64,000 nucleotides of DNA from Dimorphilus gyrociliatus (Eukaryota; Animalia; Annelida), in the NCBI GenBank assembly GCA_904063045.1, contig CAJFCJ010000001.1, positions 2,356,001-2,420,000 on the forward strand. The letters run 5' to 3'. Positions 1 through 64,000 of this stretch are shown here, in pieces (within the stretch, counting starts at the first letter, position 1; the number at the start of each line of letters is the position of its first letter). A program made the position numbers and the translations under genes. Under the pieces are notes generated by a model. That model saw only the letters and a list, made by a program, of their open reading frames with translations. It was not told where the DNA came from and did no database searches.

Positions 1-581
1 ATTTTATTTTTTTCTCATTATCTTCGATGATCATACGATGCAAAAATTTTTAGAGTAAATATTAGCTTATGAATATTCAAAATTGTACAGGCCAGTTTTT
101 TTCTTATATTATTCATGGAAAGAAATTAGCGCAATATGAAATGATAAATAAAATTAATAGAATGACATATATTACATATGTAAAATTGGGAATAAACACT
201 ATTTAATCCTTTCTATTTATATAAATCAACTACGTAAATTTATCAAAACTATTTAAAAAAAATCTCTCTTTGACATTCATAGAATTCCATTATAAATAAA
301 ATAAAAACAACAAAGTACTATCTAGATTAACAATATTCAAGATCTTTCAATGTCCTTTTCTATATAAATAGAATTGAACTATTTTCATTTCTACTGTCAA
401 ACTTTAAATGGGAAAATAAAGATGTAATTGCGGAGAAATTGATTACTATTTCAATAGTTAGTGTTGTCTGGAGATTGTTAGTTCGTTAACCTTTCACTGA
501 AATTATTCTTTAAGATATATCAACTTGACCTAATATACTGTACTACAGTTTCTACTTTTGAAGGTTAATAAGCTGCTAGTC

Positions 582-593
582 TAGCGCCACCTA
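582..593. promoter_or_regulatory. CTCF-like motif TAGCGCCACCTA
   Basis: Reverse complement TAGGTGGCGCTA matches the bilaterian CTCF core AGRTGGCGC and sits in AT-rich intergenic DNA. Motif match only. Confidence 0.3.
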
Positions 594-1923
594 TTAATAC
601 ATAAGAATAGTTTGATAATGATAAAGAGTAATTTTTCCTGGATTTATTGATAGCATATCTAAAAGTAAAGCCGATAGTGTAACCTGGTTTAAAAATAGTT
701 AATAGTTAATATTAGTGGAAAAATGAAATAGAACAAACAGATAATTACCATCATTCACTAACATTGTATATTTATAATAAAGTGTTACCTTCATCCTTTC
801 ATCATCTAAAATTAAAGTTATTTCCAACCTATTTACTATGGAAGAAGTATAAGATAATGCAGTTGTTTCTGCTATTTATTCAAATACAATTAATGGAAAG
901 AAAGATAGAGCAAGTAATAAATGTGCATGTTTCTGAAAGAGAAAGCATAAAAGATAATTTCTTCTTTTCTTTTCCAGGTATTATTCCTCTATAAAATATA
1001 AATTAATTAATAAATAAACTAAAAAGTCATATTGTTTTTACCGTTATTTCTTTTGATTATATATTGATAACTGATATGCTGTTGTATTGTTTTCTTTTTT
1101 TTATAACTGTACAAACTCCATTAGCCGAATTCTTTATCACTTGGATATCGGTTACAAAACTTTGAAATGGATTATTGTACAAAGTTTAATGTATATTATA
1201 AAAAATAAAAGATATTAACCTAGCTTCTTCATTAATTAAGGTTTTATTTCTTTTTTTTTATTGAAATCTTATCTTCTATGTTTTCGTTCAATTATATTCA
1301 AATTGGAAATACTTATGCCATTATCTTATTATCTAATAGAAAACTCCCCTGTCTCCTAGACCTTGGATCTTGTTAATAAAAATTTATGGACTTTTCAATA
1401 TTTACTAGAAATATTTTCAAGGATAAAAAGACGCGGAAATGTTGTTTGTTTATAATTTTGAAATGAGATGAAAGATTTGATAAAACAAAGAAAGAAAGCA
1501 GTTCGGGAATAAAAATTGAATCCTTTTCTTTCAAATCTTCAATTTACTTGATTCATTGATTGTACAGTAATTCCATAGAACTATATTGAAAGTTCTCTCT
1601 CTCTCTCTGTATAACATACATTACTTTGATGATCATCTTCTCCCTAGGATAACGATATTCTATATTAAATGCTGCTTATATTCTTTCTTTACCTAATCAT
1701 GAAATTATGATATTTTAAACTTAATCGATGCTAAAATGTTTATTTGCTAATAAAAAAACCCAGTTAAATAGTTAAATATTCATATTGAAGTTATAACACT
1801 TAACATCTCTTTATTATTAATAAGCTTTTCCTATCCAAACAAAACTTCATACCTTGTAAAAAGCTGCATATTTTCCACTGACAGATATATAGGACACTGC
1901 AAATTCATCCTTTTTTTTATAAG

Positions 1924-3249
1924 ATGACACGGATTGAACACAGTCTGCAATATACAACTTTTTTCTCGTTGTTTCTTTTAATATCTCTTGATGTTGCATA
2001 TTGTGCAACTTCAGAACATAGATTGCTCCAGAAAGTCAAGAATGTGTATGGCGAGAATACTCTTCATGTAAGGCCTGTTTCGAAACCAACAAGTCCGTTA
2101 AATATTGATTTTATGTTGAGTATTGTTCAAATTCTCGATATAAACGTAAAAGATCAATATATAAGTATTCTTCTGTGGAAAAAATTGGAATGGCAAGATG
2201 ACGTTCACCAATGGATACCAAAAGAACATGAAAATATAACTGTATTAGAGATAAAACCAGAAGTTTTATGGACTCCCGATATATATTTATACAACAAGTA
2301 AGATTTTTAAGTTGTTCTTTTTATGAAAGATTGTCTTATTAGTTTATATCAAAATAATTTCAAAAGTGTTCACAACGATCTGAACGACCAAGAAAAGCCA
2401 AAATCTAATTTGAAACTTTATCACAATGGAAAAACTATTTGGTCGCCTCCTATTGTTTATCGAGCCAGTTGCTCGATTTCAATGAAACATTTTCCTTTTG
2501 ATAGTCAAAAATGCTCTTTAAAGTTTGGTTCTTGGACGTATGATTTAAGAAAGATCAATTTAACGATAGGAAACAATGGAAGTGTTGACATGTCAACATA
2601 TATACAGAATAATGAATTTGATTTGATTAAGACAAAATTAATTCGAAACGAAAAGGTCTATTCTGTAGATGTTGGTACATACGTTGACGTTGTATGCGAT
2701 ATATATGTGAAAAGAAGAAGCGGTTTCTATATTCAGGTTAAATATTTCTATTTTAATACAAGATAACAGTTTTCTTTTTATTTTCTTTTAACAGTATATC
2801 GTAATCCCTCTCATTCTCTTATCAATCAACTCGCCATTGATTTTCTTAATCCCAGAATCTAACGAAAGAATAACATCCGCCATCAGTCTATTTGTGGCTG
2901 ATCTTTTCTTCTTTCTAATTATCATTCAGCTATTGCCACCAAATGATGACATTAAAATAAACTATTATTGTTGGAGTAAGTTATTAATGGACGGATGTAT
3001 TGTATCTCTCTGTATTATTGTATTGTATCTGATTAATAGAAAATATCCAGCAGGGGTAAGATTCAATAGCACGTATAATCGTCCATAACACAAAATATAT
3101 AATTAATCTTTAAATAGGACTATGAAAAAGCAACCGTTACTAAAAAAGCGAAGGAAAAAGTGATGAAGGTCTGCGACATTTTATGCTTACTCATCTCCTT
3201 GATTGGTTTTATTTTAAATGTGATATGTAATATGCCGTATCCTTCATAA
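1924..3249 (+). CDS. Divergent Cys-loop ligand-gated ion channel subunit, nAChR-like, non-alpha; 4 exons (1924-2297, 2367-2736, 2795-3055, 3118-3249), ~378 aa
   Basis: Signal peptide; LWTPDIYLYN (loop A); Cys-loop CSISMKHFPFDSQKC; FGSWTYD (loop B); four hydrophobic helices. GT-AG introns with consistent phases. No vicinal Cys-Cys in loop C. Confidence 0.88.
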
Positions 3250-3765
3250 AAGTTTTCAAGACAAACAGAAAAAACAATAATGAAAACACTTACCTAAAAA
3301 TGAAATGTAAGAATGTACTTTGTCCCTAAAGAAATATAGCTTTTTATATAATCAGACAATTTTAAAAGAATATCAAAAACAAGACGACTAAATAAAAAAA
3401 GAAGTAAAAAACAAAATATAAATGTTGTACAATATGTGAAAGCGGTAAGCGCTTAAGCGTTTATTAAATTCAACATAATAAAATCTCAACTTGAACGAAT
3501 CTTAATAAACTTTTTTATCAATATTTTATAAACTTCAACATTTACACTTAAACTCTTTAAAATATACATCACTTTCTTACATATATGCTTCTTATCTGAA
3601 AGAAATAATGACTACTTAATTAATCAAATGAAAGAATGAAAACAGTAACTATATCCATTAATTGTTTCCAAAGAAACAAGATTCAGGTATATTCTTTAAA
3701 TTTCTAGAGGAGTGTCTGGAAATTCTCTAACAAACACTCACACTTTTCACCTTGATATGATTGCC

Positions 3766-5838
3766 TTCAAAGAAACAATGACATTGCAGTTGTCATTCAG
3801 TTGACCGAAAATATTTGAAAGATATTGTTAATGAAAGTTAAAGACGAAATGTTGAAGACAAATGACTAAAAGAAAGGAAATATTCAAACATTTCAAAATA
3901 GGTTATGCATTTTTCTTGTTTATACTGAGAATAATCCATAACGGTCTTATTGAACGGGCGCTATGGAATTGCTAGCGTATAAATCAATATTATTAGGCAT
4001 TAGTAGTCAACTAGCATGGATCATGTAAAAAAGAAATTATTAACGCAATCGACGCCGTTTATTATGTCTCATTTGACGCCCAATAACGAAATGATTGAAG
4101 CTCTCAGAAAGGAAGCCGTTCTTACCCACGAAGAATCCAATCAAATTATTCAAGACGATACTACAGCCGGAAAATGCATACTACTCATTTGCTTCATTCG
4201 TAAAAAGGACAACAGAAGCTGGACGAAATTCATAACAATTCTCGAACAATACGGAGCAAGTACCGTCTCTTCCATGCTAAGAAGTAAATCAACAGCATCG
4301 GAGGTCGTCCTACCCGATAAACGAACTTTATCCTACCTGGAAACCTGTTTAAACAACATATCGGTTCCCCATAAAATAGTTAAGGAAGTTGCTACCAAAG
4401 TTGTATTGAAAGAAGTCTATCACGACGACGTTTCCACCTTACAAGAAAAAATATTAAATCTTCAGCGGAGTCTACGAGCAGCTTCTCTTGTCAACCCCTC
4501 TCCTGCCCATCCTACTCTACCCCCAATATCGAGGCCGGACTCTGAAGAACGTTCAATGTCGGTCTCGTCGGAAGAGAGCTTCGGCGAGTTGCACGCTCTC
4601 ATCAAACAAAAAGAGGACGCCATCAAGAAGAAGGACAAAGAATACGAGAGATTGAAAAACATTATGAATGACATTCAACAAGAGTACGACACTTTAATGA
4701 ATGTAAATCAAGAGTATTTGAACATTATTACCAATCTTCAAGCAATTCACGATGGCAAAACTCCGAGGAGTGTTGCTGCCGAACGAGATGCTGCAATTTT
4801 AGACATGAAGTCTGCCCTTTTTGAAGCTCAGGAAAAGATTGAATCTCTTCGCACGGAAGTGCAGGAATTAGACGTTAAAGGTACTTGTATTACATAACCC
4901 ACCCACTCATTTTCTATGCTAGATTCACGCAACTAAACCGCTTCCTTTATACTTTCCACAAAAACAGCCAAAGATGCTCAGAGCGCTTTCAATCACCTCC
5001 AAAAAAAAGAACTAAAATACAGAGAAATGTTGGGCTTGCCTCCCGATTCCGACAATGAAAGTGTCGAGAGACGAATTCAAGAATTACTGCAAAACGGAAC
5101 CATGCAGAAAAGCGATCTGGACAAGCTCAAACAAGAACTAAACAAAGTTAAGGAAAGTAGACTGGCCGCTGAAGAGAAACTAAATGCCATCGTTCGAGAA
5201 AAGGAACATATCGAATTCTATATGAGGCAACAAGAGATGACGATGAGAAGGATGAAGAGACAAACTGTTGCTAAACCAACACTTGTTGCGGCCGAGTCGA
5301 CTGTTGTCCAAGCAAAAATTGCGGGTGCCCTTAGACTGCCTTCAATCGAACCGTCGTGTAGGCCAACAACAGGAAAACATCAACAAAAGTTAAACTATTG
5401 TATATTTTGTCGAACTGAGTTTGACAACAGTAAAGCGACGACCTGCAGAGTTCATTATAGAGCGCTGGTGAAAGGTCATTGGATGTGTTGCAAAGACGAA
5501 TGCCATCGAGGAGCTGGTTGCCTACAATTGCCACATATGTATATTGAAATAACAGCCGATAGAAAGGTGTTTTTGACGGACGGAGCCAGATATGCACAGC
5601 TTCTGTAAAAGAATCATTGCCAAATAGAATATTTTTTAGTATAATTCATAATTCAATATTTGAATTTGTTCTTTTAAAAACCTTAACTTGCAGAGTTTTC
5701 CTTTTTTTTCGTATTTGAATACGAAATGATTTTTCTAATTCTTTTTTTTTTATTTTTTACTTTTCATCTTTTTCCATAAACGCATTTTTCCCCTTTTTTC
5801 TACTGTCTATGGCTTTAGTTGTTTCGCTAGTCTTTTAC
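3766..5838 (+). repeat. Left arm of a 2,073-bp inverted repeat (partner 11426-13498)
   Basis: Line-by-line reverse-complement comparison: paired coordinates sum to 17264 throughout, no indels, one substitution seen (5212 vs 12052). Confidence 0.97.
4016..5608 (+). CDS. CARD/death-fold-like domain + coiled coil + C-terminal Cys/His Zn-finger-like protein, copy 1; exons 4016-4880 and 4968-5608, 501 aa
   Basis: A phase-1 GT-AG intron (4881-4967) joins the two listed ORFs in frame. The N-terminal ~90 aa follow a CARD-like pattern (L..EAVLT.EE..QI....T...K..LL..I..K...SW..F...L). Long heptad-rich segments. C-terminal CxxC...CxxH...WxCC...GC...H. Gene structure is firm; domain names are from recognition by eye. 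Confidence 0.75.
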
Positions 5839-6376
5839 GCTCTTCGTTCATTTTAGATTTTTTGAAAATAGATTGAAATTTTTTTAAAGACGTGCGTAAT
5901 TGCATAAGAGCGATCGCCTTCTATAAAGATATGAATATATTAGTATTTAGAAATTTAGTACTTAATTCAAACTATTGATCATTTTACTCTTAAAAAGTAA
6001 TTGAACTGAGTTGTGTTGTCTTTTGCAAAGAGTGCATATTAGATATAAAAACAGCCTTAAATTTCTTAAAAAAGTTACAAACCATTAAAGTTTTCACTAC
6101 GAAACGAAAAATTTGTCTATTATTTTGCTAAAGAAGCGATTATTTAGGTCTAGGAATATTGCTTTAATATTGTATTATGAAGAATTATGTTTTTTTATTT
6201 ATGAGTTGCCCATTTGTTTTTAATAAATTACTAATTTGAAAGTTGAATAAATAACTATGTATTCCATTGAACTGAAACAGATGGTGTTCTATTGTATAAT
6301 TTTTTATAAAGCTGTGCTTGCGAATTTACTGTCAATCGTCCTTTGATTATGTTATAACTATATTTTAGTTCTTTCC

Positions 6377-8457
6377 ATGGAACTTAGATCAAGTGTTTCT
6401 TTTGATAAAAGTGCCAATCCATCCGCGGATCATACTACTGTGGTTATAGGTGACTGCGACATTAAGAAAAATGACTGCATTCGAAACAAACCATCATCGG
6501 AGAATTATCTATCATTTTGGTCGATAAATTTCCTCAAAGATGTCACTGTCGTTGGAATTAAAAGAGTTTTAAGCGGAGGAAATTTAAAATTAAGTCGTAT
6601 TTTATGGCTTTTTCTAATCGTCTTTTCACTTGGCTTCATGTGTTTTCAAGTTCATGACAGAATTACGTATTATCTAAAATATGAAACTGTTTCCAAGCTT
6701 AAATTTGTTCAGTTATCTGAACCAAACTTTCCAATTGTTACAATCTGCAATGAAAATAGAATGATTAAAGGAAAATTAATCGTCGAAATAGACGGTTGAG
6801 CTTATTTTATTTTATCTTTTACGCATTTAAATAAATATTAGATAGTAGTATGTAATGTAAATATTTATGGGATTAAAGGTAAGCGGTATTTATTCGTTAT
6901 AGCCTATGGATTACGAAAATTCAAAGGGATAACAATTCTATATATTATTTAGTAATATTACTAAGACTGTATTAATATGATAAACAAACAATCTTTCAGA
7001 TTCTGATTGTTTATTGCTTGCATTTACAAACCATAATTAATAGCCTACAGACATAATCAGGTGTTTATTAACAATTTTGGTGATAAAGTGTAGTTAGTTT
7101 TCGTAATCTACCAAAAATATGACTGAATTCTTGCTTATCTTTAATCACTTAATAATCTAATAGACATGAGCCTATCCTATGCATTATATGACTATTTTTA
7201 TGTTTAAGATATGAGAATACTAAACAAGTTGAGGGATATTTGGGCTGTATCTCCAGTAAAGGATGATAACTATTACCCTCCAGAAGTGATGAAAAGTTTA
7301 AAGAACAATTCGTATAGAGACTGGTCCATAGTTTATTCTAATTCTAGTCAAACCATCGAAGAAGCAGTAGCAATGGTGAACAATTTTATTCGAATGTTAT
7401 TTTAAAAATTAAATGCCCTTTGATTCAGTGTAAATTCAAGCAAAGGGATTGCGTATATAGTGATATGGGCTATATTTCAACAAACCTGGGACGATGTTTT
7501 CAATTTAACCCACGTAAATAAAGTTTTGATTCTTTACATTTAAAATTTAATTCATTTCCTCTTTTCTAATCGAACAGATCACAAATTAAAACTGTTAGTT
7601 GGTGGGGCAATGGAATCATTTCAAATTTTATTATACGTTGGGCAGGAAGAGTATTTCATTGCAAACTCAGCAGCAGCGGGTTTTAGGGTAAAGAAATATG
7701 AATATACAAATTCTCAATTACTTATTTGAACTTTCAACTTAAAGATACTCTTTCACTCTCCAAGTAAGATATTTAGGATGGCTGAGGAGAGCATATTGCT
7801 GTCTCCGGGATTTCCGTATGGGATTAATATAAAATTTAGGAAAACGCAACAACTCCCCTACCCTTACGGAGAGTGTTCAGATAAAGCCAACTATACTAGA
7901 GTATCTTGCTTAAATAAATGTTTCGAAATTTACGCTGCTAAAGAATGCAAATGTCGAGATATTTCTTTTACAAGTATAGACTAAGAACAGTATTTATTGA
8001 ATTTATATATGAATATATTACAGACGGAAAAGAGTATCCGGTGTGCGCTCCTCTTAACTTATTTTGTCTAAAAGATGCGGAAAAAACGTTTTATAGAAGT
8101 GGGATAGTTGCAAATGCCTGCAAATGCAATTTTGAATGTGTTATGGATCATTATGACTTTACTAATTCAATGGCTATGTTTGGCAATACTTTTCTGGATG
8201 TTTTAAAAGAAATAGTAAATACTTCTTCGAAAGAGATTTCTAAGAATTATATTATGGTCAGCATTTACGTTTCAAACATTATCAGACAAAATTTGATTGA
8301 GAAGCCAGCTTATACGTTGCTAGCTCTTTTATCAGATATTGGTGGAGCATTTGGTTTGGCTTTAGGAGCAACAGTTTTGACCATTTTTGAATTTGTAGAA
8401 TATTTCATTATAATATTCACTAAGCTCATTGTCAGCAGAACGCCAAGACAGAGTTGA
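6377..8457 (+). CDS. DEG/ENaC (ASIC-like) channel subunit A, multi-exon
   Basis: M1 followed by FPIVTICNENR; Cys-rich thumb exons (YPYGEC..CLNKC..CKCR..CKCNFEC); pre-M2/M2 YTLLALLSDIGGAFGLALGATVLTIFEF. Short GT-AG introns. Confidence 0.9.
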
Positions 8458-9052
8458 CAAAATGATAAAATGATTAAATGGTAGTCTATAGTTATTTCAC
8501 AGAAACAACGCCAAATTGAAATTATTCGAGTTTCTGATTTAAGCTTCTCTTGTTAAAAAAATCTACTGTAAACAACAAACAAGAATAACAATACTTGTTA
8601 GACTTGAACCAAACTGTAAAGGATTTTATAACCTTCTTCGGTTGACTTTACTATCAGCCATAAAAATACTTTTACCGGTCATTTTCTTTAGGCTTTTCCT
8701 TGTATACTACTCTGGATTGAGTACTGATGAACATTCACTTAAAGGAAAGAAGCTAGAAGATTACCATTAAAGAGAGAGAAGAGAAAGTAATTCAACTCTG
8801 TGGAAGAAAAATGTAGAATCTCTCATTGTGATATATCTACGTTGAACAATAAAAAGTATTGAATAAAATATATCTGAAAAATATATTGAAATATTAAAAA
8901 AATGTATTATTCAATTTTTTGCTAACATCCAATGGAACATATTCGTAAAAGCAACACTGTCTGTTATCAAGTTGTTTTAAAGCTGTTAAACTTTGTTATA
9001 CTAAAAAGGTTTAGCTGTTGAATTAAATAAGTTTTCTTTTCAGGCTCGTCGA

Positions 9053-10827
9053 CTAATGGTGGTGAACTATTTCAACTTTGCCCTTTCTTTTAAAATTATC
9101 GCAGTAACGTATGAGGATTATGACCAGACCGTCAATTAGCTCGAAAATTGTTAAAATTGTAGCTCCTAAAGCTAATCCAAAAGCTCCACCAACATCCGAA
9201 AGAAGAGCGAGCCAGTTGTAAGCTGCTTTTTCAATCGTGTCTGATCGTATCATAGCGGAGAAGTAGATATGTACAAGTACAAAGTTATCTTCCACTATTT
9301 GAGCAGTAGAATTGTATTGTTCGGCCAAGCTATTTAGAAAGTTGTCGCTAAATTTATTCATAGACGTCATGATATCGTACTGTGTTAAATCACATTCAAA
9401 CGGACAACTACAGGCTAAAAATGCTTCTGTTGCATAATACTCTCGCGCCTTTATAAGTAAACAGCGAATTCTTAGTGGAGCGCATACAGGATACTCTAAT
9501 CCATCTAAATAGAAACAGAAGAATATTATCTCATCTAACTGTACCTTTAGAAATATTCTGTAAAAGTATTCTTACTAGTATAATGAGAGTCTCTACATTT
9601 ACAAATGCTGGATGTATATTTTTGAAAGCAGTCTGCTAAGCAGTTAGATCTTCTGTATATTTTACTGGGAAAACAAGATCCGTAAGGGGATGGAAGTTGT
9701 CGCGTTGATTTTAACTTTAAGCTAATTCCATAAAGAAATCCTGGAGAAAGGAGTATACTTTGTTCCATCATTCGTATTGCTTCCTTCGGATGATGAAGTA
9801 AAATCTTTTTTGAAAGTAAATTGAACAAATAAGTCTGTATGATAATAGTAGTAATTTCAATATGAAAACTACCCTGAAGCCTGCTCCGTACGAATTTTGA
9901 ATAAAATAGTCTTCTTGTCCAACATAGAGCTTAATCACAAGAGCGTTGGATGCTCCGGTATATTTTATTTCAAATTGATGATCTATATATTGATAACGTT
10001 TCGTCAGATTTGATAAAATTGAAAAAAAAATAAAATAAACTGTTATAGAACCAAAGTTAATTTGAAGACATTCGCCCATATCAGTTGATAAGCTTCGTAT
10101 ATTCTCCGTTTGGCATTCCTGCTGCTTGAAGTAGCACTTAAAAATGGATTTTATTTATTATGTCAGTAATGGAGCTTAGTGATTTAGGTTGGAGCAAACC
10201 ATTTTTAAGGTATTATTTAAAGTATGTCCTGCATTCTTATTGAATTGTAACCAATCTCTATACGTATCATTTATAAGATTTTTGTAGGCAACTCTATTTT
10301 GCAGGTTTGTTGGTACCTCATTATATTCGTACGGCCATGACATTTTCATATGTTCCATTAATTCCCTATCTATTGATATGAACATTAACTAAATAATTAA
10401 TATACTTAGATTATACAATCTATTGTATTAAAAGATGTTCCTTGCCGTTAATATATGGCTCAATGTTTCTCTTTATCATTCTATTTTCATTACAGATTGT
10501 AACTGTTGGAAATTTTATGATTTTTAACGGTATATGGTGTAATTTTGATGTTGTTTCGTATTGAAGGAAGAAATTAACTCTATCTTGAATTTGAAAAACC
10601 AAAAATCCCAATGAAAACACAATCAAGAGAAACCAAATAATTCTTCGGATAAAAAATGCATCACTATTCAACAGTTTTTTAACTCCTATTATGCTAAGAT
10701 CTTGGAGGAAGTTAATAATTAAAAAGGTTATAGGAAACCCTTTCGATACATGTTCCTTCTTTTCATTCTCCTCTGCTGTAAAAGTTTCTCGGTTAGGTTG
10801 ATTTTCAGAAATTCTCATTCTATCCAT
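9053..10827 (-). CDS. DEG/ENaC (ASIC-like) channel subunit B, multi-exon, convergent paralogue of A
   Basis: FPTVTICNENR; Cys-rich exons; YNWLALLSDVGGAFGLALGATILTIFEL. Introns at positions matching gene A. Likely ATG at 10827, after an upstream acceptor-like tttag. Confidence 0.9.
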
Positions 10828-11425
10828 TCTTTCGTCTAAATTGTTTGAAAAGTAATGAATAAACATATTTTCTAACACATTAAATATAAATTACTTCAAT
10901 AAATAATTCGTCCCCTTTCCGTCGGTTAATTTAAAGTAAATATGACATTAATTTGATTATCAGACAACTAAAGAGTGTAAATGATCGAATTATGCTTGGT
11001 AAATGAGAAAATAAAGCTTTCCTATAAAAGGACAACATTGCACTAACAATACAAACAAAAATGTCATTTGTGCAATTGTCCTTCCTTAAAGCTCTAAATT
11101 GCTATTACACAGAGGTAAAAAGCAATATCACTAGACAAGAGCAGTAGTCTTATGATGATGAACCTGCTTGTTAAATGGTGGGACTAGTTTTTTACATATT
11201 GATTACAAAAGTGAGATAAAAGAACAAGAATTGTCTAGTCATTTATACTAGTATATTGATGTCATTTCTACAAAATGATATCAATAAGCAAATAGCCTTT
11301 AAAAACCATTGCCTTAGTGGTTTCTACAAAACATCTACAAATATTTAATACTGAGGTATGGCGCTGTTAATTGGATTTATTAAAAAAATGAAAAGAGTAA
11401 AGAATAAATCATATGAAAGTAGAGA

Positions 11426-13498
11426 GTAAAAGACTAGCGAAACAACTAAAGCCATAGACAGTAGAAAAAAGGGGAAAAATGCGTTTATGGAAAAAGATGA
11501 AAAGTAAAAAATAAAAAAAAAAGAATTAGAAAAATCATTTCGTATTCAAATACGAAAAAAAAGGAAAACTCTGCAAGTTAAGGTTTTTAAAAGAACAAAT
11601 TCAAATATTGAATTATGAATTATACTAAAAAATATTCTATTTGGCAATGATTCTTTTACAGAAGCTGTGCATATCTGGCTCCGTCCGTCAAAAACACCTT
11701 TCTATCGGCTGTTATTTCAATATACATATGTGGCAATTGTAGGCAACCAGCTCCTCGATGGCATTCGTCTTTGCAACACATCCAATGACCTTTCACCAGC
11801 GCTCTATAATGAACTCTGCAGGTCGTCGCTTTACTGTTGTCAAACTCAGTTCGACAAAATATACAATAGTTTAACTTTTGTTGATGTTTTCCTGTTGTTG
11901 GCCTACACGACGGTTCGATTGAAGGCAGTCTAAGGGCACCCGCAATTTTTGCTTGGACAACAGTCGACTCGGCCGCAACAAGTGTTGGTTTAGCAACAGT
12001 TTGTCTCTTCATCCTTCTCATCGTCATCTCTTGTTGCCTCATATAGAATTCAATATGTTCCTTTTCTCGAACGATGGCATTTAGTTTCTCTTCAGCGGCC
12101 AGTCTACTTTCCTTAACTTTGTTTAGTTCTTGTTTGAGCTTGTCCAGATCGCTTTTCTGCATGGTTCCGTTTTGCAGTAATTCTTGAATTCGTCTCTCGA
12201 CACTTTCATTGTCGGAATCGGGAGGCAAGCCCAACATTTCTCTGTATTTTAGTTCTTTTTTTTGGAGGTGATTGAAAGCGCTCTGAGCATCTTTGGCTGT
12301 TTTTGTGGAAAGTATAAAGGAAGCGGTTTAGTTGCGTGAATCTAGCATAGAAAATGAGTGGGTGGGTTATGTAATACAAGTACCTTTAACGTCTAATTCC
12401 TGCACTTCCGTGCGAAGAGATTCAATCTTTTCCTGAGCTTCAAAAAGGGCAGACTTCATGTCTAAAATTGCAGCATCTCGTTCGGCAGCAACACTCCTCG
12501 GAGTTTTGCCATCGTGAATTGCTTGAAGATTGGTAATAATGTTCAAATACTCTTGATTTACATTCATTAAAGTGTCGTACTCTTGTTGAATGTCATTCAT
12601 AATGTTTTTCAATCTCTCGTATTCTTTGTCCTTCTTCTTGATGGCGTCCTCTTTTTGTTTGATGAGAGCGTGCAACTCGCCGAAGCTCTCTTCCGACGAG
12701 ACCGACATTGAACGTTCTTCAGAGTCCGGCCTCGATATTGGGGGTAGAGTAGGATGGGCAGGAGAGGGGTTGACAAGAGAAGCTGCTCGTAGACTCCGCT
12801 GAAGATTTAATATTTTTTCTTGTAAGGTGGAAACGTCGTCGTGATAGACTTCTTTCAATACAACTTTGGTAGCAACTTCCTTAACTATTTTATGGGGAAC
12901 CGATATGTTGTTTAAACAGGTTTCCAGGTAGGATAAAGTTCGTTTATCGGGTAGGACGACCTCCGATGCTGTTGATTTACTTCTTAGCATGGAAGAGACG
13001 GTACTTGCTCCGTATTGTTCGAGAATTGTTATGAATTTCGTCCAGCTTCTGTTGTCCTTTTTACGAATGAAGCAAATGAGTAGTATGCATTTTCCGGCTG
13101 TAGTATCGTCTTGAATAATTTGATTGGATTCTTCGTGGGTAAGAACGGCTTCCTTTCTGAGAGCTTCAATCATTTCGTTATTGGGCGTCAAATGAGACAT
13201 AATAAACGGCGTCGATTGCGTTAATAATTTCTTTTTTACATGATCCATGCTAGTTGACTACTAATGCCTAATAATATTGATTTATACGCTAGCAATTCCA
13301 TAGCGCCCGTTCAATAAGACCGTTATGGATTATTCTCAGTATAAACAAGAAAAATGCATAACCTATTTTGAAATGTTTGAATATTTCCTTTCTTTTAGTC
13401 ATTTGTCTTCAACATTTCGTCTTTAACTTTCATTAACAATATCTTTCAAATATTTTCGGTCAACTGAATGACAACTGCAATGTCATTGTTTCTTTGAA
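11426..13498 (-). repeat. Right arm of the 2,073-bp inverted repeat (partner 3766-5838)
   Basis: Reverse complement of 3766-5838 with one substitution. Confidence 0.97.
11656..13248 (-). CDS. CARD-like + coiled coil + Zn-finger-like protein, copy 2; exons 13248-12384 and 12296-11656; protein identical to copy 1
   Basis: Mirror image of 4016-5608; ORF translations are identical. Confidence 0.75.
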
Positions 13499-14254
13499 AG
13501 TAAGCATATTCAAGTCAGTATATATAGGGGAAAATTTCACCAATTGCTATTGTATATTTTGTTTAACGATACTTTACAAGATGCAGTAGAGGAGTATCTA
13601 AAGAAAAATTGTATATGGCGATTAGAGTCGAAGTCTAAAGTTTGAAATCATTTCAACTTTGTTCAAATCATTGAAGCATTGTTTGGCAAATGCCAACTAT
13701 CCTTTTTTGAAATTAAGTGGTAGCTTATACAATGTTTAATGTAATTACAGACTTTATTTCAATATTTTGAACAAATAGTACAATTGCTCTGTTTATTCTC
13801 GTTAATTGATAAATAATTATGTTAACTATATTAAAGTTTTTTTTTCCTTTCATTTAAATGCATTACATTATTTGTCTTTTTTTCTGGTTTCTTTTGTGAC
13901 CTGAAAATCTCTTTGTTATATATAATTTCAATATAACTCTGAAGAGTAATAAAAACTTTAAGAGACGTTTAATTTAGAAACTTGGACCATCAGAAAGTAG
14001 AGTTAATGTTAATAGAGATTAGTTAATTGCCTGAAATTTATCTGTGAAACAGTCTCCAAAAGAGTTAAATTACTTAATATTATAGCTTGTTAACATACTT
14101 TATTTATTTCTATTAGATTGTTTTCTGAAACTTTCTGACTAATTAATTTAATAATACTGAAAGATGAATAATGTACAGTATACTGTAGATGAGATTAAGT
14201 AGGTTGTCCTTTGTTCTAAGTTGTAACCAATCTGTATGAGGGGTTTATTAACAG

Positions 14255-14407
14255 GAAATAGCTATTGTAATTTTGTACGAAGAAACTGATTATAAGTTTT
14301 ATTGGCTTAATGGTTTTATGATGTATCCCAAAGAAAATGGATATTTTTCTTTATTGAAAGTTGGTTTTCCAGAACAGGAAATAGAATCTGTTGTATTTAA
14401 TGTGTAA
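14255..14407 (+). other. Isolated open exon-like segment weakly resembling a beta/gamma-crystallin motif
   Basis: An acceptor (ttattaacag) precedes 50 open codons, EIAIVILYEETDYK...YFSLLKVGFPEQEIESVVFNV. No convincing upstream exon found. Confidence 0.2.
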
Positions 14408-14812
14408 TGTATTTAAGAAACTAAATGAACTAATAAATATATTGTTATGTATACAAATTTAGTTGACGATATAAAACGGAAACAGGAAACAGGATCTAAT
14501 TTGTTCTCAAATATTTATAAAACAATAAGAAAATCACATAATTACATAACTTGATACTTGAAAGAATTGTATTTTTTCATTAATCTTCCTCCTCTCTCTC
14601 TCTCTCTCTTTTCTTTTTCCCGATGTAGTGTATACCATAGCATATATTAAAACTTTATGATTAATAGTATTAATGATAAAGAGAATATATATCACTTTAC
14701 ATATACTTAATATAATAATTCCTTAACAATAGATGTTGGCAAGGTAACGAAAGCTTTTAATTTAATTATATCAATAAACACTTAAAAATAAGGTAGAGTT
14801 GTCCTAGATAGT

Positions 14813-15401
14813 TCAATACAGAAAATTATTCTTGATCAAAATTATACTAGTAACACCAAAACTAGCATCCAATAGCGATAGGAGAATTACGGCAAATTTC
14901 CACATCATTTCAATATTTTCAAGCTCGTTGTCATAGAATATATTGACAGAGTAGAATGTGATTTGAAAGAGGATAACTGGAAAATATGCGCAGGAAGAGA
15001 TAATGAGGAAGCCTTTTCTCTTTAATATATTATAAAATTATTATATAAATATTGCGTGATGTATAAATATACAAACCCATTTAAATGATTTTATCGTCAT
15101 AAGTATTTGACAAATCAAAGATAAAATAATAATTGTTAGGAAACAGGGTATTATATACATAACAAGACCCTTCTTTGCCCGAAAAACTGTACACATATTC
15201 AGCCAAATCATTGAAAATATAAGGAAAGTTCTAATGGTAATATTTCTTGATACTTCAATTTTTACTAAATTCTTTGCGAAATAAGGGATGAGCAACTGCT
15301 TCCAGTCATATAATTATATATATATATATATATTCCAATTCAATTGGATAAATAACTCTTACCGGATTACGATCAGACCCACAATTAAAGATGTTAGCCA
15401 T
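14813..15401 (-). CDS. Four-TM protein resembling TM3(end)-TM7 of a divergent rhodopsin-family GPCR; exons 15401-15363, 15295-15077, 15019-14813, ~154 aa; possibly truncated or a pseudogene
   Basis: Two phase-0 GT-AG introns join three open exons. Motif order: SDRN..LLIPYF (DRY-like), MIWL (TM4 Trp), YIIPCFL (TM5 Pro), SCAYFP (TM6 CWxP-like). Confidence 0.45.
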
Positions 15402-17130
15402 CTTCTTATTTCAAATATCTGTATAAGAGTTAATCCATCCCTTTTATAGTTTTAAGCTTATTCTTTGTGAAGTTTTGTATCGAATGTTACTTTGTCAATG
15501 TCTATTCTTATCTACAGTAATTTGATACTCTATTTTCGCAAAGAACTTGTGACAAATCACTTTTTATTTCATTTTTTTTAGACTATAAACCATTATATTT
15601 AAATGTATTCTATAAACAATAATACATAGTTCTTATTATTCATTTTACTAGTATATTTAAAAAATTAATGTTTACAAAAGTTATAAACGATACAAACGCC
15701 ATCTATTTTTTTACATTGATTCAATTAAAGAACGTAAATTGTAAATACGTCTCATAACGGTTCAAAAATATGGAAATGATTAATTAAATATATACAAATG
15801 TATATTGCTATTGGCAAAAAAGAGAAACAAAAAAGAGGTTAGGTATTATAATCTAAACATTGATAAGAACTTATATAATAAAATAGCTTTATACAACTTT
15901 TCATCTTTTACGACTCATATTTCCCCAAGTTTTTGATTTCAAATGAATAATATAAGAAATAACTACTAAAGCCTTTATTCTACAGTATACAATATTAGGT
16001 GATGTGCCAATAAAAACCATATTATGGCAAATATCAATACCTTCCATTCATTTTATTTCCAACTGTAAAATGTGCACTTGAAAAAGTTTTATTTTAACAT
16101 ACAACCAACCGGCAGAGTGACATATTTAATTAAATTGTTTAATTATTATTATTATTAATTCAAAAAGTTATCTTTAAAGCATTTAGGAAGTAAATAATTG
16201 TGATCAGGAAGAGTTTTTTAGATATATATATTATATTCTTTTTAAAAGTGAAATTGAACAATCTGTTTTAATTATTTCTAATAGATTCATATAAAAGAAA
16301 GACTATAGATGATTATTATTCAAAAGAAAGAGGAAATAGTATTCTATAAACAAGTGCATTCATACAATGGAAAATATTTTATTATATTTGCTAGGAAATT
16401 TTAAGTCTTCAAGGATGCAAATATTCAACAGTATGATAAGATAAGGAGTTATCAGATTTTTATAAGCATTTTATCTCATTAAAAGCTCCAAGTAAATACT
16501 ATTTATATACAGTACGTATGTAAAATTGAATTAAAGTAAAAGGTCTCTTTGTATTAAATGTTATATTTTAACAAATTGTAATCTTGAATTAAGATATAAA
16601 AGCTACAAGTTTATTGAATATATACTGTATATATATATATATATATGCTTCTACTATTTATATAAACTGTAATAGTTGTTTATTTGCATATTTTTGTTAT
16701 TATTTGTTTATAAACCTACATGTATTAAGACGTGTATATAAATATATATAAACAGTATATACAAAATTTATATAAAGTGCACTTCAATTGCAATTAATAT
16801 AGGCTTCATGTCATCTTGCCCAATGCCAACTACTGTCAAGACTTTTATCTAAATTTTTCAGGCCAATCTCCGTGCGATATCGGCCTGATTTTTTGATAAA
16901 AGTAGAAGGTAATCAATTTCTACTGTGCAGTTGAATGCTATGATAATTACATTATTATCGTTTATTAACCATCAATGAAATTCTAAACAATTAACGGAAT
17001 AATTTATTCGTTTACTGAAATTTCATCAACGCATCATCGAAAAAAGACGAAAAGGCAAAAAGAAAGACGCAGAAAGAGAAGAAATCACTCGATGAATGAT
17101 CATTCGATACTCATATAAGAAACTATCGAA

Positions 17131-19784
17131 ATGTCTAATTTGTATGTAAAAAAGAATTCAGCATTGGAATTATTTCTTTTAAGATATAATGCAAAATATT
17201 ACAAAGAGATCATAACAACAGAAAGCTGTATTATTGATAATGGAAGCTCTCATAAGCATAAATTTGTTATTCTTGCTCCAAATTCAATAGATTTTACAGA
17301 TAAGCCACCAACGAAGTTACAAACTGGTATTCATTTTTCAATCATTCATTCAATTAAATTAGTAAGTATATAGTATTATTTGTATTTTAATTTCTAAATA
17401 AAGTATTAATATTAATCATTAATTAATTAATTGATAAGAAACTAAACAAAATTGGATATAATGTTTTGTTATCAGAAGTTTCAAAATGATCGTAACTAGG
17501 ACATAACGGTCCATTCTGTAATTTATTACTAAAAAAAACAATGTATTTGCATAAATATTACCGAGTTAATACTGTTTTGTTATATGTTTTTATTTTGTCT
17601 ACCCTATTTATACAATTTGGCATGTTTATGTCTTTTTTTATTAATGTATATAAGGATTAGAGTATATGTTTACAATAACAAACGGCCGTAAGTCTCTTAC
17701 TAATTTAGATTGGTCTAAACAGCTCTTTTTTTTGGTTTTCTACAATCTTTACCATCATCATTAAACAAAATTCTATAAATATAATATTAATATATGAAAT
17801 GAACACTCCTTTGTTCTTATCTTTTAGTTTCCTGCTTTTATATATTTCTCTCAATAACAGTCCGATGAGCTACCGTCATTTCTATCTGGTCATGATCGTT
17901 TGAATGTTCAACATATCATAATAGAATATAGAGACGGTATTGAAGAATCACAACAGGGAAATTCACTTCAGTCATTAGCGTCAACAATATCTACTAAATC
18001 TACTTCGTCGTTAGCATCCTCGTTATCATCATCGTCGTCCTCGTCATCTTCGTCAACGTCTTCAAAACATTCGTCAAAAGGACCGACAAAAAAATCTTTT
18101 TTTAACTTTAAAGCCAAGCCCAGTAAAAATAAATTGGAATTGCTCTCTTCAAATGATATTGACAGCAAAGCAAAACAAAGTTCTAAATCATCTATATCTT
18201 GGTATGACTCATATTGAATTGGTTGTTTAATGATTCATAACTAATGACGAAAATATTTTACAGCCTTAAAAACTTCACTTTAAAGAGAAAAGACATTTAC
18301 ATTTTAAGGCAGTCATCAACCATTTATATGTTAATTAAATCAGCAATAAATAATTATAAACTTGTAAGTATTGATTTCAGTGTTTAGAGTTTCACCCTAT
18401 AATTATTCCTTAACTCTTTTACTTGAAAAGCGTTCCACCTTATCCCTTCATACAACTGTAAATAATCACTTACAAGATAATAATAAACATTCAATGTAAG
18501 CGTCTTTTAATGAAGAAGATTGGATAAGATAATCCAAAGATATATTTATATATATTTGTTGCTTTCTATCTTAATTACAGGAACCACAAAAGCTATTTTA
18601 CACTTGAAAATGAGATTTTAAATCATCAATGTTCATATGTCAATCATTCTAATGATATATATCATTCAATAAAACAGCTATATATAGCTTCTCTTGGAGA
18701 TTTTAATGCAAAAAAACATTTCTGGAAGGTATTTTTACAATGTTTATTTATACTACACAATATAATCATATTCTTTCATATCAAAACTTTCAGAATCCTA
18801 GTCTTTTTCGTCAATTATCATCTATATTATATTTTACAACGTTCAATAATAACTTGGAAAATCACTTTAAATCCAGTTTCAAACTGATGTGTGCAATTAT
18901 TAGAACGTTAATAAGTATGCTAACAGAAACTGAAGCAGTTGAAAATATTCAAACGATATTGGAAATTAATCAGGGAAGAACTTTAAAGAAATTGATTTAT
19001 GTAAGTTGTTTATATTATTACAAGGTAATATTGGAATTCATATATCTATAGGTCTTAATTGAAAGTCATCCAGAACTTCTTGTAAAACTGGAATCTCAGA
19101 ATCAAAAGGTTACTATTTCAATATCTTGAAAAATATTACTATTCAATAAACAATTTCTCTCATAGTTATTCCATGTTTACAATGAATATTTCGATTTGAC
19201 CGTCATTCTATTAGACAAGCTAATTGTTGTTATTGAACAAACAACATGGGTTATAAAAGAGAATGCTATCCTTAGCTCTGTTTGGATAATTGAATATGCT
19301 AAATCCTTACTTAGTTTGGTTTGTCATCTTTAATACTTATATTAAACTTTCTTTATGAGAATTTTTCACTTACATTAGGATGGATATATTGAAACTATTA
19401 CTAAGAGTATAATTGATACTTTTAAGCCAAATTCAACAATTCACTTGAATCCTGAATGTTCGATTATACTCTACCATCAAGTAAAAGTACTTAAGAGACT
19501 GATTCAGGAAGTTGATGGAGTTAAAGAAACTTTAAGAAGTCAATTCTATGAAGAATTTTTGTAAGTTTATCATCAGTTATGAATAAATTTGCATATAATT
19601 GAAATTCTTCAATTACAGATATTATTTAACAGTTTCATCCATTAATAATAAAGATATGACATGCGATCCAATCAGAGAAATAATACTTAAAACCTTAGAG
19701 CATATTATCAAAGAAATTACTCAGAGGCCATTTTCTCTTCAAACTACTAAGCAATCTATAAATTTATCCGATTCGTCGTCCTAA
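17131..19784 (+). CDS. C12orf56: C12orf56 (DUF4551-type) homologue, multi-exon
   Basis: N-terminus KKNSALELFL...ESCII...KFVIL....FTDKPP..L and next exon DELPSFLSGHDRLNVQHIIIEY match my recollection of vertebrate C12orf56 (RRNSRLDVFL...EPCIV...KYVVL...LTENPP; DDYPEFLSSPDREISQHIRIIY). Ser-rich insert; C-terminal EEF.YY. Confidence 0.75.
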
Positions 19785-20001
19785 TTTTAATTAATTATTA
19801 CTGGCAGAAAGAAGCAAGGTAGCGCTCGTATGTTTTTGAGATTGATGAATATATTTACAAACTATATATTAATTTATTAAATATATTTATATTCGACCGA
19901 ATATTATTTGAGATTATATGAATATTACATAACTCACTACAATTACAAAATTTTTATTTCGTACACTTTTTATGAAGCTTTATCCTTTTCTTCCTTTCTT
20001 T

Positions 20002-20936
20002 TTACATATAGTCGTTGTGATGCGAGCTATTAGAGTCTTCATAATAGTAGTATGGTGCCCTCTGGTGGTCTTGTGTATAGTTTGTAGGGGTTCGAATGGT
20101 CTTTCTGTTTGTTATCTGACTAGGAGTTCTGCTTGCTATTGTTTTTGTCATATATTTCGTTTTAGTCTTTTTGTTGTTACTAAATTAAAAGAATGGAAAC
20201 TTTAAATGTTTATAAAAATTAAAATAAATCGTAATTTCATTGAAGAAATTAACCTTTTACAAACCACAATGCAAATTGTTACTATAATTATGGTTACAAC
20301 TCCTGATGACGTAGCAACTGCGATTATGATAAGATCTTCCATAGCACTTTTTTTCACTTTACTCTTCTCTGTCGGTTTACTTGTTACAATATCATCTGGA
20401 GAATCGGTGAGATTGTCAATTGATGTGGATCTACAGAGGCGAAAAAGAGAAAAACCTATATTTTTAATATTCTGTATAGTGTAAATATCATACTAACGTT
20501 AAGCCTTTACTTGAACAGCATTTACCGATATTTTTCGGGACACATTCTCTTTTTTCATAGTCGAAATATTCATTTAAATCACAACTTTCTTTAACGTAAT
20601 CATCATCCCCAACGCATAGATGATAGCCCTGACACACGAATTGATCAGCATATTTTCTATTCTTGATGCAAGGTTTCTCAAGATCGCAAATCGTTGAAGT
20701 ATTATACACCCTTTTGGGAAATAAACCTTTACAATCGGCAGCCCAAGACCTAGGATCCGAATCGCATTTTTTCTGTCTATAATTATAGTATTGTTTATGG
20801 TCCGGGCATAAATTACACTTTAATTCTCCCCCAACACAAGTAGCATATCCCCCATAGATTTCTTGAATAGCATACTTTTCTCCATCGACACAAGGAAGCG
20901 TAACCTTTTCACAATATTTTATCGACTTATCGCAAA
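20002..20936 (-). CDS. Type-I membrane protein with two chitin-binding peritrophin-A (CBM14)-like domains, Ser/Thr stalk, TM helix and Tyr-rich tail; exons ~20936-20498, 20430-20254, 20179-20002; 5' end not resolved
   Basis: Continuous Cys-rich frame (two C..C..CP/CD...Y(F).Y....C units). Two phase-2 GT-AG introns (67 and 74 bp) join it to the TM exon (LIIIAVATSSGVVTIIIVTICIVVC) and the tail exon. No in-frame ATG or signal exon identified. Confidence 0.7.
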
Positions 20937-21920
20937 CTGCAATTATTTTTTCAATAATGATTCATGTTTATCTTATTGGCTTGATTTCTATATTTTGAAT
21001 AATTAAACGCCTATCCAGTTCAATTTTTACCTTTATCAACAAATATTACAGACAGTTATAAAAAACACCCCACTCAAAATGCAAATAAATCCTCTTATTC
21101 TTAATTTAGAGGAAGTTTACACGCATTAAATATTTCTATATGATATATTCGCTATTTTAGACGCCTATGACGTTTTTCGAATATATTTCAATATTTCAAT
21201 ATCCGGTTCGTTAAAAATAGAATTTCTTTTAAAGTTAAAACTTTAACATTAAAGAGGGAATTAAACTGGATAATTATAACATTTTAAAAGTTTCAATAAA
21301 AGAGACGCTGATATAAGATCGATTATAAAAAAAAAAATTGGTGATCAATCAAGACAGAAGCGTAAAGTAAGCGTATAAAATTAAGTTATAATTTGTTGCT
21401 CTTAATACTATAGTAGTTTAATATTGATCTTATAGAAGTTTCGATTTTATATCAAATAAAAATAGGTAAAAAATTGATTATACTCTTTAAATCTCACGAA
21501 ATCAAGTCGTAAAAGTTCCCTTATTTACAAAATAACAAAACTTTAAACATAGTCAGCATTTTGAAATGAGAAAAATTAGAAATTCTTTATTTGGCGAATA
21601 AAGAGATAAGAGAGAAAAGAAAAAAAGTAGTCAAGTAAGAAATTATAAGTGTTTTTATTAAAAGAAATGGACTATATAAGAGAATTTAAGAATTATATAA
21701 AGAAGAGAAAGACTTAAATTAAAAACCATATAACTTACTAAAAACTGCCAGTAGCATATCTATTAAAATGGGTAAAAAGTAAAAGAACTTCATATTTCAA
21801 TAGATGATAGGATCTAAATATTAGTAATAAAGACAGATAGAAGGATCAAATAGGGTGTGTGTGTGTATGTATTCCGTTTTGTAATAATCTACATATAAAT
21901 ATGTTTGCTTATGACTTAAT

Positions 21921-23680
21921 TTAGGGTAAAAATTTTCTTTGAACACATTTTTTAGAACTTTTAGCAAAATATCCAAATCTTCCGGTAAACAGAACAAAAT
22001 ATTCAATAAATAGGGCAAGTATAGCGGCTAATATTCCAATTGACATCATATAGAATAAACCTTGAAAGTGGTGTAATTTAGCTGAAGTTGGAACGTCTCT
22101 ACTGTTTCTTAATAATGAGCACACGTCTTTTGGATAATATTTCTTAAACCATTTTCTTATAAGACCATTTTCTGTCATTTGTAGAATTCGCTCATCGAAA
22201 TAGGTTTGCAACGAAGAATTTTCAGGTATGACAAAGCCAAAGGAAGACGGAAAGAATTTCTCTTTTCCAATTGCAAGTGTACAATCGCTATAAACTTGCT
22301 TAATAACTCCTGACGTTTCTCCTATATATATGTACTTTTCAGCTCTTACTCTATCAACTCCTGCTGAATGAGAGGACACACGATTATCCCTTTCGCCAAT
22401 TGAATTGGTCATCATATGTTTATAAACACCATAAGCTGATCCTTGGAAGAGTAGATGTAATGCACTTCCATCCATCACCCCGTAGCGGTAGATACTTTGC
22501 TGCGATAATTCCGCTAAGGTCGATATAGGAGGTGTTTGTTTCGGAATAGCTATATAAGCCGTTAAATTCCCAGTGTATAGGGCTAATATTATTATTGAAA
22601 ATAGCCAACAACTGTTAATAATTAACCTCGACGGTATTGCTTTTGGAATATCTTTTCTACCTAGTTGAATCAGGTGAATATAGAATATCATCAACTATTC
22701 TTGCTCATAAATAAACTTAAATTGTTACCTTGTTGCAATAACGAACTAACAATTAAGCTGAAAGCTCTAGTAAAAGAACGGAGCGTGCATAATTTTCTTG
22801 ACCATTTGACAGTTAATCCAAGGAAAAACGCCGTAAATGGTAAAAGAGCAAAAATACTTAACCAAATTGGCCATTGAAAAGGTGTTAAAAAGAATGTAGA
22901 ATTATCCGGTTCAGGTAATTTCATTACCATAACAGAATCCTCTTGCCAAAATGGCTTAGTAAAATCAATAACAGTATCTCTTGCTTCTCCAATTGTGAAT
23001 TTTCCAGCTGCAAAATCCGCTGCCTGATATAACAATAAAAAAGTTGAAATATCAATAATCCCTCTTTTATTAAATACATACTGTATATTTATATATATAG
23101 CTATATATTAATAAAGAAATCCTATTTATTACTATTTTATTATATATATATATATGTCTTATTGTATATTATAAACTACTTACACCATCTTTAACCATTC
23201 TAACCATTCCTGTCCATTGCCCATTTTCGTCAATATTTCCCCACTTCCTGTCTGCTGGTTCAACAATATGATAGCTGTTTAAATAGACAAAGTACAAAGT
23301 GTATAAGCAATGAAGAAATAAAGACTTGTTTTCTTTTTAAAAGAGAAATAAAAAGCACAAGAGAAAAGGAAATCATGAATAAAAAGCTAAGAAGTGAAAT
23401 AACAAAGTGAAATACTATTTTAATTATAAAATACTTACGTAAAATTCATACTCTTTGCTAGTAAATTCAATATTTCTATACATATTCCTTGCCATATAGT
23501 TTGATTGCGAACAATAACTTTTTCATGAAAAATACCCAACTGCATGCAAAAGAAAAAGCTTGTCAAGCTCTCTTACGAAACAACTTCTATAAATTAGAAA
23601 ATGAAGATACTTACTGATAAGAGAGCTACCGTAAAGTTATAACCATTGAAAGGTTGGCAGCTTTCACTTATTCCATTCAT
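21921..23680 (-). CDS. Ionotropic glutamate receptor-family variant (IR-like, no amino-terminal domain), multi-exon
   Basis: S1 exons (WQGICIEILNLLAKSMNFT; KWGNIDENGQWTGMV; ADFAAGKFTIGEARDTVIDFTKPF); M1; pore LLQQG; M3 LYTGNLTAYI; S2 (FFPSSFGF); M4. Candidate start MNGISESC at 23680. Confidence 0.85.
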
Positions 23681-26600
23681 AAGTTATTTTTGCATGACTT
23701 TCTTATCGCAATCAACCTTTTTAATAATAATATATGAAATTAATACGCTCTACAAAACATATATGCACACAGAAAAGCTTTTGCAAAATAGGATGAGAGG
23801 CAGCCAGTTTATGTAAATGAAAAATTAATCAATATGCAAATCAATACAGTATACTACGCTCTAGAGAACGAATGGATTGAATGACGAAAGCGGATTATCA
23901 GACGTATATATATGCTGCTGACTACCTATAGAATATACCTAAAGGAAGGATAGGGGGAGGGAGTGAGGCGGGAGAAACCGGAAAAGGGAATTTTATATTA
24001 ATATATTATTAGTATATATTGCATATTGAATTTCCATACAACTCAACATTTTGTACATAAGAATCCTTAAGGGAGAAACTATGCCACTAAGAGTATTTGA
24101 AAAATAGATACCTTTTTTTTCCTATTATGGGTTAATGTATTTTTATACGGGTTTGGTTTTTATCTATTTTTAATGAATAACGTTCTTTTATTGGCGATAT
24201 TAATTTATTTTATATAATAAACTTTATTCACTTTGAAATTAAAATTCCATTAATCATTGAGAATATCGACTGCAATATTACAGCCATAAAATAAAGAAAA
24301 AAAAGGCAATTATTCAAAAGTCTATTGGAAAAGGGAAAGGAAAAGAGAGTAAGAATAGATAACTAGCTAGAAAGGAAAATGAGATAATAATTATATTTCT
24401 GACGGTTTCAACGATAGAGAGAGAGAGAGAGAAAAAGATGAGGCGAGTTTAATATTGCTAAAGCCTTTCTAAAGTTTTTAGTATAGATAATATGTATAAT
24501 ATTGATAAAGATATTTCATTTATAATATATTTTTAGACACAATTTTCACACAATAAATGTAAAATATTAATTCAATATTGCATACTAACGAGTGTATATT
24601 CATTGAAGCTACAATTTCCTTTTGTAATGCTAGTATCCATAATTGGCATTCTACATTATTTAAATGTATTCAGTCTGTCAAAGAATCTAGGGATCCTCCG
24701 AGAGAGCTTGAATAGGAAAATTTGTAATATATAGCTCTTCACATCTTTTCTTTTGAAGTTTTCTAGAAATAGATGAAAATTTCTCCACTTTGTTATGCTT
24801 TATAAAAGGGAGAAGAAAGGGAGAGGAGAATACCAGGAGAAAGGAGTATTTTACTTTTAAAATGCCTTTTTCACAAGGATTTAAAGTAACTTTTAAGTAG
24901 GTATAAATAATAATTAGGACAAGAAAATTAAATGTCACGTAACTTTAATCTTATCACGAAAATAATCCATTAGTACCGAGGAAAGAGGCGAATATCTTTT
25001 AAACTTTTATCTCCTCTGGAGGAAGCTTGATTCTTTTATGTTTCATTTAAAGTTTAGGATCCTACTCTCTAAGATCTATCTTTCTATTCTTATTATTTCC
25101 TGCTTTCTCAATAGTCTGTTCCTTTGACATTTTATATTTACATTAATATTTCTATGGAAAAAAACTTAGTTGATTCATACCTCCCCATCTCACTAATAAC
25201 TTTTTCAGATGTTAATTAGTCCGATTTTATTACATTCTTTATTCACTTTCTTCCAATTAATAATATTATTAAGAATAATTAGTTAGTAGTACGTATGATT
25301 TTCTTATTATTTCCTAATTAATTACCTTTTGTGATAGGGAAAGTAATAATTTTTATATAGAAATAATTAACTGGTATTTAAACACGTAGCACATTAGAAA
25401 TAGAGTATTCTACTCATCAGGATAATATATTCAAGGTTAAATGACATATGAATATTAATTTTCCTTTCTATTTCCTCCTTGAGAACTTTCCCACTCCTAC
25501 AACTATCACAAGATTGTTTTCAATTTATGATCCTCCCTCTCACCTTTCTTTTCTTAGTCTATTTAAATATTTCTCTCACACTCTCTTTCACTCTTGCTTT
25601 TATTAAGTTTTCCGAGAAAAACATCAGTTAAACATACAAAATGCACTATTAATAGATATAAAGAGTACTTTAATAAAATAATTATTAACCGTGGATGTTT
25701 TTATAAGGATAAAGAACTATTTACATCACATGAATAAATATATATATATATATAAATGTATATATATATATATATATACATATCAAAGATAATATCATTC
25801 TATAGTGATGATTACTGTGACCTTAATTTAAGAAACTAATTTCTTTATAATGTATATATATACTGCAGATAGCGGTATAAAAATAACATACAGATGTTGT
25901 CTGGTACAGTATCTACAATATATATACAGTAATATATATATGTATATATATATATTGCATTAAACTCATAAAGGCTACTTCCTTATTGATCAACAGTTTT
26001 AATTAACTATAGCTAATCGAACCTTTTGATGGTTGAAATACATAAAACAACAACTGAACAGGAAAGACATATAAATTTTTATAGATTTTTTATCTATAAT
26101 TTGTATTTTATGTATTGTTGATATCAATTAATTTTTAACTATTTCTTTTATCTTCTCTCTTCCCTTCTTCTTTGTGCTTTTATCTTGGATTATTCTATAG
26201 ATTCTTCTCGAATTTAGATCACTTTTAGTAGTCCTATTGGACAGTTTATTCCCCTACATTTTGTTCTAAATATAATCTCTCTATATTAATACATATTTTC
26301 ACTTGTCATGTTTAATAAATACAATGTTTATGTATACAAACTCACTTGTCCCTGTCTCGTGTATTATTGTCAGTCAATTATAGAATATTCCCCTCCCTCA
26401 TTTCAAGACGTCTACGTTCAAACTCAGTTTCTGTATCGTTACGCCCTCTATTGAATAAGAAAGTTTTCCACGTATATTTTTCAAAATTGACGGTAGATGT
26501 AGCTTTAATCAAACAATAACAAAGTTTTATCAAGACTATCATAAAATACATAAAAAATACTAAGGAATAACAGAAATATCGATAAATTATAAAATAAAGG

Positions 26601-26997
26601 TAGATTAAAATATCAATATTAATATTATAAAAATTAAGAATGTAGAATAAATGCATACAAATAATCAAACGGAGATGGAAATAGTTTATTCTAATTATGT
26701 ATAGGTAATTTTAACCATATTCTATTTCTATTAGCCTTATTAGTTTGTATTGCTAGAGTATCCGGTATTTAGAATAAATAAGTAATCGTTATCTAATAAT
26801 GTTGTTGAGACTTAGCATAAAAAGTATTTCTATATTTATCGTTTTTCTTCGGAAATGGCCAAAGAAATTGTATTCACCTGAGAGTAGGCTAAGAATTTAT
26901 AGAGATATACATGTTCTGTTCCTCATTCTCGTCTACTTAGAGAAAGCAGGGGGAAGAGACGTATTGATTCTTGCTATTTAATTAATACATATTTAAT

Positions 26998-27003
<6 letters not shown>

Positions 27004-27041
<38 letters not shown>
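27004..27041. repeat. (AT)n microsatellite
   Basis: Uninterrupted AT dinucleotide run of ~19 units. Confidence 0.95.
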
Positions 27042-27044
<3 letters not shown>

Positions 27045-27604
27045 TATATATAATATATATTATTCATAAAAATCTGTTTGACTATATTTCACCTTTTTAA
27101 CGCTCTTTCACTGTGATTCCATTTTATTAATATTATAGATATATAATATATTGTATAAGTGATGAATATTTGAATATTAAAATGAGAAACGGAAATGGAA
27201 TAGTGGCCAACTTTTGACCTGTAAAGTTTATATGAATAACTTTGTTGAACAACTAAATCAGTATAAACAACATTGTTCACCCCTCCTACTTCTAACGCAG
27301 GTTGTTGTTTTCGCTGTTCAATAATCTATATATATATTTTGATTTTTGTATGTTCAAATAGATAAGATAATTGAATAAATTGTAGTTTTTTTGTTTTTTG
27401 AGGTATACAGGATTTATCTATTTATATATTCTACCATTGGCGGCTTTAAAATAGATCAATAGGCACCGCAATAATCTATACAGTGTATATACAGTGTATA
27501 CATTTGTAAATTCTCTATTTTTTATCCTTGTATTTAATAAATGATTATTTTTCTCATTAAAAGCACTTTTCAGAAGATATTGATGAGATGAGGTAAATAG
27601 ATTA

Positions 27605-30600
27605 ATGGCTGAGGAAAAGAAACGAATAAATAACGGAAGGAGCGAAGAGAATATAACGGCTACTGATGCAACACCGTTCTTTTTAACGTTAGCGGCCGCA
27701 AAATGGAAAAAAGAAACTAAATTATCACTCGAAAAGCACGAAACTATCGGTGAAAATCTGGAGAAATCATTGTTCGACAGTCTGAATTTAGTTTATTTCG
27801 AAAGAGAAGAGAAACTACACGAAATAAATAGTAGAGATGGTCAAAGGAAACTATTTATTTCTGATAATAATTGGTATACAAACGAAAAAGATAACATAAT
27901 TAATACTTATAAACTTATTTCTGAGTATCGAACACCAAGAAATTTAGCTGAACCGGAAGCATGCGTTACTGTAAGCAGAAGTTACGATCCAATTGAACAA
28001 ACATTACAAAAGTCAGTTATTCAATTCCTAAAATATATATTTAATGAGAATACTTGGATATTGACTTATGGCCGAGATACACCGGGTTATATTTCTGAGG
28101 TATTTGGAAAATTATACAAAGATAATAATAAGATATTTCTTCTTGGAATAACTGAAGATATTGAGGTAAATAAAATATCAAACGTATTCAAAAGTATTGA
28201 TCTTAACAGATAATTTATAAATAGAAAAGCAGTACAGTAGGTTGTTATAAAAAAAAGGTTAAATAATCAATTTTTAGCTACTAAAAAACGTTTTTTATTA
28301 ACCCAACTAAAAACCAATTGACTATATATTAATTATAATTAACTAATACTAATTATTAATTACATTAATTAGATAGAAGAGAAATGGAAAGCAATTTCCG
28401 GTAGACAATACAATCTACAACCGCAACATACAACATATATTAACTTTCCGAATGAGAAACAGTCGGATCGTTTTAGAAGATTACTCGAAGAGGAAATTGT
28501 TCGTAATATAAGGGAAAAGGATTCCAATCAGACGGAGAATGATTCTATTAAGGACGATAATGAGATTAATATTAGAACTCAAGTTTATAAATACGTCTAT
28601 CTCTTAATCGGCGGAGACGAAACAACCTATTCACAATTAAAGAATTGGTACACAGTATCTTGTAAAGTACGTAGTTCGAGAAATGTTGTAATGATCGTGA
28701 AAGACAGCGGTGATATTGCAAATCTCCTAATAGAGGCATTAAGAATTGTTGATAAGGTACGAAGTTACGAGGACTACCAAAGAATATTAAGAAAATATGA
28801 ATTCCTTTACGAGTTTGATAGTGAAGAAGCGTTTGAAATGCTTATGGATATAAAAAAAAGGCAAAGTTTTCTTGAAATTAGCGAGGAAAAGTGCTTTGAA
28901 TCAAACGAGATTATCTCAAAAATAAACGCTTTACAAGAGTGCTTAGACGTCGATCTATCTCCAAATAATCTACTTTACGGAATTATGGATCAACCGGATA
29001 ATACTTCCGACATTTTTACAGTCTTAAAGGTTATATACGATCATCTGTACAAATTAATTTGCTGCGAACATTTATGGAAACTATATCAGAAAATATTCAC
29101 CATAGATAGTACTGGTACAGCAAAGCTACTGTGCTATCTATGCGAAGAAAAGTCGTCGCTTCACATTTCTACTTCGGAAACGTCTCTCTCGTCTGTAAGC
29201 GAAAATAGCAAATCTACTCCCCACCTAGATAGGATTAACAGACAAAGAGCTTCTTATGTAACAACTGAACTAATTGGCGACGACTGTTATATACATTATG
29301 ATCCTACTACACCCGCAAAGTTTAGCCGCGAAGATAAGATAAGCTTAATAAAAGATATTTGGGAAAGTAGGAACTTTGAGCATGCAAGATATACAATGAA
29401 AAATGAGCGATATGTTTGGGACTTGTTAATCTATTCTATATTATCTAATAATAAGATATTAACTAATGAGCTTTTAGAACACACTAATAGCATAGCAGCA
29501 TGCCTATTTGCCCTAGTTATATTTAAAAGACTGTCAGACAGAGCGGAACTAATATCTGAAGTAGGCTTACAAAACGAACTAAAAGAGAGTAGTGAATATT
29601 TTGAGAAATTAGCATCAGAAATATTAAAGGATTTATACAACAAAGATAGGAAAACTGCTTATGGTATATTGCAATCCTACGTCCCTATTGATAAAGCAAA
29701 GAATGTTCAAGTATTAGATATTGCAGTAAATACAGAAGCTAAATCTTTCCTATCAGGATCTTGCGTCCAAACTTACACCGACCTTGTTTGGAGAGCTGGT
29801 ATGATAAACAATTGGAAATACCGTTTATTCATTCTACCAGGTTTTATTTTATTCTCACCTCTTGCCCTACTATTTGGATTGATAAGCTTTTCAAATTTAC
29901 AAAAACTGGAAGATGATGATGATGATAGTGAAAATAAAGATTCAACTTTTAAACAGATAAAAAATAGTAATTTTATCGCATTCTTTCGCTCACCGGTGGT
30001 TAAATATTCATTTAAATTGACAATATACCTGTTTTTTCTGGGATTATTCAGTTATTTTATCCTAACAAAATTGACTCCGTACAAGACGAAAGATGCAGAC
30101 GATATGACGATCTACGAACTTTTAATTATCATATGGGTAATCGGATTATTTTTTGATGAGTGTCGACAAATATTCCTTATTTGGTTGGAATATCGTCCTT
30201 TTGCATCGCAAGAGCGGAAAGGTTGTTTAAAAACGATATTTAATGTATTTTCGAAATATTTTCGAGGAGGTTGGGAAGTTTTGGATTTTACAAAGATATT
30301 ACTTTTCTTTTGTTCCGTGGCTCTTAGATGGCGAGTTGAAGAAGATAATTTCGTTGTTGCTCGAATATTTTTTGGAATAACGTTAATTCTTTTCTATTTG
30401 AGATTGTTAAAGTTTGCTTACGTATTCGAAGCTTTGGGCCCAAGGATTCTTATAATTTTTATGATGACAAGAGATCTTATTCAATTCCTTTTTATAGCCT
30501 TTATCTTCTTATTTAGTTTTGGAATTTCTTATCAAGCAATTCTGGGCCAATGGGTCGATACGGATGTATCATTCTACAACGTTAGTACCGCTATAATAGC

Positions 30601-31489
30601 ACCTCAATTTTGGAGAATTTTCGGAGAATTACAATTAAAAACCATTGATAAAGATAAACAATCTTCAGATGTTTTTAGGTGGTTTCTACCCGCCTATGTT
30701 GGAATATACTTAATAGCTATGAACATTCTACTATTGAATCTACTTATTGCAATATTTACTAATTCCTTTGAACAAGTCAGAAGTGAATCAAAACAAGTTT
30801 GGGGTGCTCAGAAAGTTAGTTCAACGAGAGAGTATAACCTCACTCCCCTCTTTCCATCCCCTATTAATATTATTACAATCATTCTTGAGATAATATTTAA
30901 AATACTTATAAAATGTTTAATATGCTGCTTTGGCGACGGTCAACCTGAAAGGGGTGCAAGCTTAAGAAGAGAATTTTTATCAAAGAGGGCAAGGCTTCAG
31001 ATGTCACTAAAAGACGCTGTCATTTCCGCTCAACCTAAAAGCTTGGAGAATGACGAAAAGAATGTTTTAGAATTTTTATCAGATCTTTCAGTTGACGTTG
31101 CTCAAATGAAAAAGTCGTTTACAGCGTCTTCTGTCAAAAATGACAATATACACGATTTGAGAAGTGAAATAGAAGAAATAAAGAAACTAATGCGCGACCT
31201 AAAGAGAACATCGAAGATTAATAACAATAATAGTAGAGAAAACTTAGTAAGTACAGTAGTGATGGATACTGGTCTAAGAAGAAGAAATACTGGAGAAATT
31301 CAAGAAACAGCAATAAAGAAGGAATTGGCACCAAAAACTTCAGCAGCACAAAAATATTCGGATAGTCCAATAAGTAATGTAAGTCAGACATTCTATAGAA
31401 AACTTTCCGATGTTAATGTAAAGGTCGAAGGTGAAAAAAAGGAAAAGGACGACGGTGCAACTATTGAAATAGAAAGCCAATGGTTGTAA
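27605..31489 (+). CDS. Divergent TRPM-like cation channel; exons 27605-28165 and 28373-31489, ~1225 aa
   Basis: SLOG/MHR-like motifs (WILTYG, LIGGDETT, IVKDSGDIANLL); FFRSPVVKY; S1-S6; pore FWRIFGEL; LLLNLLIAIF and TRP box WGAQK; C-terminal coiled coil. A phase-0 intron joins the ORFs. No kinase or NUDT9H domain. Confidence 0.88.
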
Positions 31490-32369
31490 AATGGAACATT
31501 ACAATATATGTAAAAAAAAAACGAAAAAATAAGAAAAAGATGCCAATAAAATATTTAAAAAATGCTTGAATAGGTCAAAAAGTAGTTTGTATAATCAATA
31601 AATTATTTTTTATACCATTTTTCATACTGGAAAAGAATGTTTTTATTTGTTTGTTTACTTTTTGATTGATTTTGTACTGAAAGATATTTATATATTAGAT
31701 ATATAAATAGATGTAGTTTTTTCTTAAAATACATATTGATTATTGTACTCAGGAATGTTGTTAAGTAATATTTTTAACATTTCTCTTAAATTTTTGTGGT
31801 AATCGTGTGTATAATACTTCCGTTCCAGATTACGGATGAGTAATGCTACTTTTTGTATTTAAGCTACTGTTTATGCTCTCTCTATTGATGAATGCTTAAT
31901 TAGTCATCTCTTATACTAAAAATTTAAGAACAAAAATTTTTCTTTGTTCTTTTCTTAATGCTTTTTAATCTTTTACAAAAAGGCAGAGGTTGGAGGACCG
32001 CTTTTTGTATTTAAATTTAGCGGTGGGAGAATATACCGTTTCGGCCATCTTGCGGCTGATGGAATAGATTGAATTTCACAAATTTGATTATAACACTTCT
32101 CTATGTAATTTACTACGCATATATTAATGAATTATTTACATTTCTATTGAACTTTATTAATTTATAGTACAAACTATTCGTCTTTAATTATAATAGTGTC
32201 GTGGATTTTTTGTTTTTAAAAGTGCCATCTATCGGATACTTTGAAAAACCCGGTAACCGCCACCGTGCTTCACATTAACCGGTTTGTTTGAATAGCGACA
32301 ACAATGAGCAATAATATCTAAATTTCTCCCAAGTGAAAAAACATATACAATTGATCAGATTTTAAGAAA

Positions 32370-38375
<6,006 letters not shown>

Positions 38376-38788
38376 AATTTGAAGAAATGGGATTAAAAGA
38401 AAACTTAATATATTTATTTTCCCTTACCGCTGTACCTTAACCGCTTATTTATGTGCTTCTTTTTTTCTTTAACGTACGTTTTACACATCATTTTAGAGAC
38501 TTGCGTGAAGATAACTAAGTGCTTTTATAGAAATATGTATATATATACAGTATATATTAATATATATATATATATTTATATGTATATACAATTCAAACAG
38601 AGTTGTCATGGAGAAGGAGTTTGAAGAAAACCAAAAAAAGAAAATTCTCATTCATTATATCATAAAATATTTATAATAAAGACAGAGTAACTAGACTTTT
38701 GTACATAATGAAACATCCAACTTGTATCTAAATTTTATATAAACTATATATTACTGTTGAAAAAGATTTCATAATTTTTTTCATCACA

Positions 38789-38790
<2 letters not shown>

Positions 38791-38826
<36 letters not shown>
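38791..38826. repeat. (TC)n microsatellite
   Basis: Uninterrupted TC run of ~18 units downstream of CYFIP. Confidence 0.95.
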
Positions 38827-38833
<7 letters not shown>

Positions 38834-40232
38834 TTCAATTTTCATTCTCTTTTCTTTGCAGTATTAATTGTACGCTTTATAATATTAATAAGAATGATGA
38901 TGATAATAGACTTTATACATTTGTACAAGTGTAGATTGTTCTACTTTTACTCATTTTATTTTTTTTCTTTGGAAAAGAACTCAATAAAAAATAGTAATCA
39001 TTAATAGAGGAAACATAGCTATAATACATATAGGCCAAATTTAGTGAAAAGTATACGACATTTGTATTATTGACGGAGGTGGTTAGGAGGCCAATATTGG
39101 CCATAATCGATATAGTAAAACTTTGACACGGAAGTTTAAGCAGACGGGAGAAAAAAGAGAAAGTCTGGTAAGTTTACAGTATTTAAAGAATTATTAGGAT
39201 TTATTCTAATATCTAATTTAAATATTTATAATATTAGCAAACTTTATAAATATCTTGGACGATTATTATAATAAATAAGACTATAATTGCGGAATATGCA
39301 TCATATATTTCATTCCTTATCTTATTAATAGCTTGTATATTATAAAGCAAGAGAACAGCCTAAAACTACTTATTCCTATCTTAATCTCTTTCGGTCCATG
39401 TAAATATATATATATATATAAATTCATGTCATGAGCGTGTTATTATTCGATCTTACCATCGTTTTTTTTAATAATATTCTATAAGCTTTCATACATATGA
39501 TATACACAAAAAGATAAATAAACTAATTGTGCATTCAGTATTTATATATGCATTAGTTATCTATTAAATATTTCTATCTGACTGGAAAATCAGTAATAAA
39601 GAATATTTATTTACCTACAAAACTCTATTAATTACCAACTGGATGATTCATTATAAAATATTCCAGACATTGAATTAACATTCTCAACGTAATATCATTT
39701 ACTTTCTCTCTTTAGTTTTCTTTTTTAAATACGATAAATATATAGATTTCCCTTTAAATTATTATATTAATTAATTGATTTATTAATTAACTCTTTATTA
39801 CTGAATGATGGGAATAGAATGAACAAAAAAAAAGAACCTACCCATAAAAAAAAGAACATTTAACTTTTGTTTTTATACATTTTGGCGGTTAAAACGATAT
39901 GATAAGACACTTGAGTAGATTTAATACAATTATATCATTTGCATATTTAAATTTACTAGTATGTTATTATGTTTGGGTATTCATTTTAATCTTTGTAATA
40001 TCTATTTTTAATCTGTCATAGTATTAAAGAAATCGATTAAGATTTAACGTATGCTTTATATATATATATATATATATATATTTGTTAGTTTTCGTACGAT
40101 AGGCAACATTTTCAATATGTATTAAATAAAAATTTGTATGTTCTACGAAAGTAACAACACCTGATCTTTATGTTCTAGTTTTTATTACTTTTATCACTTT
40201 GATCTGATATTTATAGTTAAATTAAATAGACA

Positions 40233-43200
40233 ATGAATATCCCACCTCCACCTCCGCCACCTCCACTTCCCGGTCAACAACTTACAAAGAACAAACCTGG
40301 ACAAATTCCATCAGCTCCTTCGCCATCGTCTACCTCGACTCTTGGCTATTCACCAACTCGTGCTGCTCCACAACCACCAGCTTCCCCTATGACTGCTGGT
40401 ATACCTGGACCTCCAGCCCCTCCCCCACCTCCTCCCCCGATGGATGCTTCTGCCCCGATTCAAAATCCTTCTCCTCCCCCTCCCCCAAATCTTCCACCTC
40501 CTGCAAGTTCTCCTCATCTTCCACCTACTCCAATATCCTCTCCTTCCTTTGCTGCCAATTCGCCAAGAATGATGAGCGCCTCTCAATCTGTTCCGAGATG
40601 TTCACTACCGCCTCCACCGCCTCCCCCACTATCCACCCTTCCTCATTCGCCTCCACCGAATATTCATTCTGTTCCATCGTCGTCACCTTCCGGTGGTGAT
40701 GCAAACAATAACGCTTTCGAATCGCCACCTATTTATCAGTCGATATCTGTGACAAGTACGCAAGATACGCTGGACGATTCTTTCGACGACGAAATCGAAC
40801 CAGCTAAAGAAGGAGCACAAGATGATCTACGTAAGAATATGGATTTACTAGATATTCTCCTAAGTTCAATTCTCCTAAATACGGACGGCAGTCCAAAATT
40901 TCAAACGGATATACAATCGACTTTGTCGGAAATCATTTATTACTTGGATAGTGGTACAGCCGACGAATGGAATGCAAAGCTATACATTTCTGATGAAAAA
41001 GAATATAATATGTTAACAATGGAAATAGTAAGTTAATTAATTAATTAATTATTTAAAAATCTCAGATTATCTCTCTTTTTTTTCTTTATTTATAGAAATT
41101 TATAACGGAAATGGTATGTAATATTAACATAGTAATAATATTATATAATAATAACAAAATAGCGTATGTTTAAATATAAAAAAGGGATACTTCCCTTCTA
41201 GTCCCTTCCCTTCTCTTCCCTCCCTTTATTGTATAAAATAGTATAATAGGGTCTGCTTTAAAAAATCTATTTTTATATAAATTATCGTTCAAAAGAAAAT
41301 CCTCTTGGAAGAAGGTGAAAGGCAAGCTTCAATGCTGTATACGTGGAGACCGTTATCAAAGGCAATTCCTAAAGTTTGTTGATAGTTTGTTTTATATAGA
41401 TTACAATCTAATTTATGTGTATTTACAACCGTTTATAGTTTACTTCCGGCGGTACGGGAGAGAGTAGTGAATTGTACAATTGCTGCTTAGAAGTTATGGA
41501 ACCTTATATAAATAAACTGCAAAAATTTAGAGATTTTGTAGTAAGTTTTCATCTTTAACGAAGGAAAATAAAAGAAAACATGTTTTTTTTTCTTTTTTTT
41601 TTTAAAAAAAAACAGATGAACGCCGTATCGAGATTCATTGAGATAATTGAGAAAATTCTACTTCAAAATACATTTGTTACTCAAAGCCTTAGAATACAAA
41701 TAGCGAAAACAGTGAATCTATTCGCTGTATTAGACGAGCTAATTAATTCAAAGACGAGCATCCTAAATGATTATACATTTTATAAGAGAGTTAAACAGAA
41801 TTTACACGGTACTGGAAGTAGTCAACAAGCTCTACCCGATGTTCATAATTTGGGAATATTCTTAGCTACTAAAAATCGTATATTTACAAAATTGAAAGAA
41901 GTTATTGATCATAAAAAATTAAAAGGATTCGAAGATTTCTTCTGCGATATAATAAACGAATGCTTATCATTATATTTTAATAAGCAATATTTTTCACCGT
42001 CTGATAAGCATGTATTAATTAAATTTGTTGCTTTTGGATTGTTTCTTATCGATTCGCAATTTGTCGACGCTACCAAATTGGATAAATTAAAGAAATTAAA
42101 TATTTCAAAGATTGATAAAGCATTCAAGAATGTTGAAACTTTACCATTGTATGGCGATATGGTTATTTCACCATTTCAATATGTTAGTATGACTAAACAT
42201 TTTGATCCGTCTAAGTGGACGCTCTGTATGAGCGAAGAGAGAAATCTTCAGGGTAATATCTCTAAAAGATCGGCGAACGTTCAGAGTGAAATGAATAATT
42301 TCATAACGAAACTTCGATATTTCGAAATAGAGAATAAAGGTATTGTGACAAAAAATAACTGTCAGAGGTTATATAAATTAGCAATCGAAGGATTACAATT
42401 ACTCTCTTCGTGGACGGCTTTGGTTACCGAAGTATTTTCTTGGAAACTTCACAAGCCGGCCGATTATACAGAAGAAATGAATAAAGCCCTCTCGTCCTGT
42501 CCGGATGAAAAGGAGAGAGATAGAATTCGAGTTCTTTTCGAAGAGACAAAGATTTACGAATACGCAACGAAACATAACTACGACGACGAAGAGAAGATTG
42601 CCCTTATTACTGTTATTGCTTCTATAAAGACCGTTCAAAAAGAGATGAAAGCGTATTCAAAAACTCTGTCGGAAGGTATTCGAAAGTCTATATACTATAG
42701 AACTCAGAAATTGATTAAGGAAGATCTTCGTGATACTCTAAGGAAAGCTGTAAAAAATGGAAAAGAAAAACTAAGAAATCTTCTTGTTTTTAGCCGAGAA
42801 ACAATTGGCCATTGGCCTCCAAATTACAATCCTAATTCAGATCCAATTTTACAAGGGAAAAAGATGAAAGACTTAGATTTATCAACAAACTCCGATACTT
42901 GCCAAACTACTGAACAAACTCATTTATTGCGAACTATACTTGAATATATTATTTCAAGTAATCCAACTGGTGTATTTGCTAAAAAGAACTTGGAGAAAGA
43001 TACTAGTTTGGCTATAGAGGATTTCCTGAGCGAATCTTTTCTTTGGGAGCAATTATTGAATTTTGATAGAACTTTAAAAAATTGTTGTGACCTTTCTCAG
43101 TTGTGGTTCAGAGAGTTTTTTATTGAGTTGGCTAAAGGCGAAAGAGTTCAATTCGAAGCCGAAAGCTCTATGCCTTTCATTCTAATTGATTTCCTTGTTG

Positions 43201-45612
43201 AACATAACAAATCGGAATATGTAGAGTACGTCTTCTACGCGTTTGATTTGTATAATGATAGTGCCGATTACGCTCTCAACGTTTTCAAGAAGAAGTTTCT
43301 ATACGAAGAGATTGAAGCGGAAGTGGATCTTTGCTTTGAACAGTTCTTATACAAACTGTGCGATCATATGTACAACTATTATAGGACACTAGCTGGAAGG
43401 TAGGAACTATAATATATATATATAATATATATAATTGTGAATATTTTCAGTTTAACGTTAAAATCATATTTGGGAAATCACGTGACTAAAAAATTAAGCA
43501 AAGATTTACGTATACACGCCAGAAGGAATTTCTTACCGCTTCTTAGTCAAACGAATATAAGAGTAAGTTATTTTAAAAGAATGTTAACTTATTAATTAGT
43601 TGAATAATTTTATTTTTTAATTAGCTATTAGGACGTAATATTGATCTAAAGAGAAGAATTTCACAAAGATTGAACATGTTCTTTAGTCGTTCGTTAGAGA
43701 ATGTTCTACACTATTTTGAATCGGTTAATTTACACACCATATGCGTAAGTATACAACATTACTTTATTTAATTATTAATTAAGTAATTAATTAGTTAATT
43801 ACTTCTATATATGATTATTATTATTTATAATTTTCCCTTCTCTTTCTACTTAGGAAATCGAAGGTATAATAAATGTTACTAAATTAGCTCATAAGCTTAT
43901 TTCCGAGCATATTACGCTTACTCCATTTGAACATCTTCTACAAATGGCAAGATATGATTCGAAAAGTGACAGATGTCGAATTGCTCAAAGAATTGTACAA
44001 TGCGTTACGGATGATTTACCACTTTACGCTTATAATACGTCAACGGCAAGATTTGTCATGTCGGAGATAAGATCGAAAACTGAAGAAGCTAGAATTAGTA
44101 AGGAAAAGGGAGGTAAAGAAGATAAAAGACGATTTATGGATCATAGAGATTCTTGGGGTAGTAAGGAGCTGGTAGACGCTTTTAGAATTATATATTTGCC
44201 ATACACTAACTTTATAGGATTACCACATGCCGTTAGCATTTGTAACTTTCTTGATTATGCTGGAATAAGCTATTTACTAGAAGAATGTGTGAAATTTATT
44301 GAAAAGTCTCTAAACGATATTATAATGCCGTTTGTTCGGTCCATTAAGAAAGCGTTACCACCAGAGGGAATAAAACTGCCTAGGTACATTACTTTTATAG
44401 GAAAGAATGATAATAATTAATAATTCTCTTCCAACAGATACGAATATGGTCACGTTGGCGCGTTCACTAAATTTAGAACGGCTTTTGTTCATATACTTAA
44501 ATTCGATTTATCGGATTTGTACGAAGCTTTAGCGGGAGCCGGAAATTGTTTAGCATTCTGTCTAATTATTACGGAAAATGTATTTGTAAATGAAACTAAT
44601 AGTATTAGATTGGGTGGATATTTTTGTAATAATTTACCTACACCCTATATTGAACAAGATGAGAAATCAACTCATTCGAAAAAGAAAGCGGAAGCGTTAA
44701 AGAAATTGAAATACGAGAATAAAAATTGCTACGTTCGATTTGTTGCCGAAAATTTTAAGGAATTAAGCGACGATAGAAAGAAGTTAGTTAAACAGAATGA
44801 ATTATTAGAAAGAGAAAAATTAGTTTGCGGATTGAATATTTTCCCAAAAATTTTGGATAAATTAAAAAAGAAATTATGCCAAGAGAACGATAAGGATTTA
44901 TGGTTTGGAGATGAACCGGAAAATGGTATAATGCATATAACGAATTGTTCAGAATTTTATAGAGTTTGGAGTGTTTTACAATTCGTTTTCTCAATACCAA
45001 CAATGTCGGCCCACGCCGAAACTGTCGAGTAAGAATCTTGGTTTTTTCTTCTTCTTTTTTTTTATATATAGATCAATACATATAGTTTCTATTATTTTCT
45101 TCAGGGCATTGTACGGCGATGGTCTACAATGGATGGGATGTTCGCTTATACAACTTTTAGGACAGGAAAGGAAATTTGAAGTATTAGATATTTCCTATCA
45201 TATTGAGAAATTATACGAACCAGCTAAAGGCGGTACTAAAAATAAAATGAATGATCAAATGGTAACTTTAAAATTGATTCTATAATTAGATATTTAACTA
45301 GTACAAATGTAATTTAATCTTCTTTATTTTGCTTTTTTTTAACAGTATAATAAGTTAATGCAAAGAATTCGAGCAATGCATAAAATAAATAGTGAAATTT
45401 TTGGTATTGTTGGAAAGTACTGCTGTACTCAATCTCAACCGAAAGAATCAATTAAAAATCAGTTTGAGACCCCTTTAGAAAATGTTCATCATTTCGATCC
45501 ACCTTTGGAGATTGACTTAGATCAATCGTCGGCAATCTCAATAAAAACTTCATTAAATGTGGTATCGGATGAAGTTGAACCTCCAAAACAAAAGGTTGAA
45601 ACTGAAGTTTAG
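40233..45612 (+). CDS. Divergent CYFIP paralogue with a long N-terminal proline-rich extension, multi-exon
   Basis: Exon 1 (40233-41028) carries polyPro and then a segment aligning to the CYFIP N-terminus. Next exon [26 protein letters not shown]. Also [50 protein letters not shown]. Confidence 0.9.
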
Positions 45613-45876
45613 AAAGTAATGACTATAAAAAAAACAACAACAACAATAGAATAAACTACTTTTATCTCTTTCCATAAAAATTTTTACAAGTATTCATCTT
45701 ATCTAACTCTTATATACTTTCTATCCATCTTCTTTCTCGTCCCTGCTCTCTCTCTCTCTTTCCTCCCTCAATTTCTGCCTATCTGTCTTATATATCTATT
45801 TATCTATCTCTTAACCACCTTTTTAATTAACTTAATAACAAAAACTGTTTTATTATGAAAGCCTATGGCTATGTTT

Positions 45877-45911
<35 letters not shown>

Positions 45912-46148
45912 AACTAGTCATAAACAAAGTACATGTATAATAAAAGAAAAAAAAATTATTGAAATTAATATTTTTTACTATTTTCATATATTTTTTTATG
46001 TGTTTTAATCTCATTAAAAGGATGTATAGTTCAACTTGGATAACATTGTTTTCGTAGTACATTCACCTAGCGGAATTTATAATTGGTTTATGGCAACTGA
46101 TCTTCCGCCATATTTGATAATATTTTTAGGCCAAAAGGTTGTTGTAAA

Positions 46149-46820
46149 ATGTCGTCATCATCAAAATCTGGTAGTATACGTTTAATGAGAAAGGAGGAGG
46201 AGGCCGATTTACGGTGGCGAACTTTTATCTATCTTAGATTCAAGAATATTTTTCCATCATTTTTCAAAACCTGGCATAAGATGCCAGTCCTGTGGATTTA
46301 CTATATCCTGTTGGCTGTTATTATGCAGAAATACCTTTACTATTCATTTATAGTCTCAGTAATATCTTCGTATCTTGTGATTATAGGTTATCATTTTTCT
46401 TCGTTCGTATTGGTGTTGAATTGTCTCCAGTGGTTTAAAAATCATTATTTCGACCTATTTGACCACTATCAGAAGATAGAAAAAGCAGGTGTCTTTGTAT
46501 ATGCCGACGAGGATGACAAACCAGCAGGAGTATTCATATTAGTACCAAAAAATTCTACTACTCTAAACATTCATAGCGTAAGAGTGAAAGAAGAATATAG
46601 AAGAAGGGGAATTGGAAGAAAGATAATGGAATTCACTAAGGAATATGCAAAAAAGGAAAATTTTAAAATAATTTCACTAACGACATCCACCTTGAATGTG
46701 GTATCAAATAAATTTTATCCCACTATAGGCTTTGAAAAACAACCAAAAACAGATATTTTGATAACAACCCTTCCGTTTGTCTACTTTTACTATTTAACCT
46801 ACAATTACTACGTGAGATAA
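46149..46820 (+). CDS. GNAT N-acetyltransferase, NAT8/camello-like, single exon
   Basis: 223-aa ORF with an N-terminal hydrophobic segment, acetyl-CoA motif A (VKEEYRRRGIGRKIM) and motif B (LTTSTLNVVSNKFYPTIGF). Confidence 0.8.
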   Translation: MSSSSKSGSIRLMRKEEEADLRWRTFIYLRFKNIFPSFFKTWHKMPVLWIYYILLAVIMQKYLYYSFIVSVISSYLVIIGYHFSSFVLVLNCLQWFKNHYFDLFDHYQKIEKAGVFVYADEDDKPAGVFILVPKNSTTLNIHSVRVKEEYRRRGIGRKIMEFTKEYAKKENFKIISLTTSTLNVVSNKFYPTIGFEKQPKTDILITTLPFVYFYYLTYNYYVR

Positions 46821-46924
46821 AAGTTCCAAAGTTTCTAGCATTTCTGAGATTTTAAAGTTTTCTTGCTAACACAGCTAATATATTTTACAATTTTGATAAC
46901 ATTTATTAAGAAAATAAATGGAAT

Positions 46925-47959
46925 TTAAAGGCAGTTAATGACTTGTATAACTTTTCCATTCTTTATAAGACTTTCCCGGCAATTGTTGATTGTTTCAACT
47001 TTTTTTACAAATGGAAAGAATTTATGTAAACGACTGCAGTCAATTTCTGTAAGAGTTTTATTACTACTCTTCTCCTCCTTATGACTCCAAGAAGCACCTT
47101 TGCACATTTTATAATTGAACAAATTACTAACAATAGCCGTATAATTTGATGGTACAGGCAACAGCCAATTCCAGAACATCCTATTCTTCACCGGTAGGAA
47201 ATGTTTTAATTGGAAATAACGCAATTTCTCACTGACGCTTGCATCATCTATAAATATCATGTTATTGCTTAATATCTTATAAAAAAATACATCAATCATT
47301 GGCCATTTCTCCAAGCGTGAATCCTTTCCAGGTATAGGCATGCTTCTATTCCAGTGGAATATCTTAAACCATCTCTTCCTTCTAAAGAGTTGAGTCAATC
47401 CTCCTCGTGTTGAATAAGATACCGCTCGGAAATCTGGCATTGAGTTAAATATCGCTAATAATAATTGTTTCTTTTCAATTGGTACTAGAATATCAGTATC
47501 ATCATCCCAAGGGATATGACCTTGATGCCGTATAGATCCTAATAAGGATCCGTGATATAACATGAACGTTATATTATTTGCCATTAAAGTCGAATAAACC
47601 CTTTCAAGAAGTTTGTAATACCATAAAAATGTAGTCCTATTGAAAACAGGTTGAATTTCACAAAGCCAACGGGGATTATATTTATGATTTGCAAGTGTAA
47701 ACCAGATTTGAAATATCTCGTCTGTGTTGAATGTATTTTTGTTATATTTCAATTGTTTTCCATCGCTACTATTTCGGAAATCCTCAACTGATATATATTT
47801 CATAAGCAACGAATCGCTTATTTCCTTTTCAATATCTTTATTATCATAACTTTCCAAAATATCTGGTAATCTATTCAGTAATAGACAAGTGAGTAAAATA
47901 CTAACTGACAGTAAAAGAACATAGACTGCCTTTCGCTTTATTTTTCTATATATATACAT
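46925..47959 (-). CDS. LicD/fukutin-related nucleotidyltransferase-fold protein, type-II membrane, single coding exon
   Basis: GSLLGSIRHQGHIPWDDDTDI motif, WPMIDVF, N-terminal basic + TM anchor. First ATG at 47959, just after an acceptor. Confidence 0.85.
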   Translation of the reverse strand: MYIYRKIKRKAVYVLLLSVSILLTCLLLNRLPDILESYDNKDIEKEISDSLLMKYISVEDFRNSSDGKQLKYNKNTFNTDEIFQIWFTLANHKYNPRWLCEIQPVFNRTTFLWYYKLLERVYSTLMANNITFMLYHGSLLGSIRHQGHIPWDDDTDILVPIEKKQLLLAIFNSMPDFRAVSYSTRGGLTQLFRRKRWFKIFHWNRSMPIPGKDSRLEKWPMIDVFFYKILSNNMIFIDDASVSEKLRYFQLKHFLPVKNRMFWNWLLPVPSNYTAIVSNLFNYKMCKGASWSHKEEKSSNKTLTEIDCSRLHKFFPFVKKVETINNCRESLIKNGKVIQVINCL

Positions 47960-48348
47960 TGATTCTAATCTGTAAGAAAAAAAGAAAACAAACGATTTTC
48001 TTGTGTTAAACTTATGAACAGAAGAGGAGAATACAAAAAAGATAGAAAGTATAAGCAACTTAAACTATTCAATTTGAATATAGTATAAACAATTTATTGT
48101 AACAGTTAAAATAAATAACAATTCATTCATTATTTTAAGATGAGTTTTTCAAAGAGAATTCTTGATAAAATGCCTTCTTACAGTATATATATTTATATAT
48201 AATAATTTAGCAGGAGCCTACCATTAGAGAAGAATACAGCTGGAATTTGAACTTGATCATTAAGTACCCAAAAAGCTATAATAATTGACTCTTTAATAGA
48301 ATGAATTATGTACCAGCATTTACATATAATATACAGTAGATGTAAACA

Positions 48349-48384
<36 letters not shown>

Positions 48385-48785
48385 CGTATAGAATACACTT
48401 AGATACCAAGATAATCAAAATAGGCCTATAGATATCCTGTGTAATTTCTACAATACCGCTATAATTTACCAAGGATGATTTCTTATTTATCTTTACAGTT
48501 TGATTGGTAAATAGATAGAATTACTCACCTTTTATGAGATATTAAAAATTGTAAACTAATTTTTTCTCCTAAATTATAGTCTACAACTTTTTTTATTATG
48601 AAAAAACGATGATACTTTTGAAAAAAAAACAAGCTAATCAATATAAACATGTTTCCATTCTTTTAGAATTTTCAGACGACTTACCAATTTTTCCAGCACT
48701 TGTATATCAACATATTTAAATCTGCTTTTGTACGTACATATATGATTGAAGACAGTTTGAAAGAAAGTGTCTTTTTGAAGTATAC

Positions 48786-48906
48786 AGAGAGAGAGAGAGA
48801 GAGACAGAGTGAGGGAGGGAGAGAGAGACTAGCACGTTATATGCACGCGCGCGCGCGCGCACACACTGATATATATATATACAGTATATATATATATATA
48901 TACACA
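48786..48906. repeat. Compound microsatellite (GA)n-(CG)n-(CA)n-(AT)n
   Basis: Adjacent GA, CG, CA and AT dinucleotide tracts read directly from the sequence. Confidence 0.9.
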
Positions 48907-50146
48907 TGTACAAACATAACAGAAAAGAGAAACAAGCCTACGCATATTGAAAAAAATAATTAGAAACCTGAATCCTTTAAACAAAAGTTTTAGTTAAATC
49001 AGTTGAAGTGAAATTTAGGCAATCACGATCGAATTCAACTTAAAAGCTGTTCACCAAAAGGCAAATTTTTGTTCTATCCTGGAAATATACTAGCTATTTT
49101 ATCATTTATCACTATCTATAACAGTTTCTTCTCATTTTCTACAGTACCTATTCGATTATGAAATAGAATGCCTACTGGTAGTATAGTAGAAGTATAAAGC
49201 CAAATGTTGTTCTACATTTTGCCTATAAAAAGTTGTTTGTAATTCTCAATGGGCCTAGTAGAGGATTATTCATGTCTCTTTAGTTAAACTGTTTGTATTT
49301 TTATGCATAAACATATATTTTTCGAGAGTGTATATTGTAAAGAAACAATTGGGATGCTTATAATTTAGTAATATAATATACTCTAGATTATAATATTGAA
49401 AATTTATCAACAAGGAATTGTAATGGAAACTGTAAATTATTCTTCTATTTTTATTCTAACAAATCTTTCATCGCTCCAAATTTTTTTATTTAAAAAAAAA
49501 AATGTACAGTCTCTTTTTTTCCGATTGTTGCAAGATTTCCTCGTATAGATTTAGCATCTACAGATGTCGCTGTTTTAAGTTTTCGTAATATCATCAGATT
49601 AGCTATACTTGCGCATTTATTGTGCTTTTGTCTATACTATTCAATAATTGACAATGATTTAGTTATGATTTATTATATGGTAAATTATTATAAAAGTCTT
49701 TAATTTACACCTTGGATCATCCACTTAAAATATTAAAGATAACTACAGTTAAACGAGCTCTGGTTCATATGAAGCCAAACGTTGCTATTCAACAATTGAA
49801 TGCAATTTTAATAACGAGATCAGATAACAACATAATGAATACTAGAATTGTTGGAAAAATAAATACATTGTTCGATAATTATAGAAAATTCCGAATCATA
49901 TTATTTCATCAATCTTTGGAGATCATATTTTATAGAAACGTCACTAACTACTGAATATGGTTTTATACATTTAGGTGAATACTAATACTTTGAGCACAGT
50001 TATTCTTGATTGTAGAATATCTGGGAAAAGACTTGTGTTTGATATTAAAATCATTAACAAACAAGTTTTGACTAAAAATCTTGACTTTGAAAGAAATATT
50101 CAAGTGTTTGTTTGTGGAAAATTTAGAGAAAGATCCTGGAAATTGA

Positions 50147-53100
50147 TCAGTTTTCAAGTAAAAATGTATGTTGTAAGGCTTCTTCAGCTGTAATTCTCTT
50201 AGCTGGATCAACCATTAACATCTTCTTTAATAGGTCGTAGGCACTTGGTGGCGCTTCCACCCACATATCTCTCTTATCAACCATCTTAGACTTCTTTCTT
50301 AATTCTTTACACAGGGTTTCCAAATCGATTGCCTGGTGATTGGCACTGGTTGTTAGTATCTTACTAAGCTTTGCAGCCGTCTTCTTAATACTTTCAACCC
50401 CAAAGATTGCGATAATTTGGGCAAGAGCAGAAACGTCATCCTTTGCATTAAAGAAGGGATATCGAGAACTCAGCAATGAAAGCAATATTACCCCGGCTGA
50501 CCAAATGTCGATAGCTGTGAAATAATAGTTTTATAACTTTATGATATGTAGTTTCAAAAGGAATAGTTATAGCAATTTCTTCTTTAAGTATTCATTTCAC
50601 TGAACAATATCTGGAGTTACTCGCGACGTTTTGACACATAAAAGTGACGTCAATGTATAGCACACGTTCACTTTCATGTGCCAATCGCCGAAAGTCTCGT
50701 CTGTTGACTCAAATAGAACTTCGGTGGAGCATAATTCTTCCTTCATGTTCTCAGATCGACCTTGGAGTTTATATAAAGTTTTATCATCCTTTACAAACCT
50801 GTTGTCTGATCAGCATGACGTAGGAGGACTTCCGGAGCTCTAAAACCTGGGGTTCCAGCTCTTGGAGCTTGCTGCCTGGGTCTATGTAGATGAAAGCATA
50901 TTATTAAATCTTTATAATAATAAGTTTTCTCTCATAAACGAATCATATCTGTAAAATTTTTATGTGAAAATACAAACCTTGATAAGCAAATAGAGCAGAC
51001 AGTCGGCTTTCCAACACATTGGCATTTGTCATACCTCGTTGAATTCTTGGTGGCGTTGGTAACAAGTGTCAATCGTCTTGGCGACCAAGGTTTCTTTGTA
51101 GCCACTTTTTGTTGCTTAGGTGTTTTGCCCCAGTTCTCGATGGACTTTAAGGTATCAGATGGTTCTTCACCAAGTTCTCTCTTGAGTGCTTCATGGGATT
51201 TTGGTGCGGGGTGCGCCAGACCGAAATCAACCAGTGCATACCTGCAAAATAGTACCCTAATTAAACTGCTTTAAGTGGACAAGAGTAACGACTTTCTTTT
51301 TTGTCGGTTGTTTAAAAAATTCGAAGGTTTAATGTCACGATGAATTATATCAAATTCGTGCACTCTTTTCAAAGCTAATAGTAGATTCCTCATATATTCC
51401 TTAATTTCACTAATAGTCATATCAACGAAATAGTCCTGTTAAAATGAACATGATTAGTATTCAAAGAAAAAGATTAAATGCTTAATAATAATTTATAATA
51501 ATCAAATGAGAAAGGACGAAAAAAAATATCCTTATACTTAGTTTTTAAAAGATTCAAGATTTATCTTGATTCTTTCTCAGCCCAAATAATAAGTAGTCTT
51601 CAGTTCCAAGTAAGACTGCACTCTAACATAGCTGTCAGCAATCTGACGTTAGAGATATATTTGTTAAGAAAAGAGGGCAGCAAAGGACAATTTTTTTTCA
51701 TTACTCCCTTCATAAATTAACAAAGATAAATCATATGCGAAAATAACTCTTTTCCAAGTCAATTCGTTCTTCTACAACATGTTTTTATTCTTTTAAAAAT
51801 TACAATTAATCTTGAAGTAAGTGTTTACTACATGGCATATCTATCATGTTGACGTCAAGTCTCGATTGGCTTGGATTATAATGTCGAATTATAAAATAGT
51901 AAGCATAATTGGAAATGCTAATGGATAGTAATGAAATAAACTATACAGTGGTCTGAAAGAAATGATAGCGAAAGAACAGGAAAATACATACCGTAAACTT
52001 TTCGTGTTCAATATAAGGCATAACGATGGTGATTCGTTGACCATTTCTTATCACGGCCTTTACTCCAATTACGTTATTTGATCCTCTAAAAATAAAGAAA
52101 AGAGTAAAAATATAATTTGTAACTGTTATTGATTAAATCATAGAATAGATTTTATTATTATTATATATAATATCCTAGCGTACTTATAATCTGTTTATAT
52201 CCCTGTGTACGAACATAAAGTAAACTTAAAAGGATATGTCTGCAGCATTTATTTTAATTGCATATAGGATCCTAGAAATACAGATACGAAATAACAGCTA
52301 AAAGAGTAAATGACATAATTAGTAGTCTTCCAACGTTGAAAACCTAGGAGATTTAAATTAAGACACGAAATAGGAGTTAGGACAAAATGATCTCTCTGTC
52401 TTCTGATTAAATTATTCCGGTTTCTATTCGCTTCTAAAATATTTAGTAAACATATAAATCCAGGAAAAGAGTTAAAATGATAGAATTTTATAATTACTGT
52501 TGTACCTATTCTATAGGTACAATATAGTAAGAGTACAAAGATCGACTACAAAATTGAGAATATTCTTAGAAAAAAAATCCCTAGTACTTGATCTGCTAAG
52601 GGAACAAAATTAAATCTGTACAGTGCTGTACATGTAATTGGTATACTTTATTAGCATGCTATATATGTATATTTTTTTTATTATATATTGCTAATTTAAT
52701 CTTTTTCAAGACTCAATTTTCAAATAATTATACAAATTATTCAAAAATGCATTAGTAGGATGTGCAAGACTTATTTAAAAAATTAATCTCACCTGTGAAC
52801 TACATACAAATTTCGAAAAAAAGAAATTTTCACACATACCCAATTTCCTTTAAGCATTTCAGCTCATTAGCTACTCTGTCAGCTTTGCTCGTTGGTATAA
52901 TGTTTTTTAGGGCATATTTCTCTTTCTGTTGATTTCCTTTCAACTGGGCTACAAAGACCGAACTGAAGGTACCTGTTGAGTTAAATTATTAATTGGCAAT
53001 CGAAAAAATCAATTTAAATATAAAATATAGCTAATAATAGAATTACGGAGAATGGCATGCCCAATAAATTTTCCAAATGAAAGACATCGAAATTACTAAA

Positions 53101-53727
53101 ATTAACTGATAGATGGTTGAACTTGAATTCGAAGATCAATGATCAAATTCTGCTACTCCTTTAAACCAATAAATGTTTGAGCTGAAAACGACAGCTGTCC
53201 CAAGTTATCAGATATGTCGCTGTTAAACAATTTACTTATTTATTGTTTGCCCCATCCCTAGCAGATCAATTTTAAGGGTTTTTTTATATTTGTTTATTGG
53301 TAAAAAATGAAATAAATTTCAACTCCTGTATTCCTTACTGGTTTTAATCCTTGACTCATAATTTTTATTACTAGTCAAGCTTTAACTATATAGTATAGAC
53401 TAAAAATTATTTAAAAGTGCACACATAAAGCATATTAGAATCGATTAAGCCATGCCAGTGTCTAGAGATAGCCGTAGTCAGCGCCATCTTTCGAGGATTA
53501 AATATTCAAAATTCAGCTTATTTTAAAATATTCATTGATTTCATTAAATTTGACAATCTGGTATATGAAAAAGGTTATTCTCAAGAAATTTCTATAATCA
53601 TTCCAAACTCATAATTAATTTATAAATACTTAATAAAGTCAGCAAATCTACCATAGAATAATTCTGATTAATGATCAAACTAAGTATTATTATTTCCTTT
53701 TAATATTTTATTGTCTGACTATTATTG

Positions 53728-53760
<33 letters not shown>

Positions 53761-54513
53761 TGTTTATATGTACTATACATCCAGCAGCCCAAGTACATAC
53801 ATATATACTATGCATATAAATATAGTATATACAGTACATACTGTATATAGTGTATATAAAGTACATTAAATTTGAATTACGGAACTTATTTCTATCCGAA
53901 TGGTTGCGTGCTCTTATTGTTAACAAACTTTTCATTTACATTTTTAACTATAAGAATTCAATGGGTTATAAAGACTAAAATCCATTTCATGCATTTACCA
54001 AAATATTACTTTTAACAAATACAACGGCTAATTATGGAGGATAGGATGACGAAAAAAAATTTTTTGGGATAAAATTATTGATTTTGACTTATAGTTCTTT
54101 TTTATATAAACACTTGCACTATATGTAATATATATTGAAATGTGCGAAAAAAATAATGTAGCATTGTCAGCGCTACAGCTCAACTTACCATCGCCGGTTT
54201 TTCCCAGAACGTCGAAATACACTTCTACTTGCGGTATGGCCTTAACAAATGCGTTTATTTCATTTTGCTCTGTGGAACATATTGACGTTTAAAAAAATTA
54301 AGTGAGGTATCAAATCCTCGTATATTTTTTGGTTGAAGGCAGCTGCCGCATTACATAAACCAATGCTTTCAAAGCCTTTTGTTTGAGCATGTATTGCATA
54401 ATTGTAAAGGCACTTGAACTTTTAATAAAAGCAAATACAAATAATGTCTTACCAATTTCGTTCTCCTCAATTGTAGTGTTGAGTTCGCAAGGCACCACTG
54501 AAGCTGAAGCCAT
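50147..54513 (-). CDS. CDC7: Cell division cycle 7 Ser/Thr kinase, multi-exon
   Basis: AIPQVEVYFDVLGKTGDG|TFSSVF; YALKNIIPTSKADRVANELKCL; GSNNVIGVK; IIHRDIKPSNF; LVDFGLA; kinase insert with C.C.GK..VC.IC; AGTPGFRAPE; IDIWSAGVILLSLLS; ITAEEALQHTF. Confidence 0.93.
53479..53489. promoter_or_regulatory. CTCF-like motif CAGCGCCATCT in the long CDC7 intron
   Basis: Reverse complement AGATGGCGCTG matches the AGRTGGCGC core. Motif match only. Confidence 0.25.
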
Positions 54514-55121
54514 TGTTCATCCTACACTTCTTAGAACAATGAAGAACGTTCAGAACTGAGCGATAATTCGTGAACCCCCAAAAACTTTAATTCGACTACT
54601 TAAAAGTCTTCTACTGCAAATTACTACGACTCTTAAGTAATAGAATATTATTTACTCGAAAATAGTTCAATAAAATAGAACAAACAAATAATAAACGTCC
54701 TAAAAAGTTAAGTAATAGCAGTTTCCTCTTGCCGCCAATTTGTTATCTAGCACAACCATGCTTTCTGACTAAGTGACGAAAACTAAACTGGTAGAAAATA
54801 CAAAGAAAAATATTTTTTTATATTACAATATCTTTGAAAAACACACTTTAACAGTTCTCACCTATAATTTAATATATTAGATTAAATATATTCTCGTATA
54901 GAAATTTTGTTCTTTATAATTAAAATCTTTTATTATAAAAAAATATCTTTTAAATATAGGAATTTAAAGTTATTATATTAACTTCAACTGACCGATAAAG
55001 TTTCAAAGAAATATACAATTTCGACATACAGGTTTATATGCGATTGTGTATAAGAAACTATTTGTTTAAAATGTCATGTATCACATATTGTCTTTATGAA
55101 TCCTTGGGTTCTGGGGCTTTT

Positions 55122-57717
55122 TTAAGCAACGGTTATAATATGACGTAGGCTGTTTGAATTAGATAGTCGTAAATAGGACGGTTGTTGACCACCAACGAAA
55201 ATCTCTATACGACCCCTCTCTAGAACAAAACCTCCAACATCTTTCCAAACTGCCAATTGTTTGCCTTCTATAGTAAAGGTTAATGACAAACCCCTATTCT
55301 CTTTTATCGCTGAGGTTCGCTTAAAAGCAACCAGTTGTAACTTAGGCATTTCCTCTTTAGTATCTAACCAGCGTATATAGACTTGTGGTACCTCTTCCGA
55401 TGGATAATGACCAACGTTTTGTACTTTGAAATTGATTTTAACTTTTTGTCCAATATTTCTTACAACCGTTGGATAAACAGATAAGTTAGAATATCGGAAC
55501 TTTGTATATGATAACCCAAATCCAAATTCTAACAGAGGTTTATCCATCATATATCTAATTTCAAGTATAATGATTTAGAGTACAAACATTTGTATTCAAC
55601 TTAGTTAACCTATATGTTCGATTCTTCATTGAATAGTCGACCATTGGTGGAACTTGACCGAGATCTCTTGGCCATGTATAAGGCAAACGACCAGATGGTG
55701 ATGTCACAAATTTACCTCCATGCGCTAGAACCCTACGTAAAGCCGTTCCTGTTTCCTGTCCAGGAAACCACGCTTGTAGTATTGCGTGAACATTTTTAGA
55801 TTCCATTGCCCAGGTAATTTTAACAGGACCACCCGTAAATAGAATCACAACAACTGGATTTCCCTTCGCTTAAAATAAAATATTGTTAATAAATAGAAAT
55901 AAAAATATGAAAAATTTGAAATAATAATTGATTTATACATGCTGAAACGACATCTTTAAGTAACTGCTCTTGATGACCTGGAAGATCCATATTAGATCTG
56001 TCCATTCCTTCTGTTTCAACCGCAACTCCGGTACCGAGAAATACAATTGAGAAATCCGATTCAGAAACGGCAATTTTCACCGCAGTACTATTATATTTCT
56101 TACATCGTGTATCATCACACCCTTTAATAATGTGTGCTACTTTTGATAATGCTATTAAGCTCATTCCAGTCGTCGCATATTCTTGCATTATTAAAGGAGA
56201 GTATGATCCATAAAGTTGACCTGTATCATTAACCATTGGTCCTATTAACTGTAAAACAAGTAATACTATGTGAAAATATGAATAAAAGAAAACTTGTCTA
56301 TTATTCTAATAATTTCATTATATTACCGCAAGACGATTAATTATCTTTAAAATTGGCAGAGTTTCTTTTAAATTTTTCAGCAGTACAAAACTTTGTTCAG
56401 CAAGTTTCCTAGCAACTTCTCTATGTTTCTTACTTTGAATAACATTTGTATTAATCTTTGAATATGGATTTAAATATTCTGGGTCAAACTCTCCTAATCT
56501 CATTCTAGTGTAGAATAATTTTTTGACGCTTTCTCTTAAAGCTGTAACTTTTACTTTTCCATATTTCACTGCTTGTGTTAAATTATAAAAGAAGGATCTG
56601 TGTCCATCAGGAGAAAGTTCCAGGTCGACACCTGCATTCACCGCATCAGCAGCTGCATCTACTGGACTAGACACATAGTGATGTTGCTAAATCAAAAAAT
56701 AAAACATACTTCAAGAAAATATTGTTTTCTATATAACATGTGTTTCATACTGTCATAATGTACTCTATCGCGCCTTCATCACTAATAAAATAGCCTTTAA
56801 AGCCATACTCTCTTTGCAGAATATCTTTCAATAGGCGTTTGTTTGCACAGGCAGGTACACCGTTAATACTTGAAAATAAGAGAAAAGAAGTAATAACTTT
56901 TGTTGGAAATGATGAAAAAAGACTTTTGGAAATATTACCTGTTGTAACTACACATTAAATTGAACGTACCAGCTTCTATACAAGCTTGAACATTTGCTAA
57001 ATAGGTCAATCTCATATCTCTTTCCGACACTTTGCTATCGAAACTAAATCGAGATTGAGGAATGTTTTCAGGCCCTGAATGGGCTGAAACGACTTTACAT
57101 CCTGATGATACTTTAATGTATCGTTTGTGATCTCCATGTAGGCCTTTAACAAAGGCAGATGCAATTTTACCAGAGAGATAGGGATCTTCACCGTAAACCT
57201 CTTGAATCCTACCCCACAGAGGATGTCGGACAAGATTAATAAATGGAGCAAAGCAACTAATAGACGCATAATTCTCATAGATGCCCTGTTTCCTGAACTT
57301 GTTATATATTGCTCTTGCTTCTGTAGCTATAACAAAGGCCGCATTCCTGACTGAGTCTTCACTGTTACATAAACAAAGGTCAGAAATTAGGACATGAATA
57401 TATTTTCTCTATCTCTACCTGAACGTTGCAGCTAAACCTATAGCTTGAGGAAAACAAGTGGCGTTTCTTAGCATAACTCCATGAATACATTCGGTAGCAA
57501 AAGAATACGGACTAATACCCAGCCTTTTAATACCTGGAACTGGACCACCTGTGCTTGGTCCACCGCCATGAGACATCTGACCGATTAATTCATCGACTGT
57601 TAGTCTATTAACCAAATCATCAACTCTTTCCGCCCATGATAACGAGATATTTCGAAAGGGATATTCACTTATTGAGCATTTCAAACAATAACAAATTAAG
57701 AATAATTTGACAAGCAT
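55122..57717 (-). CDS. Glycoside hydrolase family 3 beta-xylosidase/beta-glucosidase, secreted, multi-exon
   Basis: Signal peptide; YPFRN.SL.W.ERVDDLV.RLT; CFPQAIGLAATF; RDPLWGRIQEVYGEDP; nucleophile motif GYFISDEG; EGMDR; SGRLPYTW; FGFGLSYT and a C-terminal Fn3-like domain. Confidence 0.92.
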
Positions 57718-58295
57718 TTTAAGAAAGTATGGTTTTTCAAACCGTCCTGTTAATATTAATTGAATGCTTCTCTATCAATTGCTATTGTTCTCTTTTTAGG
57801 CCTATAAGCTTTTAATTTTGCATAAGTAAAGTAGATAAATAATTTCTTTCAATTTATTCGTCTGCTATCAATAAAAAGCAAAGAAGGTAGATCATTTTCG
57901 TATGATCAATACTATGGATATAAAGGGCAAACATTTTTAAGATTAAATAGGCGTAAATTGATTATTGTTGTCTTATCTGTAAAATTTTAATTAGTGCATC
58001 ATATAGAAGGGAACAATATTAAAATTCTTAAGGGTGTATGCTTATTGCATTAAAATATTTATCAACTAGTTTTACAGTATAAAATTTATATATATAGATA
58101 GACTAGTGTAGTAGTATTCATAATTCCCGCTAAAAAGCGCCTGAAATGCCACCTAGATCCACGGTAAAAGGACGGTGACCTTCACATCTACGACCACGTC
58201 ACTATTTTGGCGAATAATTTCATTTTGCAAATCATCGTTACGATTGTACTATAAAAGCTGGTAGTTCTTTGTGAATCTCTCCACTAACTACAACA

Positions 58296-59995
58296 ATGAG
58301 CGAAAACTTTCAGCCGTTTCCCCATTTTTCAACTGATGCATTGCATGCAGGCCAGGATCCTGAACAATGGAACTGCAAAGCCGTTGTCCCGTTAATCTCC
58401 TTGTCAACTACGTTTAAACAAGAAGCTCCGGGAAAGCATTCTGTAAGTTCCTTCGTTTTCTTTATTTTATTCAATTAAGGATTTTTTTAATCTTTCCAAA
58501 AATTAGGGATATGAGTATACTAGAGCTGGAAATCCTACTAGAACTTGCCTTGAAGCCTGTTTTGCTGCCATTGAAGGAGGAAAGCATGGTAAGTGAACAA
58601 AATGCTGTATAATTTGCGATTCTGTTTTAAGACAGAGTGATTTTTCGGTAGCTTGCGTCTTCAGTTCAGGTCTAGCTGCCACAGGCACAGTTACATCGCT
58701 CTTAGACCTTGATGATCATATTATTGCCATGGATGATCTTTACGGAGGAACAAACCGTTTCTTCCGTAATATTGGTAAGGCAAGAGGTATAAAAACATCG
58801 TTTGCTGATATGAGAAATCCCGAACATGTTAAGAAGGCATTGACTCCAAAAACAAAATTGGTCTGGATCGAAACGCCAACCAATCCTACAATGAGATTGG
58901 TCGATATCAAGGCCGTAGCAGAAATTGCTCATGCTTACAATGCAGATATCATGGTAGCGGTTGATAACACTTTTACAACCTCATATTTTCAAGTACGTAT
59001 CTAAGTTTACTCTTAAAAAAAGCCCATCTAGTCTTTGTTTGAAAGCTGTTTTAGAAAAAAAACTATAAAAAAAACATAGGAATAATTGAAAAAGAAATAT
59101 AAAAAGCTTGAAAGTCTTACATATGGTGTTAAGATTAATTAAGATTTAATTGTTTTTCTTTTCAAATTTAAACAGAGGCCACTCAGCTTGGGTGCAGATA
59201 TTGTTTTCCATTCGGTAACGAAATATTTGAATGGTAATTAATTTATTCCTTCAATATGCACACAATTATAAGTTATTGAATATCTTATACAAAATTTGTT
59301 AAAGGTCACTCCGATGTCCTTATGGGAGCCTTAATGTTAAACTCTACTACACTTTATGAAAAACTACAATGGCATCAACTAGGTTTGTCTGGACTAGAAG
59401 TATACGCTTTAGATTGATTTGAATTTGATAACAGCTGCTGGAGCCGTTCCGTCCCCATTCGATTGCTACTTGGTAAATAGAGGATTAAAGACATTGGCCG
59501 TTAGATTGAAACAACATCAGCACAACGCTTTAACTTTGGCTAAACATTTAGAAGGTCATCCGAAAATAGAGAAAGTTATTCATCCGGGTCTGCCATCGCA
59601 TCCCCAACATGATTTAGCAGTTAAACAACAAAGAGGCTTTAGCGGAATGTTGACAATCTACGTCAAAGGTGGCTTAAAAGAAGCTTCTACTTTCTTATCA
59701 AGCCTAAAGGTTTTCACTCTCGCCGAAAGTCTTGGCGGTTACGAAAGTTTGGCAGAATTACCGTAAATATTAAATGCTTCAGTTTAATAATTTGACAAAA
59801 GAAATCTTCTAATAATACTTTATTAATTATATTATTAATAGATCCTTGATGACACACGCGTCCGTCTCCGCAGAAGAACGTGCTAAATTGGATATTTCCG
59901 ATTCGCTTATTCGACTCTCGGTAGGACTGGAAGACATTGAAGATTTGATTGCTGACGTTAACCAAGCCTTGGACAAAGCAATACCAAGCGATTAA
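58296..59995 (+). CDS. CTH: Cystathionine gamma-lyase, multi-exon
   Basis: [16 protein letters not shown]; [11 protein letters not shown]; DDLYGGT; WIETPTNPT; [11 protein letters not shown] (PLP lysine); [17 protein letters not shown]; [10 protein letters not shown]. Confidence 0.96.
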
Positions 59996-61289
59996 TCTGC
60001 AATACTTAACCTATAGCTTATTTCACTAAAAAAATATGCTTTCAACTTGACCAAAATTTCAAGACTTATGTTAAGTCATATTTTGATCAAGTAAACAAAA
60101 ATTAGTCTAATTCTTCTAGACTGTTCTATAAAACTTACAGCTATTTCAATAAACTCTGGTAAAAGTCAATATCTTTCAAGGTAGTGAATTTATTTAAGGT
60201 TTTCATTAAAGTAAAAGGCACATTTAAAGTACATTAGAATATCGGTCAAGACGATAATATTTCAAAACATAACAAATAAATACAATAGACTTCTTATTCG
60301 TAGTTTCTCAATCGTATCAATTTTATATACAAAGGTATAATAAGTTTATTATTATTCAAAGTGTTGACAGAGTTAGTTTACATAAAAATTTATCTCTATC
60401 TTACTATCTTTGTATATTTTATCAGTGTAATCGAGATTGTTTAAGTACGTTTTGGAGTATGTATGATAATTGTGATTTTTCAAGGATTTCAACCATTCCC
60501 TTATCCTATTTTATATAGCACACAGTATTTTTTGTTCATTACAGATTATATAGGTTTCTATTAAAAAGTATGGAAGAAACCAAGATCGAGAGATAGGTAG
60601 ACAAAGTGTCTAAACAAAATATTTAAAAATGACTCAATAGTTATCATATATTGAGCAATCGCCTTTGATATGGGTCGTTCTCTACAGATTTACTTTTAAT
60701 AATGACCAAGTAAAATGATATCATCAAGTTAACAAGGTCAGAATAGCTAGGGAATTAATTTTGGTTTAAATAAATATATAAATATAACTTTGGGTCTTTT
60801 TATATTTGATCCTAAATACAAAAAACAAGCATTCTCTTTTTGCTTAATTCGCTCAATCAATTGTCATTAAATATAAATTTGGTGGTAGAAGAACAATAGC
60901 TCTGGTCTCATAACTAGTTTTGCCACAGAACTTTAAAAAACAACCTTGTCCTTAAAATTATATAAATGCTATTTTGTGCGAGGTCATTTTGTTTGTCTGC
61001 AGCCACCCTCAGCGGCTGTCTGCTCTGTGCTGTGGGATATATGTTGTTTTGTTAGGCAGACGTCAGATCACTCACTTCCGTTACAGACTTCTACTTTCAA
61101 ACATAATTTATATCACCCAAGTGAGGAGAAAAGATTTTAAGAATTAATTAGATCTTTTAAACGTTTTAAACACTGCTGACGGTTGGATTTATAACTGATT
61201 TTAAAAATTTTTCGCTAAATGAGATCATCTTTCAGTTGCAACATATGTGGACTGCTGGTTCGTCACCTATTTGAATAAAAACTAAGAAC

Positions 61290-62623
61290 ATGGCGCAGGA
61301 AAAGGTTCAAATAAACGTATACGACATGGTAAGATTTATCATAAAACATTTCATTATAATCGTTAGGCAGATGAATAAATTTAAAAAGTAAAAGGCTTTC
61401 GCTCGAGGATATAATTCAAGTGGACAGTCTGTAAAATTAAATAATGTAGTACTTCGAAATGCGAGAACAACAGTTATAAACGCTTTAGTAATGTTCCATA
61501 TTCTACTAGTCCGTTTAATGGACAGATATATAAGAATATATATATAGATATATACGTTATTTCTCATCTAACGACGTATTCCTCAGTGTATCAATCACAT
61601 GATTCGATAAAAACTTCACAGAGTATTGTACAAAAAAAAAACAATAAAAAGAATTCCTTTGTTCAAGATTTCACATGTTTTTTTTTTAAATAGACTTAAG
61701 CCTACTCTATTCTATGAGTATTTGTTATCATATTGATGAAATAATATTTTTTCAGTTTTGGACAAACGAATATACATCAACTTTAGGAGTAGGAGTCTAT
61801 CATTCTGGTTTAGAAATTTATGGCGTTGAATACTCATACGGTGGACATCCGTTTCCTTTATCCGGAATATTTGATATAGCTCCAAAAGATTCCGAAGACT
61901 TGGGTGAACAGTTCAAATTTAAGTAAGATATGCTTATTTTATAAATATTAATATTGCTTACTCAAGGAAACGTCTTTTAGTAATTGTATATCCTTTTTTA
62001 ATTTAGAGTATGATATTTAAAACTGTAAATGTTCTTTTTAAGATTTCAATTAGACGATGGAATACGGTTTTCCTCTCTTTTTATATTATATGGTAAACAT
62101 TGCACATATGAATAATAATCAAGCTATATTTATTAGACAGATTTAGGCCAATAGTATTCGACCACAATGTCCAATTAAATTGACTAAATAATTGATTCTG
62201 ATTATAATCATTCTGTTCCTACAGGGAAACTATATATATTGGTACTACAGACTTCAATCCAAACGATATTTCAACTATGATCCAACAAATGGGTCACAAA
62301 TACCAAGGAGATCAATATCACCTTCTACATAAAAATTGTAATCACTTTACGGCAGAGTTTTGCAAGGTATAATTTCTCATTCTTACTGTCTTAATAATTT
62401 AATGACAATCTATTAAATATATTAGTATATTATTTTATTATTCTTTCAGTTATTAACGGGCAAGGAACCTCCTTCCTGGGTTAATCGATTAGCTTCCGTT
62501 AGTTCTTACATCCCGTTTCTAGAAAAAGCATTGCCAAAGGAATGGTTAACACCAATGGCTTTGGAGACGTCTCTTAATCAAACTTGCTCCGAAACTACTC
62601 AAAATTCTGCTGTGCTAAAATAG
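61290..62623 (+). CDS. DESI2: Desumoylating isopeptidase 2 (PPPDE peptidase), 4 exons
   Basis: [13 protein letters not shown]|[31 protein letters not shown]; [11 protein letters not shown] (catalytic His and Cys); PSWVNRLA. Confidence 0.93.
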
Positions 62624-64000
62624 CATCTACTAACCTATTTATTCATCTTTCCACATACTCTACTCTCATCTCTTGACTCCACATCATCGATCTCATATAT
62701 ATAAATCGATTCATATCACGTTCAACGCCTACCCAATATTTTTTCTTTTTGTTTCCTTGATTTATCTAAAAGGATATATTTTTATTCTTATCGACTGTAT
62801 TTTTTCTTAATTGTATCGGTGTAATCTATATATTGCCTGTACCAACAAACCTGATGGGTTTTTTTCCCCTTATTTTTTAAAAAAAGAAAAAGAAACAAGC
62901 ATTTTAGTAAACGTTGAAGAGAAAGACATTTACATATATATAAATGAGGAATTAAATAGAAATATGAAGAGAGAAAGAGAGAGAGAGAGAATATTAGAAA
63001 AAGCATGACAGCATCCATCGACAAACAAACAAAATAGGCCTAAGCTTGGTAAAAGGGAAGACCCTACAAATATTTTTAATAAAAATTGGATAGCTTAAAA
63101 TATTGATAACATATTTTATTTTTTTAAAAGGAAATTATTGGACTTTAGAATACAAAGAAATGGGAATTTAACATTTTTTTTTCATATATTTTTAAACATT
63201 TTATAATCCGTAAATAACTCTATTTATATTAATTAAGAAGCTTAAATGTAGGACTAATTTTGTGTGCCTTTTTTTCGCTTTTCATCCATTATTCCTACTA
63301 TTGGTGAAGAGTAGACGATTTTTTTTTTAAAAGTATTTACTCTATGTAAAAAAAAAAGGGCTGACAGTCTTGTCTTACAATTAATTTCACTCGTAAATAG
63401 AGAATTACTCCGGAGGGTAAACCTTCTCAGGGAAAATATTAATTGAAAGACCAATCTCCTTCGTTCTGATTTTTTTTACGTACCACACAACATGTGCCGG
63501 CTTAGCTTACATGCCATTGTAGGTTACCTACAGATGGCATTGTAACCTTTCTACTAAGAAAGGTATAATTAACCCTTGAAATGTACAATTACATGAGCAG
63601 TCAATACACGTATTCAGTTTTAACTACTAAGGCCCACAAATAAATAATAAAGGTAAAAGCGTTTCTTTGGATAAGTAAAATCTGTATTTATTAAATTTTC
63701 AAAAAAAAGGATGACGTCAGTTGCGAAAGGTAATTAATAAACCTCGCCGTAGGATATTCGTTATGTACTCATTTTTCTCGCTTCATGGATTACAATTTAT
63801 ATATTAAATGATTTGTGAGAAAATATCAAAACACGACAAAGGTTTTTACCGTCCTTTCGTGACAAAACTACAAAGAAAAAAAAATCGCCTACATCCTTAA
63901 ATATGTTCTTTTCTCTTCTATTCACCATATCTATCGTCTATTTTTGTCTTATATCTTCCGATAAGCAGTAAGTTTTCCAATACTCGTTATCAATGGTGTG

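Follow-up and report, generated by a model that had tools for sequence, protein, structure and literature searches.

Near-identical inverted copies of a CARD gene around two old DEG/ENaC channel genes in Dimorphilus gyrociliatus, probably maintained by gene conversion

We identified a gene palindrome in the 64,000-nt stretch of Dimorphilus gyrociliatus DNA analyzed here (the window), in which 2 arms carrying the same CARD gene enclose a unique 5.6-kb spacer with 2 old paralogous DEG/ENaC genes, and we consider it probable that an old local inverted duplication has been kept near-identical by intrachromosomal gene conversion from arm to arm. The left arm (3766–5838, forward strand) has 2,073 bp, comprising 250 nt of 5′ flank, the CARD gene, and 230 nt of 3′ flank, and the right arm (11426–13498, reverse strand) is the same except at 12052, the mirror of 5212. 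Recomputing the comparison reproduced what the initial annotation had reported, with the arms aligning in a single ungapped register with 1 mismatch in 2,073 positions and no indel (identity 99.95%). The mismatch, C at 5212 and T at 12052 on the gene strand, is a synonymous third position of an Ile codon, and dS between the arms was 0.003. Pfam matches to CARD and ASC agreed with the proposed order, CARD > ENaC-A > < ENaC-B < CARD. Whole-genome DNA, protein, and profile searches of D. gyrociliatus found only 2 copies of the arm.

The assembly was made from pooled worms with PBcR, Quiver, Pilon, HaploMerger2, and SSPACE-LongRead (PMC7854359), a history that could allow an assembly or polishing artefact, either 1 CARD copy written twice or moderately diverged copies equalized by read correction. 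We regard this as improbable, as the 4 arm junctions are 4 different unique sequences with no N gap, the 5.6-kb spacer is unique, the arms retain 1 difference, and the ragged arm edges and GC excess described below would be unexpected. Read correction may mask a few differences but cannot make the structure. Missed-adapter chimeras are hairpins that lack a unique spacer.

The CARD gene is intact in both arms and encodes an identical 501-aa protein with a CARD, a coiled coil, and a Btk-type zinc finger. The left copy (4016–5608, forward strand) has exon 1 at 4016–4880, an intron at 4881–4967, and exon 2 at 4968–5608; the right copy (11656–13248, reverse strand; exon 1 at 13248–12384, exon 2 at 12296–11656) matches the NCBI model DgyrCDS617. 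The CARD domain (PF00619) scored 26.3 and 24.6 bits against a Pfam cut-off of 23.9, and a structure model matched the CARDs of Apaf-1 and CARD8 (TM by target 0.59–0.68, E > 0.1), while a fold search with the whole-protein model gave weak CARD and coiled-coil matches only. The zinc-finger residues C433, C436, C448, H451, C462, C463, C473, and H478 are invariant across the family, and PF00779 was matched by 12 of 22 family members (best E 1e-6), this protein taken alone falling under the cut-off. Upstream of the gene, a conserved proximal promoter lies within the arm (3910–4015, forward strand; mirror at 13249–13354), with 87% identity to a related species across 119 nt and a 55-nt identical run (3949–4003) that includes a TATA-like box.

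The arm gene belongs to a conserved annelid family, with orthologues in Capitella teleta (ELU04896.1) and Ridgeia piscesae (KAK2181715.1); its distant annelid homologues had no ENaC within 10 kb, which is uninformative for large genomes. CARD9 and CARMA-type adaptors likewise have a CARD at the N-terminus and a long coiled coil after it, whereas the C-terminal Btk-type Cys/His finger sets the arm protein apart as a separate, uncharacterized family. Sequence searches gave no match to CARD9 or CARMA, including by phmmer against solved structures, and these adaptors were nearest by language-model features (Atlas) at 0.80, which is the chance level and serves as a lead only. The gene represents a conserved annelid adaptor, so far unstudied, with a CARD, a coiled coil, and a zinc finger.

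Both channel genes in the spacer are intact. ENaC-A (6377–8457, forward strand) has 6 exons, at 6377–6794, 7209–7375, 7429–7513, 7578–7687, 7745–7973, and 8024–8457. ENaC-B (9053–10866, reverse strand) also has 6, with intron positions as in ENaC-A, a GC-AG first intron, and a start at 10866 or 10827. Matches to PF00858 (ASC) were found in 4 channel exons. The 2 proteins are 45.5% identical with saturated silent sites (pS 0.73), and their longest identical run is 17 nt; the 5 introns are matched in position, with sequences aligning no better than shuffles. The earlier description of channels roughly half identical with unrelated introns held, and the comparison of dS that it proposed sets near-identical arms against saturated channels. 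The best solved relative was ASIC2 (E 4e-43). As known here from sequence, they resemble other DEG/ENaC channels in a full-length PF00858 domain, 2 membrane segments, and a cysteine-rich ectodomain, and differ from them in having Val/Ile-Gly in place of the pre-TM1 His-Gly and Gly-Ala-Thr in place of the Gly-Ala-Ser filter. Both replacements are common to ENaC-A, ENaC-B, the orthologue of the relative, and several of the D. gyrociliatus paralogues, the family having dozens of members in the genome.

Channel gene models came from a spliced aligner. ENaC-B was searched exon by exon, its joined exon models and those of the relative were used in the alignment and tree, and whole-protein searches used NCBI models. 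Exon by exon, ENaC-A and ENaC-B were mutual best or tied-best matches. In the tree, from which the near paralogues C9, C10, C47, C77, C92, and a second C23 gene were left out, the topology (A,(B,relative)) had support of 97/96 and the 3-gene clade 100/99, and a clade of A with B was rejected (p-AU 0.031). These sequences indicate that the split of ENaC-A from ENaC-B predates that of D. gyrociliatus from the relative. A search for a full-length ENaC-A homologue gave no match, and the 18 candidate Logan proteins included no ENaC-A orthologue that was closer.

The NCBI model DgyrCDS616 (977 aa) links the left CARD copy to ENaC-A by a predicted intron (5605–6387, forward strand) whose donor overlaps the CARD stop and whose acceptor at 6387 is good. 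For the B-side copy, the first canonical poly(A) hexamer lies outside the arm, 275 nt after the CARD stop; for the A-side copy, the distance is 614 nt. Read-through of the left copy and splicing into ENaC-A would yield a sodium-channel subunit with a death-fold adaptor (CARD, coiled coil, and zinc finger) at the cytoplasmic N-terminus of its DEG/ENaC part; we consider this quite improbable. At the CARD stop of the relative an equivalent donor is lacking, and a join introduced by gene prediction is more likely, transcripts of the left copy having been mapped to the other arm.

For comparison we used the 14.2-kb contig L052 of this relative (SRR23372229, Logan). It contains 1 CARD directly upstream of an ENaC-B orthologue, followed by the right-hand anchor, a small membrane-protein gene located right of the palindrome in D. 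gyrociliatus (14813–15304, reverse strand) and in the same orientation in the relative (9473–9935). This is the only CARD copy over the 14.2 kb, the contig ending at a microsatellite 231–249 nt upstream. Neither ENaC-A, nor a second CARD, nor remnants of either were identified in the contig, including its downstream 9.6 kb, and orthologues of the intervening RING and 201-aa frames of the relative were absent near the D. gyrociliatus locus. The arm gene and its orthologue share 88.5% amino acid identity with saturated silent sites (pS 0.79). Relative to the anchor, CARD and the ENaC-B orthologue have the orientation of a flipped spacer, from which it seems that the spacer was inverted at least once between the 2 species. 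As to the same layout in a sister species, a check named in the initial annotation, this contig has CARD beside the ENaC-B orthologue and lacks the palindrome itself, with its second CARD and ENaC-A; the proof that a second species could give, both copies there and alike within the species, does not appear in it.

These observations bear on how the CARD copy arose. Duplication of CARD and ENaC as one ancient unit, as the initial annotation had suggested, is plausible from the position of CARD beside the ENaC-B orthologue and the symmetric spacing from arm to channel (692 vs. 716 nt), and under conversion it is the version that we tentatively hold, at somewhat short of even confidence. Against it, one CARD and no adjacent ENaC-A are found in the relative, so that a staggered-break inversion could have produced the second CARD at a later time; that CARD was duplicated in this way in the D. 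gyrociliatus line and has since been converted is a weaker possibility. A very recent inverted CARD duplication without conversion, by staggered-break inversion of a convergent ENaC pair already in place or by templated insertion during break repair, is unlikely, although 1 mismatch in 2,073 requires nothing more, and a relative with a single CARD and with the ENaC-B orthologue oppositely oriented to the right-hand anchor is what it predicts. In Drosophila, unique sequence is commonly found duplicated in inverted orientation at inversion breakpoints (17 of 29 inversions, up to ~1.9 kb; PMC1885836). A recent event would, however, have to invoke chance for the part-matches at both junctions, for the symmetric spacing, and for a span fitting the transcription unit, and a young copy leaves the base composition of the arms unexplained.

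Weak homology extends past both ends of the arms, a feature that the initial annotation had overlooked. It reaches ~15 nt beyond the outer ends, where 3751–3765 part-matches 13499–13514 (11 matches in ~16 columns), and at the inner ends it extends 25 nt, with 5839–5863 part-matching 11403–11425 (~18 matches in 25 columns). As homology anchored at the arm ends, the inner edge had p 0.004–0.009 and the outer edge p 0.02–0.05, with a joint p of ~0.001. Apart from the channel genes, no homology between flanks was found further out than these first 15–25 nt; longer outer and inner matches that were significant with simple nulls disappeared with composition-preserving nulls and strict scoring. Junctions with older homology are contrary to the clean new junctions expected of a staggered-break inversion duplication and compatible with an old event of this kind that was later eroded. 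Template-switch repair also yields short imperfect junction matches.

The arm gene is also raised in GC. Its GC3 was 0.393 against 0.259 in the orthologue of the relative, a 13-point excess, whereas neighboring control genes had 0.26 against 0.22 (interaction z 2.1, p 0.04); these tests are modest, involving 1 gene and ignoring between-gene variance. No other coding stretch of the window reaches this value (17 stretches, 0.20–0.35), and it exceeds those of 60 of 62 sampled long frames. The arm intron is likewise GC-rich (33 of 87 nt, 0.38, vs. a background of 0.24; p 0.002). In D. gyrociliatus the excess is confined to the arm gene, and the 3′ flank within the arm shows no rise (0.24). Conversion in palindromes is reported to leave raised GC (PMC8981503, PMC3723533), but in Drosophila conversion is not clearly the cause of raised GC in converted tracts (PMC3924832). 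Decayed homology at both arm ends together with raised GC suggests that the arms are older than apparent, and through these 2 features the proposed arm-to-arm conversion of an old duplicate gained indirect support.

Under the preferred conversion model, the arms would pair by folding back, and a break in one would be repaired from the other 5.6 kb away, with tracts that span the whole 2-kb transcription unit and favor G/C. Beyond this unit, homology would have worn down to the sharp, slightly ragged borders, and the channels would have left conversion after diverging too far for pairing. An occasional arm-to-arm crossover would reverse the 5.6-kb spacer, and the layout of the relative fits 1 such past inversion. 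Each flip would be near-silent, because either channel brings along 540 nt of its own upstream sequence and the arms are alike. The outcome would be a CARD protein in 2 equal doses and 2 distinct channel subunits.

A regulatory device, either a channel cassette that switches by inversion or a 2-kb double-stranded stem formed by read-through for silencing, is very improbable. The arm geometry does allow inversion by crossover and the gene order of the relative fits a past flip. The cassette is not a switch, because neither promoters nor coding sequences are displaced by a flip: no promoter-gene pairing is altered within ~2.8 kb of either channel start. Neither a recombinase gene nor a recombinase site is involved, and even human palindromes in active conversion seldom invert (PMC3723533). 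The stem would need a 9.7-kb transcript through 2 genes and antisense through 2 more, and both CARD mRNAs are same-sense. Passenger genes between inverted repeats could also recall a foldback or Pack-type transposon with the arms as long terminal inverted repeats, to which we give almost no credence. Unless more copies lie in unassembled DNA, this candidate is refuted by the lack of a 2–15 nt target-site duplication, the presence of only 2 copies and no dispersed termini in the genome, the conserved host gene in the arms, with its Capitella and Ridgeia orthologues, and the lack of a transposase.

Conversion between inverted gene copies is already known from Amy, Hsp70, and mammalian sex-chromosome palindromes, and the D. 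gyrociliatus locus offers an invertebrate example in which near-identical duplicates need not be young, to which it adds a GC signature that can be measured and a related species with the spacer in the other orientation. Should most gene-sized palindromes in this 78-Mb genome prove old and converted, the rate, tract length, and GC bias of intrachromosomal conversion in a spiralian could be conveniently measured in D. gyrociliatus. Drosophila Amy-p/Amy-d, Hsp70Aa/Ab, and Hsp70Ba/Bb are likewise linked inverted copies a few kb apart, kept near-identical by ectopic conversion with diverged flanks (PMC3924832). In contrast to these, the copies described here are convergent, their identity takes in the intron and 230–250 nt of both flanks, the spacer has 2 old paralogous genes, and the contig of the relative shows 1 copy. 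Mammalian X/Y palindromes likewise have arms that are more than 99.9% identical and enriched in GC and a spacer invertible by rare crossover, and their mean conversion tract is reported as ~2 kb, the size of the D. gyrociliatus arm (PMC8981503, PMC3723533). Their arms are far longer, and conversion in D. gyrociliatus is inferred only; the analogy drawn in the initial annotation applies to mechanism alone. Staggered-break inversions similarly leave a unique gene doubled in inverse at the ends of a segment flipped relative to a 1-copy outgroup (PMC1885836), and such an outgroup, with the segment in opposite orientation, was seen in the relative, where ENaC-A is absent. Those duplicates are decayed (~88% identity) and often nonfunctional (PMC1885836), whereas the D. 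gyrociliatus arms are 99.95% identical and intact.

We aligned the left arm (3766-5838, + strand) without gaps to the right arm (11426-13498, - strand), and the sole mismatch was found at the silent Ile position 5212/12052, with both arms encoding an identical 501-aa protein on translation. The near-identical arms with 1 synonymous difference and no indel described in the initial annotation were thus borne out, as was its layout, with an intact six-exon DEG/ENaC pair enclosed by the arms. No third copy of the arm gene was identified in the D. gyrociliatus genome (77.9 Mb, 349 contigs) by DNA, protein, or family-profile searches, and no target-site duplication was found at the palindrome. The window covers positions 2,356,001-2,420,000 of contig C1. 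The assembly was built from PacBio reads of pooled worms using PBcR, Quiver, Pilon, HaploMerger2, and SSPACE-LongRead (PMC7854359), and it is very improbable that the arms were created by this assembly. A nicotinic-receptor-type ligand-gated channel gene (1924-3250) adjoins the left arm upstream, without a duplicate on the right.

The arm gene (4016-5608, +; 11656-13248, -) encodes an N-terminal CARD scoring slightly over the Pfam cut-off, a coiled coil of ~220 residues, and a C-terminal Cys/His domain with 8 invariant metal-type ligands; in 12 of 22 relatives, the second half of this domain gave a Btk match. Its family comprises ~60 uncharacterised relatives (20-45% identity), including named members in Capitella teleta and Ridgeia piscesae, and its likeness to CARD9/CARMA adaptors is limited to layout; we infer that the protein acts in the cytoplasm as a scaffold or signalling adaptor. 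A 55-nt non-coding run (3949-4003, mirrored at 13261-13315) is identical to positions 171-225 of L052, a 14.2-kb contig from a second, dinophilid-like species, at a distance where silent sites are saturated. This stretch marks a conserved core promoter inside the arm, and each arm therefore comprises a whole transcription unit. The run contains a Myb-type site and, ~37 nt ahead of the start, a TATA-like box. It also includes an upstream ATG, out of frame with the gene, which in both species opens a short reading frame overlapping the main start.

The right-arm gene corresponds to NCBI model DgyrCDS617, and in model DgyrCDS616 (977 aa) an intron (5605-6387) links the left CARD gene with ENaC-A. 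On the B side, the canonical poly(A) hexamer closest to the CARD stop is found beyond the arm, and on the A side it is far more distant; this placement would allow read-through on the left. Gene models were predicted with AUGUSTUS, PASA, and EvidenceModeler (PMC7854359), and DgyrCDS616 is more likely a prediction join, a real fusion being very improbable.

ENaC-A (6377-8457, +) and ENaC-B (9053-10866, -) are convergent and share 5 intron positions. The initial observation that they are roughly half identical with unrelated-looking introns held, with 45.5% amino-acid identity, pS of 0.73, and introns that gave no alignment; no converted patch was found between them, the longest identical run being 17 nt. 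In both, the His-Gly motif is missing its His and the filter reads Gly-Ala-Thr, as in several paralogues of the expanded family. More than 100 DEG/ENaC matches were identified over many contigs of the genome, and loss of this His with a Ser-to-Thr filter change is found in the subfamily including ENaC-A and ENaC-B. A further convergent pair of this subfamily was identified on contig C23 (25,935-30,704), and equal-scoring ENaC-family match pairs on C114 (67,272-71,385, convergent) and C2 (2,742,447-2,752,630, tandem) are probably additional near-identical local duplicates. The first intron of ENaC-B (10445-10370) is GC-AG, and its counterparts in ENaC-A and the second species are GT-AG.

The second species, represented by Logan contigs from 3 runs (SRR23372229, -228, and -216), carries an orthologue of the arm gene (88.5% aa, pS 0.79). 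L052 has the order CARD, ENaC, and an unrelated RING-bearing stretch, followed by the genes found right of the palindrome, with no break from CARD through into the channel. The channel on L052 shares 59% identity with ENaC-B and 45% with ENaC-A, and the 3 channels form a single clade (support 100/99) against 6 close and 3 distant paralogues; paralogues outside the tree had lower summed three-exon scores than ENaC-A versus ENaC-B, with 2 exons near-tied. Within the clade, the tree (A,(B,relative)) was supported at 97/96 and an A+B clade was rejected (p-AU 0.031), so the ENaC-A/ENaC-B split is older than the species split. Only 1 CARD and no ENaC-A were found on L052, which starts at a microsatellite upstream of CARD. 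Relative to the right-hand anchor gene (14813-15304, -), CARD is placed like the left arm and the channel is of B type, which is the flipped-spacer order minus one unit. In a third sample, ERR14224706, CARD has 1.3 kb of unbroken upstream sequence, suggesting a single copy. Local micro-inversions are common in the region around the palindrome; a DUF4551 gene (17,131-19,718; L052 10,595-13,039) is inverted between the species, with flanking genes on both sides keeping orientation.

Three histories are compatible with the gene order, each requiring 3 events. The initial annotation had proposed that CARD and ENaC were copied long ago as one unit, with CARD converted since. Old arms kept alike by conversion are the likelier reading overall; the single-unit origin, with loss of one unit in the relative, is itself plausible but tentative. 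The spacing between each arm and the first conserved motif of the adjacent channel is symmetric (692 versus 716 nt), which mildly favors this origin over a second history, somewhat doubtful, in which an old convergent ENaC pair was joined by a CARD duplicated through a staggered-break inversion (a mechanism described in PMC1885836) in the D. gyrociliatus line, followed by conversion. Two tests distinguished old arms from young ones, the first on the arm ends and the second on GC content. Beyond both ends of the identical tract, 15-25 nt remain at ~70% similarity (inner p 0.004-0.009, outer p 0.02-0.05, joint ~0.001), and homology stops there, which fits eroded borders of a formerly longer tract. 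Imperfect junction matches may also arise by template-switch repair. The third history, a very recent staggered-break inversion duplicating CARD without conversion, is unlikely, because a young copy at 0.3% silent divergence could not have gained the GC excess of the arm gene, which long GC-biased conversion could produce. GC3 of the arm gene is 0.393 versus 0.259 in its orthologue and exceeds all other coding stretches within the window; the controls (ENaC-B and downstream genes) differ less between the species, at 0.26 versus 0.22 (interaction p 0.04). The arm intron has 38% GC versus 24% in neighbouring introns (p 0.002), and the orthologous intron is ordinary (0.25). Both the arm-end and GC tests are modest and concern 1 gene. 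GC-biased conversion raises GC in primate palindromes (PMC8981503, PMC3723533).

Under conversion of old arms, a break in one arm would be mended on the other through fold-back pairing, with non-crossover repair removing differences over the 2-kb unit and a rare crossover flipping the 5.6-kb spacer. Such an inversion would exchange the outer flanks beyond the arms with each gene keeping its own promoter, so the flip should be close to silent. The suggested invertible channel cassette agrees with the gene order of the relative, but its action as a switch is unsupported, and so is a 2-kb RNA stem, which would need 9.7 kb of read-through. The functional outcome would be one protein at double dosage alongside 2 diverged channel subunits. 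The palindrome probably belongs with palindromic duplicates under concerted evolution, the single CARD on L052 leaving that membership short of proof. Mechanistically it resembles the palindromic Amy and Hsp70 gene pairs of Drosophila (PMC3924832), and it is a miniature likeness of the mammalian X/Y palindromes.

Follow-up and report, generated by a model that had tools for sequence, protein, structure and literature searches.

Few actin regulators are as strongly conserved as CYFIP, which is commonly viewed as a rigid, motif-free scaffold of the WAVE regulatory complex (WRC), in which polyproline tracts are normally supplied by other subunits. WRC-driven protrusion depends on the polyproline domains that WAVE and Abi carry (bioRxiv 10.1101/2022.05.14.491902), and the residues of the WCA clamp, the Rac sites and the WIRS pocket, including C179 and R190, are available from earlier work (PMC6264382). 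We analyzed a 64,000-nucleotide stretch of the genome of the annelid Dimorphilus gyrociliatus (the window, to which all coordinates refer), where two CYFIP genes, A and B, lie next to each other on the forward strand and the coding part of the second opens with a polyproline exon.

A genome search with the family profile PF05994 identified these two adjacent genes as the only CYFIP genes of the species, bearing out the proposal of a tandem paralogue made in the first-pass annotation. Gene A (32370–38375, + strand; 18 exons, ~1,267 aa) is the canonical copy and clusters with mollusc CYFIPs in our tree. Its structure is a predicted model from spliced alignment to oyster CYFIP (P0158), without an RNA check, and its 5-nt exon at 35505–35509 is doubtful. 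Gene B (40233–45612, + strand; 1,517 aa) lies directly downstream, and the two products share 37% identity by global alignment. Database searches were run exon by exon, and the joined 1,517-aa model of B was used in the alignment and tree.

Gene B is an intact, transcribed and correctly spliced CYFIP/Sra-1 paralogue that is maintained by selection. In the public run X3, a single contig of 4,864 nt matches the locus with 0 mismatches, proceeding from a 5'UTR exon through the polyproline exon, a micro-exon and all later exons into the 3'UTR; the library type of X3 is unrecorded, and it was counted as cDNA because this contig is intron-free. The contig leader matches exactly the 3' end of non-coding exon 1 (39152–39167, +), an exon that actually begins farther upstream; from 39167 the contig passes directly to 40230 across a 5'UTR intron (39168–40229, +; GT at 39168, AG at 40228–40229) that has a GTAAGT donor and, at 1,062 nt, is by far the longest intron of the gene. 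A trans-spliced leader was considered as the source of the contig's 15 unaligned 5' nucleotides and rejected, as these map in cis at 39152–39167; the genome paper likewise describes trans-splicing as absent (PMC7854359). Upstream, an in-frame TAG lies at 39084–39086 with no ATG between it and 39167, and the ATG at 40233, which has an A at −3 and is in frame with the CYFIP body, is the first on the X3 transcript. The polyproline arm belongs to the reading frame that starts at this ATG.

The open frame of the polyproline exon, coding exon 1, extends over 267 aa (40233–41036), and its coding part ends at 41027, followed by a donor GT at 41028–41029, rather than at 41028 as previously placed. As had been claimed, the exon is joined in frame to the CYFIP body in the X3 contig. 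It is followed by an 18-nt micro-exon encoding KFITEM (41096–41113, +), with GT–AG on both sides, and the donor that matches CYFIP intron 1 is the one after this micro-exon, not, as first thought, that of exon 1. The 207 nt between two aligned pieces of the X3 contig equal exactly 6 + 18 + 78 + 102 + 3, which supports the micro-exon. Next come exons of 78 nt (41296–41373, +) and 102 nt (41439–41540, +), separated by a 65-nt intron (X3 joint 41373>41439); these are coding exons 3 and 4 of B and agree in size and phase with exons 2 and 3 of gene A. A 1,784-nt exon (41616–43399, +), covered by X3 without mismatch, is followed by the remaining coding exons at 43451–43562, 43625–43744, 43854–44383, 44438–45028, 45105–45261 and 45346–45612 (all +; stop at 45610–45612), for which the X3 joints are GT..AG. 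All 11 introns of the gene are GT–AG and the frame is open over 1,517 codons. Contigs from two environmental metatranscriptomes also cover the arm and the body, and two of the X3 joints recur in X1 or X2.

Exon 1 adds ~190 residues ahead of the CYFIP fold, comprising a disordered arm with four polyproline tracts and then a conserved acidic block. The arm (residues 1–160; 40233–40712, +) is 36% proline and 16% serine, and proline runs occur in exon 1 at residues 4–11 (P8), 63–69 (P7), 81–85 (P5), 88–90, 126–132 (P7) and 140–142. These form four main tracts (P8, P7, P5+P3 and P7 at 4–11, 63–69, 81–90 and 126–132) with Ser/Ala/Thr-rich linkers between them. The acidic block (residues 161–195, beginning ESPPIYQSISVTSTQDTLDDSFDDE; 40713–40817, +) includes DDSFDDEIE at residues 181–189, so that the earlier description of one exon with several polyproline runs and an acidic patch stands. 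Proline codons are mixed (CCT, CCA, CCG and CCC), so the arm is not a microsatellite, and its G+C content is 54% compared with 22% immediately upstream; after shuffling of exon 1, 0 of 20,000 sequences remained open. AF2 assigned no secondary structure to residues 1–192, and the arm has the features expected of an FH1- or WASP-like segment: several tracts of at least 5 prolines, flexible linkers and predicted disorder. A search of the same genome for another copy of the arm matched only itself, and no other locus there, the WAVE gene of the worm included, is related to it in sequence; an origin of the arm by recent shuffling of an exon of WAVE, WASP or a formin was therefore rejected. A JGI metagenome scan with exon 1 returned nothing. 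The genome holds at least six profilin loci; a complex prediction of arm residues 1–40 with one single-exon profilin (L027) scored 0.03, which is evidence neither way.

The remainder of the exon is a tail (residues 196–265; 40818–41027, +) for which AF2 predicts, at low confidence, helices at 193–216, 221–239, 243–249 and 255–264, and which had initially been read as aligning to the CYFIP N-terminus. That similarity was not significant by BLASTP against gene A exon 1 (E = 0.19 and 12) or in an hhalign comparison of B and its orthologue with ten canonical N-termini (E = 0.53), and phmmer of the tail against PDB found nothing; a word search with residues 150–265 among proteins of 146–464 aa retrieved only the orthologue from a related species. 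For canonical residues 1–70, two alignments compete. The acidic block gives the best alignment to canonical CYFIP N-termini, though not a significant one, and may correspond to the PCIE...LDTNFED segment of canonical CYFIPs; in the global alignment of A and B, DDLRKNMDLLDILL of the tail faces a 15-residue segment of gene A. Exon 1 is nonetheless the N-terminal exon of a CYFIP paralogue by splicing and frame rather than by similarity, so this part of the claim holds; the proposed alignment stays below significance.

Four exons of B match PF05994 at 357 (the 1,784-nt exon), 75, 92 and 51 bits (curated cut-off 23.3), and B is collinear with CYFIP1 (3P8C_A) over residues 131–719 (E = 2e-130; the 1,784-nt exon), 797–957 (E = 7e-19) and 964–1145 (E = 3e-21; the last two from the final six coding exons). 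Where the CYRI-like Rac-binding domain would lie, B aligns to CYFIP1 residues 131–330; a six-frame genome search with PF07159 gave 0 matches, missing gene A as well, and hence says nothing about B. Among residues with a known role in the WRC, B keeps R190, F626, L697, Y704, Y923, Y967, G971 and E1084. In the WCA clamp, L697 and Y704 are kept and three of five residues are lost (L841>Q, F844>V, W845 deleted); canonical CYFIPs conserve this motif, in place of which B reads AQRIVQCVTDD. B, like its orthologue, thus lacks the complete set of residues for sequestering the WAVE WH2/C helices, a loss that went unseen in the first-pass annotation and that alters the mechanism to be expected. In the Rac A site, for which we take E434, F626 and M632 to be contact residues from WRC structure papers, R190 and F626 are kept, E434 is replaced by I beside a 12-aa insert, and M632>K and C179>T are seen, the C179 position being variable among canonical CYFIPs too. 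The Rac D site is intact (Y967 and G971, read as RYEYGHVG), and gene A has K at the Y967 position. Both WIRS-pocket residues, Y923 and E1084, are present. B also has extra insertions and a ~40-aa C-terminal extension, and its residue changes recur in the orthologue.

That orthologue (L018) has the same gene with the arm, four tracts in matching positions and the micro-exon, whose peptide is identical (L018:7869–7886). Synonymous sites between the two are saturated (pS 0.66–0.8), yet the frame of the arm is open in both. Nonsynonymous divergence (dN) between B and L018 is 0.47 in the arm, 0.20 in the tail (70% identity) and 0.07–0.08 in the body, compared with 0.02–0.03 for gene A; the acidic block, with omega ~0.09 between the two species, is the most conserved stretch of the extension. 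At shorter distance, 31 of 35 differences between B and the environmental transcript contigs are synonymous, including 5 of 5 in the arm (X1), all at third positions. Judged by these substitution patterns, the arm is under purifying selection and conserved in the related species. The tree gives B a very long branch, with a stem of 1.25 changes per site, in the company of further long branches. Topology tests rejected neither a clade of A with B (p-AU 0.06) nor one of B with the long Tubulanus form (p-AU 0.24).

The first-pass annotation had suggested a second, specialized WRC, for which duplicated partners would be expected. A genome-wide search found one locus each for NCKAP1, Abi (Abi_HHR) and WAVE (WHD), Brk1 being outside this count. 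A separate complex with a duplicated set of subunits is not supported by this result; B would have to share partners with A and, going by gene content, would be at most an alternative CYFIP subunit. We favor, with a probability of roughly 0.5, a reading in which B takes the place of the gene A product in a fraction of WRCs, together with the same single-copy Nap1, WAVE and Abi. N-terminally tagged EGFP–Sra-1 rescues lamellipodia (PMC6264382). As large fusions at this end of the protein are tolerated in mammals, the arm would extend freely from the complex. There it would work in the manner of a formin FH1 domain or of the proline-rich domains found in WAVE and Abi, as a multivalent landing pad for profilin–actin and for EVH1, WW or SH3 proteins, so that more actin and more elongation factors would be available locally. 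With L841, F844 and W845 lost and the Rac D site and WIRS pocket kept, a complex containing B would probably be less auto-inhibited than the canonical one, or otherwise regulated.

Two other readings question the gene model or the integrity of the gene. The polyproline stretch might be untranslated, as a long 5' leader or upstream ORF, with the protein beginning near Met203 (MDLLDILL); this is where canonical N-terminal similarity, and in the global alignment approximately the canonical start, begins, and because contigs do not reveal transcript starts, shorter isoforms beginning past the arm are conceivable. We consider it very improbable, given that the ATG at 40233 is the first on the transcript, has A at −3 and an in-frame stop upstream and is in frame with the body, that ~200 codons have stayed open in two species despite saturated synonymous sites, that none of the five differences from close relatives in the arm alters an amino acid, and that no shuffled sequence stayed open. 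Alternatively, the link between the polyproline exon and the body could be an assembly chimera of neighboring transcripts, or B a decaying duplicate; what speaks for this is that a single contig covers the full length and that it comes from one run, X3, whose library type is unrecorded. We give this hardly any credence: every junction is GT–AG with a continuous frame, exon order, micro-exon and frame are repeated in a second species, and 1,517 codons without stops or frameshifts, with a synonymous to non-synonymous ratio of 31:4, do not resemble decay.

A more serious possibility, if still an unlikely one, is that B acts outside the WAVE complex, either as a free scaffold recruited by Rac through the kept D site, bringing polyproline ligands to membranes, or in another CYFIP role such as translational control. 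The low identity to A and the long stem branch are in keeping with such a departure, as are the loss of L841, F844, W845, E434 and M632, the lack of dedicated partner paralogues, with NCKAP1, Abi and WAVE each at a single locus, and the extra insertions and C-terminal extension. However, Y923 and E1084 of the WIRS pocket are meaningful only together with Abi, L697 and Y704 of the clamp are kept, and B is collinear with CYFIP over its full length, with all regions under purifying selection. CYFIP is also unstable without Nap1 in other animals, which speaks against a product outside the complex. Returning to B as an alternative WRC subunit, a bolder and rather doubtful version is that the ancestral surfaces were split after duplication: A would have kept the clamp and the A site and lost the D-site tyrosine (Y967>K), and B would have kept the D site and WIRS pocket, given up the C-helix clamp along with some of the A site, and acquired an FH1-like arm. 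On this view, a WAVE complex with B would be 'open' by nature, placed but not switched on by Rac and receptors, and would feed profilin–actin directly.

In a family so strongly conserved, B is an expressed, selectively kept member that brings a multivalent polyproline arm of its own and whose WCA clamp carries what amounts to an engineered 'activating' mutation. It offers a natural test of how proline-rich domains and the VCA share the output of the WRC, and of what each Rac site and the clamp contribute, and suggests that a miniature invertebrate whose gene set is otherwise reduced can diversify its WRC through paralogous subunits. Were B to stand outside the WRC, it would provide the first case of a full-length CYFIP-fold protein that has an independent role; were the surface split between A and B true, the pair would serve as a natural experiment on the central part that polyproline domains have recently been proposed to play in WRC-driven actin assembly.

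Among known systems, formin FH1 domains and the proline-rich domains found in WAVE and Abi resemble the arm in being disordered and in placing several tracts of 5–8 prolines on flexible linkers beside an actin-assembly machine, but in B the tracts are on the CYFIP subunit, normally without any, and their ligand binding is putative. A literature search turned up no published CYFIP that bears a polyproline domain. The first-pass statement that CYFIP has no proline-rich domain nevertheless has at least one exception, a predicted nemertean model from Tubulanus polymorphus (XP_074650869.1, P0008, 'cytoplasmic FMR1-interacting protein 1-like'). This is likewise a divergent spiralian paralogue, of near-equal length (1,523 aa; 42% identity to canonical CYFIPs, 36% to B), with a ~185-aa N-terminal extension carrying PPPPP and PPPP runs and acidic stretches, and with a C-terminal extension. 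It differs in having fewer prolines and shorter runs and in keeping the LHAFWEINYDF clamp motif and E434, and no homology between its extension and the arm was detectable. CYRI/FAM49 (PF07159) is, like B, an offshoot of the CYFIP fold with the Rac-binding surface kept, but consists of the DUF1394 domain alone, whereas B has the whole CYFIP architecture. With CYFIP1/Sra-1 and CYFIP2/PIR121 (PF05994, 3P8C chain A) homology is full-length and collinear; relative to these, B has the ~190-aa N-terminal extension with four polyproline tracts and the ~40-aa C-terminal extension, is without clamp residues L841, F844 and W845, and carries E434>I with the 12-aa insert and M632>K. Gene A, the canonical neighbor, has intron positions in common with B, and ten of its exons (4–13) correspond to the single 1,784-nt exon of B.

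The forward strand of the window carries two adjacent CYFIP genes, the second of which, gene B, is an expressed and constrained paralogue with a disordered, multi-tract polyproline arm at its N-terminus. The FragX_IP domain (PF05994) matches two sets of open reading frames (ORFs) there, and searching the entire 78-Mb assembly in six frames found CYFIP at these neighboring loci only, in agreement with the tandem paralogue proposed by the first-pass annotation. Gene A (32370–38375, +), the canonical CYFIP, has ~18 short exons by spliced alignment to oyster CYFIP and groups with mollusc CYFIPs in the tree; its exon model is predicted from alignment, and one 5-nt exon is doubtful. Gene B (40233–45612, +) is 37% identical to A, and its single large exon (41616–43399, +; 1784 nt) covers ten gene A exons, indicating that many introns were lost from B. 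This loss, in a fast-evolving gene, is large in scale; the D. gyrociliatus genome is reported to retain ancestral introns. Introns of 51–109 nt are in line with the published genome (PMC7854359).

Several other features lie around the pair. Just upstream is a TRPM-type channel gene (28691–31489, +), whose one exon encodes 932 aa including TRPM2-like and ion-transport domains, and directly 3' of gene B is a single-exon ORF of 223 aa for a GNAT-family N-acetyltransferase (46149–46820, +). The 0.8-kb spacer from the gene A stop to the first exon of gene B includes a (CT)n microsatellite of ~40 nt (38790–38830). ORFs of 293 aa and 193 aa occur at 4016–5608 (+) and again, with the same lengths but in the opposite orientation, at 11656–13248 (−), indicating a gene palindrome. 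A small antisense ORF inside a gene A intron (35412–35615, −), which starts with hydrophobic residues and has the conserved segment GIVC(I/L)L(L/I)PI(V/I) near its C-terminus, recurs in the same intron of a related-species contig, L018 (1650–1829, +), which argues for a real nested gene.

The polyproline and acidic exon is real as first described, and far beyond chance: positions 40233–41036 (+) form one open frame of 267 codons, and none of 20,000 shuffles of exon 1 stayed open. The arm (residues 1–160; 40233–40712) is 36% Pro and 16% Ser, with proline runs at residues 4–11 (P8), 63–69 (P7), 81–85 (P5), 88–90, 126–132 (P7) and 140–142, and is followed by the acidic stretch DDSFDDEIE (181–189). 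All four CCN codons are used, so the tracts are not a simple DNA repeat, and G+C content is 54% in the arm versus 22% just upstream. AF2, run on a two-sequence alignment and with low confidence, predicted no secondary structure at residues 1–192 and helices at 193–264.

That this exon belongs to a CYFIP transcript, as had been proposed, is borne out by one full-length contig of 4864 nt, from a public run whose library type is not on record, which has 0 mismatches to the window and is spliced in frame through the body. Its blocks (40229–41021, 41619–43397, 43449–43562, 43625–43744, 43854–44381, 44436–45028, 45105–45260 and 45345 to beyond 45800) show GT..AG at the joints. Between the first two blocks lie 207 letters, exactly 6 + 18 + 78 + 102 + 3 nt, which correspond in order to the last letters of exon 1, a micro-exon encoding KFITEM (18 nt; 41096–41113, +), exons 41296–41373 and 41439–41540, and the opening codon of the large exon. 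Once the splice sites are placed exactly, each of the 11 introns is GT-AG and the reading frame encodes 1517 aa. Exon 1 ends at 41027 rather than 41028, and the intron shared with CYFIP exists, though it follows the micro-exon and not exon 1; the next exon has 78 nt in both genes (exon 2 of A, exon 3 of B), and the one after it 102 nt (exon 3 of A, exon 4 of B).

At the 5' end of the contig, 15 loose letters match 39152–39166, followed in the window by G and a GTAAGT donor, and an AG acceptor at 40228–29 precedes the start codon; the first exon of gene B is thus non-coding and is followed by a 5'UTR intron of 1062 nt (39168–40229). The genome median intron is ~66 nt, and this one includes an (AT)n run at ~40064–40082. 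Unusually long introns in this genome tend to carry open-chromatin peaks, and no trans-splicing is reported from it (PMC7854359). ATG 40233 (acaATGa) is the first ATG of the known transcript, with a TAG in the same frame farther upstream, at 39084–86.

Conservation of the arm was assessed with L018, a genomic contig of public sequencing data that carries both CYFIP genes and comes from a species that is related yet clearly distinct. Its gene B orthologue begins MNIPPPPPPPPQPPPPPPLP, has polyproline tracts at the same four places, and shares the blocks LPPPPPPPLSTLPH and ESPPIYQSIS...LDDSFD; its KFITEM micro-exon is identical. Between the two species, synonymous sites have reached saturation (pS 0.66–0.8), and dN is 0.02–0.03 for gene A, 0.07–0.08 for the B body, 0.20 for residues 161–265 and 0.47 for the arm. 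The arm thus changes rapidly, as is usual for disordered regions, but has stayed open and proline-rich at a divergence where neutral sequence is randomized. On L018 the genes are divergent and ~2.3 kb apart (A at 54–4597, −; B at 6948–11160, +) versus the same-strand tandem of the window, implying that one gene was inverted since the species split.

The reported resemblance of the exon-1 tail (residues 196–265) to the canonical CYFIP N-terminus was significant by none of the tests. Two alignments compete, one placing DDLRKNMDLLDILL and the other ESPPIYQSIS..LDDSFDD opposite canonical residues, 15 in each case; if the latter holds, the acidic patch would correspond to the original DTNFED motif.

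In the CYFIP body, we examined the sets of residues that Schaks et al. (PMC6264382) had tested, locating them by alignment to chain A of 3P8C and confirming the positions in a multiple alignment. Gene B keeps R190, F626, L697 and Y704, Y923 and E1084 of the WIRS pocket, and Y967 and G971 of the D site. At E434, F626 and M632, which we take to be A-site residues and which are outside the Schaks et al. mutant list, E434 is replaced by I beside a 12-residue insert and M632 by K. The conserved 11-residue clamp motif reads AQRIVQCVTDD in B (AQKIVQSVTDD in the L018 orthologue), corresponding to L841>Q, F844>V and deletion of W845; in mammals, L841A/F844A/W845A belongs to the mutant set for WCA release (PMC6264382). 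The predicted model of gene A has Lys at Y967 (RTDKGSEG; 37201–37482), whereas other CYFIPs have R-x-(E/D)-Y-G-x-x-G and gene B retains the Tyr and Gly (cf. 44438–44470).

The second WAVE regulatory complex (WRC) initially suggested was not supported, in the sense of a duplicated set of NCKAP1, Abi and WAVE subunits. NCKAP1 and the Abi homeodomain-homology region each have one locus in the genome; one of six WH2 matches is WAVE (WHD, proline-rich region, WH2-C-A), and its WHD matches itself alone. With no second copy of NCKAP1, Abi or WAVE, B, if in a WRC, would share partners with A. Profilin has at least six loci (L025–L030: C4:1836444, C128:51219, C2:1015023, C4:651124, C19:3256542 and C1:2825002), some intronless, despite the 78-Mb genome and reduced gene set; in L025 the N-terminal aromatic residues that serve polyproline binding are absent.

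We propose that B may still assemble with Nap1, WAVE, Abi and Brk1, a reading favored by constraint over the full length and by the WIRS, D-site, L697 and Y704 residues that B keeps. An N-terminal appendage is sterically plausible, because N-terminal EGFP-Sra-1 works in mouse cells (PMC6264382). The arm could bind profilin-actin and EVH1, WW or SH3 proteins, judging from its composition (tracts of 5–8 prolines, conserved LPPPPPPPL, PPLP), and the eroded clamp might leave the B complex less auto-inhibited. Together, these steps would yield a WRC variant that carries a third proline-rich domain, of interest, if true, since such domains are reported to be necessary for WRC-driven protrusion even without VCA (bioRxiv 10.1101/2022.05.14.491902).

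The chief alternative is that B no longer belongs to the WAVE complex, which would fit the altered clamp and A site and sits less easily with the retained WIRS-pocket and D-site residues. The other explanations are poorly supported. A chimeric contig could be suspected because the full-length assembly is a single one, but its joints are GT-AG and its frame is continuous. Contigs from two environmental metatranscriptomes (coral and marine) also overlap parts of arm and body and repeat two joints. Of the 35 differences listed in these environmental contigs, 31 are synonymous, including all five within the arm. An untranslated leader agrees poorly with those five and with the position of ATG 40233 as the first ATG, and a pseudogene with a constrained frame open for 1517 codons.

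Against 1.84 billion representatives, the large B exon matched an orthologue fragment at 88% identity and next ordinary CYFIPs at ≤41%; the exon-1 tail, used in a word search, matched the L018 orthologue alone, exon 1 had no match in JGI metagenomes, and our literature search found no published description of a CYFIP with a polyproline domain. Of 49 full-length CYFIP representatives carrying the LYTWR anchor, a single one shows at least four consecutive prolines ahead of it. This is XP_074650869.1, a predicted 'CYFIP1-like' protein of 1523 aa from the nemertean Tubulanus polymorphus, with an N-terminal extension of ~185 aa in which acidic stretches occur along with PPPPP and PPPP runs. No similarity between this extension and the B arm was detectable, and the tree is compatible with a common origin of the two proteins and with separate origins. 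The nemertean protein retains the clamp motif, whereas gene B has lost it.
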